Assembly: GCA_021785495.1 (NCBI GenBank) | Contig: JAJYFB010000001.1 | Location: forward strand, 9,891 to 73,890 | DNA: 64,000 bases | Reading direction: 5' to 3' | Origin: Acidobacteriota bacterium | Lineage (GTDB): Bacteria > Acidobacteriota > Terriglobia > Terriglobales > Acidobacteriaceae | Shown: one piece after another, positions 1 through 64,000 of the stretch | How the letters are laid out: each line of letters starts with the position of its first letter | Position numbering within the stretch: position 1 is the stretch's first letter | Made by a program: the position numbers and the translations under genes | The notes under the pieces: generated by a model | The model's input: only the letters and a program-made list of their open reading frames with translations | Told to the model about the DNA's origin: nothing | Databases searched by the model: none

Positions 1-1253
1 CTGGCCAGCACGCCAAAGGCAGGACCGGAGTTGAGCGGCGTTGTGAGGAGATTGCCGCGCCGGTACTCGAAGCGCGTCTCATTGACGAGGTGATCGGTGA
101 GAACCTGGGTGTCGTCCAGTTGCACCGTGTGTTCGATGGTGTCGGTGGAGGTGGACAGGCTGGGAAACGCCGTGGAACTGCCGAGTGCATTGGTGATCGC
201 ATTGCGGAAGTACTGGTAGCGCAGGGTGAGCGTATTTTTCGGGCCCAGTTGCAGATCGATGCGCGGCGAGATCTCCAGGTGATTGGCGGGACTGAAGAGG
301 CTGCCCGCAACAGGCGCCGCGCCCACCGACCATGTGTTGGCCGTGGGATCGTAGGTCGGGCCGCCAGGGATCGAGTAGACATTGTCGGTCTGCGTCTCGC
401 GGTCCTCAACGCTGAAGAAATAGGAGGCCCAGTGGTTCAGCGGACCGCTGACGGTGCCGTTGAACTGGTCGCTGTAATACGACGGCAGCTCGGCAGTGAA
501 AGGGTTCTTGGTGTTGAAGGTGTCGTCGTTGCCCTGGCCGAAGAAGCGCCCGTGGGGCGTGTCGGTGCCGGGTTTGGTGAGAATTTCGATGCGCCCGTAG
601 CCGATGCGGTCGAACTGGGCCGAAAAGGGGTTGCGGTTGATGCGAATCTCGCGAATGGCCGACTTGGGCGGCAACTGGCCGCCCGTGAAGCCGTCGATGT
701 AGATCTGGCCGCCGTTCGGCCCGGCCGAGGGACCGGCCAGGGCGGTGAGTTCGTTCGACAACTCGTCCGGATCGTCCGAAAGCGCGTCGAGATCGGAGCC
801 CTTCAGCACCATGACGTTGGCGTTGGCGCTGGCGTCGGTGCTCACCGAAAGGCCATTATCATCGTTGACGACCACCTGCTGCTGCGCGGCCTCGACGGCC
901 ATCTTCACGTCGACGCGCTTGCTCTGTCCCTCGGCCAGGGCGATGGGCGCGGAAACAAAGGGCGCAAAGCCAGGCGCGGTCACCTGCACAATGTAGCTGC
1001 CGGCGGCCAGCCCCCGCAGCACATAGGCCCCCGTGGCGTTGGCGGTCATCGCGCGTACGGGCGCTCCCTTGGCCGTCGTCACCGTCACTTGCGCGCCGGG
1101 AATCATGGCTCCGGTCGGGTCAAGCACGTGGCCGAGCAGAGCGCCTGCGGAAGCTGCGGCCGGCGCCGCAACCGGCGCGGCCTCGACGGCCGTTTGCGCG
1201 GCCGAAAACCTCCCGGCGGTCGCAAGACAAACCGCGGCAACACAAAAAAACAT
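1..1253 (-). CDS. TonB-dependent receptor, N-terminal part (carboxypeptidase-regulatory-like domain + plug); the gene continues past position 1
   Basis: My own minus-strand translation from ATG 1253-1251 gives MFFCVAAVCLATAGRFSAAQT (signal peptide). It continues 'GHVLDPTGAMIPGAQVTVT..TGAYVLRGLAAGSYIVQVTAPGF' and the plug-like 'IYIDGFTGGQLPPKSAIREIRINRNPFSAQFD'. It is missing from the ORF track because it is open at the window edge. Confidence 0.8.
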   Translation of the reverse strand, partial: MFFCVAAVCLATAGRFSAAQTAVEAAPVAAPAAASAGALLGHVLDPTGAMIPGAQVTVTTAKGAPVRAMTANATGAYVLRGLAAGSYIVQVTAPGFAPFVSAPIALAEGQSKRVDVKMAVEAAQQQVVVNDDNGLSVSTDASANANVMVLKGSDLDALSDDPDELSNELTALAGPSAGPNGGQIYIDGFTGGQLPPKSAIREIRINRNPFSAQFDRIGYGRIEILTKPGTDTPHGRFFGQGNDDTFNTKNPFTAELPSYYSDQFNGTVSGPLNHWASYFFSVEDRETQTDNVYSIPGGPTYDPTANTWSVGAAPVAGSLFSPANHLEISPRIDLQLGPKNTLTLRYQYFRNAITNALGSSTAFPSLSTSTDTIEHTVQLDDTQVLTDHLVNETRFEYRRGNLLTTPLNSGPAFGVLA

Positions 1254-1397
1254 CGAACAGTACGATTTTGTAAACACAGTTCCCTCGCTGACAGCGTTGT
1301 CGCTTGTTGCTTCGTCGCAAAATTCAGTGCAAACCAGGCAGAATGCCGCAGGCCTTTCGCGGACCGGCGATGATTCCAGTCCCCCGTCCCTCAATCT

Positions 1398-2552
1398 TCA
1401 CTGCGCAGACTCACTTTCGCCCGAGCTGAGGCTCCAGCTCGACAGCAGATTCTGCGCTTCGGGGGCGGCGAGCAGCGGCTCCACGCCCGCCAGCAGTTTG
1501 ACAGCGTTCAAGCCCTTGGCGTCTTCGGCCGCCACGATCATCACTGCATCGCCCTTCTTCAGATCGCCGAGTTGCAGCACGGGCGCGCGATCAAGGATGG
1601 CTTCAAAGCCCATGCGGCCATTGCCTGCGCCGCCCGGAGAAAATCCGCGCGGTCCGCTGCGGCCCGCCGCCGGGCCGATGCTTTCCGGCCCCGTGGCTGC
1701 GGTACGGCCTGCGGCATTTCCCTTGAGCAGCGCGGCCAGGCGCGTGGCAACGGCGGTGTCCAGCCGCCGCAGTTCGGCATCGGCGCCGACGCGCACGGTC
1801 AACGCTTTCTTCGTGGACAGATCCTTGACGGTCAGCGTGGAGGCGACAACATCGACGGCGGTAACGACGCCGGGAATGGAGCGGAAGCTGCCGGAAACGA
1901 TGGCGTTGGCGGCGAAGCTGCCGCCTGAGGCGTTCACCGCGCCGCGCGCCCACAGTTGATCGCCGGGGTGAATCGCGGCCAGCGGCGCCGGCTGCGCCTG
2001 GCTGAAGCGCACCGAGCCGGGCGCATAGCGCTTGAGCACGGTCGCGGCCGTAGTTTGCACCGTAACTTCTTTGGCGGCGAGGCCCACGCGCTCGGTGACG
2101 ACGATCGCGCCGGTCGCCGTGTCCACGCTCTTGACCAGTCCATGCACGCCCCGGCTCCAGGCCGCCTCTTCGGCCGCCTGCATCTGGGCGAGATCGGCTT
2201 TTTGGATGGCGATCATCCGCGCCACTTCAGGCACTGCGCCGGAGTGGGCGGGCGCAAGCGCGACCAGCACACGGTCGCCCACGGTCAGACCACCAAAATC
2301 GAGCGGCTCGGCCTTGCTCAGGTCCCGTTCGCCCGGCGCGATGCGCTGGAGCACGGCCGTCGCGGGCACCGTGACGCGCTCGACCGCGCCCGCATCGGTG
2401 CGGACTGTCAGCGTCGTCCCGTCAATGGCGGTGATGCTGCCGACGAACCGCGCCGCCTGCGCCCATGCACCCGCCGCAGCCAGCAGAAATACCGCCAGGA
2501 CAGCCATGCCCCGTGCACACGCTCGTTGAATACTGCCGACTCGTTGCATCAT
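1398..2552 (-). CDS. Secreted repeat protein (repeated 'G.ITA.DG.TLTV'-type beta domains, DUF5666-like)
   Basis: ORF 1398..2564 begins with GTG. I prefer ATG at 2552, preceded by GTGGAG. Signal peptide is 'MAVLAVFLLAAAGAWAQA'. Motifs recur: 'GSITAIDGTTLTVRTD', 'VKSVDTATGAIVVTER', 'GVVTAVDVVASTLTVKD'. Confidence 0.6.
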   Translation of the reverse strand: MMQRVGSIQRACARGMAVLAVFLLAAAGAWAQAARFVGSITAIDGTTLTVRTDAGAVERVTVPATAVLQRIAPGERDLSKAEPLDFGGLTVGDRVLVALAPAHSGAVPEVARMIAIQKADLAQMQAAEEAAWSRGVHGLVKSVDTATGAIVVTERVGLAAKEVTVQTTAATVLKRYAPGSVRFSQAQPAPLAAIHPGDQLWARGAVNASGGSFAANAIVSGSFRSIPGVVTAVDVVASTLTVKDLSTKKALTVRVGADAELRRLDTAVATRLAALLKGNAAGRTAATGPESIGPAAGRSGPRGFSPGGAGNGRMGFEAILDRAPVLQLGDLKKGDAVMIVAAEDAKGLNAVKLLAGVEPLLAAPEAQNLLSSWSLSSGESESAQ

Positions 2553-2750
2553 GTCACGCTCCACATCTCATCGAGCGGCACCCTCGAAATCGTTTTCCGC
2601 TCGTATTTTCTAGACGAGCGAAGACGGCAAAAGGTTGAACCTCGATCCCATTCTCCGAAGAAAGTTCCGATCTTTGCGAGAAAGTGTAAAGAGGGCCGAT
2701 TTTGCTGGGTTTTGTGAGGCAGGGGGGGGCTGTTTGGGCGATTCTCCGGG

Positions 2751-2888
2751 CTAGAGTCGAGACAACTTCTGTTCGAACATCTGGTCGTCGGTGTGCAGGT
2801 TGACGATCTTGCCGCCGAGATGCGTCTCGTAATACGCGAGAGCTTCCCGGCAGGCGCCGGGAAAATGCACGGAGGCGTTCCGATTCAT
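2751..2888 (-). pseudogene. Truncated VOC/PhnB-like (glyoxalase-fold) N-terminal fragment
   Basis: 'MNRNASVHFPGACREALAYYETHLGGKIVNLH' resembles the N-terminus of ~140-aa PhnB/VOC proteins. The frame stops after 45 codons. I found no continuation in other frames downstream. Confidence 0.3.
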
Positions 2889-3015
2889 CGCTGCAACCAC
2901 CGTTCGGGGAATGATTTTGTCTTCGCTTGCACAGTTTGCCCCGATGGGGAAAAGCCGGGCGAAAGTCCATGGCGCATGGGAGAAGCACACGCCATGAACC
3001 AACGGAGAGAATGGA

Positions 3016-4287
3016 TCAGCCGGCCTTTTCGAGCAGGCAGAGCGAGAGGTCGCGACGCTCGACCATGTCCTTGGTGATTTCGATGTCGCGGATGCGCTTG
3101 CTCGACGGCAGGTTGTACATCAGGTCGAGCATCAGCTCTTCGAGGATCATGCGCAGGCCGCGCGCGCCCACCTTGCGCGTCAACGCTTCGCGGGCAATGG
3201 CCGCCGTGGCGTCCGGCGTAAAGTGCAGGCGGGTATTTTCGTACTCGAAAAGACGCTGGTACTGCTTGAGGATGGCGTTGCGCGGCTTGGTGAGAATCTC
3301 CATCAGCGCAACCTCGTCCAGCTCTTCGAGCACGCCCATCACGGGCAGACGGCCGACAAACTCCGGAATCAATCCAAACTTGATCAGGTCCTGCGGCTCG
3401 GTCTTGCGCAGCAGCTCAGTATCGCGGTGCGAGCGGGTGGTCGCCTGATCGGCGTCGGCATCCACCGAGCGGAAGCCGAGGGCTTTTTTGCCGATGCGGC
3501 GGCCGACGACGCGCTCCAGGCCCACAAAGGCTCCGCCGCAGATGAAGAGAATGTTCGTGGTGTCGACGGCCGTGAACTCCTGGTGGGGATGCTTGCGCCC
3601 ACCCTGCGGCGGCACGTTGGCCACGGTGCCTTCGAGAATCTTGAGCAGCGCCTGCTGCACGCCTTCGCCGGAAACGTCGCGCGTGATCGAGGGATTCTCG
3701 TCCTTGCGGCCGATCTTGTCGATCTCGTCGATGTAAATGATGCCCTGCTGGGTGCGCGTCACATCGCCCTCGGCGGCCTGCAGCAGCTTGAGGATGATGT
3801 TCTCGACATCCTCGCCCACATAGCCGGCCTCGGTGAGCGTGGTCGCGTCCACAATGGCGAAGGGCACGTCGAGCATCTTGGCCAGCGTGTGCGCCAGCAG
3901 CGTCTTGCCCGAACCGGTGGGGCCGATCAGCAGAATGTTCGACTTGGCCAGTTCCACGTCGCTCGAACGCGCGCGATTCATCTGGATGCGCTTGTAGTGG
4001 TTGTAGACGGCGACGGCCAGCTTTTTCTTGGTCTGCTCCTGGCCGATCACGTAGTCGTCGAGGAAGCTCTTGACCTCGGTGGGCTTGGGCAGATGACCGG
4101 CCACCGTAGCCGGCGCTTCGCCGCTGCGATCGTCCTCCAGGATGGAGTTGCAAACGGCTACGCACTCGTCGCAGATGTAGGCACGGGGATAGTCGCTCGG
4201 TGAGGAGATCAATTTCGCCACGGCGTCCTGCGACTTGTGGCAGAACGAACAGCGCAGCGATTCTTCTGGTCCCAATCTCGTTTTCAT
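3016..4287 (-). CDS. clpX: ATP-dependent Clp protease ATP-binding subunit ClpX
   Basis: Zinc finger '[25 protein letters not shown]' and Walker A '[46 protein letters not shown]'. I chose ATG at 4287 (MKTRLGPEE), preceded by GGGGGAG. Confidence 0.95.
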
Positions 4288-4429
4288 TGCCTCAACTCCC
4301 CCCTCAGCCGTTCCTTGACAAGTGTAGTCGCTATCTCTTGCTGCGCTCAGCGCGCTGCCAGTCAGTGATCTTGCCGGCACACCGTCGAGTTGCAGCGCTG
4401 ACGCTTAGCCGAATCGCTTCTCCGCCCCT

Positions 4430-4765
4430 TCACGCGACGTTTTGAAGTTTGGCTTCGATCTTGGCGATACGCTCGGCAAGCGCCTGATAAAACTCCATTC
4501 GACTCAACGTCAACATCATCTCGGCGTGGTTACGTTCCATTTTGGCTTCCAATCGGCTCTCCGCTTTGTCCAGCCGGGCCCCAAGTTCTCCCCGTAAATC
4601 GTCCATCTTGTCGCCAAGATGCTCGATCTTCGCGCCGAGTTTCTCGGTTTTGCCATCCAGCAGCTTCAATCGTTCTTCTACAGCTACGATTCGCGTTTCG
4701 AGCGAACGAATCTCTGGAGTCACGAAGTCCTGAAGCAGCTGCCGTCCTTCTTCGATAAACCCCAT
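4430..4765 (-). CDS. Small coiled-coil protein of unknown function, located between clpP and clpX
   Basis: ATG at 4765 follows GGGAG. The protein is heptad-rich: 'IRSLETRIVAVEERLKLLDGKTEKLGAKIEHLGDKMDDLRGELGARLDKAESRLEAKMER'. Its C-terminal 'EFYQALAERIAKIEAKL' resembles the end of the 7706..7996 product. Confidence 0.6.
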   Translation of the reverse strand: MGFIEEGRQLLQDFVTPEIRSLETRIVAVEERLKLLDGKTEKLGAKIEHLGDKMDDLRGELGARLDKAESRLEAKMERNHAEMMLTLSRMEFYQALAERIAKIEAKLQNVA

Positions 4766-4792
4766 GTTTTGCTCCCGCAACCTTCCGAACGG

Positions 4793-5383
4793 CTAAGCGC
4801 GTGGCCGGTCGATGATCTCGTCGACGATGCCGTATTCCTTGGCCTGCTGCGCGTTCATGATGAAGTCCCGCTCGACGTCGCGCTCGATGCGGTCGAGGGG
4901 TTGGCCGGTGTGACGGGCCATCAGGTTGTTGGTGATCTCGCGGATGCGCAGAATCTCGCGGGCGTGGATGTCGATGTCCGTGGCCTGACCGCTCAGGCCG
5001 CCCATCGAGGGCTGATGAATCAGAATGCGCGAGTTGGGCAGCGCGAACCGCTTGCCCTTGGTTCCGGCCAGCAGCAGGAACGCGCCCATGCTCGCGGCCT
5101 GGCCGATGCAGTAGGTGACCACGTTGTTCTTGATGAACTGCATGGTGTCATAAATGGCCAGCCCGGCCGTGATCGATCCGCCCGGCGAGTTGATATACAG
5201 TGAAATGTCTTTTTCCGGATCCTCGCCCTGCAGGAAAAGCATCTGCGCAACGATGAGATTGGCCACCTGATCGTCGATGGGCGTGCCGAGAAAGATGATG
5301 TTGTCGCGCAGCAGACGGGAGTAAATGTCGTAGGCGCGCTCGCCCCGGCCCGTCTGCTCAACCACCATGGGAATCAATGCCAT
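4793..5383 (-). CDS. clpP: ATP-dependent Clp protease proteolytic subunit ClpP
   Basis: '[68 protein letters not shown]'. ATG at 5383 ([10 protein letters not shown]) is preceded by GAGGAG. Confidence 0.95.
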
Positions 5384-5514
5384 GAATCGATCACTCCTCA
5401 CTGCCAGCTTCGGGGCGGCCGGGGCTTTCATCCGCCCTTGCGCCGAAAGGCTTCCTTTCGGCCATGCTCACGCCAGGTACTGCGGCCGGGGCCCGGTCTT
5501 CGTTGATTCTAAGT

Positions 5515-5548
5515 CCGGAACCGCACGCTTGCCGCTGTGCGGTTCCGG
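5515..5548 (-). promoter_or_regulatory. Perfect 12-bp stem-loop in the tig-clpP intergenic region
   Basis: CCGGAACCGCAC (5515-5526) pairs with GTGCGGTTCCGG (5537-5548) across a 10-nt loop. No clear U-run follows on the minus strand. It may be an attenuator or processing hairpin rather than a canonical terminator. Confidence 0.35.
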
Positions 5549-5664
5549 GTCGTCCTGTGCAAATCAAGCGTTTCCGCAACCTCGAAGTGCGCTTCCAGCT
5601 TAAAAAAACTCAACCGTGAGCGCGCCGCTCTGTTTCCGCCTTGGCTGCCGGAACGGCTGGCCGC

Positions 5665-7041
5665 TTACGCAGGCAGCCGCTCGTAGAGCGCCGATGCCGT
5701 TTTTTCGCGCCGGACCTGGGCGGCCATCCGCACCAGGCCGCCCTCTTTGGCCAGCCGGTCCTTCAGGGCATCGATCGGCTCGCGGGATTGCAGCGCGGCC
5801 ATTTGCAGTTCGCGGTCCATCTCTTCCTGGCTGACGGCGATCTTTTCCTCGTCGGCGATGCGGTCGAGGAGGATGGTCGTTTTCACCTCGGCCAGCGCGC
5901 TGTCGCGCTGAGCGGCGCGCAGGCGCGGAAAGTCGAGCTGGCGCATCATCTCGGCCGACATGCCCTGCGCGGCCAGGGCCCGCAGTCCGCGTTCCAGGCG
6001 GATGTCGATCATGTCCTGAACGAGCGATTCGGGCACCGGGAAGGTGAACTTCTCGTTGAGCGCGGCAAAGAGCCGGTCCTTGGTTTCCGCTTCGACGCTG
6101 CGCCGCTTGCGCGCGGCGAGCAACTCGCGCACGCCCGTTTCGAGGCCGGCGTAGCTCTCGTACTGGCCCGTCTCCTTGGCGAAGTCGTCGTTCAACTCGG
6201 GCAGAACGCGCTTCTTGATGGCCTTGACGGTGACCTCGTAGGCTACCTTCTTGCCAGCCAGCTTGGGCTCGGCGTAGTTCTCCGGGTAGACGACTTCGAG
6301 CTTCAGTTCCTGGCCGGGTTTGGCGCCGCGCAGAGCCTCGGTGAAGGGCTCCAGCGTATCCTTGCCGCCGACTTCGACCAGCGTCTCTTCGCCGCGCACC
6401 GGCTCCTCGGCAGCGGCTTCGGCGTTCTCCTGCTGGATCTCGCCCTTGTAGCCGATCTGCGCCAGATCGCCATCGGCCAGGGCGCGGTCTTCCTCGACCG
6501 GCTCGATGGTGGCCTGCGCCTGGCGCAGGCGTTCGAGTTCCTGCTGAAACTCTTCTTCGGTGACTTCAGCCGCCGGCCTGGGCACGGTCACATCCTTGTA
6601 GCCCTCGATCGAAAACGGAGGCACAAACTCGAAGATCGCCTTGACGTGGAGCGGCGCGCCGTCTTCGACCGTCAGTTCGGTCACCTGCGGCTGGCCAACG
6701 GGCTGGATGCCCAGTTCGGCGACGCCCTTGTTGAAGCGTTCGGGCAGCAGGGTGTCGATGACTTCCTTGCGAATCTCGGCGCTGAAACGGCGGCGAATGA
6801 CCGATTCGGGAACCTTGCCGGGGCGAAAACCGGGAATTTTGGCGTATTTGCGATAGTTCGCCGCCACTTTCGTCCAGACGCGCGCCACTTCCTCGGCGGG
6901 AACGTCGATGACGAGTTCGCGCGAGCACTCGGGGTTCAGGATCGGTCCGTGGGCGTGGGGCTCAGCGGCGTGATCGTGGTCGTGGTGGTGCTCAAGCTCG
7001 GCCGCATCGGAGTTGTTTTCGAGGGTGCTGCTGGCAGTCAA
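5665..7041 (-). CDS. tig: Trigger factor (peptidyl-prolyl isomerase, ribosome-associated chaperone)
   Basis: 'ELVIDVPAEEVARVWTKVAANYRKYAKIPGFRPGKVPESVIRRRF'. The track start at 7134 is TTG. I prefer TTG at 7041, preceded by GGAAGGA. No in-frame ATG lies upstream of the conserved core, so the start is uncertain. Confidence 0.9.
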   Translation of the reverse strand: MTASSTLENNSDAAELEHHHDHDHAAEPHAHGPILNPECSRELVIDVPAEEVARVWTKVAANYRKYAKIPGFRPGKVPESVIRRRFSAEIRKEVIDTLLPERFNKGVAELGIQPVGQPQVTELTVEDGAPLHVKAIFEFVPPFSIEGYKDVTVPRPAAEVTEEEFQQELERLRQAQATIEPVEEDRALADGDLAQIGYKGEIQQENAEAAAEEPVRGEETLVEVGGKDTLEPFTEALRGAKPGQELKLEVVYPENYAEPKLAGKKVAYEVTVKAIKKRVLPELNDDFAKETGQYESYAGLETGVRELLAARKRRSVEAETKDRLFAALNEKFTFPVPESLVQDMIDIRLERGLRALAAQGMSAEMMRQLDFPRLRAAQRDSALAEVKTTILLDRIADEEKIAVSQEEMDRELQMAALQSREPIDALKDRLAKEGGLVRMAAQVRREKTASALYERLPA

Positions 7042-7211
7042 GATGATCCTTCCAGGCGTATGCGCCTTGTGCTCCACGGGCCACGGATGCCGCAAGGGCA
7101 ATGGAACGTCGCGTGACCGTGGGAAATCCTCCAATTATGGTACGGGGCTTTGCGGAAGGGGTCAAACGGTGGAAGGTTCCCGGCGCGACAAAGGGCATCG
7201 CCAAAGGCACG

Positions 7212-7469
7212 TTACCGTTCCGCGGATTCCGGCTTACGAACGTAAGGCAGAAAACGGGCGTGCGCGGCGCCGAACTGGGAATAGTTGATGCGGGCCTGAA
7301 ACAGGCTCAACTGCCCGTTCACGGTCAGACGAACCTCGGCGGCGTCGTTGTCCTCCTGGCCGTCGTCCTCCCACCAGCAGACCGGGCACAACTCAAGGGC
7401 TCCAGGGGTTTCGAGGGTTCGATACCCGCAGCAGGGACAGCGAAAACGGGCTTCCGTCGCAACGCTCAC
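7212..7469 (-). CDS. CPCC-family cysteine-rich small protein
   Basis: 'RCPCCGYRTLETPGALELCPVCWWEDDGQEDNDAAEVRLTVNGQLSLFQARINY' matches the CPCC-domain pattern. The start is uncertain: GTG at 7469, or TTG at 7550 in the track. Confidence 0.6.
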   Translation of the reverse strand: MSVATEARFRCPCCGYRTLETPGALELCPVCWWEDDGQEDNDAAEVRLTVNGQLSLFQARINYSQFGAAHARFLPYVRKPESAER

Positions 7470-7705
7470 ACGAAATAGGACGGCGAAGGAAGGACCGGAG
7501 TTTACACGCTGTGGCGGCAAAACGATGCGCGCAAGCCGGGGCTTGACCAATTTTGGGGCCAGCGCGAGCGGCTTCCCGATTGGGATCGCCGCAACTTGCC
7601 GGTTCGGCCATCCGCCGCGGAACGGTTCCGGTTTTCCCGCCCTGTTCCGACTGCCGGCCGCTCAATTTGATTGCAATCGCCGTGCCCCTGGAGTACCTTC
7701 GTAGC

Positions 7706-7996
7706 ATGAACGACGTGCAATTGTTCATCGCGGCAGGATTGCCCACCCTTACGGTGCTCATCGGCATCCTGCTGAACATGCGCTCGATTGCCGATTTGGA
7801 CAAGCGCATCGACAGCCTGGACAAGCGCATCGACGGACTGGACAAGCGCATCGACAGCCTGGAGCAGCGCATGGAAGCGCGCTTTGACCGTCTTGAGGCG
7901 CGCGTGGATCGCATTGAGGCGGATATGCGCGAGTTCTATCGCGTGATGGGCATTCACGAAGCCCGACTCGACAACATCGAGAAGCGCATCGCCTGA
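7706..7996 (+). CDS. Single-pass membrane coiled-coil protein, unknown function
   Basis: ATG at 7706 gives 'MNDVQLFIAAGLPTLTVLIGILLNM' (TM helix). It is followed by 'LDKRIDSLDKRIDGLDKRIDSLEQRMEARFDRLEARVDRIEADMREFY..RLDNIEKRIA'. Confidence 0.6.
   Translation: MNDVQLFIAAGLPTLTVLIGILLNMRSIADLDKRIDSLDKRIDGLDKRIDSLEQRMEARFDRLEARVDRIEADMREFYRVMGIHEARLDNIEKRIA
7799..7861 (+). repeat. 21-bp tandem repeat x3 inside the coiled-coil CDS
   Basis: gacaagcgcatcgacagcctg / gacaagcgcatcgacggactg / gacaagcgcatcgacagcctg. The repeat encodes (DKRID[SG]L)x3. Confidence 0.85.
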
Positions 7997-8050
7997 CGGA
8001 GCGATCCATCGCAGGCACCGCATCGAGAAGCAACAACAAAAAGCAACAAC

Positions 8051-8078
8051 AAAGGGCAGCCTGATTGGGCTGCCCTTT
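8051..8078. terminator. Bidirectional intrinsic terminator between convergent genes
   Basis: AAAGGGCAGCC-tgattg-GGCTGCCCTTT. T-rich tracts follow on both strands (TTTGCTT on plus, TTTGTTGTTG on minus). Confidence 0.6.
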
Positions 8079-8105
8079 GCTTCGTGCGCCGTGCTCCGGT
8101 TGGGA

Positions 8106-9914
8106 CTACGGCAGGTAATAGCGGAACGAGGTGAAGATCATGTTGTCGTCGCCGTGGGCGCCGCCGTCGGGATTGGCTGTGCCGCCGTTTCCGGACCAGA
8201 GGTCGCGGCGAATCCAGCTATATTGAATGCCCTGGCGAAGTCGGCCCGCTGCGCTATCGTGAATGTTGAACCAGTAGCCGGCCGTGAACTCCTGCACGTC
8301 CTTGTTGTTGCCGCCGCAGTTGGCCGGAGTGACGGCCGCGCCGCCCGAAGCGCCCGCGCCCGAATTGTCGGTTTCGGTGGCGCAGCCCGACATATTGGCG
8401 GTGTAGGCGCCGTAGCCCACTTCCTGGCCGGCGCTGTTCAGCGTCCAGTCGCGGCCGATGTAGTCGCCGCCGTAGTTGAAGTAGACGTTCAGCCGCGGCG
8501 TCGGGTTCAGCTCCACCGTGCTGAGCGCGGAGAAGCCATGCAGCGGCGAGAACTGGCCGTCGGGGCGGACGGTGACGTCGGCGATGGTGGACGAGCCGTA
8601 ACGGCCGACGCCCTGGCCCCACAGGCCCTTCAGGCCGACGGTGACCTTCTTGTTGGCCAGCGGAGCGCGGAAGCCGCCGCCGATGCCGGCGCCGGTTTTG
8701 ACGTCGTTATACGCCGCGCTGCCGGTGGGATAGATGCGGTCGCGGAAGTTGCGCTCGATGCCGAAGAGCTCCCAGTGGCCCCAGCCGGGCTCCAGCGCCA
8801 TCTTGACGACAAAGTCGGGCGAGTAGTTGTACGAGTAGTTGGCCGTGGGGTTGTAGAGGCCGCCGCCGGTTCCGGTCGAGCCGAAGACGTAGTTGCTCGG
8901 CAGGTTCTGTCCGGCCGGATTCAGGATCTGGGCGTTCTCGACCGAGGCGCCCAGGAAAAGGCTGCGGCCGATGTTCTTCGAGACGCGGAAGCTGTACTGC
9001 CGGGTCCAGACGAAGCCGGCTTCGTACTGCGGGTCGATGGTGGCCGGCAGAATCTCGCTGCCGCGCGTGAGGCCCTGCGTGGTCTCGGCGGCGAGCGACC
9101 ATCCCTGTCCGCCGGAGAAGTCCCAGCCGCTGTTCATCCTGGCGTCGGCCCACATCTGCCGCTGGCGCAGCACGTAGCTGTTCGACTGGTTGTTATTCGA
9201 GGTGATGCCCGTGCCCAGCCAGTCAGCCTCGTAGTAGCCGGCGAAGGTCCAGCTCGGCAGCTTGCTGGTTCCCTTGATGGCCAGGCGCGACTGGCGGCCG
9301 GTGCCCTGGAACTCGGACATCTGGTAGGCGTCGGAGTTCTGCAGCGGTACGCCGGTGAAGGCCGTGTTCAGGCCGCCGCCGGTCGCCGTGGTGCGGTTCA
9401 CAGTTTCGGCCGCGATGAAGCTGCCGGTGAAGGAGATGGTTGAGCCCTTGAAGTGGATCGCGTCGGGGCTGACGATCATCTTTTTCATCTTCTTCATCTT
9501 GTTATCGCTCTTGGCGACGGAGGCCGTCAGCGTCTGCTGATCGCCCTGGAGCGTCTTCACCGTGCTTTCGAGGGTGGAGACGGCCGAGCTGTTCTCGGTG
9601 AACGCGGCCTGCTGGGACTGGGCATCCGCCTCGGCCTTGCTGGCCGCGGCCTGGGCATCGGCGGCGGCCTGCTGCGCCTGGCGCAACTGCGCGTCCTTGG
9701 CCGCGAGGTCGCTCTTCAGGCCGTCGATCTGATTCTGCATCTCGCTGCGCAGGGCCTGAATCTGCTCTTCCAGCGCGGGAGCGGACGGCTTGGCATCCTT
9801 CTTCGCCGTTGCATGTTTCCTGGCAGAAGCCGAGGAACTCGTGCTCTGCGCGTGGGCGACGGCAAGACCGGCTGCAAGTAGAACTGCGGCAGCCGTGTGT
9901 ACGGTCAATTTCAT
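8106..9914 (-). CDS. Outer-membrane beta-barrel porin-like protein with a ~100-aa N-terminal coiled-coil stalk
   Basis: ATG at 9914 gives 'MKLTVHTAAAVLLAAGLAVAHAQS' (signal peptide). A coiled coil follows: 'LEEQIQALRSEMQNQIDGLKSDLAAKDAQLRQAQQ...'. The C-terminal ~480 aa are rich in alternating aromatic/Gly strands and end 'FTSFRYYLP'. Confidence 0.65.
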   Translation of the reverse strand: MKLTVHTAAAVLLAAGLAVAHAQSTSSSASARKHATAKKDAKPSAPALEEQIQALRSEMQNQIDGLKSDLAAKDAQLRQAQQAAADAQAAASKAEADAQSQQAAFTENSSAVSTLESTVKTLQGDQQTLTASVAKSDNKMKKMKKMIVSPDAIHFKGSTISFTGSFIAAETVNRTTATGGGLNTAFTGVPLQNSDAYQMSEFQGTGRQSRLAIKGTSKLPSWTFAGYYEADWLGTGITSNNNQSNSYVLRQRQMWADARMNSGWDFSGGQGWSLAAETTQGLTRGSEILPATIDPQYEAGFVWTRQYSFRVSKNIGRSLFLGASVENAQILNPAGQNLPSNYVFGSTGTGGGLYNPTANYSYNYSPDFVVKMALEPGWGHWELFGIERNFRDRIYPTGSAAYNDVKTGAGIGGGFRAPLANKKVTVGLKGLWGQGVGRYGSSTIADVTVRPDGQFSPLHGFSALSTVELNPTPRLNVYFNYGGDYIGRDWTLNSAGQEVGYGAYTANMSGCATETDNSGAGASGGAAVTPANCGGNNKDVQEFTAGYWFNIHDSAAGRLRQGIQYSWIRRDLWSGNGGTANPDGGAHGDDNMIFTSFRYYLP

Positions 9915-10311
9915 TGGGGCCTCTCTGTCGGTTCGGAATCGTTGTGGAATCGTGTCCGCATCGGCGTGCGTTTCGATGCAACCCGATCGCTGCACAGCGG
10001 GCACAAGCAGGAGCGGAAGACGCGGCGCGGATTCCGTTTGCGGATCGAGCTACGAAAGATCGCAAAGCACCTGGAATCGCGCAACGGCCAACATCCTCTG
10101 CTTCCCTCGCAGATAAGCCTCGCAGAGTTGTGTGAAAATTTGGCAAATACGGTTGACGGTGCGAGCGGCCAGCCGGGCGCGCAAGCCGTGTATTTTCCAG
10201 GAGATTGATTTTGTTTTTACCTGACGTTCACTGAAAATTCATCAAAAGCGGACGCCCTTTCCACGGAAAAATGCCGATCGGGCGTCCCTCTTCGGGCGCA
10301 GTCCGGACCCG

Positions 10312-10348
10312 AAAAAAAGCTCGCGCCGGACTCCGGCGCGAGCTTTTT
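10312..10348 (-). terminator. Intrinsic terminator downstream of the GH3 gene
   Basis: aaaaaaa-GCTCGCGCCGGA-c-TCCGGCGCGAGC-ttttt. The 12-bp GC stem has A/T runs on both sides. Confidence 0.65.
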
Positions 10349-10373
10349 CTGGGGCGCTGATCGAGCGGCGAGG

Positions 10374-13052
10374 TTACATCGTCGCGCAGTCGAACTCCGC
10401 ATGGAGCGGCAGCGAGGCCGAGGACGGTCCCACGGCGATGGTGCGCGTGCCTTGCGGCATCGTCCACTTCTGCTCCTTCGCCGACCAGTACTGCAACTGG
10501 CGCAGGGGCACATGCAGCGTAACCGTGCGGCTCTGGCCCGCCGGGAGGAAGACGCGGTCGAAGGCCACGAGCGCATGGACCGGGAACTCGACGCCAGCTG
10601 GAATCACGCTGGGCGCGCCGAGATAGGCCTGCGGAACCTCGTCGGAGTCCACCTTGCCCGTGTTCTGGATGGTCAGGCTCAGATCCAATCCGCCGGCGGC
10701 GGCCTTTTGCACCTTGAGATCGGAGTAGGCGAAGGTGGTGTAACTCAGGCCGTAGCCAAACGGAAAGAGCGGCTGAATCTGCTCCTTCTGGAACCAGCGA
10801 TAGCCCACGTTGACTCCCTCGCTGAAGGTGGTTTTGCCGTCGACGCCCTTGCGGCTGCGCTCGGGATAGCGCGGATCGGTGGCCGGATCATCGTCCAGTT
10901 TTTTCGCCCAGGTCACCGGCAGCCGTCCCGCCGGGCTCGCCTTGCCGAGCAGCAGATTGGCCGTGGACCATCCGCCCTCGTCGCCCGGCCACCACATTTC
11001 GAGCACGGCCTTGACCTTGTCGAGCCACGGCAGCGCCACGGGCTGGCTGGTGTTGAGCACGACAATCGTGTTTGGATTGACGGCCGCGACCTCTTCCACC
11101 AGCTTGTCCTGATCGCCCGGCAGGCCGAAGACCGGCGTGAGCCGCGTCCAGACGAAGACCACGGCGATTTTGGCGTTTTTGGCCGCCGCGATCGCCGCAG
11201 CGGCGTCGGCGGCGCGCTGTTCGGGCGTGTACCAGTTGAGCCGCACCTGCACGGACGCGCCGGAACTGTCCGGCGTGATCTTCACTTCGATCGCGTGCGG
11301 GCCGGCTGTCAGTTGCACGGCGCGCCGCAGGTTGTCCAGCCCGTCGGGCGTGGGCACGACGTTGTCCTGATTGGCCTGCAAAATATCGCCGTGGACCCCA
11401 CCCTGAAAGGCTCCGGTCCGCGCCAGCGGTTTGCCGTCGATCGCGATGCTGGCATTCGTGCCCAGCGCCTGCAGATAGAGCCAGTACTCGCCGGCGTGCG
11501 GCGGCGTGAGCGTGCCCTTCCAGGCGAGCGTTGCGTTGGGCGGCAACGCATGACCATTTTTCGTTGTGAAGTCCAGTTGAGCGTCCACCTGCGTCTGGCC
11601 GAAGCCCGTGCGCACGAGGCCCGGCTGGCCATCGTGGCCAAGGGCGCTGGCCGGCACCGTGGTTCCGTTCATGTCGTCGGCCACGGCAAAGCGAATCTGC
11701 GGATGGCCCGAAATCTTCTCCATCGCCGCCAGCGGGCCCACCTCGCGAGCCGGCAGGCCGACGCTGCGCTCTCCATTAATGCCGATCGAGTCCACCTGCC
11801 CGGCCGTGGGGCCGATCAGCACCACATCGTCCAGGCCGGCCGCCTTCAGCGGCAGCGCGTGGTCCTCGTTTTTGAGCAGAACGGCCGCATCTTCGCCGGT
11901 TTTTTCGATGATCTTCGCGTTGGCTTCCACCGCTTGTGGCGTCACGGTGTGCTTCTCGCCGCCGTCCAGATAGCCAAACCGGTCCATCTCGAAGAGCACG
12001 CGGCCGGCGGCTTCGGTAATCCGCGCCTCGGTCACCGTGCCGTCCTTGAGCGCGGCCGGCATCCGTTCCGGATTCAGCACGACGCCGAAATCCGTGGGAT
12101 CCGGCCGTGCCGGCGCGGGCTCTTCGGGGATATGCCCGCCGAACATGGCCATCATGCCCTTGATCGCGTCCGGCGGCGGTGGCGGCTGCGGAGGATTGAG
12201 GCCGAAGAAGGCCGGAAGACCGATCCCGGTGCCGGGCATCTCCATATCCAGACCGGCGTTGATGAAGTTCACCGCGTGAACCGCGCCCCAATCGGAGGTG
12301 ACGAAGCCCTTGAAGCCCATCTGATCGCGCAGAATCGTGGTCAGGTTGTGCTGATTGCCGCAGGCGAAGGCCCCGTTGATGCGGTTGTACGAGCACATGA
12401 TCGACGAGACGCCCGCCTGGATCGCGGCATCGAACGGGGCCAGATAGACCTCGTGCAGCGTCTGATCGTCGATGAAGATGTTCGTGGCGTTCGAGTCGTA
12501 GCCCACGTAGTGCTTGACCATCGCCATCACGTGCTGCGACTGGATGCCGCGAATCTCTTCGGCGCCCAGAACGCTGGTGAGATACGGATCTTCGCCGAAG
12601 GTGTTATAGCCCCGGCCGAACTCCAGATCGCGGTCGATGTTCACAAACGGTTGCAGGCTCACGTCGATGCCGTTGGCGCGATCCTCGCGCCCGATGACGA
12701 CGCCGTTGGCCAGCGCGTCTTTTGCACTGAAGGTCGCGGCCACGCCCATCGTCGCCGTCTCGCCTTGGCTGGGCACGCGCGTCAGCACGCCGGGCGGCCC
12801 GTCGGCGAAGCGCAGCCCCGGAATCCCCAGCCGCGGCACGCCCGCCAGGTAGCCCGCTTGCCCCTGATAGACGGCCGGATTCTCCATCGCGCCGCGTACG
12901 AGCGCGATCTTCTCCTGAAGCGACATCTGGTCAAGCAGCCGGTCCACCCGCGGATTGCCGGTCACCGCAGGGACGGATTGCGCCGCAGCCATGCCGGCCA
13001 GCAGGAACGCCGCACCCAGGCCCGCGCACAAACGCACATGAAATCCTCGCAT
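10374..13052 (-). CDS. Glycoside hydrolase family 3 (beta-glucosidase-like) with an inserted PA14 domain
   Basis: 'GIPGLRFADGPPGV','SLQPFVNIDRDLEFGRGYNTFGEDPYL','KHYVGYDS','GFKGFVTSDWGAVH'. The PA14-like segment is 'AGEYWLYLQALGTNASIAIDGKPL'. ATG at 13052 (MRGFHVRLCAGLGAAFLLAGMAAAQS) is preceded by GGGAGGA. Confidence 0.9.
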   Translation of the reverse strand: MRGFHVRLCAGLGAAFLLAGMAAAQSVPAVTGNPRVDRLLDQMSLQEKIALVRGAMENPAVYQGQAGYLAGVPRLGIPGLRFADGPPGVLTRVPSQGETATMGVAATFSAKDALANGVVIGREDRANGIDVSLQPFVNIDRDLEFGRGYNTFGEDPYLTSVLGAEEIRGIQSQHVMAMVKHYVGYDSNATNIFIDDQTLHEVYLAPFDAAIQAGVSSIMCSYNRINGAFACGNQHNLTTILRDQMGFKGFVTSDWGAVHAVNFINAGLDMEMPGTGIGLPAFFGLNPPQPPPPPDAIKGMMAMFGGHIPEEPAPARPDPTDFGVVLNPERMPAALKDGTVTEARITEAAGRVLFEMDRFGYLDGGEKHTVTPQAVEANAKIIEKTGEDAAVLLKNEDHALPLKAAGLDDVVLIGPTAGQVDSIGINGERSVGLPAREVGPLAAMEKISGHPQIRFAVADDMNGTTVPASALGHDGQPGLVRTGFGQTQVDAQLDFTTKNGHALPPNATLAWKGTLTPPHAGEYWLYLQALGTNASIAIDGKPLARTGAFQGGVHGDILQANQDNVVPTPDGLDNLRRAVQLTAGPHAIEVKITPDSSGASVQVRLNWYTPEQRAADAAAAIAAAKNAKIAVVFVWTRLTPVFGLPGDQDKLVEEVAAVNPNTIVVLNTSQPVALPWLDKVKAVLEMWWPGDEGGWSTANLLLGKASPAGRLPVTWAKKLDDDPATDPRYPERSRKGVDGKTTFSEGVNVGYRWFQKEQIQPLFPFGYGLSYTTFAYSDLKVQKAAAGGLDLSLTIQNTGKVDSDEVPQAYLGAPSVIPAGVEFPVHALVAFDRVFLPAGQSRTVTLHVPLRQLQYWSAKEQKWTMPQGTRTIAVGPSSASLPLHAEFDCATM

Positions 13053-13163
13053 GGTTTCCTCCCGTGAAACCCTCCGAACAAAAGCTCCCCTACAAACTAA
13101 AGGCCGGTTCTGCCGTTTGGCAAGATGGCCGTTGCAGAACCGGGAACGCGACGGGCCGCCGAA

Positions 13164-13279
13164 CAGGGCCAACGCATTTGGATTTCGCATGGCCGCCCGG
13201 AACAGCTTGGAAAGGGCACGGCTTCAGCCGTGCCCTTTCCAAACAAAATCATCCCGCAAGCTGAAATGCGTTTGCCCTG
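13164..13279. mobile_element. 116-bp MITE, family 1 (TIR CAGGGCAAACGCATT), inverted relative to the copy at 61142..61257
   Basis: The ends are 'cagggccaacgcattt...aaatgcgtttgccctg'. The central perfect hairpin is ggaaagggcacggc-ttca-gccgtgccctttcc. A 9-bp direct repeat GCCGCCGAA flanks it (13155-13163 and 13281-13289). Confidence 0.75.
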
Positions 13280-13301
13280 AGCCGCCGAATGCCCGCGCCA
13301 A

Positions 13302-13369
13302 CGGAAAACGCTACTTTACGGAAAACGCTACTTTACGGAAAACGCTACTTTACGGAAAACGCTACTTTT
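13302..13369. repeat. 17-bp tandem direct repeat x4 (CGGAAAACGCTACTTTA) abutting a -10-like TAAAAT
   Basis: Four head-to-tail copies occupy 13302-13318, 13319-13335, 13336-13352 and 13353-13369 (the last base differs). TAAAAT lies at 13373-13378 and the first ATG of the next ORF at 13388. Confidence 0.9.
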
Positions 13370-13387
13370 AGGTAAAATGACGATGGA

Positions 13388-13801
13388 ATGGAACTGGCGC
13401 TGAATCTCGGCTGGGCGGCGCTTGCCGTGTGGATGGTCTGCGTGTGGCTGCGCAGGACGCCGTCGCGTCGGCAGGACCGCCGTGCGCAGATGGTGGCGCT
13501 GGCGATGGCCATTCTGATTCTGCTGCCGGCCATCTCAATGACCGACGATCTGGCGGCGGCGCAGTGTCCGGCCGTGCTCGATCTCAGTGTCCGCCGTTCG
13601 CACGATCAGGACGCGCACAATCCCCACTGCATCTTTCCCGCGGCGGCCTCGCTGCCGTCCGTGAAGTTTTCCTGTCTTCCCTTGCAAACGACAGGCAAGG
13701 CCGCACTGGTTGCGCGCATCCTGGTTGCGGTCGAAAATCCCGCGCTCATCGCAATCGACAACCGCCCTCCGCCGGCAGCCAGCTTTTCCTTCGCTGCGTA
13801 A
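13388..13801 (+). CDS. Small membrane protein with a His/Cys/Asp-rich loop, upstream of the metal-efflux operon (possible CzcI-like role)
   Basis: Two hydrophobic helices: 'LGWAALAVWMVCVWL' and 'MVALAMAILILLPAISM'. They are followed by 'CPAVLDLSVRRSHDQDAHNPHC'. I recognise no family, so coding status rests on position and hydrophobicity. Confidence 0.45.
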   Translation: MELALNLGWAALAVWMVCVWLRRTPSRRQDRRAQMVALAMAILILLPAISMTDDLAAAQCPAVLDLSVRRSHDQDAHNPHCIFPAAASLPSVKFSCLPLQTTGKAALVARILVAVENPALIAIDNRPPPAASFSFAA

Positions 13802-13866
13802 TTCTTTTTCATCGCTTGTTCTTCCCGATCGGCGTCGTGACCACCACGGCGCAAGAAGGTTGTTCC

Positions 13867-15147
13867 ATGAAGCGGATCTTTTCTGCCGTCGCCGCCGGGG
13901 CGACGGGTGCGATCCTTGCGCTGCTGCCGGGCTGCGTCCGCGCGCAGCAGGCGCTTGGCTGGGATCAGGTCAAGGCGCGGTTCGAGGCCGGCAATCCGGC
14001 GCTGCGGGCCGACGCCGACACTGTCGAGGAGTTGCGCGCCGAAGAGATCACGGCCGATCTGCGGCCCAATCCGCAGTTGACGCTGGCCGCCGACGGTACG
14101 CAGATTGCTCCGAACCATGGCCTCTGGCAGCCCATGGCTGGAACCTTTGTCTCGCCGGGCATCAGCTATCTGCACGAGCGCGATCACAAGCGCGCACTGC
14201 GCCTCGAAAGCGCGCAGGAGGGTACGCACATCGGCGAGGCGCAACACGAAGACCTGCGGCGCAATCTGGAGTTCACCTTGCGCACGGCCTTCGTCCAGAC
14301 CCTCGAAGCCAAGGACGTGCTGAAGCTGGCGCAGCAAGACCTCGCCTATTACGACTCCATCCTTGCCACCAGCCGCGCGCGGCTGAAGGCCGGCGACATC
14401 GCCCAGATCGACTTCGACCGTATCGAACTGCTGCGCGTGCAATATGAAGCGGAGATGCAGACGGCGATCGTGAATCTGCGCACGGCCAAGATTCAACTGC
14501 TGCAGTTGCTCAATGACCGCACGCCCGTGGACAAGTTCGACGTGACCGGCGTCTTCGATTTTTCAGACGCGCTCGATCCGCTCGCAACCTATCATCAGGC
14601 CGCCATCGCCGCCCGGCCCGATCTTCAGGCCGCGCTCGCCACGGTGCAGCAGGCGCAAACCAATCACAAGCTGGCCAAAGCGAACGGCTCGACCGATCCC
14701 ACTCTCAGCGCCTGGTACACGTGGAACGCATCGACAAACAACCCGAACGCCTTCCAGACGCTGGGCGCAAGCGTCAGCATTCCCCTGCGCCTCTTCGATC
14801 GCAACCAGGGCGAAAAGAAACGCACCGCGATCGACATGGATCGCGCGCGCCAGGCCAGTGAGTCCGTTCGGGCGCAGGTCTTCAGCGATGTCGATACGGC
14901 CTATGCTCAGGTGCAGAGCAATATCGCCCTTCTGAAGCCCTACAAGGACAAGTACAACAACGAAGCACTGCAGGTGCGCGACACGGTCAGCTACGCCTAC
15001 TTTCACGGCGGTGCTTCGCTGATGGACTTTCTGAACGCGCAGAGCAATGATCGCCAGGTGCAACTGGCCTACGCGCAACTGATTGGCGCCTATCTTGCGT
15101 CGGTCGCGCAACTGAATCTTGCCGTGGGACGCGAGGTGATCCAATGA
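13867..15147 (+). CDS. Outer-membrane efflux protein (TolC/CzcC family)
   Basis: ATG at 13867 gives 'MKRIFSAVAAGATGAILALLPGCVRAQQ'. Typical OEP repeats are present: 'AEEITADLRPNPQLTLAAD' and 'AARPDLQAALATVQQAQTNHKLAKANGSTDPTLSAWY'. Its stop overlaps the next start (ATGA at 15144-15147). Confidence 0.85.
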   Translation: MKRIFSAVAAGATGAILALLPGCVRAQQALGWDQVKARFEAGNPALRADADTVEELRAEEITADLRPNPQLTLAADGTQIAPNHGLWQPMAGTFVSPGISYLHERDHKRALRLESAQEGTHIGEAQHEDLRRNLEFTLRTAFVQTLEAKDVLKLAQQDLAYYDSILATSRARLKAGDIAQIDFDRIELLRVQYEAEMQTAIVNLRTAKIQLLQLLNDRTPVDKFDVTGVFDFSDALDPLATYHQAAIAARPDLQAALATVQQAQTNHKLAKANGSTDPTLSAWYTWNASTNNPNAFQTLGASVSIPLRLFDRNQGEKKRTAIDMDRARQASESVRAQVFSDVDTAYAQVQSNIALLKPYKDKYNNEALQVRDTVSYAYFHGGASLMDFLNAQSNDRQVQLAYAQLIGAYLASVAQLNLAVGREVIQ

Positions 15148-16283
15148 GAAAACTTTCTTTGTGGACGATGACGTGCGGCAGCCTTGCGCTTCTTGTCTCT
15201 GCGGGCTGCAAAAAGAGCTTCAATCCGGCCAGCGCCGGGCCCGTTCCCACGCAAGTGGTGGAGTCGGGCAACGCCGGCCTTGTCACGGTGGATCATCCCG
15301 AACAGTACCCAACGGTCGCCGCGGGACGGATCGACGCGCCGGAGACGCTCGACGTCACGGGCTCGGTGTTTCCCGACATTTCGCGCGAGATTCCGGTGAT
15401 CTCGATGGCCAACGGCCGCGTGGTCGACATCCGCGCCCGGCTCGATGACCACGTGAAAAAGGGGCAGTTGCTCTTCAGCGTCGAGAGCCCGGACATCAGC
15501 GCCGCATTCGACACCTACGTGAAGGCCGCGGCCGACGAGCAGCTCGCCAACAAGGCGTATTTGCGCACAAAGGATCTCTACGCGCACGGGGCCGTTGCGC
15601 AATCCGCGCTCGAACAAGCGGACGACACGGAAAAGGACGCGCGCGCCGATCTGGCCGCCGCCGAGCAGCAACTGAAGATCTTCGGTGTGGACAAGAATCA
15701 TCCCAGCCCCATCGTCAACGTCTACGCGCCTGCCTCGGGCGTCATCGTGGCGCAGAACATCACGCAGGCCGCGGCCACAGGCGTCGCGCTCTCGGGCACA
15801 GCCACGGCCTTCACCATCGCCGATCTGCGCTCGGTGTGGATTCTCTGCGACGTTTACGAAAATGACCTTCCCAAAGTCAGCCCGGGGCAAACTGCGGAGA
15901 TTCGGCTTGCGGCGTATCCCGGCAAAACTCTCACCGGCCGCGTCAGCGACATCGGCCCGGTTCTCGATCCGGCGCTGCGCACGGCCAAGGTGCGCATCGA
16001 GGTTGCCAACTCAGGCCTGCTGCGCCTGGGCATGTTCGTGACGGCGACGCTGGCAAGCCGCAGCAAGGTAACGCACGCAACCGTGCCGTCGAGCGCCCTT
16101 CTGCATCTGCACGATCGCGAGTGGGTCTTTCAGCCGGCCGGCCCGGGCCAATTTCGGCGCGTCGCCGTGCAAGGCGGCGCGATGCTAGCCGGCGGCCAGC
16201 AGGAGATTCTCTCTGGCCTTGCGCCGGGCCAGCCGGTCGTGAAAGATGCGCTGAACCTTCAGGCCACCGCGGAGGCGCAATGA
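15144..16283 (+). CDS. Efflux RND periplasmic adaptor (membrane fusion protein, CzcB/HlyD family)
   Basis: Lipobox-like 'LLVSAGC'. Other motifs: 'VISMANGRVVDIRARLDDHVKKGQLLFSVESPDI', 'VYAPASGVIVAQNI', 'GMFVTATL'. ATGA overlaps sit at both ends. Confidence 0.9.
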   Translation: MRKLSLWTMTCGSLALLVSAGCKKSFNPASAGPVPTQVVESGNAGLVTVDHPEQYPTVAAGRIDAPETLDVTGSVFPDISREIPVISMANGRVVDIRARLDDHVKKGQLLFSVESPDISAAFDTYVKAAADEQLANKAYLRTKDLYAHGAVAQSALEQADDTEKDARADLAAAEQQLKIFGVDKNHPSPIVNVYAPASGVIVAQNITQAAATGVALSGTATAFTIADLRSVWILCDVYENDLPKVSPGQTAEIRLAAYPGKTLTGRVSDIGPVLDPALRTAKVRIEVANSGLLRLGMFVTATLASRSKVTHATVPSSALLHLHDREWVFQPAGPGQFRRVAVQGGAMLAGGQQEILSGLAPGQPVVKDALNLQATAEAQ

Positions 16284-19200
16284 TTCGCCGGCTTGTTGAT
16301 TTCGCGCTGCAAAATCGGCTGCTGGTTCTCAGCCTCGGCATGTTGCTCTTCGCCTGGGGCATGATTTCGTTTCACCGGCTGCCGGTCGAGGCCTATCCCG
16401 ACGTGGCCAATAACTACGTGGATATCATCGCGCAGTGGCCGGGCATCAGCGCCGAGCAGATCGAGCAGCAGGTGACGATTCCCATCGAGACCACGATGAA
16501 CGGCATTCCGGGCATCGCGCACATCCGTTCCTGGTCGATCTTCGGGCTCTCGACGGTCGAGATCGTCTTCGGCGAGGAGACGACAAACTTCGAAAACCGC
16601 GAGCGCGTGCTTGAACGGCTTTCGCAGGTCACCCTGCCCAACGGCGTCGTGCCGCAGATGGGCACCGACTGGAGCCCCGTCGGCCAGATTTACTTCTACA
16701 CGCTGCGCAGCTCGAATCCCGCCGAGGATGTGATGAACTTGAAGACTCTCGAAGACTATGTGGTCTCGAAGAATCTCAAGTCGGTTCCGGGCGTGGTCGA
16801 CATCAATCCCTTCGGCGGGCCGACGCGCGAGTATCAAGTGCGTCTCGATCCCGACAAACTCGTCGAGTATGGACTGAGTCTTGCGCAGGTGGAGCAGCAA
16901 CTGGCCAACAACAACGCCAACGGCGGCGGCAGCTTCATCGAGGAGGGCCAGCAGCAGGTCAACGTGCGCGAGGTCGGTCTGGCGCGCACGGCCGAGGAGA
17001 TCGCCAACACGGTCGTAGCCGCCAGGAACGGCACGCCGATTCGCATTCGCGATCTGGGCGTGGTCGAGCAGGGGCCGATGATCCGCCTGGGCCAGTTCGG
17101 CGACACCGAGCGCGACAAGGATGGCCGCCTGATCGACAATGACGACGTTGTCTCGGGCATTGTCGCTCTGCAAAAAGGCGCCAACGCGCAGCCCACGCTC
17201 GACGGGGTTCACGCCATGGTCCGGCAGTTGAACGAGAAAATCCTGCCCAGGGGCGTGACCGTTCATCCCTTCATCGACCGCAGCGACCTGCTCCACTTCA
17301 CCACGCACACGGTGCTGCACAACCTCACCGAGGGCATGATCCTGGTCGCCCTCATCCTGTTTTTGTTTCTGGGCAACGTGCGCGGCGCGACGATTGTCGT
17401 TCTGACGATTCCCTTTTCGCTGCTCTTCGCCGCCACCTGTCTCGACCTGCGGCATATTCCCGCCAATCTTCTCTCGCTGGGCGCGCTCGATTTCGGCATG
17501 GTGGTGGACGGCGCGGTGGTGATGGTCGAAAACATCGTGCGCCATCTGTCGAAGGCTGATCCTGCTCGCACGGCCGAGCAGAAAATTCGCGATGCCGCCC
17601 ACGAGGTGCAACGGCCCGTCTTCTACGCCATCGCCATCATCATCACCGCCTATCTGCCGATCTTCACGCTGCAAGCCGTCGAAGGCCGGCTCTTCCGGCC
17701 CATGGCCTGGACCGTCGCTTTCGCGTTGCTGGGCGCGCTGGTTTTTTCCATTCTCCTGGCGCCGGTTCTGGCCAGCCTGCTGCTGAGCAAGGGAGCGAGC
17801 GAATGGCGCAATCCGGCGATGGAATTTGTCCGCGAGCACTATCGCAACGGCGTAACCTGGGCGATTCATCATCGCCGCATCGTGCTGAGCGGTGGGGTTG
17901 CGGCGTTTTGCCTGGCGGTTTTTCTCGCCTCCAGCGGCGTCATCGGTTCGGAGTTCCTGCCCCATCTCGATGAAGGCGCGCTCTGGGTGCGCGGCACGCT
18001 CGAACAAAGCGTCGGGCCGGACGATAGTGTGCGTATGGCCAATCAGGCGCGTCTGCTGCTCTGCTCGTTTCCGGAAACCACCGAGTGCACCAGCCAGGCC
18101 GGACGCCCTGACGATGGCACCGACCACACGGGATTCTTCAATACGGAGTATTTCGTCGGTCTGAAGCCGAAAGGCCAATGGCGTCCCGTCTTCGGCGGTG
18201 ACAAGGACAACCTCATCGCCTCGATGCAGGCCGCGCTCGACAAGAAATTTCCCGGCGTCATCTGGGGATTCTCGCAGCCCATCGAAGACAACATGGAAGA
18301 GGCGGTCAGCGGCGTCAAAGGCGAGCTGGCCACAAAAGTGTACGGCAGCGATTTGCACACGCTCGAAGATCTGGCCAACCAGATCGAGACGGTGATGAGC
18401 CACGTGCGAGGCATTACGGACCTCGGCGTTCTGCAAGTGACCGGCCAGCCTGATCTGGATGTGACGGTGGACCGCGCCAAGGCCGCGCGCTGGGGCATCA
18501 ACGTGGCCGATGTGCAGGACGCGGTGCAAACGGCCGTCGGCGGCACGGCGCTCACGCAGGTGCTGCGCGGCGAGGAGTCGTACAACCTCACCCTGCGCTA
18601 TCTGCCGCGCTACCGCAACACGCGCGAGGCCATCGAAAACATTCGCCTGCTGGCGCCCTCCGGCGAGCGCGTCTCGCTGGCGCAACTCTGCGACATTCGC
18701 GAGGCCGACGAGGGTTCGGAGATTTATCGCGAAAACAACCAGCGTTACGTGGCCATCAAGTACAGCGTGCGCAATCGCGCGCTGGGCGACGCGGTGCGTG
18801 AGGCGATTCAAAAGGTCGATGCGCAGGTGAAGCTGCCGCGCGGCTATCGTCTCGGCTGGGAGGGCGAGTACCAAAGCGAGCTCCGCGCCGAGGCGCGCAT
18901 GGCCATCATCGTGCCCCTCACGGTGCTATTCATCTTCGTCATACTTTATGCCATGTACAAGTCGCTCAAGTGGGCGCTTTTGATTCTGGCCACGGTGGCC
19001 ATGGCCAGCCTGGGCGGGCTCCTGGTGCTGCTGATGACGCACACGAACTTCAGCGTCTCGTCGGAGGTTGGATTCCTGGCGCTCTTCGGCGTCTCCGTGC
19101 AAACCGGCGTGATCATGCTCGAGTACATCAACCAGCTTCGCGTGCGCGGCGACTCCATTGAAACGGCCGCCGTGGAGGGCGCGATTCTGCGCCTGCGTCC

Positions 19201-19441
19201 CATCGTGATGACGATGCTCGTGGCCACGCTCGGCTTGCTTCCGGCCGCTCTATCGCACGGCATCGGCTCGGATTCGCAGCGGCCCTTCGCCATCGTCATC
19301 GTTGGCGGCCTGGTGACGAATCTGCTGATGAGCGTTTTCCTTTTGCCCACGCTCTACGTCTGGGTGGCGCGCGAGCACGACATTCTTCCGGCTGCCGACC
19401 AGACAGAGGAAGCAAAGGATTCTGGCCGGGATCTGCCGTAA
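16280..19441 (+). CDS. czcA: Heavy-metal efflux RND permease (CusA/CzcA family)
   Basis: 'MIRRLVDFALQNRLLVLSLGMLLFAWGMISFHRLPVEAYPDVANNYVDIIAQWPGISAEQIEQQVTIPIE', about 1050 aa with 12 TM helices. ATG at 16280 overlaps the adaptor stop. The longer track ORF (16121) is an upstream extension. Confidence 0.93.
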   Translation: MIRRLVDFALQNRLLVLSLGMLLFAWGMISFHRLPVEAYPDVANNYVDIIAQWPGISAEQIEQQVTIPIETTMNGIPGIAHIRSWSIFGLSTVEIVFGEETTNFENRERVLERLSQVTLPNGVVPQMGTDWSPVGQIYFYTLRSSNPAEDVMNLKTLEDYVVSKNLKSVPGVVDINPFGGPTREYQVRLDPDKLVEYGLSLAQVEQQLANNNANGGGSFIEEGQQQVNVREVGLARTAEEIANTVVAARNGTPIRIRDLGVVEQGPMIRLGQFGDTERDKDGRLIDNDDVVSGIVALQKGANAQPTLDGVHAMVRQLNEKILPRGVTVHPFIDRSDLLHFTTHTVLHNLTEGMILVALILFLFLGNVRGATIVVLTIPFSLLFAATCLDLRHIPANLLSLGALDFGMVVDGAVVMVENIVRHLSKADPARTAEQKIRDAAHEVQRPVFYAIAIIITAYLPIFTLQAVEGRLFRPMAWTVAFALLGALVFSILLAPVLASLLLSKGASEWRNPAMEFVREHYRNGVTWAIHHRRIVLSGGVAAFCLAVFLASSGVIGSEFLPHLDEGALWVRGTLEQSVGPDDSVRMANQARLLLCSFPETTECTSQAGRPDDGTDHTGFFNTEYFVGLKPKGQWRPVFGGDKDNLIASMQAALDKKFPGVIWGFSQPIEDNMEEAVSGVKGELATKVYGSDLHTLEDLANQIETVMSHVRGITDLGVLQVTGQPDLDVTVDRAKAARWGINVADVQDAVQTAVGGTALTQVLRGEESYNLTLRYLPRYRNTREAIENIRLLAPSGERVSLAQLCDIREADEGSEIYRENNQRYVAIKYSVRNRALGDAVREAIQKVDAQVKLPRGYRLGWEGEYQSELRAEARMAIIVPLTVLFIFVILYAMYKSLKWALLILATVAMASLGGLLVLLMTHTNFSVSSEVGFLALFGVSVQTGVIMLEYINQLRVRGDSIETAAVEGAILRLRPIVMTMLVATLGLLPAALSHGIGSDSQRPFAIVIVGGLVTNLLMSVFLLPTLYVWVAREHDILPAADQTEEAKDSGRDLP

Positions 19442-19496
19442 AGACGCCCATGCGCATCCGTAAAACACTTGCTCGCGCGTTTATACTCACTTTCGA

Positions 19497-20465
19497 ATGA
19501 TTCCTGTGTTTTTTTCGGTGGTTGCAGGCGTTTTCGGCCTGGCCTTCGGCAGCTTTCTGAACGTTTGCGCCACGCGCTGGCCTGTGGGCGAGAGCGTGGC
19601 CGCGGGCCGTTCCCGCTGCCGCTCCTGCGGTCGCACTCTGGCCTGGTGGGAAAACCTTCCGCTCGTGAGCTGGCTCCTGCTCCGGGGCCGCTGCCGAAGC
19701 TGCAAGGCCATCATCGGCTGGCGGTATCCGCTGGTGGAGTTGGCTGTCGCAGTGCTGTGGGCCTTTGCCGGAGGGCGCGTGCTGGCTGGGTCCGTCGATC
19801 TCGCGCTGCCGCTGCGCGCGCTGGCCTACCAGCTTGCGATCGCCGCCGGGCTCATGATTTTTCTCTGGCTGCTGACGGCTCTGGCCGTTCTCGACGCGGA
19901 AAATCTCTGGCTCCCGGACCGGCTGGTCTGGCCAGGCACTGCACTGGGGCTGATGATCACTCTCGGCGGGCTGACTGCACAGGCCGGTCTCGGCCTGACC
20001 AGCGGTCTTCCGCCTTCGGCCCTGCCGGCAACCATGGGCATGACGGCGGCAACCGGACTGGCGCAGTGGCTGGCGGCGATGGGAGGGCCGAGCGGCAGCC
20101 TGAGCGCGCGCCTTTGGATCGCTCTCGTCAGCCCGCTGCTGGCCGCAGCGCCAATGCTGGCGATTCGTTGGCTCTACCGGCTCGTGCGCCATCGCGAAGG
20201 GCTCGGACTGGGCGACGTGAAGCTGATGGCCATGCTGGCCGCGTGGCTCGGAGTTGCGGGCGCGGCGCTGGCCTTTTTCCTCGGATCGATTCTCGGCGCG
20301 CTCACCGCGCTCGCGCTGCTGGCGCGGCCTCGCGCCCAAGGCGAGGATGCGGAGTGGATGCGCGCCAAGCTGCCCTTTGGCAGCTTCCTCTGCCTCGGCG
20401 CGGCGATCGGCGTTTTCTGGGGACGGCCGCTGATCGCGCTCTATCTGCGCTGGGCCGGACTCTGA
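19497..20465 (+). CDS. pilD: Prepilin peptidase (A24 family, PilD-type)
   Basis: 'GSFLNVCATRWPVGESVAAGRSRCRSCGRTLAWWENLPLVSWLLLRGRCRSCKAIIGWRYPLVEL' and 'GLGLGDVKLMAMLAAWLG'. Confidence 0.9.
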   Translation: MIPVFFSVVAGVFGLAFGSFLNVCATRWPVGESVAAGRSRCRSCGRTLAWWENLPLVSWLLLRGRCRSCKAIIGWRYPLVELAVAVLWAFAGGRVLAGSVDLALPLRALAYQLAIAAGLMIFLWLLTALAVLDAENLWLPDRLVWPGTALGLMITLGGLTAQAGLGLTSGLPPSALPATMGMTAATGLAQWLAAMGGPSGSLSARLWIALVSPLLAAAPMLAIRWLYRLVRHREGLGLGDVKLMAMLAAWLGVAGAALAFFLGSILGALTALALLARPRAQGEDAEWMRAKLPFGSFLCLGAAIGVFWGRPLIALYLRWAGL

Positions 20466-20472
20466 GACAAAA

Positions 20473-21240
20473 TTACGGCTGCGCGGCGGGCGCTTGCGCA
20501 ACCTGCTGCGGTTTGGCGCCGGCAAGGCGCGGATCGGCAAGCGCCTTGCGCGCCTCTTTGGCATGATGGCTGCCTGGATCGTAGATCATGACCTTCCGGT
20601 AGTTGTCGCGCGCTTCGGCAAACCGGCCCAGTCCGCGCTCGGCTTCGGCCAATCCCCAGTAGACATCCGGATTGTCCGGGTCGAGCACAAGCGCGGATTC
20701 GTAACGCGAGAGCGCGGCCTTCCAGTCCTTGTTGTCGAGATAGTACTGGCCGACGTGTTCGTCTTCAGTGGCCGTCTCCTGGTGGGCGGGCGGCTCCGGC
20801 GCAGCCGTGCGACGGTGTCGTCCAGACGGCGTCGCATCGCCATCCGGCGGCAGAAGGTTGCCCAGACCGGCCTGGCTTGAGCTCCAGTTCTGCTCCCCTC
20901 GCTCGGCGGCGGCCGAGGCATCTTCTGGACTACTGACCGGGTCGATGTCCTCGTCGGGAATCGCCATGCGGCGAGCATTCTCGTCTGCCCCGGGAAGCGC
21001 ATCCGGCGCAAGATGCGCGGGAATCACCGGAACGTCGCTCGTGTCTTCGGGAAAGGGATTGCTGTTCTGTTGCGCCGAGGACGCCGGTGTCGGCGCAACG
21101 GCTGGGGATTGCGGATTCCCTTGCTGCGGCGGGTTGGCCGCTGCCTGCGCGCAGAGCATCGTTGCGAATACCCAGAGGCACGTCAAGCCCGTCGCCCACG
21201 CCGCCCGCCGAAATGCCGTTTTCACCGCTGTTCGCCGCAC
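20473..21240 (-). CDS. Secreted TPR-repeat protein
   Basis: Signal peptide 'KTAFRRAAWATGLTCLWVFATMLCAQA'. C-terminal TPR: 'GQYYLDNKDWKAALSRYESALVLDPDNPDVYWGLAEAERGLGRFAEARDNYRKVMIYDP'. The start is uncertain (GTG at 21240 or 21225). The Arg-rich track extension to 21612 overlaps the next gene and looks spurious. Confidence 0.6.
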   Translation of the reverse strand: MRRTAVKTAFRRAAWATGLTCLWVFATMLCAQAAANPPQQGNPQSPAVAPTPASSAQQNSNPFPEDTSDVPVIPAHLAPDALPGADENARRMAIPDEDIDPVSSPEDASAAAERGEQNWSSSQAGLGNLLPPDGDATPSGRHRRTAAPEPPAHQETATEDEHVGQYYLDNKDWKAALSRYESALVLDPDNPDVYWGLAEAERGLGRFAEARDNYRKVMIYDPGSHHAKEARKALADPRLAGAKPQQVAQAPAAQP

Positions 21241-21332
21241 TCTCCTATTTTGACTCCGCGGTGGCCGGCTTGTCACATGGCGCGGCGCGTCTTGCGCGGC
21301 CGGAGGATTCCGGCTGGCCTGCGACCGCGCGT

Positions 21333-22490
21333 CTATTCCTGTTCGCCGAGGGCCAGACGCAATTGCTCCGACTCGTTCCAGGCAATCTTGAGTCCGCCTG
21401 AAACCAGGCCCCGGCCCATCAGCTGCACCATGGCGACGGCCCAACGAATCACGCGCGGCGATGCGCCATGCGGCCACAGCTCGCTTAACGGGCGGACGAC
21501 GCCATCGGCGCCGGGGTGGTAGACCCGCTCGTCCCAGTTGCGCGATCCCTGCGGAAACTCCGGGTAATAGCGCACGGCGTCGATGGCCGATTGCAGGATG
21601 CGGTGTTTCCACGGCTCGGCGTACTGCGGCATGAAGAGCACATGACTCTGTTTGTGCCGCCGCACCTCATGCACGAACTCGGTGAAGCTGGCCGCATGGG
21701 TCAGATTGATGTTGGCGTTCGGTTCCACGCCGTGGCGATCGCCGCCGGCCACCAGCAGCATGTTCCACTTTTCCGCCAGTCTCCGCACGGCGCGGTTCTC
21801 GTCCCAATGGCGCAGGCCGTTCAATTCGAGCGCGTGCAGAAAGGCTCCGTTCTTCTGCAGAAACTCGTTGACCAGGAACTGGTGCTTCTCCTTGCCGATC
21901 AGGTAGAGATCCCACATCGGGTGGTTGAAGACCACCAGAACATTCGGTTCGGCGTTAAGGGCCGAAAGAATCTCCGTGAGGCGCGCATCGCTGGGGTTGG
22001 CGGTGAACGCTTCGAGTGTGGCCATCCACTCGGTGGCCTTGGCGCTGGGCAGATTATGCACGCCCAGATGAAACGACTGCATGCCGCCGTAGGGAGCGCT
22101 CCACTCCACGGAAACCGGAATCTGCCGCGCGCTGGGGACCGTGCGCAGCAGCATGGGCGCTTTGATGTTGTCGTGGTCGCTCAGCGAGACCATGGCGTTG
22201 AGGCCGAGCTTTTCGATCTGGCGGGTTTCCAGGTCGAAGGCCAGCTTGGGCGTCATCGGCGGCGTCCAGTAGCTGGCCGCATAGTTGATGCGCACGCCAT
22301 GAACCTGCTCGGCCCGCCGCTCCAGGCGCGAAAGCAGGGGGCGCATGACCGGGAATTGATTGCCGAAGTTGGCCAGAAAATCCAGCGTTTCCGACGACTG
22401 GTTGGTGTGGCTGTGCAGCGAAACTCCGGTAGGAAACCCTCTTGGAGCGCCCGTATCGCGCCAGAGATACGAGATCGTGGATGCCGGCAT
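21333..22490 (-). CDS. PHP-domain-like metal-dependent phosphoesterase (hypothetical)
   Basis: A strong RBS (GGAGGAGGAGG) precedes ATG 22490. His/Asp motifs 'SLHSHTNQS','SLSDHDN','HLGVHN','GGDRHG' fit a PHP-type metal site. The assignment is by motif only. Confidence 0.5.
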   Translation of the reverse strand: MPASTISYLWRDTGAPRGFPTGVSLHSHTNQSSETLDFLANFGNQFPVMRPLLSRLERRAEQVHGVRINYAASYWTPPMTPKLAFDLETRQIEKLGLNAMVSLSDHDNIKAPMLLRTVPSARQIPVSVEWSAPYGGMQSFHLGVHNLPSAKATEWMATLEAFTANPSDARLTEILSALNAEPNVLVVFNHPMWDLYLIGKEKHQFLVNEFLQKNGAFLHALELNGLRHWDENRAVRRLAEKWNMLLVAGGDRHGVEPNANINLTHAASFTEFVHEVRRHKQSHVLFMPQYAEPWKHRILQSAIDAVRYYPEFPQGSRNWDERVYHPGADGVVRPLSELWPHGASPRVIRWAVAMVQLMGRGLVSGGLKIAWNESEQLRLALGEQE

Positions 22491-22750
22491 GATGACCTCC
22501 TCCTCCTTCTTCCTCCGCGCCCAGTTTCATTCTCAGTATCCCGCAAAAGGCGTGAATGCGGAGTTAAGGGCATGCGAATTGCCCTTCAATTGATGCAGCA
22601 CGAAAAACAAAAAATCATCGGAATTCCGGGAAAAATGGGGAAAAACCGAAAAATCCGAGGCCTGCCGGGGCTGCGACCGGCGGCGCACCCAAGGCACGCA
22701 GCCGTCCTGAAAGATAAGATGCGCCACCGGCCCGCACGTCGCAGCCGCGC

Positions 22751-23845
22751 CTACTCCTTGCCGGTCTTCGCCAGATCAGGACCGAGAAAATCGTCGAGAT
22801 TCCAGCCGGCCATCAGCTCTTCGCCGGGCCCTGCCTTCAGTTCGCTGGCCCTTGCGGCCTCGGCGGCCAGATAGTTCTCCGTCAGCCCCTTGCGCAACAG
22901 GTCGAAGGCCTGTTCGGGGGTGTCGGCGAACTGGAACAGGTCCATATCCCTGGGCGAGATGGCGCCGGCGTCGGCCAGCACTTCCAGGTTGAAGACCTTC
23001 TTCCAGTAATCGGAGCCGTAAATGACGACCGTGATTTTTTTGTTGAGTTTTTTGGTCTGCGCCAGGGTGAGCAGCTCGAACATCTCGTCGAGGGTGCCGA
23101 AACCGCCCGGAAAAACCACCAGCGCTTTGGCCAGGTAGGCAAACCAGAGCTTGCGCATGAAGAAGTAGTGAAATTCGAGGTTCAGCGCGGGCGTGATGTA
23201 CGGATTGGGCCGCTGCTCGAACGGGAGCAGGATATTCATGCCGATGGTCTTGCCGCCCGCCTCCCAGGCGCCCCGGTTGGCCGCTTCCATGATGCCCGGG
23301 CCGCCGCCGGAGGTGACCACAAAACGATGTTTGCGCGAGGGGATGGTCCTGGCCCACTGCGTCAGCAGTTGGGCCAGACGACGCGCATCCTCGTAGTAAC
23401 GCGCCATCTCGACGGCGGCCACGGCGCGCTTCAGTTGCAGAAGGCTGGCGCGCCCGGAGGCAATCTCGCCAGCCTTGGCTGGCTGCTCGTGGCTGGGGGC
23501 GGGATGGATGGAGCCGGTGTTTTCCAGCAGCTCCAAGGCGTGATCGGCCTCCTCGCGTCCGCGAAAGCGGGCGGAGCCGAAAAAAACCACCGTGTCCTGA
23601 ATCTGCTCGCGGCGAAAACGGGCCAGCGGTTCGAGATACTCGGATAGAATGCGGATGGGCCGCCCGTCGGGACTGTCGAGGAATGTCTTGTTTTCGTAGG
23701 CGAGCGGCGCCGAGTCGAGCGGCGGCGGCGCTCCGTTGCCCGGAATCGCGGCCCCGGCGGCGGCGGCGGCCGCTGCGCGCGCTACGGCTTCCTGATGTTC
23801 AGCGGCGTGCTCTGTGTTTTCCGGTTCTTCGTTCCTCTTTGTCAT
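22751..23845 (-). CDS. LOG-family (TIGR00730-type) nucleotide 5'-monophosphate nucleosidase-like protein
   Basis: 'VVFFGSARF','VVTSGGGPGIMEAANRGAWEAGGKTIGMNILLPFEQRPNPY','VVFPGGFGTLDEMFELLTLAQTKK'. Confidence 0.85.
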   Translation of the reverse strand: MTKRNEEPENTEHAAEHQEAVARAAAAAAAGAAIPGNGAPPPLDSAPLAYENKTFLDSPDGRPIRILSEYLEPLARFRREQIQDTVVFFGSARFRGREEADHALELLENTGSIHPAPSHEQPAKAGEIASGRASLLQLKRAVAAVEMARYYEDARRLAQLLTQWARTIPSRKHRFVVTSGGGPGIMEAANRGAWEAGGKTIGMNILLPFEQRPNPYITPALNLEFHYFFMRKLWFAYLAKALVVFPGGFGTLDEMFELLTLAQTKKLNKKITVVIYGSDYWKKVFNLEVLADAGAISPRDMDLFQFADTPEQAFDLLRKGLTENYLAAEAARASELKAGPGEELMAGWNLDDFLGPDLAKTGKE

Positions 23846-23848
23846 GGT

Positions 23849-24238
23849 TCAACCATCCTCACGCCGTAAGGCTTCTTGAAAGGCGATCCACAGATTGAGC
23901 AGTCCCAGCCCAGAGACCAGGCCGCGTACGGCGCCCGCCTGTGCGATGGTTCCCAGCGCGGGGTACCGCAGGAAAAGCATGTTGCGATCCCAGAAACTGT
24001 GCGACCAGGGCGCATAGCAAAGCGCCAGGCCGACGTAGAGTTGCGCCACGACGCGCAGAAACAGCTCCGCGCGCACCAGCCAGCGCGAGGGCGGCGGCTG
24101 GTGCGGGGCGGTGGCGATCGCTGGGGGCATGGTCATTCCAGAGGGGGTTGCCGACGGACCGTACAGTGCCTCCGCGGGCGCGGACCGCATCGGCGACGAC
24201 AATTCCGGCTGTTGAGGCATTCGTTTGCCTGGGTCCAC
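23849..24238 (-). CDS. Small membrane protein, unknown function
   Basis: It lies 3 nt upstream of the LOG gene start. Hydrophobic helices are 'LFLRVVAQLYVGLALCYAPW' and 'GLVSGLGLLNLWIAF'. The start is uncertain (GTG 24238 or ATG 24220). Confidence 0.5.
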   Translation of the reverse strand: MDPGKRMPQQPELSSPMRSAPAEALYGPSATPSGMTMPPAIATAPHQPPPSRWLVRAELFLRVVAQLYVGLALCYAPWSHSFWDRNMLFLRYPALGTIAQAGAVRGLVSGLGLLNLWIAFQEALRREDG

Positions 24239-24524
24239 TGTTCAGGATGCCGTTGCGCAACGGCCGGTTGCCTGCGTCCGCGCGGTCTCAATCCGAGGCC
24301 GCAGATCCGGTCCCGGCGCAGCAGCGCCGTATTGTCACGGTAACACAGCGCAGTCAGAAATTCAGAGCGCATGAGCCACTTGCGCAGGGCGGCGCAGCCC
24401 CGGGGCAAACCGTCTCACCGCGCACCGCACGAAGCGGGACGCCGTTTTTTGTCCGGTTGGAGATCCTGCGTATCGGCATTCCGCGGAGGTGTCCGCGCCG
24501 TCTCTCCTGAGGAGGGGTTGCGGT

Positions 24525-25802
24525 CTACACACTCCCCAGCGCCTCTTCCGCCCATTGCAGCGCTTCCTGATAGCTCACCAGCAGATCGCTGGTGTGCAAC
24601 CCGTACCGTTCCACAATGGCGTCGCAGGCCTCCCAGCCGCCGCGTTCGTGGCCCTCCAGCCAGTCCAGCAGGGCGCGTTCCGGCAGTGGTTCGCCTTCCA
24701 GCGCGCGGCGGATCGCATCCTCGAGCGGCAGATACGGGCTCAGTTCTCGCATGGGCGTCCGCAGCATGGCGGGCAGCAGGCTCAGCATGCCCAGCAGATA
24801 CTGCTCCGTATGATTCAGGCCGCAGAACACGGAGGCCAGCTCGCAAAAGCGCCCGCGCAGAAAGGCCATGCGCAGCAGTTCGGTGGTCTGGCCCGCGTTC
24901 AGTTCGCTGGCGATGGCCAAGGTGGCCATGCGGCGGAAAGCCTCTTCGCCCAGCGCGATCAGCGCGGCTTTTACCGAGCGCACCTCCTGACGCATGGCGC
25001 ACATCGGCGAGTTGACCAGCCGCAACAGGCGGTAGGTGAGCGAAGCATCGCGCTTGACCAGATCCGCAAGCTCGTTGACATCCACATTGTTGCCCTGCAG
25101 CAGGCGCAGAATCTCGATCTGCAGCAGCCGGTTGGAGGGGACCCGGTGGTTGCCCATCAGCACGGGCCGGCAGAAGTAGTAGCCCTGCAGGAGCGTAAAG
25201 CCCTCTTCGCGCGCCCGGCGGAAGTCTTCCTGGCTCTCCACCTTTTCGGCGATCAAGGCCACGGTCACGCCGCGCAGCTTTTGCAGCAGCACGCGCCGCT
25301 GCCACGCATCCGAAAGGAGAAAATCCACCTTGATGTAGTCGGCGATCTCGATGAGCGGCTCGAAACCGGGCTTCCATGTGAAGTCGTCCAGCGCCAGCCG
25401 GAAACCGGCGGCCTTCAGGCGGCGGCAGGCATCGATCAGCGCAGGCGTAGGCTCGATGGTTTCCAGAATCTCCAGAACCGTCATGCCGGCCGGCAAAACG
25501 TGAATCAACTGGCCGGTCAGCGCTTCTTCCGTGCAGTTCAGAAATGCGGGAAGATTCGAGGTCAGCCGCCCCAGGCCGTACAGCACGGTATTGTCGATCA
25601 TGGTGCGGGTGGCCAGATCGCCATCGCCGCTGAACATCGCCTGTGGCCCATTGCGGAAGAGCAACTCGTAGCCATGCACTTTGCCGTGCAAATCCAGAAT
25701 GGGTTGTCGCGCCAGGTAGCGCATGTCCATGGCTGGATTCGGCGCAACGGCCGGTTCGGTTTCGGCGTGGCAATGTGCGACATCGACAGACGTCTTGGCC
25801 AT
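24525..25802 (-). CDS. EAL + HDOD two-domain c-di-GMP signalling protein (COG3434-type)
   Basis: 'YLARQPILDLHGKVHGYELLFR','TVLEILETIEPT','FRLALDDF','ADYIKVDF','ALIAEKVESQEDF','LLQGYYFCRP'. The HDOD part is 'LVKRDASLTYRLLRLVNSP'. Confidence 0.85.
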   Translation of the reverse strand: MAKTSVDVAHCHAETEPAVAPNPAMDMRYLARQPILDLHGKVHGYELLFRNGPQAMFSGDGDLATRTMIDNTVLYGLGRLTSNLPAFLNCTEEALTGQLIHVLPAGMTVLEILETIEPTPALIDACRRLKAAGFRLALDDFTWKPGFEPLIEIADYIKVDFLLSDAWQRRVLLQKLRGVTVALIAEKVESQEDFRRAREEGFTLLQGYYFCRPVLMGNHRVPSNRLLQIEILRLLQGNNVDVNELADLVKRDASLTYRLLRLVNSPMCAMRQEVRSVKAALIALGEEAFRRMATLAIASELNAGQTTELLRMAFLRGRFCELASVFCGLNHTEQYLLGMLSLLPAMLRTPMRELSPYLPLEDAIRRALEGEPLPERALLDWLEGHERGGWEACDAIVERYGLHTSDLLVSYQEALQWAEEALGSV

Positions 25803-26067
25803 GCGTCACCCTCCCTGCCGTCTATCGGCCGCAAGCACAACCGCTTGAAATGTGTGCGGAAATTCATCACACCACGGTAACTGCCCCGCCCGGAACACCG
25901 CCGTCTAGCCTGGAGCCGGATCCTCGACACGCCTGATCCATCGCGCCAAATCGAACGGCAACGGGCGCGCTCGCATCCTCGGCGGCTCCGCTGCGCGATC
26001 CCTGCGTCCCCGGAGATATTCTTTACGGGACGGCCCGACGTGCCGGGCCGTCCGCAAAGGAGATTCC

Positions 26068-26649
26068 ATGCCATCCGCCGGTTCCGGTCCCCTCCCGCCG
26101 ATCGTGACGCTTTCCAGCCGCGAAGTTTACCGCAACCGCTGGATGCGCGTGCGCGAGGACGCGATTTTGCGTTCAAACGGCGAAACGGGTCTCTACGGCG
26201 TCGTCGAAAAACACGATTCGGCAATTCTTTTGCCGATCGAAGGCGACCGCATCTGGCTGGTGGAGCAGTATCGCTACGCCGTGCAGGAACCGGCAATCGA
26301 GCTGCCGCAGGGCAGTTGGGAGATGGAGATCGAGAATCCGGAGGAACTGGCGCGCGGCGAGCTGCGCGAAGAAATCGGCCGCGACGCCGGCCGGATGACG
26401 CTGCTCGGCAGGCTCTGGATCGCCTACGGCTTTCTGCGCCAGCGGCAGTACGTCTACCTGGCCACGGATCTGCGGCCCGCCCACAGCGAGCGCGACGCCG
26501 AGGAACACGACCTGACCGCCCGGCAGCTTCCCATCGCCGAGTTCGAGCGGATGATGCTCGCGGGCGCAATCCGCGACAATTGCACCCTGGCCGCCTGGGG
26601 ACTCTACCTGCTGTGGAAGGCGCGGCAGCAGGACTCGACCGGCGCGTGA
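26068..26649 (+). CDS. NUDIX hydrolase (ADP-ribose pyrophosphatase-like)
   Basis: Nudix box 'GSWEMEIENPEELARGELREEIGRDAG'. RBS AAGGAGA precedes ATG 26068. Confidence 0.85.
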   Translation: MPSAGSGPLPPIVTLSSREVYRNRWMRVREDAILRSNGETGLYGVVEKHDSAILLPIEGDRIWLVEQYRYAVQEPAIELPQGSWEMEIENPEELARGELREEIGRDAGRMTLLGRLWIAYGFLRQRQYVYLATDLRPAHSERDAEEHDLTARQLPIAEFERMMLAGAIRDNCTLAAWGLYLLWKARQQDSTGA

Positions 26650-26772
26650 AGCGGCTCTTGTCCGGTCTCCTGCGACCTTCTCGCGCCCCGCCGCCGCGCA
26701 ACAAGGGCCAGAGAAGCGGAAGCCGGTGATTACGGAAAAAACGCAAGAATCCATGCGAACGGCTCTTGCGGT

Positions 26773-29451
26773 TCAGGCCGGCTGCAACTCCTGCCGGGCC
26801 TCTGATTTTTCAGCCACCGGCCCATGCGTCTCGGCTGTCGGCGGGGGCGGCGCATCGCCGATGCGCTTCGAGTAGGCGCAGGCGACGGTTTTTTCCTCGG
26901 CCACAGGCGTCGTCTTCTTGCCGCGCTTCTTCGGAGCGGCGGCCTCTTCCTCCTCAGACCTCTTTTTGTTTGGGCATTCGAGGAAAATCCCCGAGCGGAG
27001 GGTCTTCTCGACCAGGTACGGACTGCCGCACTCGGGGCATTTCTGCGCCACCGGCTTCAGATTCGACGTAAAGTCGCACTTCGGATAGTTGGTGCAGCCC
27101 CAGAAGACATTGCCCCGTCGCGCTCTGCGCTCGGCAATGTCGCCTTCGCCGCACCGGGGGCACTTCATGCCTTCGATCAGGTTCTGCTTGACGTATTTGC
27201 ACTTGGGATAGCCGGAGCAGGAGACGAACTCGCCGTAGGCTCCCTGGCGCAGCACCAGCGGCTTGCCGCACTCCGGGCACGGCTCGCCGGTGGGCTCGGG
27301 CGGCTTCTGCTGCTGCTTCGAGCTGAGCTTGCGAAAGGTCTTGCAGGGCGGGTCGGCGTTATAGTCCGGGCAGGCCATGAACGGGCCGAAGATGCCCCGC
27401 CGCAGCACCATCACCTTGCCGCAGTTCTCGCAGTACTCCTCGGTGTCGCCGGCCTCCTGCGCCTCGGGCGTGTTCAGGTCGGGCTTGGCCGCGATGTTTT
27501 CCTTGGTGAACGTGCAGCTCGAAGGGTCTTTCTTGTTGTAGGCCGAGCAGGCGTAAAACGTGCCGAACTTGCCCCACTTCAACAGCAGCGGCGCGCCGCA
27601 GAGATCGCACTTTTCCCCCGTCTCCTGCTCCATCCGCTTGATGTTTTCCATCGTCTTGCCGGCGTCCTTGAGCTCGTCCTCGAAGTGGTCATAGAAAGCG
27701 TTCAGCAGATCGGTCCACTTCTCCGTGCCTTCTTCGATGTCGTCGAGTTCGGTTTCGAGCTTCGCCGTGTAGGCGGTGTCAAAAATGTACGGAAAGTTCT
27801 TCACCAGCAGATCGCAGACGACCACGCCGATCTCGGTCGGGTAAAAGCGCCCGCGCGAGCCGCCGTGCTTGACCACGTACTCGCGGTCCTGAATGGTGTT
27901 GATGATCGAAGCGTAGGTCGACGGGCGGCCAATGCCGCGCTCTTCGAGTTCTTTCACGAGCGAAGCCTCGTTGTAGCGCGGAGGCGGCTGCGTGGCGTGC
28001 TCTTCCGGGAAGAGCCGGTCCAGGCCGAGCGTCTTCACGCCGTCCAGGCTGGGCAGCCGGCTGGCCGACTCTTCGTCGTCCTTGCTGTCGTCCGAGGATT
28101 CGTAGAGCTTCAGGAAGCCGTCGAAGCGCAGGACCGATCCGCTGACGCGGAAATCGTAGGTTTTTCCGGTTTTGGCCGAGTGCGCGGCGATGTTCGCCGT
28201 CGTCACGTCGTAAACGGCCGGAACCATCTGCGAGGCCACGAAGCGCCGCCAGATCAGCGTGTAGAGCTTGAGCTGCTCATCGCTCAGGTAGCGGGCCAGC
28301 GACTCGGGCGTGCGCGCGGCATCGGTGGGGCGGATGGCCTCGTGCGCGTCCTGCGCCTCCTTCTTGCCTTTGTAGACATTCGGCGAACCGGGCAGATACT
28401 GCGCGCCCAGTTCCTTCGCGATCCACTCCCGCGCCGCCGTGACGGCTTCGGGCGCAACGCGCGGCGAATCGGTACGCATGTACGTAATCAGGCCCGTGGT
28501 GCCCTCGGCGCCGATCTCCACGCCCTCGTAGAGCCGCTGCGCCACGCCCATGGTGCGGCGCACGTTGAAACCCAGCTTGTTGGCGGCGTCGCGCTGCAAC
28601 TGGCTGGTGATGAACGGCGCCAGCGGCCGGCGCTGCTGCTCGCGCGCCTGCACGCTCGTGACCGTCCACGCGGCCTTTTCCAGAGCCGCGACGACCGCGT
28701 CCATCGACTTTTTGTCGGCGAGCGCGTTGGCGATGAACTGATCCTTGCCGTCCTTGTCCTTGCCGTTGGCCACGCGCGCCGGCGCGCCCTCGACGCCGAT
28801 GAACTTGGCCTTGAACTTCTGCTCCGCTTTTTTTTCCGGGTGAAGCTGGGCTTCGAGCGTCCAGTACTCCACCGGCTTGAAATCCCGAATCTCGCGCTCG
28901 CGCTCGACGATCAGCCGCACGGCCACGGTTTGCACGCGGCCGGCCGAAAGCCCCCGGCGCACCTTGTCCCAGAGCAGCGGCGAGATCTGATAGCCCACCA
29001 GCCGGTCCAGAACGCGGCGCGTCTGCTGCGCATCCACCAGATGCTGATCGATGTCGCGCGCGTGTTTGAAGGCCTCGTTGACGGCCTTCTTCGTGATCTC
29101 GTTGAAGGTGACGCGGCGAATTTTTTTCTTCTCTTTGGGCGAGGTTCCCAATTGCAGCGCCAGATGGTAGGCAATGGCCTCGCCTTCGCGGTCCGGGTCA
29201 GGCGCGAGATAGATTTCATCGGCCTTGGCCGCGGCTTTCTTCAACTGATCGACGACCTTTTCCTTGCCCGGCGAGACGATCAGATGCGGCTCGAAGGTGC
29301 GCTTCTTCAGCTCCACGCCCAGATCGTTCTTGGGCAGGTCCATAATATGCCCCACCGAGGCCCGCACATCGAAGCCCTTGCCAAGATACTTCTCGATCGT
29401 CTTGGCCTTGGCTGGCGACTCGACGATCACCAATGCTTTGCTGGTTGCCAT
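26773..29451 (-). CDS. topA: DNA topoisomerase I with multiple C-terminal zinc ribbons
   Basis: ATG at 29451 gives 'MATSKALVIVESPAKAKTIEKYLGKGFDVRASVGHIMDLP' and 'ITYMRTDS'. Repeated 'C..CG....LR.G.FG.F..C..YP.C' fingers follow. The track N-terminal extension to 29778 is Arg-rich and unlikely. Confidence 0.95.
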   Translation of the reverse strand: MATSKALVIVESPAKAKTIEKYLGKGFDVRASVGHIMDLPKNDLGVELKKRTFEPHLIVSPGKEKVVDQLKKAAAKADEIYLAPDPDREGEAIAYHLALQLGTSPKEKKKIRRVTFNEITKKAVNEAFKHARDIDQHLVDAQQTRRVLDRLVGYQISPLLWDKVRRGLSAGRVQTVAVRLIVEREREIRDFKPVEYWTLEAQLHPEKKAEQKFKAKFIGVEGAPARVANGKDKDGKDQFIANALADKKSMDAVVAALEKAAWTVTSVQAREQQRRPLAPFITSQLQRDAANKLGFNVRRTMGVAQRLYEGVEIGAEGTTGLITYMRTDSPRVAPEAVTAAREWIAKELGAQYLPGSPNVYKGKKEAQDAHEAIRPTDAARTPESLARYLSDEQLKLYTLIWRRFVASQMVPAVYDVTTANIAAHSAKTGKTYDFRVSGSVLRFDGFLKLYESSDDSKDDEESASRLPSLDGVKTLGLDRLFPEEHATQPPPRYNEASLVKELEERGIGRPSTYASIINTIQDREYVVKHGGSRGRFYPTEIGVVVCDLLVKNFPYIFDTAYTAKLETELDDIEEGTEKWTDLLNAFYDHFEDELKDAGKTMENIKRMEQETGEKCDLCGAPLLLKWGKFGTFYACSAYNKKDPSSCTFTKENIAAKPDLNTPEAQEAGDTEEYCENCGKVMVLRRGIFGPFMACPDYNADPPCKTFRKLSSKQQQKPPEPTGEPCPECGKPLVLRQGAYGEFVSCSGYPKCKYVKQNLIEGMKCPRCGEGDIAERRARRGNVFWGCTNYPKCDFTSNLKPVAQKCPECGSPYLVEKTLRSGIFLECPNKKRSEEEEAAAPKKRGKKTTPVAEEKTVACAYSKRIGDAPPPPTAETHGPVAEKSEARQELQPA

Positions 29452-30001
29452 TCCCGAATCGGTTCTCTCTTTCTCTTCCTGCCTGTTGCCGCCGCGAACC
29501 CCGGTTTCCCTGTGCCGCCGGTCCGCGCCTCTGCGTCGCAGCCGCGCTTTCCCTTTGGACTCGGCCCCGGCGCTTCCGTTTCGCCTGCTCGGGAGTCGAG
29601 TGCGGCGTGCGGCCGGTCCGTTCGCCGCGGAGTTTCCTTCAACGGCCGATCCGCGCCCCTTCCGGTTGTTCCTGGAATGTGGACTTTTGGCGCCCGGTCT
29701 CGAAAACCCCGAAAAAAGGGCCCGCAAGGGTTGAACCCTACCACGGAATACCATCTCATTTCTACCCGATGAACGCAATTTTCGTTGGGAATTGTCCCAT
29801 TTTCGAGGCGAAAAGACCTGTTTCTCCGCGAAAAAATCATGCGAATTCTTCGATTTAAGCCATTACCACAGATTGAAAAAAATAAAACCCGGCGTTTCCT
29901 TCGTCCCGGCTGCACCGGTCCTCGCCGTTTCATCCATCGCCCGGCAGGGCGCATCGAAGGCAGGGCAAGCACGGCGCAAATCGTCTGCGTCGGGTCAAGA
30001 C

Positions 30002-30742
30002 TCAGAGCAGGCCGCCATCGACGGCAATCACTTGCCCCGTAATATAACTCGCCTGCGGCGAGGCGAGGAACGCCACGAGCGGCGCAATCTCCTCGGGCCG
30101 GCCAAAGCGGCCGAGTGGAATCTCGGCCAGCAGGCGCTTTTCCTCTTTTTCGATGAACCGGGCCGACATGGGGCTGGGCACCACGCCGGGGCAGACGGCG
30201 TTGACGCGCACGTTGAAGCGGCCGGTCTCGCGGGCCAGAGCTTTGGTCAGCGCGATCAGGCCGCCCTTGGCGGCTGCGTAGTTGCACTGGCCGGCCTGAC
30301 CGCGCACGCCGCTGGGCGAGACGATGTTGCAGATGCTGCCGCCGCCCGCGCGCATCATGCCGATCACGGCCTGCTTCGAGCAGAGATAGGCGGCGCGAAG
30401 GTTCGTGTCGACAACCTCATCCCACTGCGCGTCGCTCATCAGCGCCAGCAGGGCGTCGCGATGGATGCCCGCGTTGTTGACCAGGCAAGCGACGGGGCCG
30501 AGCCGCGCCTCGACCTCGGCAAAGAGCGGGGCCACCAGGTTGCGGCCGGAGAGGTCGGCGCCGACGGCGATGGCTTCGCGCGCCGCCGCGCGAATGCTCT
30601 CGGCGACTGCCGCGGCGCCGGCCTCGTTCCGGTGGTAGTGAACCGCCACGCGATAGCCGCCGCGGCCGAGCGCACGGGCAATCTCGCTTCCCAGCGTACC
30701 CGACCCGCCGGTGACCAGCGCGATTTTCTTCTCTGCCGTCAT
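30002..30742 (-). CDS. Short-chain dehydrogenase/reductase, FabG-like 3-oxoacyl reductase
   Basis: '[20 protein letters not shown]','LVNNAGI','[18 protein letters not shown]','[11 protein letters not shown]'. ATG at 30742. Confidence 0.9.
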
Positions 30743-30868
30743 GCCTGCTCCTGGTTTGAAAATGCTTGTGTTCGCGAGCCTCGGCTGCGCATGGAGCCGC
30801 TCCCGTGGCGGCGAACGCCTCATTTGCTGGAATCTTCGCAGCGAGGGGAGTTTTTCATCGAGCGCCGG

Positions 30869-32392
30869 CTATCGAACGCTGGCCGCGGCCTGCAGGCTCT
30901 CGATGCGCGTCAGCTCTTCGGGGTCGCGCAGCCGCGCCCCTGCGTTGTAGCTGCAAAACGGAATCAGCTCGCCGTCGGTGGAGACGTACTGAATGATGCA
31001 GCGATGCAGCCGGCGCAGGTTGTAGCTGTGCGCGTCCATAAAGTGCATTCCGGCGACGAAGATACCGTTGAAGCCGCGCCGGTCCCAGCCCTCGGAGCGG
31101 CCGTCGGTCTTGTCCTCCCAGGCGTCGAGGCTGCGGATCAGCCGCTCGAAGGTGAGTCCGGGCGGAGTTTTCGACCGGTCGAGGCAGCTTGCGAAGCGGC
31201 CGAACTGGCGGATCTTCGAGATCTGCCGCCCGATCAATCCTTGCTCAGCCACGGGCTTTACCTGCGCCATTCCGCGCAGAAAACCGTCCAGGTCGAAAAA
31301 ATTGCTCAGGCAGAAGGGCCGGTTGTCGTCGTCGATATAAAAAAACGTTCCGATGGAGCAGTGCGCGTCGCAGAGCGGCGGGTGAACGCGCTCGTCGCGC
31401 ACCCGCTCGATGGCCCGGCTCAGCAGCGAGAGCGCGTTGAGCGGGAACCAATCGTCGGGAAAGCGCGTCAGCCCGGTCTGCTGGCCGAACTCGCGCGCCA
31501 TGGCGGCCAGGTTGAAGGGCTCGGCGTTCTGCTCATCGACGCCGATGCGGCCGACGTGCGCCGCCGGCTGGATGCTGATTCCGGTGACAAAGCGGCTGTG
31601 CTCCAGCGCGAAGCGGAAGATGGGCCCCAGTTGATCGACGTTGACGCCGCCGATCACGGTGGGCACCAGCACCAGCCGCATGTTCGTCTGCTCGACGGCG
31701 CGCACGGCGGCGATTTTCTTGTCGAGCAGCCGCTGTCCGCGCATCTTCAAATAGACTTCGTCGCTCAGGCCGTCGAATTGCAGGTAGAGCGTATGCAGAC
31801 CGGCCTCTTCGCAGAGCTTGGCGTAGCCGGGGTCGGCAAACTTGCTGCCGTTGGTCGCCACCTGAAGGTGCGTAAAGCCCATCTCGCGCGTCATGCGGAG
31901 AATGGCCGGAAACTCGGGGTGAAGGGTGGGCTCGCCGCCGGAAAATTGCACGCTGCGGCAGGGAACGGGCCGGTCCAGCAGCGCCTGAAGCATCTTGCGT
32001 AGGGTCGCAAGATCGAGCGCGTAATGGCTGCCTTCGCCCGTCGCTTCGGCAAAGCAGACCGGGCAGCGAAAGTTGCAGCGGTTGGTGATGTCGATGACCG
32101 CCAGGCAGGGCTCGTTGGCGCTCTTCATCGCCTGCGCGCGGCAGCCGTTCCCACCCGGCATCGCGGCGGTCTCGGCGCCGGGAAAGACGAGCCGGTTCCA
32201 CGCGTCGAGCTTGCGATAGAGGGCGGAGTCGGAGAAGATCAGATCCGTGGTTGGCTCGTGGCAGCCGCATTCGCAGCGCTGATAGACCTTGCCATTGTGA
32301 TCGAAGATCGCCGCCGCGCACGGCGCTCCGCAGCGCGGGCACAAGGACGCGACCCGATCGATGTGCATATCTCCCGCTGCGGATTCGGACAT
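30869..32392 (-). CDS. Radical SAM enzyme with an N-terminal Cys-rich ribbon (COG1964-type, possibly Tes/GDGT-MAS-like)
   Basis: 'CPRCGAPCAAAIFDHNGKVYQRCECGCH' is followed by the rSAM motif 'ITNRCNFRCPVCFA','FSGGEPTLHPEF','ATNG'. The protein is 507 aa. RBS GAAGAGG precedes ATG 32392. Radical SAM membership is secure. The Tes-like subfamily call is from memory only. Confidence 0.85.
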   Translation of the reverse strand: MSESAAGDMHIDRVASLCPRCGAPCAAAIFDHNGKVYQRCECGCHEPTTDLIFSDSALYRKLDAWNRLVFPGAETAAMPGGNGCRAQAMKSANEPCLAVIDITNRCNFRCPVCFAEATGEGSHYALDLATLRKMLQALLDRPVPCRSVQFSGGEPTLHPEFPAILRMTREMGFTHLQVATNGSKFADPGYAKLCEEAGLHTLYLQFDGLSDEVYLKMRGQRLLDKKIAAVRAVEQTNMRLVLVPTVIGGVNVDQLGPIFRFALEHSRFVTGISIQPAAHVGRIGVDEQNAEPFNLAAMAREFGQQTGLTRFPDDWFPLNALSLLSRAIERVRDERVHPPLCDAHCSIGTFFYIDDDNRPFCLSNFFDLDGFLRGMAQVKPVAEQGLIGRQISKIRQFGRFASCLDRSKTPPGLTFERLIRSLDAWEDKTDGRSEGWDRRGFNGIFVAGMHFMDAHSYNLRRLHRCIIQYVSTDGELIPFCSYNAGARLRDPEELTRIESLQAAASVR

Positions 32393-32693
32393 AACCTCTT
32401 CAACTCAGTTCCAAAGTTTGTCGAAAGTATACACCTTGCGCCGTTCTGTATTTTGCGTCGCCGCCGGGAAAGCAGGGCGATCGCATGGATCGCTTTTTGT
32501 TTGCATCGCGGGATCGCCGCGCCCCGCCGGGGCGCGAACGGTTCTTCTCCGCGTTGTCCCAGGGTTCCGCTGCGCTCTACCCTGGGCTATTTTCGCCTGT
32601 CCCTACGGAAGGCAACCGGGGGACAGATCAAACGCGGAGTTCATTGCGTGCGTTGGCTTCGTTCCTGCGTTTGCCCTGGCCGGGAAAGACTTT

Positions 32694-35252
32694 CTACGCG
32701 CGCGTGATTCCGGCGGGCGGGCATCTTTTCCTTGCGCCTTCCTGAAGGTGCAGAAGGGCGGGAATCAGCCAGAAGCCTCCGGCCAGCGTCAGCGCCACGC
32801 CGATCGAGGTGACCAGTCCCAGCTCGGCGAGCGGTTGGAAGGACGCGGTCATCAGCGCGCCGAAACCGACGATGGTGGTGAGGTTGGACTGGATCAGCGC
32901 GGCCCCGGAGGCTTTGGCCACGTCGAGAATGCGGTTTCGCTCGCTTTCAAGAGAACGGCGCACTAAGTGAATCCCGTTGTCGATGCCGATGCCGACGATG
33001 AGCGGCAGCGCGGTGACGGCCATGATGCTGAAGCGGTGACCGGCCAGGATCAGCAGTCCAAAGGTGACCACAAGGGCAAAAATGATTGGTAGAAGAACGA
33101 GCAAAGCCGTGGAAAAACGGCGAAAGGTCAGCAGCAAAATCAAAAAAATGGCTGCTGCGGTCCATGCGAGCGCGCGGCGGCTGTCGTGCGCGACGCGCGA
33201 TTGCAGATCCCGGTCGATCTTGTTGAACGAGAAATCGACGAAGGGACCGTACTGCGCGCGCCACTGCCTGAGCACAGAGACGGGAATCGCCTCGGTCGCA
33301 TCGGGACGGGCAGGGTAGTAGGCGACGGCGGCGACGTAGCCGCCATCCGGCGCACGACGAATGCTGTTGGCCATCAGATCGGCGGGCAGATACGCACCGG
33401 AATCTTCGAGCGTGAGCGGCTGCGCGCCCTGGCGCAAGGCGTGAAGACGCGCAAAGTAACCGGCGTACGGCGCAAGGCGAAATCCGTTTTCCGCGAGAGC
33501 ACCCTTGAGCGCGCGCGCCGTGGCCTCCAGATCAACGCCTTTCAGCAAGGCTGCGCGCCGCCGCTGGGTCGCGATGGAAGGCAGCAACTGCGTCGGCGAA
33601 AAGACCGACTGGACCACGCCCTCTTGCCGGTAGTTCTCAAGCGCCGCGGTGAGCTGCTCGGCGCGCCGCAAAACCTCCTGTTCGTTGCCGGCGATCAGCA
33701 GCACATCCGGGCTGCCCGCGATGCCAAACTTCGATGCCAGCAGGTTCTGCGCGGCGAGGGCGGGCGAGTTTACGCCGCTCTCCACGACGAAATTTCCGCC
33801 CCAGCGGATCGAGGGCAGCAGGCCGAGCGAGAGCAGAAACAAGGCTGCGGCGGCGATCGCGACAGCGCGGGCATGGCGGCCGACAAAATCCACCGTCGCG
33901 CGCGCCACGCCGGGCAGAAAACGGAAGGTGATCGCACGGGGCGCGAGCGGCTGGATGTATCGCCCCCACAGTTGCATCAGCGCGGGCACGGTCAGCAGCG
34001 TATGCAGGCCGGTCATGAAGATGCCCACGGTGAGAATGAAGCCGAACTCGGCGAGCGCCTTGAAGCCGGAGCAGGCCAGCGCGGCCGTCGAAGTGGCCGC
34101 GGTCAGGATGCAGAGCACGATGCTCGTTCCCGTGGTCTCGAAGGTGCGCAGCATGGCCTCGTTGAAGCTGCCGCCCTCCGCCCACTCCTGCGGCGAGCGG
34201 TTGAAAAAATGCACCACCTGATCGTCGCCGAGACCCGCCAGAATGGCGATGAACGAGAGGCTGATGAGATTGACTTCGCCGGGATAGTAGCTGGCGATTC
34301 CGGTCGTCCACAGAATGCCCAGGCCCGTGGGCAGAAGCGACAGGAGCACGATCTGAACGTTGGGATAGACGGCGAGGCACAAGAGCAGGCTGCCAACGAT
34401 CGAGACCATCGAGACGCGGCGAATGTTCTTCTCGATGAAGAGATGGTCTTCCTCGGAGTAGGCGTAGGCTCCGGCGGCAACGGCGCGGATGCCGGCCGCG
34501 CGCATCTCCGCGCCAGAGGTGGCGCTGGCGATGTGCTGCCGTGTCCATTGCATGACCTGCGTGGCGTCGCGATAGTCGACGGCGGGCTGGCGCGGCTCGG
34601 CCAGAATCAGCAGCGCCGTGTGGTCCTTGCTGAAGAAGCGGTTGCCTGAGCCCCAGTTGAAATCGAAGCTGCCGAACTGGCCGAGGCCCACGGCGTGGCC
34701 GGCCGTCGCCGAGGCCACGCCCAGCGGGTCGGCCACAAAGTCGCCCGCGCCCAGCGTCGAAAAGGGCGTGACCAGTTCGGTCGCGGCGGCGCGCACGTGG
34801 GCGGGAATCTGCCGGGGATCGAGCCGGTCGCGCAGCGCCGCGAGGTTCGCGGCGTCCGCAAAGGCCGGGAAGTTCCAGGAAAAAAGCCGGACCATGCCGA
34901 GCAATTCCGCTTCCGAAAGCCCCGATCGCTCCGACCGGAAGAGCCCGCTCGCGGTCATCTCCGCGGTCAATCGATCGGCCGTCTGCTCCATCGGCCCGCT
35001 GCAATCCGCGCAGCCTTTGGGCGCCAGCACCAGCACGTAAAGCTGATTGCCGTAGCCCAGTTCGTTGCCGATCCGGCTCACCGCGCGCCACTGCGGATCG
35101 TTCGTTCCGAACATTCCCGTCAGATCGGTTCCCGTGCGCAATGTGTGGATGTGCGCGTAGAGAACAAGCGTCATGATCGCCACCGCGGACGCAACCCATC
35201 CCGGCCGACGGATCACCAGATGCGCAAGCAGCCGCGTGAAACGGGCCATCAT
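32694..35252 (-). CDS. MMPL/HpnN-like RND-superfamily lipid exporter
   Basis: 852 aa in two 6-TM bundles with large loops. Motifs 'FIAILAGLGDDQVVHFFNR' and 'LPLIVGIGIDNGIHLVRR'. Its start overlaps the upstream stop (ATGA at 35249-35252). Confidence 0.85.
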   Translation of the reverse strand: MMARFTRLLAHLVIRRPGWVASAVAIMTLVLYAHIHTLRTGTDLTGMFGTNDPQWRAVSRIGNELGYGNQLYVLVLAPKGCADCSGPMEQTADRLTAEMTASGLFRSERSGLSEAELLGMVRLFSWNFPAFADAANLAALRDRLDPRQIPAHVRAAATELVTPFSTLGAGDFVADPLGVASATAGHAVGLGQFGSFDFNWGSGNRFFSKDHTALLILAEPRQPAVDYRDATQVMQWTRQHIASATSGAEMRAAGIRAVAAGAYAYSEEDHLFIEKNIRRVSMVSIVGSLLLCLAVYPNVQIVLLSLLPTGLGILWTTGIASYYPGEVNLISLSFIAILAGLGDDQVVHFFNRSPQEWAEGGSFNEAMLRTFETTGTSIVLCILTAATSTAALACSGFKALAEFGFILTVGIFMTGLHTLLTVPALMQLWGRYIQPLAPRAITFRFLPGVARATVDFVGRHARAVAIAAAALFLLSLGLLPSIRWGGNFVVESGVNSPALAAQNLLASKFGIAGSPDVLLIAGNEQEVLRRAEQLTAALENYRQEGVVQSVFSPTQLLPSIATQRRRAALLKGVDLEATARALKGALAENGFRLAPYAGYFARLHALRQGAQPLTLEDSGAYLPADLMANSIRRAPDGGYVAAVAYYPARPDATEAIPVSVLRQWRAQYGPFVDFSFNKIDRDLQSRVAHDSRRALAWTAAAIFLILLLTFRRFSTALLVLLPIIFALVVTFGLLILAGHRFSIMAVTALPLIVGIGIDNGIHLVRRSLESERNRILDVAKASGAALIQSNLTTIVGFGALMTASFQPLAELGLVTSIGVALTLAGGFWLIPALLHLQEGARKRCPPAGITRA

Positions 35253-36373
35253 GGCGCACGCTCCAGCGGCGGCCGCTCGGCGACAAAGAGAATATGCGCC
35301 AGCGGGAGAAGGTTGCGAAATCGCCGCGTGCGCACGCGCATGCCGGCCGCTTCAAGCGCCTCGCGGTAGGCCGCGGACGCAAGCACCAGCGGGCGCGACG
35401 GCGCGTTGCCGATGCGGAAGATCAGCCGGTCGAAGAGCATGGTCATGGCCGAGCGCAGGCCGCGCTCGCGATCGTGCACGCGAAAGACGAATTTTCCGCC
35501 CGGCTCCAAAGCAGCGCAGCAGCGGCCGATAAGCGCCAACTGCTCTTCGGCGCTCAGGTACTGCAAGACATCGAGAATCAGGATCAGGCCGGCCGGAGGC
35601 AGCGGGTACCGCCGCACGTCGCCCACCTCGACTTTGGCGTCGCAGCCGGCCAGCGCCTTTTGCGCCACGCCGATGCGTTTGGCATCCAGATCGCAGCCGG
35701 CCAACGGTCGGCCTTCCTGGCCGAAGGCGGCAAAGCACAGCGCCATTCCGTAGCCGCAGCCGAGATCGACCACCGCGCCCGCGCCCAGTCCTTCGGCGTC
35801 GAGGAGCGCAAAAATCCGGTCCAGCCGCATCTTCCAGCGCACAAAGCCGCGGTCGAAGTTCGGCGCGGAGGCAAAGACGCCATTCACAAAGCGGATGCGC
35901 GCGCGCAGATTGCGGCGGCAGGGCCGCAGCCACGCGACGGCGATGGCCGCGATCGCTCCGCCCGCCACTCCCGCAGCCGCGCCCAGAGGCACGCTGCCGA
36001 TCGCCCACAGCAGCAGGTCGCCGCGCGCTGCGGCCATCGTGAAACCCGAAAGGCGCAACGGCAGAAAGGCGCCCGTGCGCAGCACGCTGCCGCACTCGAT
36101 CGAACCGAGGACAAGAAAGGGCTGCAAAAACGGATTATTGATGAACGTGGCGGCGAAGGTGAGCGGTTTGTTCAGCCCCAGCAGAATCGCCAGACCGATG
36201 GCGGCCACCGATTGCAAGCCGTAGATCGGCACCACGCCGATGAAGAGGCCGAGGCCGACGGCCAGACCGGCCGGAAGCGGCTCCAGTCCCTCCGTGCAGA
36301 GCGTCGCCGCCAATTTTTTGATGGTCCCGTTGATGGCTTTCATCCTCGTCCGATCCGCCCTGCGCGCCGCCAT
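35249..36373 (-). CDS. DUF2062-like membrane domain fused to a class I SAM-dependent methyltransferase
   Basis: The N-terminus 'GLAVGLGLFIGVVPIYGLQSVAAIGLAILLGLNKPLTFAATFINNP' is DUF2062-like. The C-terminus carries 'VVDLGCGYGMAL' (SAM motif I) and 'ILILDVLQYL'. Confidence 0.75.
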   Translation of the reverse strand: MAARRADRTRMKAINGTIKKLAATLCTEGLEPLPAGLAVGLGLFIGVVPIYGLQSVAAIGLAILLGLNKPLTFAATFINNPFLQPFLVLGSIECGSVLRTGAFLPLRLSGFTMAAARGDLLLWAIGSVPLGAAAGVAGGAIAAIAVAWLRPCRRNLRARIRFVNGVFASAPNFDRGFVRWKMRLDRIFALLDAEGLGAGAVVDLGCGYGMALCFAAFGQEGRPLAGCDLDAKRIGVAQKALAGCDAKVEVGDVRRYPLPPAGLILILDVLQYLSAEEQLALIGRCCAALEPGGKFVFRVHDRERGLRSAMTMLFDRLIFRIGNAPSRPLVLASAAYREALEAAGMRVRTRRFRNLLPLAHILFVAERPPLERAP

Positions 36374-36379
36374 CCCGCG

Positions 36380-36796
36380 TTAACCCCAGGCGACCGACAG
36401 CTCGCCGCTGGCCACCTTTTCTCCGTTCACGGTGATCGTTCCCTCAATGTATGCCATCGATGCCGCCTGCGTCAGCTTTCTGGTCTCGATGCGCAGACGC
36501 TCGCCCGGCGTCACCGGCCGCAGAAACTTGAAGCGGTTGACGGCGGCCAGCAAGGCCCGTTCCGGCGGACCACCCTCGCCCAGCATCACGCCAGCCGTCT
36601 GCGCCACAGCCTCGATCATCAGCACGCCGGGCAGAACGGGACGGCCAGGAAAGTGCCCGGCAAAGATGGGGTTCGCCGCATCGGCCGTGAGCGAGGCCAC
36701 GCAACGCTCGCCAGCCTCCAGTTCTTCCACGCGATCGATCCACAGGAACGGCGGTCGGTGCGGAATGCGCTTCTCGATCTCTTCGCGCTCCATCAT
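36380..36796 (-). CDS. FabZ/FabA-like hot-dog fold 3-hydroxyacyl dehydratase
   Basis: 'IPHRPPFLWIDRVEELEAGERCVA...FAGHFPGRPVLPGVLMIEAVAQTAG'. Confidence 0.8.
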   Translation of the reverse strand: MMEREEIEKRIPHRPPFLWIDRVEELEAGERCVASLTADAANPIFAGHFPGRPVLPGVLMIEAVAQTAGVMLGEGGPPERALLAAVNRFKFLRPVTPGERLRIETRKLTQAASMAYIEGTITVNGEKVASGELSVAWG

Positions 36797-37428
36797 TTCT
36801 TTTTTTCCTCGAAGATTCCCTCGGGCAGCTTGCGGTTGTCGGACGAAATCTCGATGGCGAAGAGGCTGTTGACGCCGCTTCTTCCATCCACTTCGATCGA
36901 CCGGGGAAGAAACGTCCGCTTGTCGAGCTGGACGACCAGCAGATTCAGCCGCCTGCGATAGATCGCGGCGCGAGGAACAAAGCGCAGTTCGTACCCGCTC
37001 GCGTGTTCCGTGGCTGTAATGGCAAAGTCCCTCCTGAGCCCATCGAGCGAGCTGGCGCGGCTGAATGCGGACTGAGCGCGCCGCACATCGCCGCCGATCC
37101 TGAGCGCTTCCGTCGCGCCATCGCCGCCCGTCACGTTCAGGTCGTCCGTGTCGAAGCGCACCGTCAGCGCGTGCGGAGGCAGATACTCCAGCCAGAAGCG
37201 GACCGCGCCCTCGGCGCAGAACCTTCCGCGCAGCACAATGGGCCGGGTCATCAGCGGTGAAGTGCGGCTCTCAACCACGCTTCCGCACGCCGTCTGCGTA
37301 CGCGCCTCGGCCTGCTGCACGCCGTTCCAGATGCGCGTCAGCAATTCGTCCTGCTGGGCGCCGAGCGCCACCGGCAGAGCGATCCACGCCACCACGGCCA
37401 ACCCCGCCCGCCCTTTGAATCGCGTCAT
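36793..37428 (-). CDS. LolA-like outer-membrane lipoprotein carrier / lipid-binding periplasmic protein
   Basis: Signal peptide 'AGLAVVAWIALPVALGAQQ'. The size (~210 aa) and position match the LolA-like member of aryl-polyene/flexirubin-type clusters. Sequence motifs are weak. An ATGA overlap sits at 36793-36796. Confidence 0.55.
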   Translation of the reverse strand: MTRFKGRAGLAVVAWIALPVALGAQQDELLTRIWNGVQQAEARTQTACGSVVESRTSPLMTRPIVLRGRFCAEGAVRFWLEYLPPHALTVRFDTDDLNVTGGDGATEALRIGGDVRRAQSAFSRASSLDGLRRDFAITATEHASGYELRFVPRAAIYRRRLNLLVVQLDKRTFLPRSIEVDGRSGVNSLFAIEISSDNRKLPEGIFEEKKK

Positions 37429-37432
37429 CTTC

Positions 37433-38107
37433 TCACGCTCCCAGAAAGCGAAAGGCCAGCGAGCAGAAGCAAATCCGCACCGTATCGCGCACGGGCTTCA
37501 TCTTCGAGCGCGGCTGCCGGCCGTCGTAAATTGTCTGCACGGGCGCATGGGCAATCGTCGCCCCGCTTCGCGCCATCTTGATCAAGGCTTCCATCTCGAC
37601 CTCGTAACGCCTGCTGCGCAGTTCGATCCGGCGGAGCTGATCCAGCCGATAGACGCGGAAGCCGCTCTGGCTGTCGCCAATCCGGCAGCCCACCAGCGCC
37701 GAGGCCCAGCGGCTGCCCACCGTGTTCGAGTAATACCGCGCTGGCGGCATCCTTGCGCGGTCGAACGTGCGCGCGCCAATGACCAGGCCGGCTCCGGTCT
37801 CCTGCGCCACGCCGAGCAGTCCGGCAATATCTTCCGGCCGGTGCTGGCCATCGCCATCGAGCGTCACGGCGTGCGTGAACCCGGCGTCGATCGCGTAGCG
37901 CATTCCCAGGCGCAACGCCGCGCCCTTGCCGCTGTTCTTTTCGCTGCGCAGACAGAATGCGCCGGCCGCGCCGGCCAACTCGGCCGTGCCGTCCGTCGAG
38001 CCGTCGTCGATCACGACCACTGCGTCCACATGCGCGCGCGCGCCGCGCACCACGGCGGCGATGTGGACAGCCTCGTTATAGGCCGGAATCAAGGCGCAGC
38101 TCTTCAT
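37433..38107 (-). CDS. Family 2 glycosyltransferase (Dpm1/polyprenol-phosphate sugar transferase-like)
   Basis: ATG at 38107 gives 'MKSCALIPAYNEAVHIAAVV..VVVIDDGSTDGT'. 'LDGDGQHRPEDI' follows. Confidence 0.85.
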   Translation of the reverse strand: MKSCALIPAYNEAVHIAAVVRGARAHVDAVVVIDDGSTDGTAELAGAAGAFCLRSEKNSGKGAALRLGMRYAIDAGFTHAVTLDGDGQHRPEDIAGLLGVAQETGAGLVIGARTFDRARMPPARYYSNTVGSRWASALVGCRIGDSQSGFRVYRLDQLRRIELRSRRYEVEMEALIKMARSGATIAHAPVQTIYDGRQPRSKMKPVRDTVRICFCSLAFRFLGA

Positions 38108-38883
38108 GATCGCTCGGCTTCTTCGCGCGCGCCCGCCAGCGCGAAGGAAAAGCCGCGCGCGCGCAGGCTGTCGATCACGCCGGGCAGCGCCCGCAGCATG
38201 GGCTGAGCCCCCTCCGATCGCCGGTCGTGCAGCAGGATGATGTCGCCGCCCTGCGCCCGGTTCACGATCCGCTTCTCCAGTTCTTCGGCATTGCGAATGC
38301 GCGTGTCCAGGCTGCGCAGCCGCCACGAGACGAACTCCAGTCCCGCCCGCTTCAGCGCGGGCCGCAAAAACGGATGGCGCAGTCCCACCGGAGAGCGGAA
38401 GTAGCGCGGCCGCTGGCCGCAGGCGCGCCGGATGGCCTCCGTGCCGCGTTCAATCTCCCGGCGCAGCCGCCACGGCGGCAAAAAACAGAACAGCGGACGG
38501 TGCGACCAGGTGTGATTGCCGATCAGATGGCCTTCCTCCCAGGCGCGGCGCACAATCTCTGGATGCGCCTCGGCGCGGCGGCCGACGACGAAGAACGTCG
38601 CCCGCACACCTTTTTCGCGCAACAGATCCAGCAGCCGCGGCGTATCCGCAGGGTCGGGCCCGTCGTCGAAGGTCAACGCCACCGCGCGCGTGTTGTCCAG
38701 GCGCGAACGGTTCTCCACCAGCCAGCCATTCGCCGGGTGGAAGAGCAGAAAAAGCATGGTTCCCGTGCCCAGCCCGTACAGAACGGCAAAAAGAACCAGG
38801 CGCGGCCAGGAAAACGGAAAAAGCACCGCCAGCGCACAGTGGGTCGCCGCAAAAAGACCGAGAAATAGATACCCCCGCGCCAT
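38104..38883 (-). CDS. Polysaccharide deacetylase (CE4/NodB family) with two N-terminal TM helices
   Basis: ATG at 38883 (MARGYLFLGLFAATH). Motifs 'ALTFDDGPDPADTPRLLDLLREKGVRATFFVVG','GNHTWSH','ILLHD'. The 544-aa track ORF is an artefactual extension across a MITE. Confidence 0.85.
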   Translation of the reverse strand: MARGYLFLGLFAATHCALAVLFPFSWPRLVLFAVLYGLGTGTMLFLLFHPANGWLVENRSRLDNTRAVALTFDDGPDPADTPRLLDLLREKGVRATFFVVGRRAEAHPEIVRRAWEEGHLIGNHTWSHRPLFCFLPPWRLRREIERGTEAIRRACGQRPRYFRSPVGLRHPFLRPALKRAGLEFVSWRLRSLDTRIRNAEELEKRIVNRAQGGDIILLHDRRSEGAQPMLRALPGVIDSLRARGFSFALAGAREEAERS

Positions 38884-39050
38884 CGTTCGCTCGTCCTCGC
38901 CCCGGCGCACACGCCAGCGCATGGCTTCCCCCTGCCGCCCGGGCCACGCCGGGCAACAAGACGACTGTATCGCATTCCGGCCGCGGAGGCGAGAGACGCG
39001 CGCGGCGCAGCCGTTGGAACCCGGGTTCAGGATCATTCGGCGAACCGTTG

Positions 39051-39191
39051 AGCCACTTGCACAATTCATCGCCGCGTCGCGGTCTTGAAAGGGCAAGGCC
39101 TCGGTCCTGCCCATCAAACCAACAAAATCAGAGCGGTTTTCGCCACGGAGGGAAGGCGGCATCGGAACATTCCCGAATTTTGCAAGTGCCT
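39051..39191. mobile_element. 141-bp MITE, family 2 (TIR AGCCACTTGCAAAATTC)
   Basis: The ends are 'agccacttgcacaattc...gaattttgcaagtgcct'. Flanking direct repeat CCGTTG lies on both sides. It is collinear with the copy at 46236..46374. Confidence 0.75.
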
Positions 39192-39646
39192 CCGTTGCTA
39201 CCGCATTGCCGGCATGAAACGTCCATAAAAGCACCGCAGACAGGCAGGATGGAAGGCACATGCAGCATTCACCGATCCGGACCGTACGAATTTCCGCACC
39301 ACGCCCCGTTCTGCTTCCAGCCCCTGGCGGCCGGAGGACAGGATCAAGGATTGCGGCCCGCCGGCGCGATCCAGCCGGTCCGGGAACGGCCGCGGTCGTC
39401 CCCGCCTCCGCCACGGGCTTCCTGCCAGACGCAAGCCCGCCCTGATACACTTTTTCCTTGGAGTTACCTTGTGCGCTTCGCCTCTGCGGCTGCGCGCGGT
39501 TGTCCGCCGCGGCGGCATCCGGGGGTTCGTGCCGGTCCGCTTCCAGCCTGCGGGCGCGGAACAGGATCAAAGTTGGCGATGGGCGCCTTTTTAACCAGTT
39601 TTTTGTGACCGCTCCGCAGTTCGACGGTACGGAGCGGGGAGGATTC

Positions 39647-42364
39647 ATGCGGCGGTTCTTGACGCTTGTTTGCTTGTTTGTCCTGGCTCTTCCGGCTGGG
39701 GTCTCCATCTCCGGATGCACGCGCAACCCGGCGGGCAATTACTGCAACGGCCTCGGCTACGGTCTGAAGGACACCGACGTCGATTACATCACCTTGCAGC
39801 CGCAGATCGGCGGCATCTCGCTGGCCTACGGGCAAATCGCGAGCGTACAGTCGCCCACTGCCTATACCTGCAAGGGCAACTCAACCGCCGCCCCGGGTGG
39901 AAAATTCAACTACGGCACCACAAACAATCAGTTGGTGGATATTTCGCCCACGGGAAGACTTTGCGCCGGCACCTGGAACCGCAACACCGGCGGCGGCATC
40001 GCCGACTACACCTACTGCTACGCACCCAGTCCGCTGCCAGCTACCGGGGGACTTCCCTACGCCATCGCCTATATCACGGCCACGACCGCCGCGGTAACCT
40101 CCAACCCTGTCCCCGTCTACGTCCACGCGCCGATCACCTCCATCAGCCTGGCCACGACGCCGCTCGATACCTCGTCCTCGCAATCCTGCTTCTCGCAGAA
40201 CCAGCAGGCGAGCCTGGATGCGTTGGCCTACTACGACAACAACGGTACGGAATCCCTGCTCTGTCAGCCGTCCTCGAACGCGCCGGTCACCGGCTTTTCC
40301 GTCAATAACAATGTTGTGACCCTGAACGCCGCCAACAACTTTGTGGCCGGCGAGATGGTCACCTTCTCCGGCTTGTCCGCCGCCACCTTTTTGAACGGGA
40401 AAACCTGGACCGTCCTCTCGAACGGCCTGAGCAACACGCAGTTCGAGGTGGCCGCCAATGCCGCCAATGCCAGCCAGACGGCCGACAACGGCGCCGCAGC
40501 CACCTCCAGCGCGCTGCCCACCTGCGGCAATTCCATCGGCACCCTCAGCTTCGCCAGCAGCAATTCCTCGATCGCCAACATCAACCCGGCCACGCTCACC
40601 GATCCGCTCTCCACCATCACCGCGCTGATGCCGGGAACCACGACCATCACCGCGACCATCTCCCAGTCCGCATCCTCGGCTGGCTACTTCTCCACCTGCC
40701 CGCCGGCCGCCATCAAGGTCGCGCTGGCCAATGGGTCCACCAGCGGCGTGATCACGCAGGGCGTGACGCAAAACCTGACCACGACCGTCACCGACACCCT
40801 GGGCAAGCCCATCACCGGACTGGATCTCACCTACGAGTCCACCAATCCCATCGAGGTGGCTGCCACGGCCGGCGGAGCCATCACCACCGCCTATCCCGGC
40901 CTCGCCTCGGTCTATGCGGTCTGCGAACCGCCCGGCTGCAATCCCGCGCCCATCAATGTTTACGGATTGAACGGCACCGGCCTGTCGCTGGCTTCCAATC
41001 CCGTCGACATTACCGTCCCCGGCACGACCAGCGATTTTGTCTACTTCGCGGCGCCCGGCCTGTCGCGCTACTTCAGCAGCATGCAGTTGCTTACGGGCAA
41101 TCCCGGCGGAACCACCCTTCTGCCCTACGTCCCCAACTCCCTGGTCATGGACCAGCAGGGCGCCAACCTCTATTTCGGTTCGCTTCGCGAGTTGATGATT
41201 TACTCAACCTCGGCCGACGCCATCACACGGCAAGACGCATCCGTGCCCGGCGTTGTGCTGGCCGCCTCGCCGAACGCCAGCCAGTTGCTCATCAACGACC
41301 AGGTGCGCGGCCTGTTCTACATCTACAACACCGCGGGCAGCATCGCCACCACCTACAGCGGCATGGGCTCGTCGGCGGCATGGACGCCCGATTCGCAGAC
41401 CCTCTACATTGCCGACAGCTCCTCGCTGGGCGGAAACCACACCAACACGCTTTACGTCTATAACGCCAACGTCGGCTGGAGCACCTACACACTGACGAAT
41501 CCAACCAGCGCTTCCGTCGGGCGTAACCTGGCCATTACCGTTCCGGGCGTGGGCGCCTACCTCACGGGCAATCCGACCGTGGACCATACCTGGTGTCCAT
41601 CGGGCAATGTCGGCAACAACGGCAGCATCCTCTTCTATCCCCAATCGGCCTCCGACGTGCTGAACCTCCAGACCGATGTGATTGGGGCTACGCTGGACGG
41701 CAAGCACATGCTCGGCGCAGCGCTCAGCGGCTCGAACATCACGCTCAACGACATCGCCGTGGATATTTCCGCCGCGCCGCTCTGCCCGGTGGATACCGCG
41801 GTTTCGCCGCAAACCATGTCGCCGCTCTCGACCAACCCCTCGATCAATGGAACGGTCACGCTCGGCACGCAGACCGGCGCGAAAACCTTCGCCGCCGCCC
41901 AGGTCAATCAGGTTGTCACCGGTACGGCTCCGGCCACGGCAACCGTGACTACGGCCGCCCCCATTGCTTTTGTCACTTACAACGGCGATACGGCGGGCAA
42001 CCAGCTTCCCTACTATCTGCCGCAATCCTCCGGGCTGGGGCAGGTTGGCTACGTCACCTTTGCCGACGCCAACTCGACCACTGCGCCGCCTACCGCGCCT
42101 CTGACCGGCGCGTTTTCGCCCGATCACTCGCTGTTTTTCGTCTCGACTGCGGGCGACAACGATTTTCACTTCATCAGCATTCCCGACAACGTGAGCACAA
42201 CGGCGCCGCCCACCGACTCGCAGCAGTACAGCCCCAATCTGCCCGCCTGCACTCCGGTCTCGGCGGGAGGCAACGACGCCGACTGCCTCTATCCCACCGC
42301 GCCGACCGCAACCACCTACGTCCCCGCCACGGTGATCGTCGTCAAACCCCGCTCGATCACGTAA
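39647..42364 (+). CDS. Large (905 aa) Thr/Ser/Asn/Gly-rich surface lipoprotein, unknown function
   Basis: GGGGAGGA precedes ATG 39647. 'MRRFLTLVCLFVLALPAGVSISGC' carries a lipobox. The rest is compositionally beta-rich, with Ig-like/propeller-like stretches. I recognise no family. Confidence 0.7.
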   Translation: MRRFLTLVCLFVLALPAGVSISGCTRNPAGNYCNGLGYGLKDTDVDYITLQPQIGGISLAYGQIASVQSPTAYTCKGNSTAAPGGKFNYGTTNNQLVDISPTGRLCAGTWNRNTGGGIADYTYCYAPSPLPATGGLPYAIAYITATTAAVTSNPVPVYVHAPITSISLATTPLDTSSSQSCFSQNQQASLDALAYYDNNGTESLLCQPSSNAPVTGFSVNNNVVTLNAANNFVAGEMVTFSGLSAATFLNGKTWTVLSNGLSNTQFEVAANAANASQTADNGAAATSSALPTCGNSIGTLSFASSNSSIANINPATLTDPLSTITALMPGTTTITATISQSASSAGYFSTCPPAAIKVALANGSTSGVITQGVTQNLTTTVTDTLGKPITGLDLTYESTNPIEVAATAGGAITTAYPGLASVYAVCEPPGCNPAPINVYGLNGTGLSLASNPVDITVPGTTSDFVYFAAPGLSRYFSSMQLLTGNPGGTTLLPYVPNSLVMDQQGANLYFGSLRELMIYSTSADAITRQDASVPGVVLAASPNASQLLINDQVRGLFYIYNTAGSIATTYSGMGSSAAWTPDSQTLYIADSSSLGGNHTNTLYVYNANVGWSTYTLTNPTSASVGRNLAITVPGVGAYLTGNPTVDHTWCPSGNVGNNGSILFYPQSASDVLNLQTDVIGATLDGKHMLGAALSGSNITLNDIAVDISAAPLCPVDTAVSPQTMSPLSTNPSINGTVTLGTQTGAKTFAAAQVNQVVTGTAPATATVTTAAPIAFVTYNGDTAGNQLPYYLPQSSGLGQVGYVTFADANSTTAPPTAPLTGAFSPDHSLFFVSTAGDNDFHFISIPDNVSTTAPPTDSQQYSPNLPACTPVSAGGNDADCLYPTAPTATTYVPATVIVVKPRSIT

Positions 42365-42601
42365 AGCTGCCGCCTGCGTCCATCGATTCGATCTTCAGGA
42401 CCGAATCGATGGGCTCGCTCATGGCGGTTGCCGCAACTGCCGCGGTGCGCAATTGCGCCAAAACCCGAATCGAGCGAGCCACTTGAGCTACTTGCAAAAG
42501 GCAATCAGAGATCGCCGGATGGGAAAGGGCGCGATTTCCGCTTTTCCGCCAGAGAACAAAGCCGCCGCTTCCGTCGGACGATCAACATGCGCCTGAGACG
42601 C

Positions 42602-43912
42602 TCAGGCGTTCGCCTCAGCGGGAAGGTCGATCGGGACTGGTTCCACATGCGCAAGAGTCGGGTTGAGCGCACTTTCGCCGCTCCGCGGCTCGGCCTGCGC
42701 CGTGAAGAACCGCTCCACTTCGGCCAGCACATCGGCGCCGCAGCGCGATTGATAAATGGCCGCGCGCAGCTTTGCTCCTCCAGCAATCCCGTGCGTGAAC
42801 CAGGTGGCGAACTGTTTCATCTTGCCCACGGGATCGCCCATGCGCGCATCGCGCGGCAGTTCCTTGGTCGCTTCGGCCTCGGCCATCAGCATCTCGAAGT
42901 AGGCGCGGATCATGCGGTAGCGATCCTCGCCGGTGGGCAGCGTGTAGCGGCCGGTCGCCGTGTACTCGGCGATCTGCCGGAAGATCCAGGGATTGGCCGG
43001 AGCGGCGCGGCCGATCATCACGCCGTCGCAGCCGGTCTCGGCCACCATCGCCACGGCGTCCTCCGGCGTGCGGATGTCGCCGTTGCCGATCACCGGCAAT
43101 CGCACGGCGTCCTTGACCGCGGCGATCCAGTTCCATTGCGCCTGGCCGCCGTAGCCCTGCTCGCGGGTGCGCGCATGCAGCGCCAGTCCGTCGAGCCCTT
43201 CGGCCTCGGCCATCCGCGCCAGTTCCACGCAGACGATCTCCTGCTCGTTCCAGCCCATGCGGAACTTGACGGTGAACGGAATCGCGACCGCCTTGCGCAC
43301 GGCCCGGAAGATCTCACCGATTTGCGGCAGGTCGCGCAGCAGTCCCGAGCCGCCATTCGAGCAGACCACGCGCTTGGCCGGGCAGCCCAGGTTCAGATCG
43401 ACCGTGTCAAAGCCCGTCTCCTCGACGACGCGCGCGGCCTCGGCCAGCGTCTCCGGCTTCGAGCCGAACAACTGCGCCCCGATCGGGTGCTCGTCGTCGT
43501 AAAAGGTCAGGTAGCGGCGGCGCTTGGCCTCGCGCATCCGCGAAAGCCCGTCGGCCGAGGTGAACTCGGTCATCAGCAGCCCGCAGCCGGACTCGAAGTT
43601 GCTGATGGCGGCTGCGACGCTTTCACTGCCCGAATCCCGATCCGTGCAACCGTACGCCTCCGGTCTTGTCTTTGCGGCCGGAGAGGCATGGCTCGCATCC
43701 GCATCCGCGTGCGTAAAGAAGCTGGCGTGCCGAATGAACCGCCGGAAGACCGTGTCCGTAACGCCGGCCATCGGAGCCAGCACCGTCGCCGGCCGCACCG
43801 CGACCGCGCCCAGGCGCACCTCGGCCGGAACCCGCGTCAAGGCAGGCATCAAGTGCTCCACCGGATTGTCCCAGTGCTTCTTCACCGTGAATCCGCGCCG
43901 CGGCATGTGCAT
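42602..43912 (-). CDS. tRNA-dihydrouridine synthase (Dus family)
   Basis: 'VLAPMAGVTDTVFRRF','DLNLGCPAKRV','TVKFRMGW','ALHARTREQGYGGQAQW','PVIGNGDI','GVMIGRAAPANPWIF'. A ~45-aa insert follows the first motif. Confidence 0.9.
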   Translation of the reverse strand: MHMPRRGFTVKKHWDNPVEHLMPALTRVPAEVRLGAVAVRPATVLAPMAGVTDTVFRRFIRHASFFTHADADASHASPAAKTRPEAYGCTDRDSGSESVAAAISNFESGCGLLMTEFTSADGLSRMREAKRRRYLTFYDDEHPIGAQLFGSKPETLAEAARVVEETGFDTVDLNLGCPAKRVVCSNGGSGLLRDLPQIGEIFRAVRKAVAIPFTVKFRMGWNEQEIVCVELARMAEAEGLDGLALHARTREQGYGGQAQWNWIAAVKDAVRLPVIGNGDIRTPEDAVAMVAETGCDGVMIGRAAPANPWIFRQIAEYTATGRYTLPTGEDRYRMIRAYFEMLMAEAEATKELPRDARMGDPVGKMKQFATWFTHGIAGGAKLRAAIYQSRCGADVLAEVERFFTAQAEPRSGESALNPTLAHVEPVPIDLPAEANA

Positions 43913-43938
43913 CTTCCCATTCGCAGAACAACTTCCCG

Positions 43939-44523
43939 TTAGATGCGCACTTCAATGTCCGGACGGCTCTTCGCCAAGAGCTTGGTTTCGATCGCCTTCA
44001 ACTTTGCCGGGTCTACGCGAAAACGTTCGGGATGAAGCGAGAGGCTGGCCCGCGGCAAATCGCCGCCGCTCTCGTCAATCAAGATCACCCCAAGCCGTCC
44101 GATCCCATCCTGCGCAAAGATTCCCAGGCGCGCAAGATCGAATTGCAGTGCGTCAAAGTAGGCAACAGGAATCGCCAGGTAGCGAAAGTGCGCCGGCATC
44201 GACATGAAATGCCGATGGGCATTCTTGATCGCTTCACGCTGCGCTTTGGTTTGGTCGGCAGAAAGTTCCGTTTCATTTTGCGTAAGCCGCTTGGACGCAA
44301 AACTCTTGCTGAACTTGTCGGGCAGTTGAATTTCAACCGCGTGCAAATCGCCCGCGCCAGCACGATCCACGGCCAGCACGTCCGCGGCGATTAAGGCGGG
44401 AGGGGGTTGCAGATAGATGTTCGGAACCGACAGTTTGCTGCGAAGCAACTCGGCGACCGCGTTAATTGCGCGTCCCGAACGCTGACGTTCTGTCAACTTT
44501 AGGGCTTCCACTTGTGCCGCCAT
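43939..44523 (-). CDS. Hypothetical protein, partner of the HEPN gene (possible degenerate PD-(D/E)xK-like fold)
   Basis: ATG at 44523 follows AGGTAGGTGA. An alternative GTG at 44532 overlaps the HEPN stop (GTGA). The only suggestive motif is 'ADVLAVDRAGAGDLHAVEIQL'. The region is low in GC. Confidence 0.55.
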   Translation of the reverse strand: MAAQVEALKLTERQRSGRAINAVAELLRSKLSVPNIYLQPPPALIAADVLAVDRAGAGDLHAVEIQLPDKFSKSFASKRLTQNETELSADQTKAQREAIKNAHRHFMSMPAHFRYLAIPVAYFDALQFDLARLGIFAQDGIGRLGVILIDESGGDLPRASLSLHPERFRVDPAKLKAIETKLLAKSRPDIEVRI

Positions 44524-44528
44524 TGCAG

Positions 44529-44930
44529 TCACCTACCTTTCTGTTTTTGCAGAATCCGCTCGGCCCAGGTTTGAAATCGCTCGGCGGAAATTGAGAGCGC
44601 CTCTGCTTTTTCGTCGCTCACCCGCTGGTCTCCATAGGAAATATCCGTCTTGACTCGCACCAGCTTCTCGAAATGGACGATCCCACCAGGATCAATCTTT
44701 GCGCGCGTGCAGGCTTGCTTGAGTGCGGAGATGGCTGCCCGATGGTTTTCTCCACGCGGCCGCGTCTTGCTAAGCCCGATCAGAACGGCGTCGCTGTAAG
44801 AGATGGCGCTATGTACAGCCAGCAATGCCACGGCCGCCGCGTACGTCCGCAGATCGTCCCGACAAAGCTTCATCGCATCGGCCAGTTGAACGGCGCGGCG
44901 ATAGTAGACATGCAAACCTGCCTCGATCAT
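44529..44930 (-). CDS. Minimal HEPN-domain protein (133 aa)
   Basis: 'YAAAVALLAVHSAISYSDAVLIGL','RPRGENH' (R-x5-H), and 'LVRVKTDISYGDQRVSDEKAEALSISAERFQTWAERIL', which resembles the classical HEPN C-terminal helices. Confidence 0.6.
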   Translation of the reverse strand: MIEAGLHVYYRRAVQLADAMKLCRDDLRTYAAAVALLAVHSAISYSDAVLIGLSKTRPRGENHRAAISALKQACTRAKIDPGGIVHFEKLVRVKTDISYGDQRVSDEKAEALSISAERFQTWAERILQKQKGR

Positions 44931-44950
44931 GCACCACTATCATCGCACGA

Positions 44951-44980
44951 GAAAAGGCCCCCGCCGCAGCGGAGGCCTTT
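44951..44980 (-). terminator. Intrinsic terminator of rpmE
   Basis: On the minus strand, AAGGCCTCCGC-tgcg-GCGGGGGCCTT (one mismatch) is followed by TTTTCTCG. Confidence 0.6.
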
Positions 44981-45008
44981 GTCGCTCGACGCCTTGCGCG
45001 GGGGCAGA

Positions 45009-45230
45009 TTACGCCTTCGCCTCCAGCGACTTGGCGTACTTGCGGCGGAAGCGCTCGACACGGCCGGCCGTATCGACCAGGCGCTGTTTGCCCGTGAAGA
45101 ACGGGTGGCAGACCGAGCAGATTTCCACGTGGATGTCGCCCTTGTGGGTCGACCGCGTCTCAAAGCTGTTTCCGCAGGCGCACAGCACGCGCACCGCTTC
45201 GTAGTTGGGGTGAATCTTTTCCTTCGGCAT
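45009..45230 (-). CDS. rpmE: 50S ribosomal protein L31
   Basis: '[65 protein letters not shown]'. Confidence 0.95.
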
Positions 45231-45405
45231 CGACAGACAGACCTTTCGTTGCGCTCTTCCCGCTGCGCGCTTCGCTCCATCTATTGTAGGGGGATTCGCC
45301 GGGTTGCGCAATCGCCGGCAATGGCCGGAACCCGGTCCGCCGCTCTCCAAAGTCACATCGGGCCAAGGGCCACCCGCAGCCACCATGTAGAATACTGTCT
45401 ATTCG

Positions 45406-46206
45406 ATGACGAATTCCCCCTTTTCGGCCGCTCCTCAGGCCTCCCGCGCCGCGCGGGAAGGCGAACTGCGGGCTGCATCGCCTTCGCCCGCAATCGAGCC
45501 CGCATCCCAACCCGCGTCGGGGCCGTTGATTCGCGTCGAAGGGCTGGGCAAGTCCTACCGCACGGCGCGCGGCAAGCTGGTTCTCTTCGACAACCTCGAT
45601 TTCGAGGTCGCCCCCGGCGAACTGGTGGCGATTGTGGGCCAGTCCGGGACCGGAAAAAGCACACTTTTGCACATCCTCGGCGCGCTTGATGCGCCCTCGG
45701 CGGGAAGGGTATACTGCGCGTCTATCGACGTGGCCACCCTCGGCCCGCGCGAGGCGGCGGCCTTTCGCAACCGCGAGATCGGCTACGTCTGGCAGTTTCA
45801 CTACCTGCTGCCGGAGTTCACGGCGGCGGAGAATGTGGCCATGCCGCTTTTGGCCCGGGGCATGCGCCCGGCCGAAGCCATGCAAAGGGCGGCGCAGTGG
45901 CTGAAGGAGGTGGATCTGGAGGATCGCGGAACGCACCGGCCCGGCGAGCTTTCCGGCGGCGAGCAGCAGCGCGTGGCGCTGGCCCGCGCCCTGGTCTGCG
46001 AGCCACGTCTGCTGCTGGCCGATGAGCCCACCGGCGACCTCGACGACACAACCGCCGGCCGCGTCTTCGAACTGATTGAGCGGCTGCACGCGACGCATGG
46101 GCTCACGTCGATTCTGGTCACGCACAATCTGGAACTGGCCCAGCGTTGCACGCGCACGTTGCGCCTGGCCAACGGGAGATTGACGGCGTTTGCGGGCGCT
46201 GCGTAG
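45406..46206 (+). CDS. ABC transporter ATP-binding protein (LolD/MacB-type)
   Basis: 'GQSGTGKSTLLHILG','FRNREIGYVWQFHYLLPEFTAAENV','LSGGEQQRVALARAL','LLLADEPTGDLD'. No permease gene is adjacent. Confidence 0.85.
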   Translation: MTNSPFSAAPQASRAAREGELRAASPSPAIEPASQPASGPLIRVEGLGKSYRTARGKLVLFDNLDFEVAPGELVAIVGQSGTGKSTLLHILGALDAPSAGRVYCASIDVATLGPREAAAFRNREIGYVWQFHYLLPEFTAAENVAMPLLARGMRPAEAMQRAAQWLKEVDLEDRGTHRPGELSGGEQQRVALARALVCEPRLLLADEPTGDLDDTTAGRVFELIERLHATHGLTSILVTHNLELAQRCTRTLRLANGRLTAFAGAA

Positions 46207-46235
46207 CTGGCGGCCCCGAAAAACAGGGTTCAGGT

Positions 46236-46374
46236 AGCCACTTGCAAAATTCGTCGCACAGGCGCGGTTTTGAAAGGGCACGACTTCAGTCGTGCCAAGA
46301 ACGTCAACAAAATGAGAGGGGCTTTAGCCCCTGACCCAAGGCCCCACCGGCATTCTCGAATTTTGCAAGTGGCT
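46236..46374. mobile_element. 139-bp MITE, family 2, best-preserved copy
   Basis: Perfect 18-bp TIRs: agccacttgcaaaattcg ... cgaattttgcaagtggct. The internal hairpin is ggcacgac-ttca-gtcgtgcc. CAGGGTTC occurs on both flanks (46224-46231 and 46376-46383), offset by 1-4 nt. Confidence 0.8.
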
Positions 46375-46763
46375 CCAGGGTTCGGTTTTACCTTTTGGCG
46401 GTTTGGCTCGATGGCTCCTCTGCAACACTTTTCCCGATTGCATCGTTTTTCCAGTTTTTGAGTCTGTATACCAAAGCCCCAAAGGATTTCATCGAGAAGG
46501 GCTGTCGAGGCCGGGATGGGAGCCGGACGGCGCGTCAAAGCCGGACGGCGTCGCGGGGAAAGACGATCCCGAACCATCCACAAGAGCCGCACGAGACGGG
46601 GCGGAAATTGTCCGCTTCGGCTGCGGGCGGCGAGGCAACGGGAAGGGCGCGCAACCGGGTTGATGCCCGGAGCGGGAACTGCCGATAAGAACTCTTCGCC
46701 GCAGGCGGTTCTCGACTCTGGAGGTCGGCTCGGGCCCGCGGCCCGCAGCGAAGGGAGCGCACT

Positions 46764-49229
<2,466 letters not shown>

Positions 49230-49246
49230 CCGCGCCCACGGCGCGC

Positions 49247-49278
49247 AAAAATGCCCCCGGTTTTCCGGGGGCATTTTT
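49247..49278. terminator. Bidirectional intrinsic terminator (clpC / GH16-like gene)
   Basis: AAAAATGCCCCCGG-tttt-CCGGGGGCATTTTT. Confidence 0.7.
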
Positions 49279-49577
49279 GTGCGCGCTTGCGCCTGAAGCG
49301 CCTTTTGTTTTCAGTTGATCGTGATGGTCAGCGCATTCGACGCCGGCGCGCCGGGACTGGCGGCAACCACCACCGATGTCGAAGGCGCGATCGCCGCTTC
49401 TCTGCCGCAACGTGGGCGGAAGGGCTTTGCCGGGAGAATCCGTCTTCGCCCAGCAATGACCCAGGGCAAGAAACTCCACCGCGCGCTTGGCGTTGAGGCT
49501 GGATCGAGACGAGGACAAGGATCGCCTGGCGAGAGCGCCGGTTTCCACTCTTCCTTCCCTGTCTCTTCCCTCTGCCT

Positions 49578-51386
49578 TCACTCTGCCTTCACAACGAAGG
49601 GAACCGTCAACTGCGAGCGGTTGCCACTGATGGTGGTTGCGGTGAGGGTCAGTTTGTAACGGCCGGGTGGCGCAACCATGCGCCCTTTCTCCGAAAAAAG
49701 ATCCGTGGAGAGGGTCACGCTGTCGTCCTGCGAGAGCGTGTCTGAAAGATCGACCACCGAGGCAGCCAGCGAACAGGCCGCCGTGGCCGGCTCGACCGAG
49801 CAGGCCAGATGCACGCGGCCGGAGTAGACCGGCGCATGAAGGGTGATGATGCTGGCCGCCGAAGAACCGGCGCGCACCTCGACGGGCTGCCACTGGATGG
49901 CGGGCGCGTCCACGGCGGGAATTTGATAGGCGCGAACGTAATCGACGACAAGATCGGCGGGATTGGGCGTTGCGGCGTCCGGGCTGCCGGGCCAGTCGCC
50001 GCCCACGGCCAGATTCATCACCAGGAAGAAGGGATGGTCGAAGACCCATTTTCCATCCTCCGGCAGATCGCTGGCGTCGCGCACGAAGAAGACGTTGGCC
50101 GGATCGTCCACATAGAACTGGATCATCCCCGGCGACCAGATGACGCCGTAAGTATGAAAGGCGCCGTCGTCGACGCGGCCGCCGTCCGGCAGCTTGAAGT
50201 CGTACCAAAGGCCGTTGCCGCCGAAGAAGTGCGGTCCGTGCAGCGTGGCGCGGATCATCGACGGCCCCAGGCCGTTGGTGCGCTGGGTCAGCGAGACGTT
50301 CTCCGCGACGGTGACCGAGCCGGAGGCTGGCCAGCCTGCCGTCAGAACGTTCGCGCCGAGCATCCAGAAGGCCGGCCACAGGCCGGTTCCCACAGGCATT
50401 TTGATGCGCGCCTCGATGCGCCCGTACTGAAAATCCTTGAGTCCGCGGGTGGTGATCCGCGCCGAGGTCCATGTGCCGTCGGGAGCACGCTGCGCGCGCA
50501 GCACCAGGTGGCCATTGCCATCGAGAAAGGCATTGGGCCGGTGTGCATCGCAGCCAGGAGGGTTGGCCCCGCGCGGCGCACAGTAGGTCTCCACCTCGCG
50601 ATTGCCCCAGCCCTGGTTGCCCAGCTCATCGTGGCTGCCAGTGTCGAAGGTCCACTTCGCGGGGTCGGGCGGTTGCCCGGCCGGACCGCTGAATTCGTCG
50701 GACCAGACCGGATCGCCCCAGGAAAAGCCCTGCGTGGCCGGCGTCTGCGGATGCACGGCGTGCGCGCCCCAGAAGTAACCCGCGACAAAGACGCCCGCGG
50801 CGGCCACTAGACCCAGCGCGAACTTCAGAAGCGGTGCGCGCAGAACGCCGCGCAGATTGCGCGCTGCGTTTGCCGGCTCCCGCGCGGAGTCCTTGCCGGG
50901 ATGCGCCTCGGCCGCGGGAGCTTCGTTCTCGGCCGCGTCGAGTTGCGCCTCGTCTTCGCGTTGCGCGAGATGATCGCGCCCGACAAACTCGGGAACATAG
51001 TGTCCGAGAGGAAGCACGATCTGCAGAGGATGGTCCCGCCAATCGGTCTTGTAGAGTTCGCGCAGCTTTTTGCGCAGGGAACGAGCCGTGACGCGGACGA
51101 TGGGATCGACGTGCGAATCAAAGCTCGTTTCGCGCCGGCCCAGAGCCTCGACGGCGATGGAGTACTCGCGAATCTCGCCGGCCTGCCCCTCGAAGTACTT
51201 TTCGCAGATGTACGAGAGGAACCGAACCAGATTCGCCGAGCGGCTGAATTCGGGATGTCCCAGCACGCGCCGGAGCTCTTCGCGTTCCTCGCGAAAATGC
51301 TCTCCCGATGCCTGGGACAGGTGCGGCTCAAGAGGTGCTGCAACCTCGAACCTCTCGATTTCTTCCCGCGATGCGTCCGGTTGCAT
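49578..51386 (-). CDS. Membrane-anchored one-component protein: N-terminal wHTH (trans_reg_C-like), one TM helix, a GH16-fold domain with a degenerate catalytic motif, and a C-terminal Ig-like domain
   Basis: wHTH: 'LVRFLSYICEKYFEGQAGEIREYSIAVEALGRRETSFDSHVDPIVRVTARSLRKKLRELY..IVLPLGHYVPEF'. TM: 'FALGLVAAAGVFVAGYFWG'. GH16: 'GRIEARIKMPVGTGLWPAFWMLG...GWPASGSVTVAEN', where GEIDIME is expected. Confidence 0.8.
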   Translation of the reverse strand: MQPDASREEIERFEVAAPLEPHLSQASGEHFREEREELRRVLGHPEFSRSANLVRFLSYICEKYFEGQAGEIREYSIAVEALGRRETSFDSHVDPIVRVTARSLRKKLRELYKTDWRDHPLQIVLPLGHYVPEFVGRDHLAQREDEAQLDAAENEAPAAEAHPGKDSAREPANAARNLRGVLRAPLLKFALGLVAAAGVFVAGYFWGAHAVHPQTPATQGFSWGDPVWSDEFSGPAGQPPDPAKWTFDTGSHDELGNQGWGNREVETYCAPRGANPPGCDAHRPNAFLDGNGHLVLRAQRAPDGTWTSARITTRGLKDFQYGRIEARIKMPVGTGLWPAFWMLGANVLTAGWPASGSVTVAENVSLTQRTNGLGPSMIRATLHGPHFFGGNGLWYDFKLPDGGRVDDGAFHTYGVIWSPGMIQFYVDDPANVFFVRDASDLPEDGKWVFDHPFFLVMNLAVGGDWPGSPDAATPNPADLVVDYVRAYQIPAVDAPAIQWQPVEVRAGSSAASIITLHAPVYSGRVHLACSVEPATAACSLAASVVDLSDTLSQDDSVTLSTDLFSEKGRMVAPPGRYKLTLTATTISGNRSQLTVPFVVKAE

Positions 51387-51811
51387 GGTTGTCTACCGCG
51401 CCATTTCCGCAACAAGCACCGACCGCCGGTCCGATTTCGCCGACGATCGATTGGATCGCCCTCGTCGTGCACCCCGGCCTTCGGTCCATGGATTTTCCAA
51501 GCAGGAATCATAGCATTTCAAGAGGCTCGGCGGAAGAGATGCTGCGCCCCGGCTCAGGGCCAGCGCAGGAATTGAAGGAGAGGACAATCTGCTGGACGAA
51601 TGATCCGGCGCAAAACGATGAGTCCGCGCTTTCCTGCCCGAACCGCAAAGAACACGGTTTGGATCCGGCGCCCATCGTCGCACGCTTTTGGGCCGGATCA
51701 GTAAGGCAGCCGGTGCCTGAGCCGCTCATGATTGGGCCATGCAAATCGTCCCAAGACTACCGATTGGGGTTCCCTGCGCCAAGCAGCCCCCCATCTTGAG
51801 TGAATCGGTGG

Positions 51812-51985
51812 CGCCACTTGCAAAATTCAATTGATGCTCGCAGGATGGAATAGGACAGGGACTTGAGAGGCCGCGTAATGATCCGGCAGACCGGGTTTTG
51901 CGACAGCGGCACGGCTTGAGACGGGCCAGAAAGCCAGGCAAATCCTTGGGATTTTAGCCCCTGTTTCCACAGGTTTTGCCGGTTT
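51812..51985. repeat. Degenerate MITE family-2-like element upstream of cydB
   Basis: The left end 'gccacttgcaaaattc' matches the family-2 TIR exactly. An internal 'ttagcccctg' is shared with copy 46236. The right end 'aggttttgccggt' only weakly matches the TIR. Confidence 0.4.
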
Positions 51986-52135
51986 TGCGCGTCTTGCGTG
52001 GTTTTCCCGCAGCCTCTCTGGCCGCGCCCTGACGCTTCGCGCCTTACGGCACAAGTTTGTCGAGGCGCTGACCGGGCACGCTTCTTGCTTGGCCGATTGC
52101 AGGCGGGTTTGGCTCTGGAAGGGAGTTCGACGAGG

Positions 52136-53176
<1,041 letters not shown>

Positions 53177-53250
53177 GGCCTGCTGCGAAGCAACGATGGC
53201 CGCGGGATACGTCCATCTTGACGCATCCCGCGGCCATCCCCTCTGTCTTT

Positions 53251-54468
53251 CTACCGTGTCGTCTGCGGCGTCTGCTGCTCAAACGCTGCGGCCGTCTGTT
53301 CCAGTTCCGGATCCCAGTGCTTCGGCTGGTAGATGCAGCAGGGCTCCTGCGCCAGCGGATCGCCGGTGACGGCGTAGGCGCGGGCGCGCGAGCCGCCGCA
53401 GATCTCCTTGAACTCGCAGGCTCCGCACTTGCCCTCCAGACGGCCGGTATCGCGCAGAGCCTTGAAGATCGGCGCGTTGCGGTAAATCTCGGCCAGCGGC
53501 GTCTGGCGGACGTTGCCGGCGTGAATGGGCAGAAAACCGCTTGGATAGACGTTGCCGACGTGCGAGACGAAGACGAACCCCTTGCCGTCGTTGACGCGGC
53601 GTGTGGCCCAGGCGTGGTTGCGGCTGGCGGCGTCGGCCGTGGGCGCGCCCGGCTCGTAATCGGCGCCCTGCGGATGCCCGCCGGGATGGCCGTGCCCGTG
53701 GCCCATCTTCCGCTCCTCCAGATTGTGCTGCAGCAGGTAGCGGCGATAGTGCATCGCCTCGGTGGTCTTGATCTGGAAGTTGGCGCGCCGGGAAAGCTCG
53801 TAGATTTTGGCGAAGACCTGCTCGAACTCCTCGCCGCTCAGAAGGTCGCCGAGCTGGCCGCGGCCCACCGGAACCAGAAAAAAGACATTCCACATCACGA
53901 TGGCGAGCTTTTCGAAGAGGTCGCAGAGGTTGTCGAGGTCGTGCGCATTGTGGCGGCTGAGCGTCGAGTGGACCTGAATGGGGATACCCGCCTCGTTGGC
54001 CCATTCGATGGCCTGGATGGTCCGCGCCCAGGCGCCCGGCAGACCGCGAAAGGCGTCGTGAATCTCCGGCGTCGAACCGTCAAGCGAGATGCCGAGCCGC
54101 ACCACGCCGGCTTCCTTCATTTTGAAGATCTGCTCGCGCGTCAGCAGCGGCGTCGCGCTGGGCGTCACGGCGACATGAACGCCCTTGCCCGAGGCGTAGC
54201 GAATCAACTCGAAAAGATCCTTGCGTTTGAGCGGGTCGCCCCCGGTGAAGACGAAGATGGGGATGCGCATCTCCGCAATCTGGTCGATCAGCGCCTTGCC
54301 CTCCTCGTGCGTCAGCTCGTCGGGGTGAGGAATGGGCTGCGCCGCGGCCCGGCAGTGTTTGCAGGCCAGGTCGCAGGATTGCGTCACCTCCCAAATGACC
54401 AGGAAGGGGGTTTCGTCGAAATCGATCCCGCCACGGGCGGGAATGTTGTGCATCGGCTGCAATGTCAT
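53251..54468 (-). CDS. Radical SAM/SPASM-domain protein (AhbD/PqqE-like maturase family)
   Basis: 'VIWEVTQSCDLACKHCRA','FTGGDPLKR'. C-terminal SPASM motif: 'GKCGACEFKEICGGSRARAYAVTGDPLAQEPCCIY'. ATG at 54468 is preceded by AAGAGG. Confidence 0.85.
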   Translation of the reverse strand: MTLQPMHNIPARGGIDFDETPFLVIWEVTQSCDLACKHCRAAAQPIPHPDELTHEEGKALIDQIAEMRIPIFVFTGGDPLKRKDLFELIRYASGKGVHVAVTPSATPLLTREQIFKMKEAGVVRLGISLDGSTPEIHDAFRGLPGAWARTIQAIEWANEAGIPIQVHSTLSRHNAHDLDNLCDLFEKLAIVMWNVFFLVPVGRGQLGDLLSGEEFEQVFAKIYELSRRANFQIKTTEAMHYRRYLLQHNLEERKMGHGHGHPGGHPQGADYEPGAPTADAASRNHAWATRRVNDGKGFVFVSHVGNVYPSGFLPIHAGNVRQTPLAEIYRNAPIFKALRDTGRLEGKCGACEFKEICGGSRARAYAVTGDPLAQEPCCIYQPKHWDPELEQTAAAFEQQTPQTTR

Positions 54469-54576
54469 GGCGACCTCTTGGGGATATGGGCTTCGTCCGG
54501 AAGGCGCATCGCACCCGCGTTCGGTCCCGGCTCGCTCCATTTCTTTCCTAGGAGAGCAGGCCAGGGGCCAATGGGC

Positions 54577-54592
54577 TGTGATTTAGGTCACT
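54577..54592. promoter_or_regulatory. CRP/FNR-family-type palindrome TGTGA-N6-TCACT in a divergent promoter region
   Basis: 'tgtgatttaggtcact' lies between the rSAM/SPASM gene (start 54468, minus) and the USP gene (start 54837, plus). It matches 9 of 10 positions of TGTGA-N6-TCACA. Confidence 0.4.
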
Positions 54593-54836
54593 TCGCGTAT
54601 CCAATTCCTTCTTTGGCCGCTCTGGACAAATCCGGGAATTGAGAACACAATCATCTCACCGGAAGTTCGATGCACCGTCTAAAGCAACTATAGTAGCTAG
54701 CGAAGCAAGGAACCATCGCAGTGGTTGCCGCAGCCGGAAACAGACCGGATGAGGCGCGTAGCGCGGTATGGAGTGATCAACCATTCTGCCCCTCGGGCGA
54801 TCCGCAAGCGTTTGAACGCACCGGAAGGAGGTTCTC

Positions 54837-55799
54837 ATGGCCGCCATCCTGAAGCCGGGTTGGAGCAAACCCTCCACCATCCTTTTTGCCGCCGAGGTTC
54901 CGGCGAACGAAAAGGCCTTTGCCTTCGCCCTGGCGCAGGCCAGGGAGTTTGATTCCGAACTGGTTATTTTTCATGCCTATGACACGCTGATTGTCGCCGT
55001 TTCGGAAACCTCCGGCGTGCGCTACTACGACGACTACGAGGCGGCAGCGCATGACGAAAGGCGTCATCTGGAGCCGCTGGCCGCGCGGGCGCGCGAGGCC
55101 GGTCTGCGCTGCGAGGTTGTCGTGCGGCCGGGGCTGCCGGCCGACGAGATTCTGGCCTTTGCTCACGAGCGCCAGGTGGACCGTATCGTGATGGGCACGC
55201 ACTCGCCGGGCGCGATCGGCAAACTGCTGGTGGGCTCGGTGGCCGAGGCCGTGCTGCGCACGGCCAACGCGCCGGTGTATGTCGTCGGGCCGGACGTGGT
55301 CGACGGCAGCTACCGCAACTTCGCCACGCGGACCATTCTGTGCGCCATCAGCAGGCACGAAGCCAGCGCGGTGGTTGCGGCCTTTGCCGCCGAGCTTGCT
55401 CGCCAGCACGGGGCGCGGCTGATTTTGCAGCATGTCATCCGCCCGCAGGAGCGCGCCGAGGTGCTGGCTGGCCGCTCGCTTGACGAGGTGGAGGCCGAGA
55501 TTCTTGCCCTGGTTCCCGCGCCGCTCCAGAGCCAGGTTCCCATCCAGACCATTGTGGTGCCCGGCGATCCCACGGAAGAGCTGCTCTATCAAAGCCAGGC
55601 GCAACTGGTCGATCTGATCGTGCTGGGCGCGCAGGGAGCCTCGGCCTTTGCCGCCATCACCCGCCACGGGGTGGTCTATAAAACGCTGGCGCACACCCAC
55701 TGCCCGGTGATTACGCTCTCGCCGGTGGTGTTGGCCGCCAGCGGTTCGCGCTCGGAAAATCTGCGCCCGGCAGAAGCCTACCTGGCCGGGGTTTTTTAG
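54837..55799 (+). CDS. Tandem universal stress protein (two UspA domains)
   Basis: GGAAGGAGG precedes ATG 54837. Motifs 'ELVIFHAYD','VDRIVMGTHSPGAIGKLLVGSVAEAVLRTANAPVYVV'. Second domain: 'LIVLGAQGASAFAAITRHGVVYKTLAHTHCPVITL'. Confidence 0.85.
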   Translation: MAAILKPGWSKPSTILFAAEVPANEKAFAFALAQAREFDSELVIFHAYDTLIVAVSETSGVRYYDDYEAAAHDERRHLEPLAARAREAGLRCEVVVRPGLPADEILAFAHERQVDRIVMGTHSPGAIGKLLVGSVAEAVLRTANAPVYVVGPDVVDGSYRNFATRTILCAISRHEASAVVAAFAAELARQHGARLILQHVIRPQERAEVLAGRSLDEVEAEILALVPAPLQSQVPIQTIVVPGDPTEELLYQSQAQLVDLIVLGAQGASAFAAITRHGVVYKTLAHTHCPVITLSPVVLAASGSRSENLRPAEAYLAGVF

Positions 55800-55821
55800 G
55801 CCGCGCGCGGCGGCCTGCACT

Positions 55822-56916
55822 TTGACCGGCTCCCGCGCGCGCAGTTTGACGCTTCTCGATCCACATCGTGGCCCGCTCGATTGGAGTCCGGCCAAGGCCT
55901 TGCGCTATACTTTGCGCAACGGGCAGCCTGCTACCGGCGAGACCCGCTGGGCGAGGTGCGTCTTCCCGAGGAAACCCCTCATCGCCGCGGACCGGATTCC
56001 GCCATCGGAGACATCGCGTTGGCGCGCGGTGGCGCGCGTGCTCCGAAGTCCCATCGATAGTTTGAGTTGTGCGTTTCTTCCCGCCTCCTGCGCGCTCTGC
56101 GGCTTTCCTCTGCCGCAGCTTTCTTTCGTGCCCATTTGTGATCTTTGCTGGAGGGAATTTCCCCGCCAGCCCGAAGCGGTTTGTCCGCGTTGCGGCGGTG
56201 CGCTCGGTTCGTTCTCCGCCGCCGCCGGGCTTTGCCGCGCCTGTCGGTTTGTGCCGCCGCCGTTTGTGCGCGCCGTCTCCTACGGCGTCTACCAGGACAG
56301 GATGCGCGAGGCCATTCACGCCTTCAAATACGACCGCCTGTATGGCGCCTCGCGCGGCCTGGGCCGGATGCTGGCCGAGGCTATGGCGCAACTGGCCGCC
56401 GAAGCGCCCGCGGAGATGCTCGTCGTGCCCGTTCCGCTGCACCGTTCCAAGCACAGGCTGCGGGGATTCAACCAGGCGCGGGCGCTGGCCGCCGAGGCGA
56501 TCCGATTTTTGCGCAAAACCCATCCTGACTGGCGGCTGAGATTGGCTTCACGCACGCTTCTGCGTCAGCGCGCCACCGAGAGCCAGGCCGGCCTGACGCC
56601 GCGCCAGCGCCGGCAGAATGTGCGCGGGGCCTTTGCCGTCTCCGACCCGGCGCAGGTGAAAGCGCGGCATATTCTGCTGGTGGACGACATTCTGACCACC
56701 GGCGCCACGGCGCGCGCCTCAGCGCTGGCGCTGATCGCCGCTGGAGCCGCCTCCGTCTGGGTGGCGACGCTGGCGCGGGCGCAGCGCGCCGAGGGGGATG
56801 GATTGTTCAGTGGAGTCGGCGGAGTTGGCGGAGTTCGTGAAGAGAGGGAAGAGAGTGAAGTTCAGAAAGCCGGGACGCTTGATCGAGGGGATTGGCCGGT
56901 GATCTGTCTCCCGTAG
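55822..56916 (+). CDS. comF: ComF-family phosphoribosyltransferase-like protein
   Basis: '[24 protein letters not shown]','[19 protein letters not shown]','[14 protein letters not shown]'. The start is uncertain (the track start is TTG). GTG at 56029 ([18 protein letters not shown]) fits family N-termini better. Confidence 0.8.
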
Positions 56917-56972
56917 CGGTTTTTGTCTGCGGGAAGCCAGCCACGCGATTTCTTCCAGCCGAGGGGGAAGGG

Positions 56973-57593
56973 ATGTCGTTGGGAAAGGCGATGATTCACG
57001 CACGCAAGCAGAAGGCGATCGCCAAGGCCGTGGCGATCGCGGGCAGCCACGAAATCGTGCAGCAAACGCACGCGCATATTCTGCAAATGCCGGTGCTGGT
57101 GCTCAACGCATCGTACGAGCCGATCAACATCTGCGGCGCGCGCCGCGCCCTGGTGCTCGTGCTCAAGGGCATTGCCCGCACCGAGGAGGAGCACGGAACG
57201 ACGCTGCACGCGCAGCGCGCCACGGTCTCCATGCCCTCGGTGATCCGTCTGCTGGAATACCGACGCATTCCCTACCAGACGCGCGCCCTCTCGCGCAAAA
57301 ACATTCTGTTGCGCGACCGCAACGCCTGCCAGTACTGCGGCGAAGTCCTGCCGCCGGGCGATCTCACGCTCGATCACGTGGTGCCGCGCTCGCGCGGGGG
57401 CAGCTCGACCTGGGAGAATCTTGTCGCCTGCTGCCACGACTGCAACCACAAGAAGGGCAACCGCCTGCTGAGCGAGATCGACGACATGATCCTGTTGCGC
57501 GAGCCGCGTCCATTTTCGCTGCACACCAGCCGCCAGATCATGCGCATGCTCGGCCGCGGCGATGACCGCTGGCGCAAATATCTTTTTTACTGA
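56973..57593 (+). CDS. HNH endonuclease-domain protein
   Basis: '[50 protein letters not shown]'. ATG at 56973 follows GAGGGGGAAGG. An alternative ATG is at 57087 (MPVLVLN). Confidence 0.8.
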
Positions 57594-57606
57594 TCCGGAT
57601 GCGTTG

Positions 57607-58626
57607 CTATTCCGGGCGAACGCGACGGGCCAGCGCCCACTTCAATGCGTCAACGCCTTCGCCGGTGACGGCCGAGATGGCGTGAAACTCCAGCTTGCGG
57701 CGCTTGGCGTAGGCGGTCAATTTCTTGAGTTTGTCGGGGTTGGCCGCATCGATCTTCGTGGCTACGACGATGGTCGGCTTTTTGGCCAGCGGGTGCTCGC
57801 TGCTGCCGCTGAAGTTGGCCAGTTCGTTGGCGATGGTGCGAAAGTCCTCAACGGGGTCGGGACGGCCCGAACCGTCGGAGACATCGACCAGATGGGCCAG
57901 AACGCGGGTGCGCTCGATGTGGCGCAGGAACTGGACGCCGAGGCCCGCGCCCAGGTGCGCGCCTTCGATCAGCCCCGGAACGTCGGCGACGACAAAGGAT
58001 TGCTGCTCGGGCTCCTCGCCGACGGTGACGACGCCGAGGTTCGGTTCAAGCGTGGTGAATGGATAGTCGGCAATCTTCGGCCGCGCGGCCGAAAGGCGCG
58101 AGATCAGCGTGGATTTGCCGGCGTTTGGGTAGCCAACGAGGCCCACATCGGCCAGCAGCTTCAGCTCCAGGCGAAAGAGGCGCTCTTCGCCGGCGCGGCC
58201 CAGCTCGTGCTCGCGCGGAGCCTGGTGGGTGCTCGTGGCAAAGTGCTGATTGCCGCGTCCGCCGCGCCCACCGCGCGCAATGACAATGCGCTCGTCCGGC
58301 TCGCGGAAATCGTGGACCAGCTCGCCCGTCTCGGCGTCGTAAAGCGCCGTGCCGACCGGAACCTGGAGCACGATCGAGTCGCCATCCTGGCCGGTGCAGT
58401 TCGAGCCCATGCCGTGCTCGCCGCGCTGCGCCTTGTGCTCGGGGTTATAGCGAAAATGGATGAGCGTGTTGTGACGCTGGCTGGATTCCATGAGGACGTC
58501 GCCGCCGCGCCCGCCGTCGCCGCCCGAAGGGCCGCCGCGCGGCACGAATTTCTCGCGGCGAAAGGCCATGCAGCCGTTGCCGCCGTCGCCAGCCTTGACG
58601 CGAATTTTGGCTTCGTCGATGAACAT
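57607..58626 (-). CDS. obg: GTPase Obg/CgtA
   Basis: '[44 protein letters not shown]','[16 protein letters not shown]'. Confidence 0.95.
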
Positions 58627-58857
58627 AAAGGATAGTTGTCAGTTGTCAGCAAATTCGTTGTCAGCGGACGGGTTGCTGCCGTTTTTACGCCGATCCATTC
58701 CGCTTCGTTTCCTGCCGATGACGGCCTAACTCCGCTTTCTTTCTTAGTTTACCGGACCCGCGCGGTTGCACGGGACGTGGAATGCGCCTGATCCCGGCAG
58801 AAACTGCGGCGCGCCGCCCGGCTGTGGCATTCTGAAAACAGGTTTGGAGGGTTCCCG

Positions 58858-59358
58858 ATGAAGGCCGTCAAGCAACTCGTTCTGGCTGCAATTCTGGCGC
58901 TGACCGCAGCCACCGCCGGCGCCGCCGGCCGCACCATCTATCCCGCTCCCGCGCAGGCGCGGGCCGATCTGGCCGCCGCGCTCAAAACGGCGGCCGCGAC
59001 GCATCGCCGCGTGCTTCTCGACTTTGGCGGCAACTGGTGCGGCGACTGCCAGGTGCTCGACATCTATTTTCACGACGCGACGAACCAGCCGCTTCTCGAT
59101 GCGAATTTCGTGCTGGTGGACATCAACATCGGCGAGATGGACGCCAATCTGGACCTGGCCGCGCAGTACGGCATTCCCATTCACAAGGGCGTTCCGGCGC
59201 TGGCTGTGCTGAGCGAGCGCGGCAAGCTGCTCTACAGCCAGAAAAACGGCGAGTTCGAGGCCATGCGCCGGATGCAGTCCTCCTCGGTCACGCAATTCTT
59301 GCAGCAGTGGCGGCCCAGGCGGCCGGGCTGCTCCGTCGTGGACGTGAACTGCCGGTAG
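58858..59358 (+). CDS. Secreted thioredoxin-fold protein (WCGDC active site)
   Basis: Signal peptide 'LVLAAILALTAATAGAAG'. Active site 'VLLDFGGNWCGDCQVLD'. RBS GGAGGG. Confidence 0.75.
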   Translation: MKAVKQLVLAAILALTAATAGAAGRTIYPAPAQARADLAAALKTAAATHRRVLLDFGGNWCGDCQVLDIYFHDATNQPLLDANFVLVDINIGEMDANLDLAAQYGIPIHKGVPALAVLSERGKLLYSQKNGEFEAMRRMQSSSVTQFLQQWRPRRPGCSVVDVNCR

Positions 59359-59359
59359 C

Positions 59360-60838
59360 TCAATTTCCAGCCGATCCTGGGCACCGCTGGCTCGTCGCCG
59401 GCTCGGGCAGGCCCGCCAGTTCGCGCGCCGCCCGGCGGCCGAGGCGAATGCAGTCGGGCACGCCGATGCCGTCGTAGGCGTTGCCCACGAGGCGCAGCCC
59501 CGCCAGCGCGGCCAGACGCGCATGAACCCGCTCCATCCGCTGCTTGTGGCCGACGGCATACTGCGCCATGGCGCGCGGCCAGCGCGTCACCTGCGCAAAC
59601 TCCGGTTCCGCTTCAGCGGGAATCGCGCGCTCACCGAGAATCTCGCGCATCTCGCGCCGCACGGTAGCGAGGATCGTCTCGTCGCTCGTGGCCAGCAGAT
59701 CGTCGCGCTTCATGCCGCCCAGAAAGGCGCGAAAGACGGCCTTGCCGGGCGGCGTGCGGCCCAGAAATTTGCGGTGCGCGAAGGTGCAGGCCAGCATGGA
59801 GCGGCCCTCGACGGCCGGAACCAGAAAGCCGAAGCCCTCCGGCAGCGAACCGATCCGCGCCTCGTCGTAGACCAGATTAACGGTGATCGACGAGGAATAA
59901 GGAATGCCGGCGAGTTCGTCCGCCAGCGCGGCATCGACCCGGGTGAGCAGTTGGGCCGCGGCCCAGGCCGGCGTGGCCAGAATCAGCGCGTCAAACTCCT
60001 CGGCCGCGCCGGCGCCCCCATCACCTGTGATTTCTACACGCCAGCCTTGCGGAGTCCTGGCGAGGGCGGCAATGGGCGCGGACGTGCGCCGGCTCGCCGG
60101 ATCAAGCCGCGCAACGAGCGCGTCGACCAACTGCTGCATTCCGCCGCGCAGCGCGGTAAAGATCGCCCTTCCGCCTGCGCCTTGCGGAGCGTTTTTCGCC
60201 ATGGCGCGCATTTTGCGGTGCGCGGCCAACATGCCGCGGGTCAGCGAGCCGTACTGCGCTTCCATCTCAACCATGCGCGTCAGCACGGTTTGCGCACTCA
60301 GCTCGGTGGCGTCGCCGCCGTAGATGCCGCTCAGCAGCGGATCGGCGAGGCGATCGACGGCCTCGCGGCCGAAGTGCCGCTCGACGAGCGCGGCCACGGA
60401 TTCGTCGCCGCCCGCCGGACGCGGCGGATGCAGCAGCTCCATCGCCATGCGCAGCTTGGTGCGCAGGCTGAAGAGCGGCGTCAACGCCGTCGGCACGAGC
60501 CGCGTGGGCACCAGAAACATCAGCCCATCGGGCAGCGGGACAAGGCGATTGCGCGTAACGATGTACGTTTTGCGCGCGGCGTCGTTCGAGGGGATCAGCG
60601 CATCGCCGAGGCCGAGTGCGCGGCAGAGCTCGGCAGCGGCCGGTTTTTCGGTGAGGAACGAGTCGGGACCGCGTTCGAGCACCGCGCCGCCGACGGTCTG
60701 CGAGGCCAGCGATCCGCCCAGCCGAGCGCGCTCCTCGAAAAGCGTCCATGTGACGGCGGCTCCAGCCAAACGCGCCGTTTCCAGTTCATAGGCAGCGGCC
60801 AAACCCGCGATGCCGCCGCCAACGATTGCAATCCGCAT
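59360..60838 (-). CDS. hemY: FAD-dependent protoporphyrinogen/coproporphyrinogen oxidase (HemY/CgoX type)
   Basis: ATG at 60838 gives 'MRIAIVGGGIAGLAAAYELE'. The C-terminal motif is 'LVGNAYDGIGVPDCIRLG'. Confidence 0.85.
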   Translation of the reverse strand: MRIAIVGGGIAGLAAAYELETARLAGAAVTWTLFEERARLGGSLASQTVGGAVLERGPDSFLTEKPAAAELCRALGLGDALIPSNDAARKTYIVTRNRLVPLPDGLMFLVPTRLVPTALTPLFSLRTKLRMAMELLHPPRPAGGDESVAALVERHFGREAVDRLADPLLSGIYGGDATELSAQTVLTRMVEMEAQYGSLTRGMLAAHRKMRAMAKNAPQGAGGRAIFTALRGGMQQLVDALVARLDPASRRTSAPIAALARTPQGWRVEITGDGGAGAAEEFDALILATPAWAAAQLLTRVDAALADELAGIPYSSSITVNLVYDEARIGSLPEGFGFLVPAVEGRSMLACTFAHRKFLGRTPPGKAVFRAFLGGMKRDDLLATSDETILATVRREMREILGERAIPAEAEPEFAQVTRWPRAMAQYAVGHKQRMERVHARLAALAGLRLVGNAYDGIGVPDCIRLGRRAARELAGLPEPATSQRCPGSAGN

Positions 60839-61141
60839 TCCCGACCCCCACTCCATCTTGCCAGAAAGGCGTGATGCGGCGCTCGCAAGCAGGGAAATCC
60901 GGCAGAATGGGCACGGCGCTCCGGGGATTGCGGCGAGGTTCGAGACTACGCGGCAAGGTCTTCCGGCAGCTCGATCCGATGGAACGGCTCGACCATGGAT
61001 TCCAGACCGCGATGCACCCCTCGGCCTTATCGGCGCAAAGCGGAGGATGCTGAAGCTGGCGACGATGAGAGCCCCGGGCGAAAGTCCATTTCGGAGCGCG
61101 CGGCGCAGCGGTCAAGACCGCTGCGCAAAATCGCAAGAAGA

Positions 61142-61257
61142 CAGGGCAAACGCATTGCAGCTTGCGGGATGATTTTGTTTGGAAAGGGCGCGGCTTCAGC
61201 CGTGCCCTTTCCAAGCTGTTCCGGACGGCAATGCGAAATCCAAATGCGTTTGCCCTG
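61142..61257. mobile_element. 116-bp MITE, family 1
   Basis: 'cagggcaaacgcatt...aaatgcgtttgccctg' are 15-bp TIRs. The central hairpin is ggaaagggcgcggc-ttca-gccgtgccctttcc. Flanking 9-mers are CGCAAGAAG and CGCAGGAAG. Its reverse complement aligns end to end with 13164..13279. Confidence 0.75.
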
Positions 61258-61367
61258 CGCAGGAAGGCGCTGGAACAGACGACGAACTCATTGAACATTT
61301 AGAATAAAAGTTGCTGCGATTTTCACATCGCTCGCGCCAGGCGGGCGGGAAAGCTTGTTATTTCTCT

Positions 61368-63227
<1,860 letters not shown>

Positions 63228-63352
63228 CTTTCCGCTTGGAGTGCTGGCCGAGCTCTCAATTTCAGCCTTGGATGGCCGTCGCTTATCAAGGTAAGAACAG
63301 CCAGGGGCAAGAACAGCTAGGAGCTGGAAGCTAGCGGCTAGGAGCTATCTTT

Positions 63353-64000
63353 ATGGCGTTACGCATCCGGATTCGCCGGCCCGCATCGGGGCATTCCCTG
63401 CGGGCGCGAATTCTGACGATTGCGCTGGGTTGCTGCGCCGCCGTGGCGCTGGCGGGCGCCTGCGTATTTACCTATCTCTACATCGAGTACACGAAGATTG
63501 TGGATGCGCGGCTCAAGGAGCCGCTCTTTGCCGATACGGCCAAGATCTACGCCGCGCCGCGCGAGGTGCGGCCGGGACAAAAGCTGAGCGTTCAACTGAT
63601 CGCCAGCGAGCTGCGCGAGGCCGGCTACACGGAGGACGGCGCTTCGCAGCCCTCGCCGATGGGCGTCTTCAGCGAGGGCGTGCGGCAGATTGCCGTGCGG
63701 CCCGGTCCGCAGTCCTACCACGCGCCGGAGAACGCGACCATCCACATTGCCGGCGGAGTGGTGAGTTCGATCAACGACGACCACGGGCAGCCGCTCACCA
63801 GCTACGAACTCGAACCGCTGCTCATCACCGGCCTGAGCGAAGACCGCAGCCGCACCAAGCGGCGGCTGCTGACTTACGACGAGATTCCGCCCAGCCTGGT
63901 TCATGCCGTGATCGCCATCGAAGACCGACGATTTTACGAGCACAGCGGCATCGATTACTGGCGCATCCTGGGCGCGATGCGCAACGATGTCTTCCATCTG
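63353..64000 (+). CDS. Penicillin-binding protein 1A family (transglycosylase domain); the 3' end runs off the window
   Basis: My own translation from ATG 63353 (AGGAG 8 nt upstream) gives MALRIRIRRPASGHSLRARILTIALGCCAAVALAGACVF (TM helix). It continues to '...YDEIPPSLVHAVIAIEDRRFYEHSGIDYWRILGA'. The listed minus-strand ORF 63359..63997 is its shadow. Confidence 0.85.
   Translation, partial: MALRIRIRRPASGHSLRARILTIALGCCAAVALAGACVFTYLYIEYTKIVDARLKEPLFADTAKIYAAPREVRPGQKLSVQLIASELREAGYTEDGASQPSPMGVFSEGVRQIAVRPGPQSYHAPENATIHIAGGVVSSINDDHGQPLTSYELEPLLITGLSEDRSRTKRRLLTYDEIPPSLVHAVIAIEDRRFYEHSGIDYWRILGAMRNDVFHL

Follow-up and report, generated by a model that had tools for sequence, protein, structure and literature searches.

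An eight-gene stretch of an Acidobacteriota contig (positions 30002-38883 of the window, i.e. the whole 64,000-nt stretch of DNA analysed here) is explained best, and with moderate confidence, as a conserved Terriglobia lipid cluster in trimmed and probably split form, one that combines a flexirubin/aryl-polyene-type core with Tes-like coupling and export. [quoted passage not shown] The original prediction knew of no characterised system with this combination, and our literature search likewise found no paper describing a Tes-like enzyme together with flexirubin-type lipid genes.

All eight genes are intact open reading frames on the minus strand, at the coordinates first proposed, and catalytic motifs are present in their translations. 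The tight packing that had been described was also borne out: ATGA stop/start overlaps were read directly from the sequence at 38104-38107, 36793-36796 and 35249-35252, the GT2 and LolA-like genes are spaced by 4 nt, the FabZ and DUF2062-methyltransferase genes by 6 nt (36 nt if other gene callers, with a 364-aa product, place the start correctly), and a gap of 301 nt separates a six-gene module from a radical SAM/SDR unit. The predicted gene types (CE4, GT2, LolA-like, FabZ/FabA, DUF2062-methyltransferase, MMPL and FabG-like SDR) agree with Pfam and NCBIfam profiles and, for the LolA-like protein, with a structure model.

The first gene of the module encodes a NodB-type CE4 deacetylase of 259 aa (38104..38883; Pfam Polysacc_deac_1, 2e-36) with TFDDGP, HTWSH and RSPVG motifs, a weak ArnD-like NCBIfam match and a hydrophobic segment at residues 4-49 that supports two N-terminal TM helices; it is kept in 11 related loci. 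Its stop is overlapped through ATGA by the start of a 224-aa GT2 glycosyltransferase (37433..38107; Pfam Glycos_transf_2, 3e-20) of the polyprenyl-phosphate sugar synthase type (PpgS/AglJ/ArnC-like; NCBIfam PpgS 1e-26 and AglJ 8e-27, both far under cutoffs). The 374-aa product of 35249..36373 (364 aa in other gene calls) fuses a membrane DUF2062 domain to a class I SAM methyltransferase (Pfam DUF2062 3e-15 and Methyltransf_25/11/23); it has hydrophobic segments at 30-74 and 120-150, and the fusion recurs in every related locus with the module. The adjacency of a polyprenyl-phosphate-sugar-type GT2 and a membrane CE4 deacylase recalls the ArnC/ArnD and PpgS-type lipid-linked amino-sugar modules, and the MMPL protein resembles the hopanoid exporter HpnN among MMPL lipid exporters; however, the matches of the window proteins to the ArnC/ArnD, PpgS and HpnN families all fall far under the family cutoffs.

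The 211-aa product of 36793..37428 is predicted to be a periplasmic lipid carrier, with a hydrophobic segment supporting a signal peptide and no lipobox. Pfam gave no support for LolA in the window protein itself, and weak LolA/LolA_3 matches appeared in three of eight homologues; JGI and NCBI annotate homologues as LolA. The LolA fold was confirmed at the level of a predicted structure: for an AlphaFold2 model built from a 26-sequence alignment (pLDDT 77), the top 30 Foldseek matches in the PDB were all LolA (E 8e-10 to 4e-7, TM 0.5-0.75). The 852-aa MMPL/RND protein (32694..35252; Pfam MMPL 2e-29, in two stretches) is an HpnN-like, HAE3-like inner-membrane lipid exporter with two TM bundles in its hydrophobic segments (NCBIfam HpnN 3e-55, HAE3 4e-49, both under cutoffs).

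Two further enzymes are of the fatty-acid synthesis type. The FabZ-like 3-hydroxyacyl-ACP dehydratase (138 aa; 36380..36796; Pfam FabA 8e-24) carries the HFPGRPVLPGVLMIE motif and passes NCBIfam FabZ NF000582 (124 bits, cutoff 113), and the FabG-like 3-oxoacyl-ACP reductase, an SDR of 246 aa (30002..30742; Pfam adh_short_C2 4e-56, KR 4e-15), passes FabG NF009466 (245 bits, cutoff 222). The SDR frame is open back to 30823, and its start most likely lies at 30742 (MTAEKK...), which leaves 126 nt between the radical SAM gene and the SDR.

The radical SAM enzyme (507 aa; 30869..32392; Pfam Radical_SAM and Zn_ribbon_HMPTM) had been called COG1964-type, which held as to radical SAM typing but missed its homology to the Tes/GDGT-MAS family. 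It aligns end-to-end with GDGT-MAS (PDB 7tol, E 7e-82) and matches the NCBIfam tetraether lipid synthase Tes at 2e-103, with 346 bits against an equivalog cutoff of 450. Archaeal Tes/GDGT-MAS is MJ0619 (PDB 7TOL/7TOM; Zeng et al. 2022, PMC8941075; Lloyd et al. 2022, PMC9433317), and its C-terminal cluster, with three cysteines and a labile methionine, forms a carbon-sulfur intermediate (PMC9433317). The window enzyme shares the N-terminal rubredoxin-like CX2C...CX2H site (C18/C21/C42/H45), the CX3CX2C radical SAM cluster (C106/C110/C113) and, in the C-terminal cluster, C345/C465/C480 and the GMHFMD methionine. In contrast, motif comparison using Lloyd et al. 2022 (PMC9433317) indicated that it and the other members of its clade (clade A) lack the N-terminal auxiliary [4Fe-4S] motif (C73/C77/C80/His), which is kept in archaeal, planctomycete and clade-B bacterial homologues. 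Clade A is a monophyletic, separate bacterial clade in a neighbor-joining tree, and the window enzyme is only ~40% identical to clade B and ~30% to clade C. The setting differs as well, being isoprenoid for archaeal Tes and a bacterial fatty-acid/polyketide-type cluster here. As the enzyme scores under the Tes cutoff and lacks the auxiliary cluster, its reaction may be something other than tail coupling.

Bacterial Tes homologues from Ca. Solibacter usitatus, Ca. Koribacter versatilis and Edaphobacter aggregans have been proposed for brGDGT synthesis (PMC8941075, PMC10087280). They belong to the same protein family and phylum as the window enzyme, and all are candidates for the coupling of non-isoprenoid tails; the Solibacter and Koribacter proteins probably fall in clade B, as judged from the 40-42% identity with archaeal Tes that has been reported for them. 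Another radical SAM enzyme, the bacterial membrane-spanning lipid synthase Mss, couples two fatty acyl tails to diabolic acids in Thermotoga and Thermoanaerobacter and is reported to be absent from Acidobacteria (Sahonero-Canavesi et al. 2022, PMC13159169); it is proposed as a functional analogue of the window enzyme, going by its described function.

Linkage of these genes is conserved in clade A (n = 15 loci: L001-L005, L081-L085, L089-L093). The radical SAM gene is followed in all 15 by a gene for a ~990-aa secreted protein with a LolA-like domain, and the SDR comes next wherever the locus reaches far enough (L004 ends short). The six-gene CE4-to-MMPL module adjoins this unit in L001-L004, L083, L085 and L089-L092, is partly visible in L081, and is represented by MMPL alone on the short contig of L093; the radical SAM/SDR pair and the six upstream genes thus do co-occur in related genomes. 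Flexirubin-type neighbours, the ~990-aa gene and a linked SDR were absent from all 26 clade-B loci and, with the exception of L051, from the clade-C loci (n = 39). A chain-building set (LPLAT-KS-CLF-KASIII, adenylating enzyme and carrier proteins) is contiguous with the radical SAM/SDR unit in L005, L081/L082 and L085. The LPLAT-KS-CLF-KASIII set is fragmented in L084, and in L003, from the same subclade as the window, the chain-building set lies convergent 3 kb away. In deeper-branching relatives the radical SAM gene is contiguous with the chain-building set, the six-gene module and B12 radical SAM enzymes, which recur in the cluster in one to four copies.

The predicted likeness to the back end of aryl-polyene/flexirubin clusters agrees with published flexirubin gene lists, which place polysaccharide deacetylase, LolA, dehydratase, DUF2062, MMPL/methyltransferase, FabG and lipid A-type acyltransferase beside KS/CLF. 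The window shares with such clusters of Bacteroidota and Proteobacteria the deacetylase, LolA-like carrier, FabZ-like, DUF2062, MMPL plus methyltransferase and FabG-like genes, and its relatives additionally share KS, CLF, an AMP-binding enzyme, two carrier proteins and a lipid A-type acyltransferase. An ordinary aryl-polyene/flexirubin pigment cluster, with its KS/ACP half elsewhere and the radical SAM enzyme as a minor accessory or unrelated neighbour, would account for both of these likenesses and for LPLAT in the relatives, but it is improbable. The Tes-like enzyme, ~990-aa protein and SDR form the most conserved core (15/15 loci), and together with the recurrent B12 radical SAM enzymes they are additions of the acidobacterial cluster family. 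The relatives' adenylating enzyme is of amino-acid type, passing the amino-acid adenylation model TIGR01733 (340 bits, cutoff 317) rather than an aryl-acid ligase model, and neither an ammonia lyase nor another aryl-starter gene was seen in the related loci. Moreover, none of the family-specific models reached threshold in the window: ApeI-like (25.5 bits) and ApeP-like (20.2 bits) matches of the FabZ-like protein were under gathering scores, and the flexirubin FlxB model gave the SDR 222 bits against a cutoff of 340.

The window lacks the ~990-aa gene and a B12 radical SAM gene, both kept by every relative. This reduced layout is real, since the radical SAM-SDR-topA order is repeated in three other assemblies (including GCA_027342665.1; four independent assemblies in all) and since the ~990-aa protein's four nearest homologues among the 5.8 billion proteins of a collection are all encoded at the canonical position, in sister species. 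With these two genes and the chain-building half gone, the stretch might be a decaying, non-functional remnant, but such decay is highly improbable, given the intact reading frames with catalytic motifs, the preserved translational coupling, the identical arrangement in the four assemblies and dN/dS values of 0.11-0.25 against L002 for all eight genes, similar to the L002/L003 pair (0.09-0.16). Values against L001 were 0.11-0.23 for the five genes intact there. By these ratios, all eight genes are under purifying selection, and they appear to be still functional. Owing to the losses in this lineage, the pathway here may not be the same as that of the full cluster.

Chain-building genes were predicted to be absent from the window, and indeed no KS, ACP, adenylating enzyme or LPLAT was found anywhere within the 64 kb, with chain-building, carrier-protein and acyltransferase genes lacking over 30 kb on one side and 25 kb on the other; CLF, too, is absent, unlike in flexirubin/ape clusters. 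The original prediction therefore favoured a system that modifies an existing membrane lipid and delivers it to the outer membrane. Spelled out with the Tes-like enzyme, such stand-alone remodelling would have the eight genes act on lipids of housekeeping fatty-acid synthesis, with no dedicated KS/ACP: the Tes-like enzyme would couple ordinary (e.g. iso-branched) tails, GT2, CE4 and the methyltransferase would decorate the product, and MMPL and the LolA-like carrier would deliver it to the outer membrane. This scheme is rather unlikely, although purifying selection persists on all eight genes despite the losses, the closest relatives (L001, L002, L004, L083, L089-L092) have no KS set within 10 kb either, and Tes acts on finished membrane lipids and binds an ester-linked phospholipid (PMC9433317; PMC13274423). 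Against it, a full chain-building set adjoins the unit in the ancestral and deeper-branching arrangement, L003 still keeps its KS set nearby, and a finished lipid offers no evident task for dedicated FabG-like and FabZ-like enzymes; being under purifying selection, these enzymes point to work on ACP-bound elongation intermediates. Since the radical SAM/SDR unit of relatives is contiguous with chain-building genes, the radical SAM enzyme is, contrary to what had been supposed, no substitute for them, and the window derives from a chain-building cluster by reduction or splitting rather than being evidently a remodelling system.

For the favoured trimmed and probably split cluster, we infer every step and the product: a glycolipid made by the cluster would have its tails joined end to end by a C-C bond and would then be exported to the outer membrane. 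The core of the full cluster, which stands contiguous in relatives, is a flexirubin/aryl-polyene-type type II fatty-acid/polyketide system (an adenylating enzyme and its small carrier protein, KASIII, KS, CLF, ACP and lipid A-type acyltransferase), to which the Tes-family radical SAM enzyme, the ~990-aa protein, the B12 radical SAM enzymes and the CE4-to-MMPL module are added. The FabG-like reductase and FabZ-like dehydratase would process ACP-bound chain intermediates. GT2 would add an N-acetyl-hexosamine to a lipid acceptor, following the logic of ArnC/ArnD or PpgS, the membrane-anchored CE4 enzyme would strip the acetyl group from its product, and the DUF2062-methyltransferase would methylate the product at the membrane. 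Coupling of unactivated terminal carbons of acyl tails by the Tes-like enzyme would yield a macrocyclic or membrane-spanning lipid, to be carried toward the outer membrane by the MMPL pump together with the LolA-fold protein of the periplasm.

As part of the same explanation, the eight genes would form one functional neighbourhood of two transcription units. No Rfam family, sigma-70 consensus or minus-strand terminator was found in the gap between them (32393..32693, assigned to no strand), and conservation with L001, the closest relative, is confined to its last ~45 nt. Relatives have a gap of ~200-300 nt at the same junction between the MMPL module and the radical SAM gene, and the interval is probably an internal promoter or regulatory region.

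The locus at 30002-38883 on the minus strand of the window belongs, in reduced form, to a family of clusters that is uncharacterised so far, in which a lipid system of the flexirubin/aryl-polyene type is combined with a new clade of the tetraether lipid synthase (Tes) family of radical SAM enzymes. Eight minus-strand open reading frames were found in the predicted order, and searches with Pfam and NCBIfam profiles upheld the assignments as CE4 deacetylase, GT2, FabZ-like dehydratase, DUF2062-methyltransferase fusion, MMPL, radical SAM enzyme and FabG-like SDR. Direct reading of the sequence agreed with the three ATGA stop/start overlaps and two short gaps, and the interval of about 300 bp that separates the MMPL and radical SAM genes (32393-32693) measures 301 nt. 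The coding status of all eight frames is marked by high third-position GC, while the GC content of the region (0.64-0.67) is the same as that of the rest of the window. Hydrophobicity supports two N-terminal transmembrane helices in the CE4 protein and membrane segments in the DUF2062 protein, and the SDR probably starts at 30742. The cluster is followed downstream by topoisomerase I (26773-29778), and upstream by a divergent lipoprotein gene and then Dus; the rest of the 64 kb is occupied by housekeeping functions, ClpXP, trigger factor, AcrB, ClpB, cytochrome bd, ProRS and Obg. The upstream gene (39458-42364, plus strand), divergent from CE4, encodes a 968-aa Ser/Thr/Gly-rich putative lipoprotein with the lipobox ISGC and no Pfam or NCBIfam match, and it holds the position of a B12 radical SAM gene in sister loci. 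A second radical SAM gene on the minus strand (53251-54582), adjoining cytochrome bd subunit II (51920-53176), was rejected as part of the cluster, as it belongs to the unrelated TIGR04053 SPASM family (486 bits against a threshold of 395; AhbD/NirJ-like).

The proposed likeness to the back end of flexirubin and aryl-polyene clusters is borne out by published flexirubin gene lists, which include KS, CLF, polysaccharide deacetylase, LolA, dehydratase, DUF2062, MMPL/methyltransferase, a lipid A-type acyltransferase, FabG and an AMP-binding enzyme, and the likeness reaches CE4 and DUF2062 as well. The tailoring and export set (GT, LolA-like, MMPL, FabZ-like, FabG-like, methyltransferase, CE4 and DUF2062) is complete and adjacent in the window. 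In contrast to flexirubin and aryl-polyene systems, the 64-kb window encodes neither a KS/CLF pair nor dedicated ACP(s), and it is also devoid of an adenylating enzyme and LPLAT, as the original prediction had stated. KS, CLF and ACP(s) are present beside the orthologous radical SAM gene in L005, L081/L082, L084 and L085 and near it in L003, and the adenylating starter enzyme and LPLAT likewise occur in relatives. The window proteins also scored below the thresholds of the family models, with 25.5 against 28.5 bits for ApeI-like and 20.2 against 27 bits for ApeP-like (FabZ-like protein), and 222 against 340 bits for FlxB (SDR), and the locus is therefore not filed as an aryl-polyene/flexirubin cluster. 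Homologues in relatives have precomputed ApeP/ApeI matches at E ≤ 1e-5, and the Pfam labels assigned to related loci include no ammonia lyase for the supply of an aryl starter. A tblastn search of plasmids with the MMPL protein gave no match.

For the 211-aa LolA-like protein, neither Pfam nor a profile search of PDB sequences gave a match, and its assignment is based on structure prediction. An AlphaFold2 model built from 26 homologues reached a pLDDT of 77.4, as compared to 36 for the single sequence, and the alignment-based model alone was usable. Foldseek searches with this model placed solved LolA structures from at least eight species in the top 30 matches, with RseB and LolB ranked lower. 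Together with a signal peptide at residues 6-24 suggested by hydrophobicity, the predicted open beta-barrel with a helical lid and the predicted periplasmic secretion support membership in the LolA superfamily.

The best NCBIfam family for the 507-aa radical SAM enzyme is the tetraether lipid synthase Tes (NF045702), at 346.4 bits, which is 75 bits ahead of the next family and short of the equivalog cutoff of 450. The homology to a characterised tetraether synthase is full-length, as phmmer aligned residues 13-488 end to end with residues 24-498 of GDGT-MAS (PDB 7tol_A; E 6.8e-82), and it includes the N-terminal zinc-ribbon/rubredoxin domain, with a Pfam Zn_ribbon_HMPTM match at 28 bits (threshold 27) and a rubredoxin-like site C18/C21/C42/H45 aligned to C9/C12/C33/H36. 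The metal sites were compared in an alignment of 85 family members, using the site description of Lloyd et al. (PMC9433317). The radical SAM CX3CX2C cluster (C106/C110/C113) is conserved across the bacterial clade that includes the window enzyme (clade A) and the archaeal sequences, as are C345, C465 and C480 of the C-terminal [4Fe-4S] cluster and the methionine of GMHFMD, the presumed counterpart of the labile Met439. The N-terminal auxiliary [4Fe-4S] motif CPxxCGxCxxH (C73, C77, C80 and His) is kept in archaeal, planctomycete and clade-B sequences, and it is missing from all 11 clade-A sequences (the window enzyme and ten relatives) and from clade C, clades B and C being other groups of Tes homologues. 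In a neighbour-joining tree clade A is monophyletic and sister to a group formed by archaeal Tes and clade B, with clade C (about 30% identity) outside. An alternative reading as a methanopterin methylase (HMPTM), derived from the old MJ0619 annotation, was rejected, since Lloyd et al. found no corroboration for that function and reassigned the enzyme (PMC9433317). In each of four clade-B loci (L013, L016, L026 and L040) and one planctomycete locus (L037), a pair of Tes-family paralogues is separated by 3-5.5 kb.

A scan of 185,579 species genomes returned at least five clade-A loci, with L001-L005 among the matches listed, and contig look-ups added L081-L085 and L089-L093, so that 15 loci were compared. 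In all 15, a gene for a protein of about 990 aa with a signal peptide and weak LolA_like/DUF5686 matches comes after the radical SAM gene, and the SDR is next in line wherever the locus reaches far enough (L004 ends short). Conservation of the neighbourhood was confirmed, the six genes from CE4 to MMPL lying directly upstream of the radical SAM unit in L001-L004, L083, L085 and L089-L092, and downstream of it in L081. An LPLAT-KS-CLF-KASIII set is contiguous with the radical SAM unit in L005, L081/L082 and L085, fragmented in L084, and convergent in L003, 3 kb beyond the SDR. Where the contigs of L005, L081, L082 and L085 reach far enough, they also encode an adenylating enzyme, a small carrier protein, an ACP and one to three B12 radical SAM enzymes; the adenylating enzyme of relatives matches the amino-acid adenylation model TIGR01733 (340 bits against 317). 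Upstream of CE4, loci of a Terracidiphilus-like subclade have a B12 radical SAM gene in divergent orientation, and most of those reaching far enough have an acyl-CoA-dehydrogenase-like gene. In two of these loci (L083, 1-3260; L004, about 446-2800) the cluster is accompanied by a 1141-aa PlsA/Ger-like ether-lipid enzyme (BcrAD_BadFG and DUF2229), and by acyl-CoA-dehydrogenase-like and HpnR-like B12 radical SAM genes. Four tandem paralogous lipoproteins of about 245 aa follow the SDR in L002 (15520-19641), and their family, p251, also occurs within the L081 cluster. The Tes homologues of clades B (26 loci) and C (39 loci) are without cluster neighbours, with the exception of L051. There (1-11410) a divergent Tes homologue that branches basally in clade C (32% identity) lies beside genes for GT2 (47%), LPLAT, DUF2062-methyltransferase, FabZ-like and AMP-ligase proteins, and this gene set suggests that the association of the Tes family with the lipid module may be older than clade A.

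As compared to these relatives, the window lacks the gene for the ~990-aa protein and the divergently oriented gene for a B12 radical SAM enzyme, and all chain-building genes are missing. An assembly error does not account for this layout, as the same radical SAM-SDR-topA order is repeated in three further assemblies, one of them an NCBI MAG. Relocation of the ~990-aa gene within the window, for example as the 968-aa or a 647-aa protein, was likewise rejected, no tblastn match in the 64 kb being better than E 3.8. The four closest homologues of this gene (76-81% identity to the L001 protein) are all in the canonical position in sister species, further homologues have at most 61% identity, and among the homologues no relocated copy assignable to the species of the window was found. 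As judged from dN/dS, the genes left in the window are not decaying: against L002 the ratios of the eight genes span 0.11-0.25, and against L001 those of the five genes that are intact in it span 0.11-0.23 (frameshifts in the L001 assembly inflate the ratios of GT2, CE4 and the methyltransferase), with 0.09-0.16 for the L002/L003 pair. A 397-aa protein of no family (21333-22526, minus strand) has 27-32% identity to the product of a ~350-aa gene located after the SDR in the full clusters L005, L081 and L085, and 63% identity to that of an L080 gene located 9 kb away from a Tes homologue of clade C; it may represent a displaced cluster member.

The retention of the reductase and the dehydratase argues for the persistence of an ACP-based partner in chain building, whether this is the cluster's missing half at another genomic site or the housekeeping synthase. 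The observation behind the original prediction was confirmed, and its interpretation of the eight genes was partly supported: the tailoring and export likeness stood, and a system acting on an existing lipid became less likely than one with a chain-building partner. In the proposed scheme, the SDR and the FabZ-like enzyme would handle beta-keto and beta-hydroxy acyl-ACP intermediates, GT2 would put a hexosamine on the lipid acceptor for deacetylation by CE4, and the DUF2062-methyltransferase would methylate the product at the membrane. The Tes-like enzyme would join acyl tails at their terminal carbons, sp3-sp3 C-C coupling being its candidate activity, and export would proceed through the MMPL pump and the LolA-fold carrier, with the ~990-aa protein of relatives as a putative receiver at the outer membrane.

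As proxies of temperature and pH, branched tetraethers and iso-diabolic acid lipids find use around the world, and to our knowledge the way in which Acidobacteria make them has yet to be worked out. [quoted passage not shown] A 2026 review tied radical SAM lipid modification almost entirely to isoprenoid lipids (PMC13459092). Synthesis of brGDGTs by bacterial Tes homologues has been proposed since 2022 (PMC8941075, PMC10087280) for proteins with about 40% identity to archaeal Tes; their gene neighbourhoods were not described there. No description of the present cluster was found in the literature, in agreement with the original prediction. In many Terriglobia of peat and soil, genes for fatty-acid/polyketide-type chain building, headgroup formation and outer-membrane export are physically linked to a Tes-family clade of its own. 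A far-reaching and rather unlikely reading of this gene content is that the clade-A enzyme and its cluster would form a dedicated acidobacterial pathway, in which non-isoprenoid acyl chains are built, coupled tail to tail to yield membrane-spanning lipids (diabolic-acid or brGDGT type), supplied with an amino-sugar headgroup and exported to the outer membrane. If true, a route by which Acidobacteria form membrane-spanning lipids would for the first time be defined genetically, and the trimmed version in the window would reveal which genes are dispensable. The contiguous layout of L085 or L081 offers a compact, clonable candidate pathway, and the window a natural reduced variant for asking whether Tes-type tail coupling acts on bacterial non-isoprenoid lipids.

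For the 301-nt gap, an Rfam scan of 29-40 kb gave no match at E ≤ 1, and scans for sigma-70 promoters and terminators performed no better than on shuffled sequences, so that no recognisable riboswitch or promoter is present. When the gap was aligned with relatives, conservation was seen only against L001, the closest relative, and near the start codon. There a short stretch just 5' of the radical SAM start codon, GTGTATACTT ... CTGAGTTGAAGG (32393-32440, minus strand; upstream of 10001 in L001), is common only to the window and L001.

Follow-up and report, generated by a model that had tools for sequence, protein, structure and literature searches.

The window, by which we mean the whole 64,000-nucleotide stretch of acidobacterial DNA analyzed here, encodes a 507-amino-acid protein that, as judged from its sequence and predicted structure, belongs over its full length to the Tes/GDGT-MAS radical SAM family. 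Within this family it falls into a divergent acidobacterial branch, clade A, which by sequence comparison lacks the N-terminal auxiliary cluster ([Fe4S4]N) and is located in a specialized lipid gene cluster. On balance, we regard the protein as a functional lipid-modifying enzyme that serves this cluster, and its likeliest function is the radical modification, probably C–C coupling, of the tails of a specialized exported lipid. Because the branch is divergent and confined to uncultured organisms, has lost [Fe4S4]N, and lies in a lipid-export cluster, we see in it a plausible lipid-coupling enzyme, but probably not the one that makes the membrane-spanning lipids of Acidobacteria in general.

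brGDGTs rank among the proxies most often used for temperature and pH on land, and in Acidobacteria the alkyl-chain coupling enzyme and the methyl- and ring-adding enzymes await experimental identification. The leading candidates in the literature are bacterial Tes homologues, which have been treated largely as one group and whose function is held there as a hypothesis (PMC11868695; PMC13459092). The acidobacterial homologues were proposed as brGDGT makers by Zeng et al. 2022 (PMC8941075), and the proposal was taken up by Halamka et al. 2022 (PMC10087280); the idea of an acidobacterial Tes-homologue synthase is already published and not new. Sahonero-Canavesi et al. 2022 found Tes homologues in only 3 of 14 Acidobacteria that produce iso-diabolic acid and favored a different route (PMC13159169). 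Experimental support for a bacterial tail-coupling enzyme exists only for Mss (PMC13159169; PMC13459092), described from Thermotoga and Thermoanaerobacter by the same authors. Like the enzyme proposed here, of which it would be a functional analogue, Mss is a radical SAM enzyme, and it joins two fatty acyl tails. It differs in that its authors describe it as only remotely related to Tes, in that its hosts are anaerobes, and in that the acidobacterial genomes they examined yielded no Mss (PMC13159169).

The open reading frame and the motifs quoted in the initial annotation were confirmed, and the gene lies on the minus strand (Table 1). The N-terminal ribbon reads C18-P-R-C21-G-A-P-C25 and then C40-E-C42-G-C44-H45, with a C25–C40 spacing of 14 residues instead of the 13 first given, and the stretch IFSDSALYRK occupies residues 52–61. 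Pfam places Radical_SAM at residues 102–261 (E = 2.9e-22) and the ribbon domain Zn_ribbon_HMPTM at residues 11–53 (28 bits; cut-off 27). The Tes/GDGT-MAS layout, which the initial annotation had proposed, was borne out by sequence and structure comparison. In a phmmer search, residues 13–488 aligned with positions 24–498 of the chain in Protein Data Bank entry 7TOL (E = 6.8e-82), and the identity to GDGT-MAS/Tes is ~30%. The AlphaFold model gave TM-scores of 0.83–0.84 with 7TOM/7TOL in Foldseek, the C-terminal domain included, and the second-best fold was MoaA with a TM-score of 0.37. The top NCBIfam model is Tes (NF045702), and no unrelated radical SAM subfamily ranked above it; the score of 346.4 bits is ~100 bits under the equivalog cut-off of 450 bits. 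Purifying selection acts on the gene: against five orthologues, dN/dS is 0.10–0.13.

Three of the metal sites of GDGT-MAS have counterparts in the protein. The rubredoxin-type motif C9-X2-C12...C33-X2-H36 of GDGT-MAS (PMC9433317) is matched by C18/C21/C42/H45, which are invariant across 86 clade A members, and the CX3CX2C motif follows. In the C-terminal domain, C345/M449/C465/Y469/C480 correspond in the alignment to C338/Met439/C455/Tyr459/C470 of GDGT-MAS, where the roles of Met439 and Tyr459 have been described (PMC9433317). Equivalents of all five residues are kept in 13 of 13 clade A members and in ~101 of the 105 other family representatives, a conservation that points to the three cysteines C345/C465/C480 as the probable ligands of the C-terminal cluster. 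At the N-terminal auxiliary site, by contrast, the ligand set C73/C77/C80/H83 of GDGT-MAS, present in ~95 of the 104 other family representatives (~90%), was kept in none of the 13 sampled clade A members. The corresponding columns of the MAFFT alignment hold G/R/A/S in the 507-residue protein, and the sole pairing at these ligands in the HMMER alignment is C84 with C73; the AlphaFold pLDDT over residues 71–90 is ~51–54. The auxiliary-cluster cysteines to which the initial annotation had pointed are thus kept at the C-terminal site, but absent at [Fe4S4]N. Clade A has also cysteines of its own, with C194 and C361 invariant and C145 and C403 at 90% or more. Since the [Fe4S4]N ligands are lost and the score falls below the Tes cut-off, the chemistry has possibly diverged. 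Compared with archaeal GDGT-MAS/Tes (MJ0619, 7TOL/7TOM, and NF045702), the protein shares the full-length architecture and fold at ~500 residues, the rubredoxin-type site, CX3CX2C, the C-terminal cluster cysteines, the labile Met439, and Tyr459. It differs in the extra conserved cysteines, in its bacterial host with ester or fatty-acid-type lipids, and in the position of its gene, which does not stand alone but is part of a cluster for biosynthesis and export.

Table 1. Features of the clade A gene and its cluster in the window, in order of position.
Feature	Position	Strand	Basis
FabG-type ketoreductase (KR), 246 aa	30002..30742 (or to 30823)	-	Pfam adh_short_C2 3.5e-56; public gene call
Tes/GDGT-MAS-like radical SAM protein, clade A, 507 aa	30869..32392	-	ORF, Pfam, NCBIfam, PDB, AlphaFold
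C-terminal auxiliary-cluster domain (predicted): C345, M449, C465, Y469, C480	30953..31360	-	Alignment conservation
Radical SAM motif CNFRCPVC, C106-X3-C110-X2-C113	32054..32077	-	Sequence; aligned to GDGT-MAS C98/C102/C105
Degenerate [Fe4S4]N region, residues ~71-96	32105..32182	-	N-terminal auxiliary cluster site in GDGT-MAS; ligands lost here
Rubredoxin-type mononuclear iron site (predicted), C18, C21 ... C42, H45	32258..32341	-	Aligned to GDGT-MAS C9/C12/C33/H36
MMPL/HpnN-like RND lipid exporter, 852 aa	32694..35252	-	Pfam MMPL 1.6e-29
DUF2062 membrane domain + class I SAM methyltransferase fusion	35249..36343	-	Pfam DUF2062 2.6e-15, Methyltransf_25 1.3e-09; syntenic
FabZ/FabA-fold dehydratase (ApeI/ApeP-like)	36380..36796	-	Pfam FabA 7.7e-24; NCBIfam FabZ 124 bits (cut-off 113)
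LolA-like periplasmic lipid carrier candidate, 211 aa	36793..37428	-	Via homologue in locus L118; syntenic
GT2 glycosyltransferase (polyprenyl-phosphate sugar transferase-like)	37433..38107	-	Pfam Glycos_transf_2 6.5e-20
Polysaccharide deacetylase family protein, first gene of conserved block	38104..38883	-	Pfam Polysacc_deac_1 8.3e-36; syntenic

The gene is flanked directly upstream by the MMPL/HpnN-like transporter and directly downstream by the FabG-type short-chain reductase, all on the minus strand. These are the lipid exporter and the FabG-like reductase named in the initial annotation; that reading of the context as lipid genes stands, but the two are really part of an aryl-polyene/flexirubin-like cluster. 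The KR scored 245 bits with the NCBIfam FabG subfamily model (cut-off 222) and 222 bits with the flexirubin FlxB model, under its cut-off of 340, and its linkage with the Tes-like gene holds in all relatives covered. The exporter reached 188 bits with the HpnN-like model, which is under the cut-off of that model, and is syntenic in ~30 loci. Weak matches were also found for the dehydratase (ApeI-like and ApeP-like in Pfam) and for the GT2 protein (PpgS and AglJ in NCBIfam). The LolA-like assignment is built on sub-threshold matches: the 211-residue candidate has no direct match in Pfam or NCBIfam and is 49% identical to a 155-residue protein of locus L118, itself matching flexirubin LolA2 below the cut-off (1.7e-10). 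The lineage of the window has kept the genes for the deacetylase, GT2, LolA-like protein, dehydratase (DH), methyltransferase, MMPL exporter, Tes-like protein (TesL), and KR, and the seven that accompany the Tes-like gene are all intact. No ketosynthase (KS), ACP, acyltransferase, B12-radical SAM, or outer-membrane protein (OMP) gene was detected by tblastn anywhere in the 64-kb window, so that the substrate-supply half of the pathway in this organism is either elsewhere or missing. Among the scanned ORFs, no ether-lipid or other lipid genes were found elsewhere in the window, and the rest are housekeeping genes. A hopanoid cluster was considered and rejected, as the second radical SAM gene is AhbD-like (TIGR04053) and the amine-oxidase gene encodes a protoporphyrinogen oxidase. 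An Rfam search covering the entire window (gathering thresholds) returned no match, and hence the upstream gap of 300 bp holds no riboswitch or other known RNA.

Relatives of the window carry a fuller form of the same cluster. The block deacetylase–GT2–LolA-like–DH–DUF2062/methyltransferase–MMPL–TesL–[OMP]–KR is kept in ~22 of the first 45 loci, and in loci such as L118/L153, L046, L051, L054, and L019 it is extended by KS, CLF, KASIII, an A-domain ligase, carrier proteins, an LpxL-like acyltransferase, and three B12-radical SAM proteins. The KS/CLF pair and an ACP lie beside the orthologue in these loci and in L040, and the KS part is displaced in L002 and L009; locus L153 is on OY970385, a complete chromosome of a Bryobacterales MAG. 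The adenylation domain scored 340 bits with TIGR01733 (cut-off 317), and no enoyl reductase was present in the cluster loci inspected. The OMP-like protein has ~1000 residues and is DUF5686/LolA-like by a sub-threshold match. The genes for TesL, OMP, and KR are adjacent in all clade A loci covered except in the lineage of the window, where a clean junction replaces the OMP-like gene. Cluster content varies between loci, and the full form comprises ~20 genes. With few exceptions, clade A genes lie within a lipid cluster that is aryl-polyene/flexirubin-like in its gene content. The loci of the relatives share with the published aryl-polyene gene set and with flexirubin clusters the KS/CLF pair, ACPs, KR, FabA-fold dehydratases, and a starter-loading AMP-ligase or adenylation enzyme, as well as the LpxL-type acyltransferase, GT2, methyltransferase, LolA-like protein, and MMPL exporter; the window itself retains the LolA-like (by indirect assignment), MMPL, GT2, KR, and DH genes of this type. 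The clusters differ in that the flexirubin-specific NCBIfam models FlxB and LolA2 score under their cut-offs and that the copy in the window is devoid of the KS/ACP core. To our knowledge, no aryl-polyene or flexirubin cluster contains a Tes-like radical SAM protein, several B12-radical SAM proteins, or a ~1000-residue DUF5686/LolA-like OMP. Because the pathway is adenylation-primed and resembles the aryl-polyene/flexirubin type, the product of the cluster may be quite unlike a glycerolipid. The products of aryl-polyene and flexirubin pathways are pigments, not membrane-spanning lipids, which speaks against the C–C coupling view.

The substrate, C–C coupling chemistry, product, and product destination that we infer for the clade A enzyme can be outlined by analogy with GDGT-MAS. 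SAM would be reductively cleaved by the cluster of the CX3CX2C motif, and the resulting 5'-deoxyadenosyl radical would abstract a hydrogen atom from the unactivated carbon at the end of a lipid chain (alkyl or acyl), with the chain bound in a hydrophobic tunnel. The C-terminal [Fe4S4] cluster, for which the labile Met ligand is conserved, would then store the substrate radical on one of its sulfides. A second SAM molecule would generate a radical on a second chain, and formation of a C(sp3)–C(sp3) bond would give either a dimeric lipid, of the bola or membrane-spanning type, or a macrocycle. In the relatives, the substrate lipid may be made by the type II KS/CLF–KASIII–ACP–KR–DH machinery of the cluster itself and may be C-methylated or otherwise tailored by the B12-radical SAM enzymes. 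The LpxL-type acyltransferase would attach the lipid to an anchor, which is probably glycosylated in view of the GT2 and deacetylase genes, and the MMPL pump, the LolA-like carrier, and the ~1000-residue OMP-like protein would export the product toward the outer membrane.

The distribution of clade A was examined with a clade-specific degenerate DNA motif, which is present in 108 of 120 clade A proteins and in none of 149 other family representatives (sensitivity ~90%, so that occasional misses are possible). Among 185,579 species genomes, the scan yielded 51 true carriers, all of them metagenome-assembled genomes (MAGs) of uncultured Acidobacteriota from peat and soil. At this sensitivity, no cultured isolate among the same genomes carries clade A. 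The initial annotation had suggested checking whether orthologues go together with production of membrane-spanning lipids; the motif scan of these genomes found none in any cultured iso-diabolic-acid producer. An Anaerolineae locus (L149) was discarded as a chance motif match without a Tes-like gene.

Comparison of the acidobacterial sequences shows at least two paralogous kinds of Tes homologues, as far as sequence can tell. Clade A forms one cluster at 50% identity, the nearest representative outside it being 40% identical, and its monophyly received a neighbor-joining bootstrap of 100/100; two further members, P0017 and P0108, scored 348 and 314 bits with the Tes model, whereas sister acidobacterial clades score 516–605 bits and pass the 450 cut-off. 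Both kinds occur together in the MAGs SPRUCE 462 (L049 and L061) and SMAG_U3739 (L159 and L106). Since they coexist in at least two MAGs, clade A and the Koribacter–Solibacter–Bryobacter type are paralogues, not orthologues. The latter are from the same phylum and the same protein family, are the nearest sequences (38–41% identity), and share the hypothesis of alkyl-chain coupling, but they keep all four metal sites, and an example, L123, stands alone among housekeeping genes. The neighbor-joining tree put clade A sister to the Bryobacter/Koribacter-type clade with a bootstrap of just 18/100, and this placement was set aside.

Other functions were weighed against this evidence. We consider it quite unlikely that the protein is the core acidobacterial membrane-spanning lipid synthase, which would form iso-diabolic acid or brGDGT by joining two iso-C15 chains. 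Such a role, which is the published idea for acidobacterial Tes homologues (PMC8941075; PMC10087280), would suit an enzyme of the Tes family that keeps the catalytic C-terminal cluster and comes from Acidobacteriota of peat and bogs, the classic setting for brGDGTs, and the B12-radical SAM enzymes of the full cluster could add the brGDGT methyl groups or rings. However, the 51 carriers are all MAGs, yet cultured strains of subdivisions 1 and 3 make abundant iso-diabolic acid, and Tes homologues were found in just 3 of 14 producers (PMC13159169). The gene is part of a variable accessory cluster with outer-membrane export genes, not of the core phospholipid genes, and the paralogous clade, closer to archaeal Tes and alone among housekeeping genes, is a better candidate for coupling core lipids. 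What remains of the synthase proposed in the initial annotation is the Tes family and its catalytic sites; the protein fails the Tes cut-off (346 against 450), which the paralogous clade passes. A changed chemistry on the Tes fold, such as cyclization, an internal cross-link, desaturation, or C–S bond formation in place of tail-to-tail coupling, is somewhat unlikely. The loss of [Fe4S4]N, the gain of clade-specific cysteines, the score well under the equivalog cut-off, and the likeness of the cluster to adenylation-domain-primed aryl-polyene/flexirubin pathways agree with it, but the equivalents of Met439, Tyr459, and the C-terminal cluster cysteines, which are tied to radical storage in GDGT-MAS, are strictly kept, and the full-length fold is retained with its C-terminal domain.

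The gene could also be a relic of a decaying cluster without a current role in this genome, since the OMP-like gene that separates TesL from KR in every other clade A locus is absent and the window is without the KS/CLF, ACP, acyltransferase, and B12-radical SAM genes of its relatives. This we judge very improbable in view of the intact ORF with all catalytic ligands, the seven intact neighboring cluster genes, and a dN/dS of 0.11 against the nearest orthologues, no higher than the 0.14 for a pair of relatives whose clusters are fuller. The missing genes may be in another part of the genome, as with the displaced KS part in L002 and L009. A non-lipid enzyme of the COG1964 family, either a pterin C-methylase (HMPTM) or a TrsS-type protein, is suggested by the name of some JGI homologues ("7,8-dihydro-6-hydroxymethylpterin dimethyltransferase"), by the HMPTM name of the Pfam ribbon domain, and by 271 bits with the TrsS model (NF045646). 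This TrsS score is far under the cut-off of 490, with the best stretch covering residues 14–307 only, and the conserved context is wholly lipid biosynthesis and export, making such an assignment extremely improbable. The HMPTM name goes back to an earlier assignment of MJ0619. This protein was shown by Lloyd et al. to be GDGT-MAS (PMC9433317).

The split into two kinds, one stand-alone, archaeal-like, and with four metal sites and the other one cluster short and within a ~20-gene lipid cluster rich in B12-radical SAM genes, sharpens the choice of marker genes for metagenomic surveys. [quoted passage not shown] An unlikely but consequential extension is that the clade A cluster is the dedicated pathway by which uncultured peat and soil Acidobacteriota (Terracidiphilus-like, Bryobacterales, and Ca. 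Sulfotelmatobacter) produce branched membrane-spanning lipids of brGDGT or iso-diabolic-acid type, methylated, cyclized, or both, and deliver them to the outer membrane, with the Tes-like enzyme coupling the tails and the B12-radical SAM enzymes acting as C5/C6 methylases or ring formers. If this were true, the cluster would provide a genetic marker for the paleoclimate brGDGT proxies in their classic source environment. The significance for the organism of the window itself is smaller because its cluster is trimmed. The acidobacterial origin assumed in the initial annotation was correct. Identical copies of the gene are present in ENA ERZ27236914 and NCBI GCA_027342665.1, and the closest relatives of the protein (72–85% identity) are from Terracidiphilus/Acidobacteriaceae MAGs of bogs, fens, and soils.

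The open reading frame of the Tes-like radical SAM gene contains all the motifs quoted in the initial annotation: an N-terminal ribbon (C18-P-R-C21-G-A-P-C25, then C40-E-C42-G-C44-H45), IFSDSALYRK (residues 52–61), and the radical SAM motif C106-N-F-R-C110-P-V-C113. The spacing between C25 and C40 is 14 residues, not 13 as first counted. Pfam detected a Radical_SAM domain at residues 102–261 (E = 2.9e-22) and a Zn_ribbon_HMPTM ribbon at residues 11–53, the latter barely over the cut-off. In a PDB sequence search, residues 13–488 aligned full-length with tetraether lipid synthase (Tes, or GDGT-MAS) from Methanocaldococcus jannaschii (PDB ID: 7TOL; E = 6.8e-82), and the second-best match, MoaA (1.6e-07), covered the radical SAM core only. 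The AlphaFold2 model calculated from 86 clade sequences (mean pLDDT 81.3, pTM 0.85) gave TM scores of 0.83–0.84 against 7TOM and 7TOL and ≤0.37 against every other fold. The top NCBIfam model was also Tes (NF045702), but its 346 bits lie below the curated equivalog cut-off of 450; the proposed family is borne out, equivalence at that level is not. The TrsS model matched the N-terminal 300 residues only (271 bits, cut-off 490).

GDGT-MAS holds four cofactors: a rubredoxin-type iron (C9-X2-C12...C33-X2-H36), an N-terminal auxiliary [Fe4S4] cluster (ligands C73, C77, C80, and a histidine), the radical SAM cluster, and a C-terminal auxiliary [Fe4S4] cluster with the labile Met439, which the strictly conserved Tyr459 adjoins (PMC9433317). 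These sites were compared in an alignment of the window protein, 12 other members of its clade (clade A), 104 representatives of the wider family, and the M. jannaschii enzyme (MJ0619). Clade A keeps the rubredoxin site (C18/C21/C42/H45, window numbering) and the radical SAM cysteines. The elements tied in GDGT-MAS to radical storage and C–C coupling are strictly kept as well, with C345/C465/C480 corresponding to C338/C455/C470, Met449 to Met439, and Tyr469 to Tyr459. The C73/C77/C80/His set is missing in 13/13 clade A members and kept in ~95 of the 104 other representatives; of the auxiliary-cluster ligands that the initial annotation asked for, those of the C-terminal site, identified by their conservation, are present and those of the N-terminal site are lost. 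The loop of the lost cluster (residues 71–90) is the lowest-confidence internal part of the model. Clade A has also gained cysteines of its own: C194 and C361 occur in all of 86 clade sequences, and C145 and C403 in ≥90% of them. Their GDGT-MAS counterparts (T137, L186, P354, and L396 for C145, C194, C361, and C403) are not cysteines.

Clustering of a protein library at 50% identity left clade A with a single representative, the next best protein being only 40% identical, and the clade was monophyletic in 100/100 bootstrap replicates of a neighbor-joining tree. Bryobacter/Koribacter-type proteins (clade B) were its apparent sisters without support (18/100). All four metal sites are retained in these neighboring acidobacterial clades, whose scores against the Tes model are 516–605 bits, versus 348 and 314 bits for the clade A proteins P0017 and P0108. 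Both kinds occur together in at least two MAGs, SPRUCE 462 (L049 of clade A, L061 of clade B) and SMAG_U3739 (L159 of clade A, L106 of clade B), and clades A and B are therefore paralogues. The one clade B locus examined (L123) is a stand-alone gene amid housekeeping genes. The closest relatives of the window protein (72–85% identical) are from Terracidiphilus/Acidobacteriaceae MAGs of bogs, fens, palsas, and soils; two ENA assemblies and GCA_027342665.1 contain identical copies. The MAG bog_373 carries two complete syntenic clade A blocks, L005 (PLSB01000003.1) and L023 (PLSB01000110.1), whose proteins share 76% and 85% identity with that of the window; either the block is truly duplicated or the bin mixes two strains.

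The distribution was scanned with a degenerate DNA pattern of the marker peptide TGLTR.P.DW.PL (in 108/120 clade proteins and 0/149 other family representatives) over 185,579 species, each represented by one genome. Of 52 matching stretches, 51 were genuine members, all from Acidobacteriota MAGs (Terracidiphilus, Acidobacteriaceae, Terriglobia, Bryobacterales, and Ca. Sulfotelmatobacter); the Anaerolineae match was a chance one. No cultured isolate, cultured makers of iso-diabolic acid included, was among the matches.

Positions of the features in the window and in loci of related genomes (L numbers)
Feature	Position	Strand	Remark
Tes-like radical SAM gene, 507 aa	window 30869..32392	minus	ORF
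Junction of Tes-like gene and KR without OMP-like gene	window 30743-30868		cf. L023 11493-14717
Non-coding gap between MMPL and Tes-like genes	window 32393-32693		300 bp
968-aa protein gene	window 39458-42364	plus	
RND efflux operon	window 13429-19441	plus	complete
Cytochrome bd subunit II	window 51998-53176	plus	
TIGR04053 radical SAM/SPASM protein	window 53251-54540	minus	429 aa
HNH ORF	window 56892-57593	plus	233 aa
Protoporphyrinogen oxidase	window 59360-60856	minus	
B12-binding radical SAM genes in full clusters	L118 1143-4207, 16719-18143; L046 1514-2920, 17244-18716		
Amino-acid-adenylation-type enzyme, then 85-aa putative carrier protein, KAS III	L118 8140-9864		also L051, L002, L009

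The lipid exporter and reductase noted beside the gene were confirmed as an MMPL/HpnN-like transporter directly upstream and a FabG-type reductase (KR) directly downstream, on the same strand (Pfam, NCBIfam). In ~22 of the first 45 related loci the order is deacetylase, GT2, LolA-like protein, FabZ-like dehydratase, DUF2062-methyltransferase, MMPL, Tes-like enzyme, a ~1000-aa protein, and KR. Of these, the ~1000-aa protein begins with a signal-like segment, matches LolA_like/DUF5686 weakly, and is outer-membrane-protein (OMP)-like at its C-terminus. Wider or rearranged loci (L118/L153, L046, L051, L054, L019, and L040) add a ketosynthase pair (KS/CLF), KAS III, a stand-alone adenylation enzyme (TIGR01733, 340 bits; cut-off 317) with a small carrier protein, an ACP, a conserved 360-aa protein, an LpxL/PIM-type acyltransferase, an esterase, and up to three B12-binding radical SAM enzymes, one nearest the hopanoid C-3 methylase HpnR (206 bits, far below the cut-off of 650). 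The latter are candidate enzymes for methylating unactivated lipid carbons or forming rings on them, and the adenylation enzyme, carrier, and KAS III suggest that the lipid chain is started from an unusual unit, possibly one derived from an amino acid. We take the cluster to follow the logic of aryl-polyene/flexirubin clusters (type II synthase, acyltransferase, GT2, and LolA-like and MMPL export), from which it differs in its additional Tes-like and B12-radical SAM enzymes. A full-text literature search found no paper linking these elements.

The window block, which runs from the deacetylase to KR, is a trimmed version. The ~3.2-kb OMP-like gene, present between the Tes-like gene and KR in all other clade loci covered, is absent at a clean junction (blastn versus L023 and L001), and tblastn found no copy elsewhere in the 64-kb window. 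Nor does the window hold KS, CLF, ACP, acyltransferase, adenylation enzyme, or B12-radical SAM genes. Upstream of the Tes-like gene, the non-coding gap had no Rfam match and may be the site of an internal promoter; genes further upstream overlap or abut. Next to the first gene of the cluster, and divergent from it, lies the gene for a 968-aa protein rich in Thr, Ser, Ala, and Gly, which starts with a signal-like stretch and matches no Pfam family; relatives have an opposite-strand B12-radical SAM gene at that position.

We are almost certain that the window protein is a Tes-family radical SAM enzyme directed at lipids. The C-terminal cluster, Met439, and Tyr459 are strictly conserved, and the conserved neighborhood is all lipid synthesis, tailoring, and export; a non-lipid role is a minor possibility that we hardly expect. 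Here, we propose, with somewhat better than even confidence, that it modifies the tails of a specialized exported lipid, probably by tail-to-tail C–C coupling. Loss of the N-terminal cluster and the new clade-specific cysteines make changed chemistry on the Tes fold a serious rival to this coupling function, although we hold it to be clearly less probable. That the gene is a relic in the window's genome is a minor and very improbable alternative: its dN/dS of 0.10–0.13 versus five orthologues (0.14 between two relatives with fuller clusters) indicates purifying selection despite the trimmed cluster.

The initial annotation as a membrane-spanning lipid synthase matches a published open hypothesis, since Zeng et al. 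(2022), who counted 456 Tes homologues in bacteria and named Koribacter, Solibacter, and Edaphobacter aggregans among the Acidobacteria, proposed that such homologues act in brGDGT synthesis (PMC8941075), and Halamka et al. (2022) made the acidobacterial Tes idea the basis of a diether-condensation pathway for Solibacter usitatus (PMC10087280). Gene clusters pairing tes with gms were also reported in Acidobacteria (PMC11214058). For Thermotoga and Thermoanaerobacter, Sahonero-Canavesi et al. (2022) identified a different radical SAM enzyme, Mss, as the coupling enzyme; the Acidobacteria genomes that they examined yielded no Mss homologues, only 3 of 14 iso-diabolic-acid producers had Tes homologues, and the authors suggested an alternative acidobacterial pathway (PMC13159169). 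As of 2025–2026, no bacterial Tes homologue had been tested experimentally (PMC11868695; PMC13459092). For the window gene, the family fold, C-terminal cluster, and lipid context agree with the annotation, but a role as the general iso-diabolic-acid or brGDGT synthase of Acidobacteria is unlikely, because clade A is missing from all cultured producers in the marker scan, sits within an accessory cluster, and has a more archaeal-like paralogue. What is new here is a distinct Tes-like clade without the N-terminal cluster in uncultured peat Acidobacteriota and its tie to an aryl-polyene-like, B12-radical-SAM-rich lipid cluster, which would be of greater interest if shown to make brGDGT-type lipids.

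Among the ORFs scanned, the remainder of the window is housekeeping (ClpXP, a GH3 enzyme, the RND efflux operon, prepilin peptidase, TopA, Dus, a ClpB-type ATPase, cytochrome bd subunit II, an AhbD-like radical SAM enzyme, protoporphyrinogen oxidase, ProS, and a PBP). The AhbD/heme b synthase-like protein (TIGR04053, 486 bits; cut-off 395) lies near the cytochrome bd and protoporphyrinogen oxidase genes, a setting that looks heme-related, not lipid-related. At 429 aa, with residues 39–406 spanning the whole profile, it has no space for the extra domain described for the AhbD-related lipid cross-linker Gms. Nothing suggests that the RND operon (OEP outer-membrane factor, HlyD-type adaptor, and AcrB-type pump), 10 kb away, belongs to the lipid block. 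The HNH ORF matches the IscB/Cas9d nuclease models weakly in the HNH region (56 bits, cut-off 175) and is probably either a remnant or a stand-alone HNH endonuclease gene.

What the first reader, a model, noticed from the sequence alone, without database searches (positions are those of the whole stretch)
43939..44930. Low-GC two-gene islet: a minimal HEPN protein coupled to an unassignable ~195-aa partner, without the usual MNT
Hand counts of 60-nt lines inside this segment give 47% and 52% GC. Flanking genes look mid-60s, so this is a compositional island of about 1 kb. It is wedged exactly between the rpmE terminator (44951-44980) and the dus start (43912).

Gene 1 (133 aa) has HEPN hallmarks: 'LLAVHSAISYSDAVL', an R-x5-H motif 'RPRGENH', and the C-terminal 'SYGDQRVSDEKAEALSISAERF'.

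HEPN toxins are normally paired with a minimal nucleotidyltransferase (GSxxRG...DxD), and none is present. The downstream gene is translationally coupled instead, either by a GTGA overlap or by an ATG 5 nt after the stop. It has no motif I can place except 'DVLAVDRAGAGDLHAVEIQL'. That resembles the D...(D/E)xK strand pair of PD-(D/E)xK nucleases with K replaced by Q.

This looks like an atypical toxin-antitoxin or abortive-infection/defence module.
Basis: partly seen in the sequence, partly recalled or inferred. Interest (0 to 1): 0.7.

Follow-up and report, generated by a model that had tools for sequence, protein, structure and literature searches.

The report
Swappable HEPN–nuclease-like gene pair
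Two small overlapping genes of unknown function, one with the fold of HEPN RNA-cutting toxins and one that looks like a restriction-enzyme-type nuclease, form a strictly linked pair. In soil Acidobacteria the pair always sits between a ribosomal-protein gene and a tRNA-modification gene, yet it is swapped for very different versions between close relatives, which suggests an undescribed toxin-antitoxin or phage-defence module.

Summary
Both genes are real. Gene A is 44529-44930(-), 133 aa. Gene B is 43939-44523(-), 194 aa. They are translationally coupled and lie between the rpmE terminator and dus.

The segment is the lowest-GC 1-kb stretch of the window (0.571 vs 0.641). GC3 is 0.63-0.64 against 0.85 for the neighbours.

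A has a confident HEPN fold. The top PDB match is AF0298/2hsb (TM 0.79). The conserved R57-x5-H63 probably lies in the helix-2/3 insert. The canonical motif site carries an invariant K94-x4-Y99, as in AF0298/AbiV-type HEPNs.

B is probably a divergent PD-(D/E)xK fold. All evidence for this is weak but points the same way.

Neither protein matches Pfam, NCBIfam, PADLOC or PHROGs.

The pair is a strictly linked unit:
- 42 of 43 genomes have A next to B.
- All 75 metagenome loci with enough upstream sequence have A next to B.
- Fusion proteins exist.
- A and B distances correlate at r = 0.91.
- dN/dS is about 0.15.

It is not a recent islet. The order rpmE-A-B-dus holds across Terriglobia, and the low GC3 is conserved. 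However, close relatives with 96% identical flanks carry unrelated-looking cassette types. In other phyla the pair sits in restriction-modification/TIR/Abi islands.

Best reading: a new HEPN-based toxin-antitoxin or abortive-infection module with a non-MNT partner, fixed at a chromosomal hotspot. No function has been demonstrated.

The parts
44529..44930 (-). Gene A, 133 aa: HEPN-fold protein of an unannotated family. It has five helices: 2-24, 27-52, 63-76, 81-98 and 106-132. Family-wide conserved polar residues are H40, D47, R57, H63, H86, K94 and Y99.
   Evidence: ORF. AlphaFold model with pLDDT 89.8. Foldseek PDB top hits are HEPN proteins 2hsb, 1o3u, 1wol and 1ufb, plus HepT toxins. Conservation. 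No Pfam, NCBIfam, PADLOC or PHROG hit. dN/dS is 0.147.
43939..44523 (-). Gene B, 194 aa from the ATG (197 aa if the GTG at 44532 is used): probably a divergent PD-(D/E)xK (restriction-endonuclease-like) fold. Its core motif is D48-x4-D53-R-x-G-x-G-D59-x-H61-x2-E64-x-Q66. It also has a variable insert at about 67-105, the conserved motifs PAHFRYLA, DGIGRLG and PERFR, and an invariant C-terminal tail SRPDIEVRI.
   Evidence: ORF. Alignments. The model is only pLDDT 62, with an alpha-beta-beta-beta-alpha-beta core. Weak Foldseek hits to PaqCI, XisH and YaeQ and to MmcB-like proteins. Weak Pfam hits of family members to NucS_C, MmcB-like, UPF0102, Mrr_cat, SduA_C and DUF234. dN/dS is 0.151.
44523..44532 (-). 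A/B junction. A's TGA stop (44529-44531) overlaps the GTG at 44532 (GTGA). It is followed 5 nt later by B's ATG at 44523, giving translational coupling.
   Evidence: Sequence. Relatives have A and B overlapping or 0-30 nt apart.
44953..44980 (-). rpmE intrinsic-terminator hairpin (AAAGGCCUCCGC-UGCG-GCGGGGGCCUUUU). It ends about 20 nt before A's ATG and leaves no room for a separate promoter.
   Evidence: Fold. No sigma-70-like promoter found. The hairpin is conserved in 39 of 39 related loci, usually 22-27 nt from A's start.
45009..45230 (-). rpmE (ribosomal protein L31): the conserved upstream border of the cassette site.
42602..43912 (-). dus (tRNA-dihydrouridine synthase): the conserved downstream border. 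It starts 26 nt after B's stop. In some relatives its start overlaps B's stop.

Best explanation
A and B form one two-protein module of the toxin-antitoxin / abortive-infection kind.

Gene A is a HEPN-fold protein, the presumed RNase effector. Its site is non-canonical. It is built from a histidine in the helix-2/3 insert (H63, with R57), an acidic residue and a histidine in helix 2 (D47, H40), and K94/Y99 at the place where canonical HEPNs carry Rx4-6H.

Gene B is a restriction-endonuclease-like (PD-(D/E)xK-type) protein. It takes the place that a minimal nucleotidyltransferase occupies in classical HEPN-MNT systems. It binds A and either keeps it inactive or acts as a nucleic-acid sensor or second nuclease.

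In Terriglobia the module has been captured at one chromosomal site between rpmE and dus. It is probably expressed at a low level by read-through of the rpmE terminator. Divergent cassette types are exchanged there by recombination in the conserved flanks.

Shown: fold of A, strict linkage, co-evolution, purifying selection, cassette replacement, defence-island contexts elsewhere.
Inferred: physical interaction, which partner is toxic, RNase activity, trigger, read-through expression.
For: Fold of A:
- The HEPN fold is predicted confidently (pLDDT 89.8).
- The best PDB matches are HEPN proteins (2hsb E = 7e-4, TM 0.79/0.83; also 1o3u, 1wol, 1ufb and HepT toxins).
- The conserved residues fit the AF0298/AbiV-type alternative site described in PMC3710099.

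Linkage:
- A lies directly upstream of B in 42 of 43 species-level genomes.
- The same holds in 75 of 80 metagenome loci. The 5 misses have less than 135 nt of upstream sequence.
- Start/stop coupling is conserved.

Fusions:
- B-like domains are fused to a canonical HEPN domain (Ex3R plus R[NS]xxxHG) in 11 representatives.
- A-B single-ORF forms exist (P0420).

Co-evolution and selection:
- Pairwise distances of A and B correlate at r = 0.91, against 0.62 with Dus.
- dN/dS is about 0.15 for both.

Cassette replacement:
- L043 and L050 have 96% identical dus DNA but no nucleotide similarity across A-B, and about 40% protein identity.
- At least 3 cassette types occur within one Dus cluster.

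Composition:
- GC3 is persistently about 0.58 against 0.80 for dus across 43 genomes.

Contexts outside Acidobacteriota:
- next to AbiEii;
- next to an HTH plus N6_N4 methylase;
- in an MmeI-like restriction-modification / HEPN_LA2681 / TIR island;
- next to a methylase plus HinfI;
- inserted in a dsr operon.
Against: - No toxicity, neutralisation or defence data exist.
- Neither protein matches any PADLOC, PHROG, Pfam or NCBIfam model.
- No relatives were found on viral contigs.
- In Terriglobia the pair sits at a fixed housekeeping site, apparently co-transcribed with rpmE and dus. It is under purifying selection as strong as that on Dus. This is unusual for selfish toxin-antitoxin modules.
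- The canonical Rx4-6H is absent from its canonical position, so RNase activity is uncertain.
- The fold of B rests on a low-confidence model (pLDDT 62) and sub-threshold hits only.
- E64 and K66 are conserved in only 75% and 62% of the family.
- All loci were found by searching for B. Occupancy of the rpmE|dus site, including empty sites, was therefore not sampled without bias.
Confidence: 0.5

Rival explanations
1. Same toxin-antitoxin-type module but with reversed roles. B, an active PD-(D/E)xK nuclease, is the toxin. A, a HEPN-fold protein that has lost the canonical Rx4-6H, is the antitoxin or inhibitor encoded upstream, as in most type II operons.
For: - The gene order is small upstream gene, then larger enzyme-like downstream gene, with overlapping stop/start.
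- The canonical HEPN site carries K-x4-Y instead of R-x4-6-H.
- B has near-invariant acidic, histidine and basic residues: D48, D53, D/E59, H61, R143, E166 and R167.
- In some relatives B carries its own canonical HEPN domain while a separate A is still present upstream.
Against: - A keeps seven near-invariant polar residues clustered where HEPN active sites lie. That is more than a simple binder needs.
- A evolves no faster than B (mean distances 0.517 and 0.512).
- The classical ExK of B is the least conserved part of its motif. It is Q in this very protein.
Confidence: 0.2
2. A lineage-specific housekeeping RNA-processing or quality-control complex (HEPN RNase plus nuclease-like partner). 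It would act with the translation and tRNA-modification machinery and be co-expressed with L31 and Dus.
For: - The order rpmE-A-B-dus is conserved across Terriglobia, even where A and B are only 31-45% identical to the window proteins.
- B's stop overlaps or abuts the dus start in several loci.
- The rpmE terminator-to-A spacing is conserved.
- dN/dS is about 0.15, like Dus.
- A second acidobacterial location is also in housekeeping surroundings, between hemE-hemH-hemY and gltX.
Against: - Genomes with 96% identical flanks carry cassettes with no nucleotide similarity. This is hard to reconcile with a conserved housekeeping substrate.
- GC3 is persistently foreign-looking.
- In WOR-3 and other bacteria the pair is not near rpmE or dus. 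It lies among restriction-modification, TIR, HEPN_LA2681 and AbiEii genes.
- One genome appears to lack A.
Confidence: 0.2
3. A recently acquired horizontally transferred islet of orphan genes, as its low GC suggests, with no conserved role.
For: It is the lowest-GC 1-kb segment of the window, and there are no database annotations.
Against: - Hundreds of homologues exist.
- The same position and the same low GC3 occur in 43 genomes and 80 metagenome loci.
- Purifying selection is strong.
Confidence: 0.03

Closest known systems
HEPN-MNT (HepT-MntA, type VII) toxin-antitoxin systems
   Same: Both are two small, adjacent, co-directional genes, one of which has the minimal HEPN fold. HepT structures (7ae6, 8xeh, 6m6u) are among the Foldseek matches of A. 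Both are found in variable, defence-rich neighbourhoods in several phyla.
   Different: - The partner is not a minimal nucleotidyltransferase. It has no GS...DxD motif and no NTase structural hit.
- The gene order is reversed, with the HEPN gene first.
- A lacks the RX4HXY motif at the canonical site.
- In Terriglobia the module is locked at a single core-genome site.
AF0298-like HEPN-T proteins (PDB 2hsb; Pfam PF05168) and AbiV
   Same: 2hsb is the best structural match (TM 0.79/0.83, rmsd 2.3 A). According to PMC3710099 these families lack the His of Rx4-6H, keep the basic residue, and use an alternative conserved His from the helix-2/3 insert. This is the pattern seen in A (K94, H63).
   Different: - Sequence similarity is at noise level. 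Only 2 of 43 members touch PF05168, at E = 0.014.
- PF05168 proteins pair with MNT, and AbiV is a single gene. Here the obligate partner is B.
HEPN domains fused or linked to restriction-endonuclease-fold domains (DUF4145-REase, HEPN-M fused to a Holliday-junction-resolvase-like REase, EC042_2821; Anantharaman et al. 2013, PMC3710099)
   Same: A HEPN domain is combined with a PD-(D/E)xK-type domain in conflict systems. Relatives of B are fused to a canonical HEPN domain.
   Different: Those are different HEPN and REase families, mostly single polypeptides. The A and B families match none of the corresponding Pfam models.
MmcB-like / NucS / YraN-type small PD-(D/E)xK nucleases
   Same: - The motif D-[VIL]-L-A-[VI]-D...H-x-V-E-x-K lies on two predicted adjacent strands after an N-terminal helix.
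- The top BFVD structural hits are MmcB-like proteins.
- There are weak Pfam hits to NucS_C, MmcB-like, UPF0102 and Mrr_cat.
   Different: - Nothing reaches significance.
- hhalign against E. coli YraN found nothing.
- The best-conserved residues (D53, D/E59, H61, R143, E166, R167) are not the classical triad.
- K is replaced by Q in this protein.

Membership tests
HEPN superfamily (gene A) | [quoted passage not shown] | tested here: met
   The model has pLDDT 89.8 and five helices. The top Foldseek PDB hits are HEPN structures: 2hsb at E = 7e-4 and TM 0.79/0.83, plus 1o3u, 1wol, 1ufb and HepT toxins.
HEPN superfamily (gene A) | Rx4-6H motif at the end of core helix 3 (PMC3710099) | tested here: inconclusive
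   A conserved R57-x5-H63 exists (R in 89%, H in 100% of members). By the model's helix order it lies in the helix-2/3 insert. The end of helix 3 carries an invariant K94-x4-Y99-G instead. This matches the AF0298/AbiV variant described in PMC3710099. No residue-level structural alignment was available to confirm it.
HEPN superfamily (gene A) | Conserved acidic residue in helix 2 near the active site | tested here: met
   D47 is conserved in 100% of 98 unique family members and lies in predicted helix 27-52.
HEPN superfamily (gene A) | Significant match to a curated HEPN sequence profile | tested here: not met
   The window protein has no Pfam hit at E <= 10. Two of 43 orthologues hit PF05168 at E >= 0.014. 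A PDB profile search was empty. hhalign against the canonical HEPN domains fused to B relatives gave no signal.
HEPN superfamily (gene A) | Metal-independent endoribonuclease activity | not testable with these tools
   Requires biochemistry.
HEPN-MNT (HepT/MntA) toxin-antitoxin system | Adjacent minimal nucleotidyltransferase (GSx...DxD) that AMPylates the HEPN toxin | tested here: not met
   B has no NTase motif. It has no NTase hit in Pfam or Foldseek. No other small gene lies between rpmE and dus.
HEPN-MNT (HepT/MntA) toxin-antitoxin system | RX4HXY motif with the modifiable Tyr in the HEPN toxin | tested here: not met
   The canonical position reads K94-T-D-I-S-Y99-G, with no His.
PD-(D/E)xK restriction-endonuclease-like superfamily (gene B) | alpha-beta-beta-beta-alpha-beta core fold | tested here: inconclusive
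   The predicted secondary-structure order fits: helix 12-31, strands 36-39 and 60-64 with the DVLAVD segment (48-53, not assigned as a strand in the model) between them, helix 89-107, strand 113-119. However, the model has only pLDDT 62.
PD-(D/E)xK restriction-endonuclease-like superfamily (gene B) | Catalytic D ... (D/E)-x-K on strands 2 and 3 | tested here: inconclusive
   The window protein has D48 ... E64-I-Q66. Across the family D48 is 99% conserved, E64 75%, and K66 62% plus R 10%. From memory, not checked here, BglII (ExQ) and BamHI (ExE) are active enzymes with such variants.
PD-(D/E)xK restriction-endonuclease-like superfamily (gene B) | Significant profile or structure match to a known member | tested here: not met
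   Only sub-threshold, mutually consistent hits were found:
- PaqCI at E = 0.016, plus XisH and YaeQ;
- MmcB-like proteins at E = 6e-3, probability 0.96;
- NucS_C at E = 0.002, plus MmcB-like, UPF0102, Mrr_cat, SduA_C and DUF234, one member each.
YraN hhalign was negative. PDB profile searches were empty.
Type II-like toxin-antitoxin module (generic) | Two small adjacent co-directional genes with coupled translation, strictly co-occurring | tested here: met
   A and B distances correlate at r = 0.91. Fusions exist.
Type II-like toxin-antitoxin module (generic) | Mobility or patchy distribution, independent of host phylogeny | tested here: inconclusive
   Cassette replacement occurs between near-identical flanks. 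Contexts vary in WOR-3 and other bacteria. Within the window's own clade, however, the pair is vertically stable at one site. No transposase or integrase is adjacent, and none was found on viral contigs.
Type II-like toxin-antitoxin module (generic) | One product toxic, the other neutralising | not testable with these tools
   Needs expression assays.
Catalogued anti-phage defence systems (PADLOC-DB 2.0) | Match of either protein to a system model | tested here: not met
   No hits for A or B. Remote relatives give only noise-level hits: PDC-S11 at E about 0.004-0.01, and RTasHEPN at 0.026 on the fused HEPN domain.

The most novel reading that the evidence does not exclude
The A-B pair founds a previously undescribed family of HEPN-based immunity or addiction modules. 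In it a PD-(D/E)xK-like protein replaces the nucleotidyltransferase antitoxin. In Terriglobia the rpmE|dus junction is a dedicated hotspot where highly divergent cassette alleles are kept and exchanged, under balancing or diversifying selection. Expression is tied to read-through of a ribosomal-protein terminator.
Probability: 0.4. Interest if true: 0.7.

Novelty: new variant of a known kind. Interest (0 to 1): 0.6.

Why it matters
HEPN RNases drive many toxin-antitoxin, abortive-infection and CRISPR-associated systems. Their best-known small-module form is controlled by a nucleotidyltransferase. Here is a widespread module that no annotation or defence database recognises: hundreds of sequences in soil Acidobacteria, plus WOR-3 and others. 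It couples a non-canonical HEPN with a nuclease-like partner instead.

Its population genetics are unusual. One fixed core-genome site holds interchangeable, deeply divergent cassettes, keeps a foreign-looking codon composition, and has no promoter of its own.

If the module is functional in defence or addiction, three things follow:
- It adds a new control logic for HEPN toxins.
- It provides a natural example of a single-site immune-cassette hotspot in an abundant but poorly studied soil phylum.
- It gives two new protein families to add to defence-finding tools.

Tried and rejected
- Single-sequence and per-member scans of A and B against Pfam, NCBIfam, PADLOC and PHROGs gave nothing above threshold.
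- Profile searches of the A, B and broad-B alignments against PDB sequences gave only chance hits, to syntrophin and archaeosine TGT.
- hhalign of the B family against E. coli YraN gave no alignment. A single-sequence template is a weak test.
- hhalign of the A family against the canonical HEPN domains fused to B relatives gave no signal. The proposed correspondence of K94-x4-Y99-G with R-x4-H-G therefore rests on helix order only.
- Viral-contig scans for A and B found no relatives.
- An Rfam scan of 42000-47000 found only sub-threshold hits on the terminator hairpin.
- The promoter scan found no sigma-70-like site around the pair.
It was repeated with the subgroup alignment A4.
- The 'recent HGT islet' reading was rejected, because position and low GC3 are conserved across the clade.
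- The idea that B is an MNT-like antitoxin was rejected (no NTase features).
- L048 was considered as evidence of decay. All four genes there carry frameshifts, so assembly error cannot be excluded.
Full report
OBSERVATION

Two minus-strand ORFs fill the gap between rpmE and dus. Gene A is 44529-44930 (ATG, 133 aa). Gene B is 43939-44532 from a GTG that overlaps A's TGA, or 43939-44523 from an ATG 5 nt after the stop. Orthologue N-termini align with the ATG start, giving 194 aa.

The rpmE stop (45009) is followed by a strong hairpin plus U-tract at 44953-44980. That hairpin ends about 20 nt before A's ATG. The dus gene starts 26 nt after B's stop.

The segment has GC 0.571 against 0.641 for the window. 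It is the lowest 992-nt window of all; 0.16% of windows are as low. GC3 is 0.63-0.64, against 0.85-0.87 for dus and rpmE. The GC dip is real but milder than the hand counts.

ARE THEY GENES?

Yes. A has 282 homologues and B has 419, in the word-indexed search. All are 'hypothetical', and the named ones come from Terracidiphilus or Acidobacteriota MAGs. Alignments are colinear, with 70-73% mean column identity. Pairwise dN/dS within the window's cassette type is 0.147 for A and 0.151 for B, against 0.129 for Dus.

WHAT IS A?

No Pfam, NCBIfam, PADLOC or PHROG model matches it. AlphaFold2 with 43 sequences gives a confident five-helix model: pLDDT 89.8, pTM 0.87, helices 2-24, 27-52, 63-76, 81-98 and 106-132.

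Foldseek against the PDB returns HEPN proteins at the top:
- AF0298/2hsb (E = 7e-4, TM 0.79/0.83, rmsd 2.3 A over the whole chain);
- TM0613/1o3u, ST0689/1wol and TT1696/1ufb;
- HepT toxins 7ae6, 8xeh and 6m6u.

Two of 43 orthologues touch Pfam HEPN PF05168 weakly, at E = 0.014. The HEPN fold is therefore supported.

The motif assignment needs correction. Anantharaman et al. 2013 (PMC3710099) make three relevant points:
- The canonical Rx4-6H lies at the end of core helix 3.
- Inserts occur between helices 2 and 3.
- AF0298-like HEPN-T proteins and AbiV lack the motif's His, keep the basic residue, and use an alternative conserved His from that insert.

The end of the helix that corresponds to core helix 3 reads K94-T-D-I-S-Y99-G. 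Across 98 unique family members from all cassette types and phyla, conservation is H40 99%, D47 100%, R57 89%, H63 100%, H86 91%, K94 100% and Y99 100%.

A therefore looks like an AF0298/AbiV-type HEPN with an alternative polar site. This mapping is an inference from helix order. I had no residue-level structural alignment. hhalign between the A family and canonical HEPN domains gave no signal.

WHAT IS B?

No database model matches it. The AlphaFold model is poor, at pLDDT 62. Its secondary-structure order is helix, three strands, variable insert with a helix, strand, helix, hairpin, helix. This is compatible with the PD-(D/E)xK core.

The family signature is D-[VIL]-[LVM]-A-[VI]-D-R-x-G-x-G-[DE]-x-H-x-V-E-x-K. 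Over 218 unique sequences, conservation is as follows:
- D48 99%, D53 98%, D/E59 99%, H61 94%;
- E64 75%, K66 62% (plus R 10%);
- G142 100%, R143 94%, G145 99%;
- E166 95%, R167 96%, F168 97%.

The window protein has Q66.

Independent weak signals all point to the same superfamily:
- Foldseek PDB hits to the PaqCI restriction enzyme (E = 0.016), XisH and YaeQ.
- Foldseek BFVD top hits are MmcB-like DNA-repair proteins (E = 6e-3, probability 0.96).
- Pfam sub-threshold hits of individual members to NucS_C (0.002), MmcB-like, UPF0102, Mrr_cat, SduA_C and DUF234. From my own knowledge, these all belong to the PD-(D/E)xK clan.

None of these is significant on its own. hhalign against E. coli YraN found nothing. 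I rate the fold assignment at about 0.7-0.75. B is not a nucleotidyltransferase.

THE PAIR IS ONE UNIT

A GTDB scan with the B profile found 43 species-level loci, all from Acidobacteriaceae, Terracidiphilus or Korobacteraceae MAGs. A lies immediately upstream in 42 of them.

An exhaustive profile search of 1.84 billion representatives found 170 B relatives. Most are a 160-aa form that lacks the variable insert. A metagenome scan with that subgroup gave 80 loci. The A profile finds an A-like ORF directly upstream on the same strand in 75 of them. The five misses have less than 135 nt of upstream sequence.

Pairwise distances of A and B correlate at r = 0.91.

Rosetta-stone evidence comes from fusions:
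- Eleven representatives of 285-295 aa fuse a B-like domain to a C-terminal domain with Ex3R and R-[NS]-x3-H-G. That is a canonical minimal HEPN, with weak HepT-like Pfam hits. At least one such locus still has an A-like gene upstream.
- Single ORFs joining A and B also occur, for example P0420 of 296 aa lying between rpmE and dus. A frameshift artefact cannot be excluded there.

NOT A RECENT ISLET, BUT A CASSETTE SITE

The order rpmE-A-B-dus is conserved in the Terracidiphilus contigs and in most of the 43 genomes. It also holds in the 80 distant loci where A and B are only 31-45% identical to the window proteins. There rpmE is seen in 48 and dus in 64, and most misses are short contigs.

The low GC3 is conserved too. 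The mean is 0.58 for both A and B, against 0.80 for dus, across 43 genomes. The rpmE terminator hairpin is present in 39 of 39 loci examined and usually ends 22-27 nt before A's start. No sigma-70-like promoter is found. This suggests expression by terminator read-through, which is an inference.

The cassette does not simply track the host, however. Distances of A and B correlate only at 0.62 with Dus. L043 and L050 have Dus 97% identical and dus DNA 96% identical. They show no nucleotide similarity across A-B and only about 40% protein identity. At least three cassette types occur within a single Dus cluster. Within the window's own clade one type is stable across many Dus clusters.

A second acidobacterial location, hemE-hemH-hemY | A-B | gltX, also shows low GC3.

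CONTEXTS OUTSIDE ACIDOBACTERIOTA

A-like plus B-like pairs (A confirmed at E = 1e-21 to 1e-30) occur in these settings:
- next to AbiEii in WOR-3;
- near an HTH plus N6_N4 methylase;
- directly after an MmeI-like restriction-modification gene, a HEPN_LA2681 protein and a TIR protein;
- next to a methylase plus HinfI endonuclease;
- inserted in a dsr operon.

No relatives were found on viral contigs.

INTERPRETATION

The following features are those of toxin-antitoxin or abortive-infection modules:
- strict pairing;
- translational coupling;
- co-evolution;
- fusions;
- defence-island neighbourhoods in other phyla;
- replacement of the cassette between near-identical flanks;
- persistently atypical codon composition.

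The following are those of housekeeping genes, and keep that rival alive:
- the fixed core-genome site;
- the apparent operon with rpmE and dus;
- selection as strong as on Dus.

I favour a HEPN-based conflict module in which B replaces MNT as A's partner (confidence about 0.5 for the class). Which partner is toxic remains open. Reversed roles get 0.2 and the housekeeping reading gets 0.2.

An important caveat applies. All loci were found through B, so empty rpmE|dus sites were not sampled. One genome (L048) seems to lack A, but all its genes are frameshifted.

NOVELTY

HEPN-REase associations are known in general (PMC3710099), and HEPN-MNT is well studied. This particular pair of families, its non-canonical HEPN site, and its single-site cassette behaviour in Terriglobia are not covered by Pfam, NCBIfam, PADLOC or PHROGs. 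They are also not covered in the papers I searched. I class it as a new variant of a known kind, with interest 0.6.

Noticed in passing
window 44953-44980 (-); loci L006-L047, L052, L053, L066 and L075 between rpmE and gene A: The rpmE terminator hairpin (GGCCTCCGC-NNNN-GCGGAGGCC plus T-run) is conserved in sequence in 39 of 39 related loci. In most of them it ends a nearly constant 22-27 nt before gene A's start codon. No promoter-like site lies in between, which suggests that A-B(-dus) expression depends on terminator read-through.
   Followed up: partly
P0298, P0299, P0300, P0303-P0305, P0314, P0342, P0348, P0353, P0366; locus L131 5001-5864: Proteins of 285-295 aa fuse a gene-B-like domain to a canonical minimal HEPN domain (Ex3R in helix 2, R-[NS]-x3-H-G). 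Locus L131 still has a separate gene-A-like ORF upstream, so some systems carry two different HEPN domains.
   Followed up: partly
locus L141 3792-4682 (P0420, 296 aa); also P0431, P0427: Single ORFs join an A-like N-terminal part to a B-like C-terminal part, lying between rpmE and dus. The end of the A part deviates from the family consensus, so this is either a real fusion or a frameshift.
   Followed up: partly
locus L048 5680-7360: This is the one genome without a recognisable gene A. Its gene B has an internal deletion. However, rpmE, B and dus all show frameshifts, so the assembly is probably error-prone.
   Followed up: partly
window 4430-4780 (-): A 116-aa ORF that looks coiled-coil from its sequence (MREQNMGFIEEGRQLLQDF...) sits between clpP (4793-5431) and clpX (3016-4380). 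It lies in one of the few other low-GC stretches of the window (200-nt GC down to 0.54).
   Followed up: no
window 61311-63227 (+): The prolyl-tRNA synthetase gene contains local GC dips to 0.48-0.52. This makes it the third-lowest GC region of the window although it is a core gene.
   Followed up: no
window 46200-46500: There is a sharp GC dip (0.52 in a 300-nt window) downstream of the ABC-transporter ATPase-like ORF (45406-46206, +). The region appears to be non-coding. It was not examined.
   Followed up: no
loci L001-L005 (e.g. L001 2260-3000, minus strand): A PF01695 (IstB_IS21-type ATPase) gene lies 1.5-2.5 kb upstream of rpmE in several Terracidiphilus relatives. I did not determine whether it is an IS21 helper or a DnaC-like gene.
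   Followed up: no
alignment A3 members: Ten of 47 diverse B-family proteins give weak hits (best E = 0.01) to Pfam DUF5812, a family of unknown function. In the two proteins whose coordinates were shown (P0298 and P0290), the hit lies in the D...ExK region. This may be a remote relationship worth a profile-profile test.
   Followed up: no
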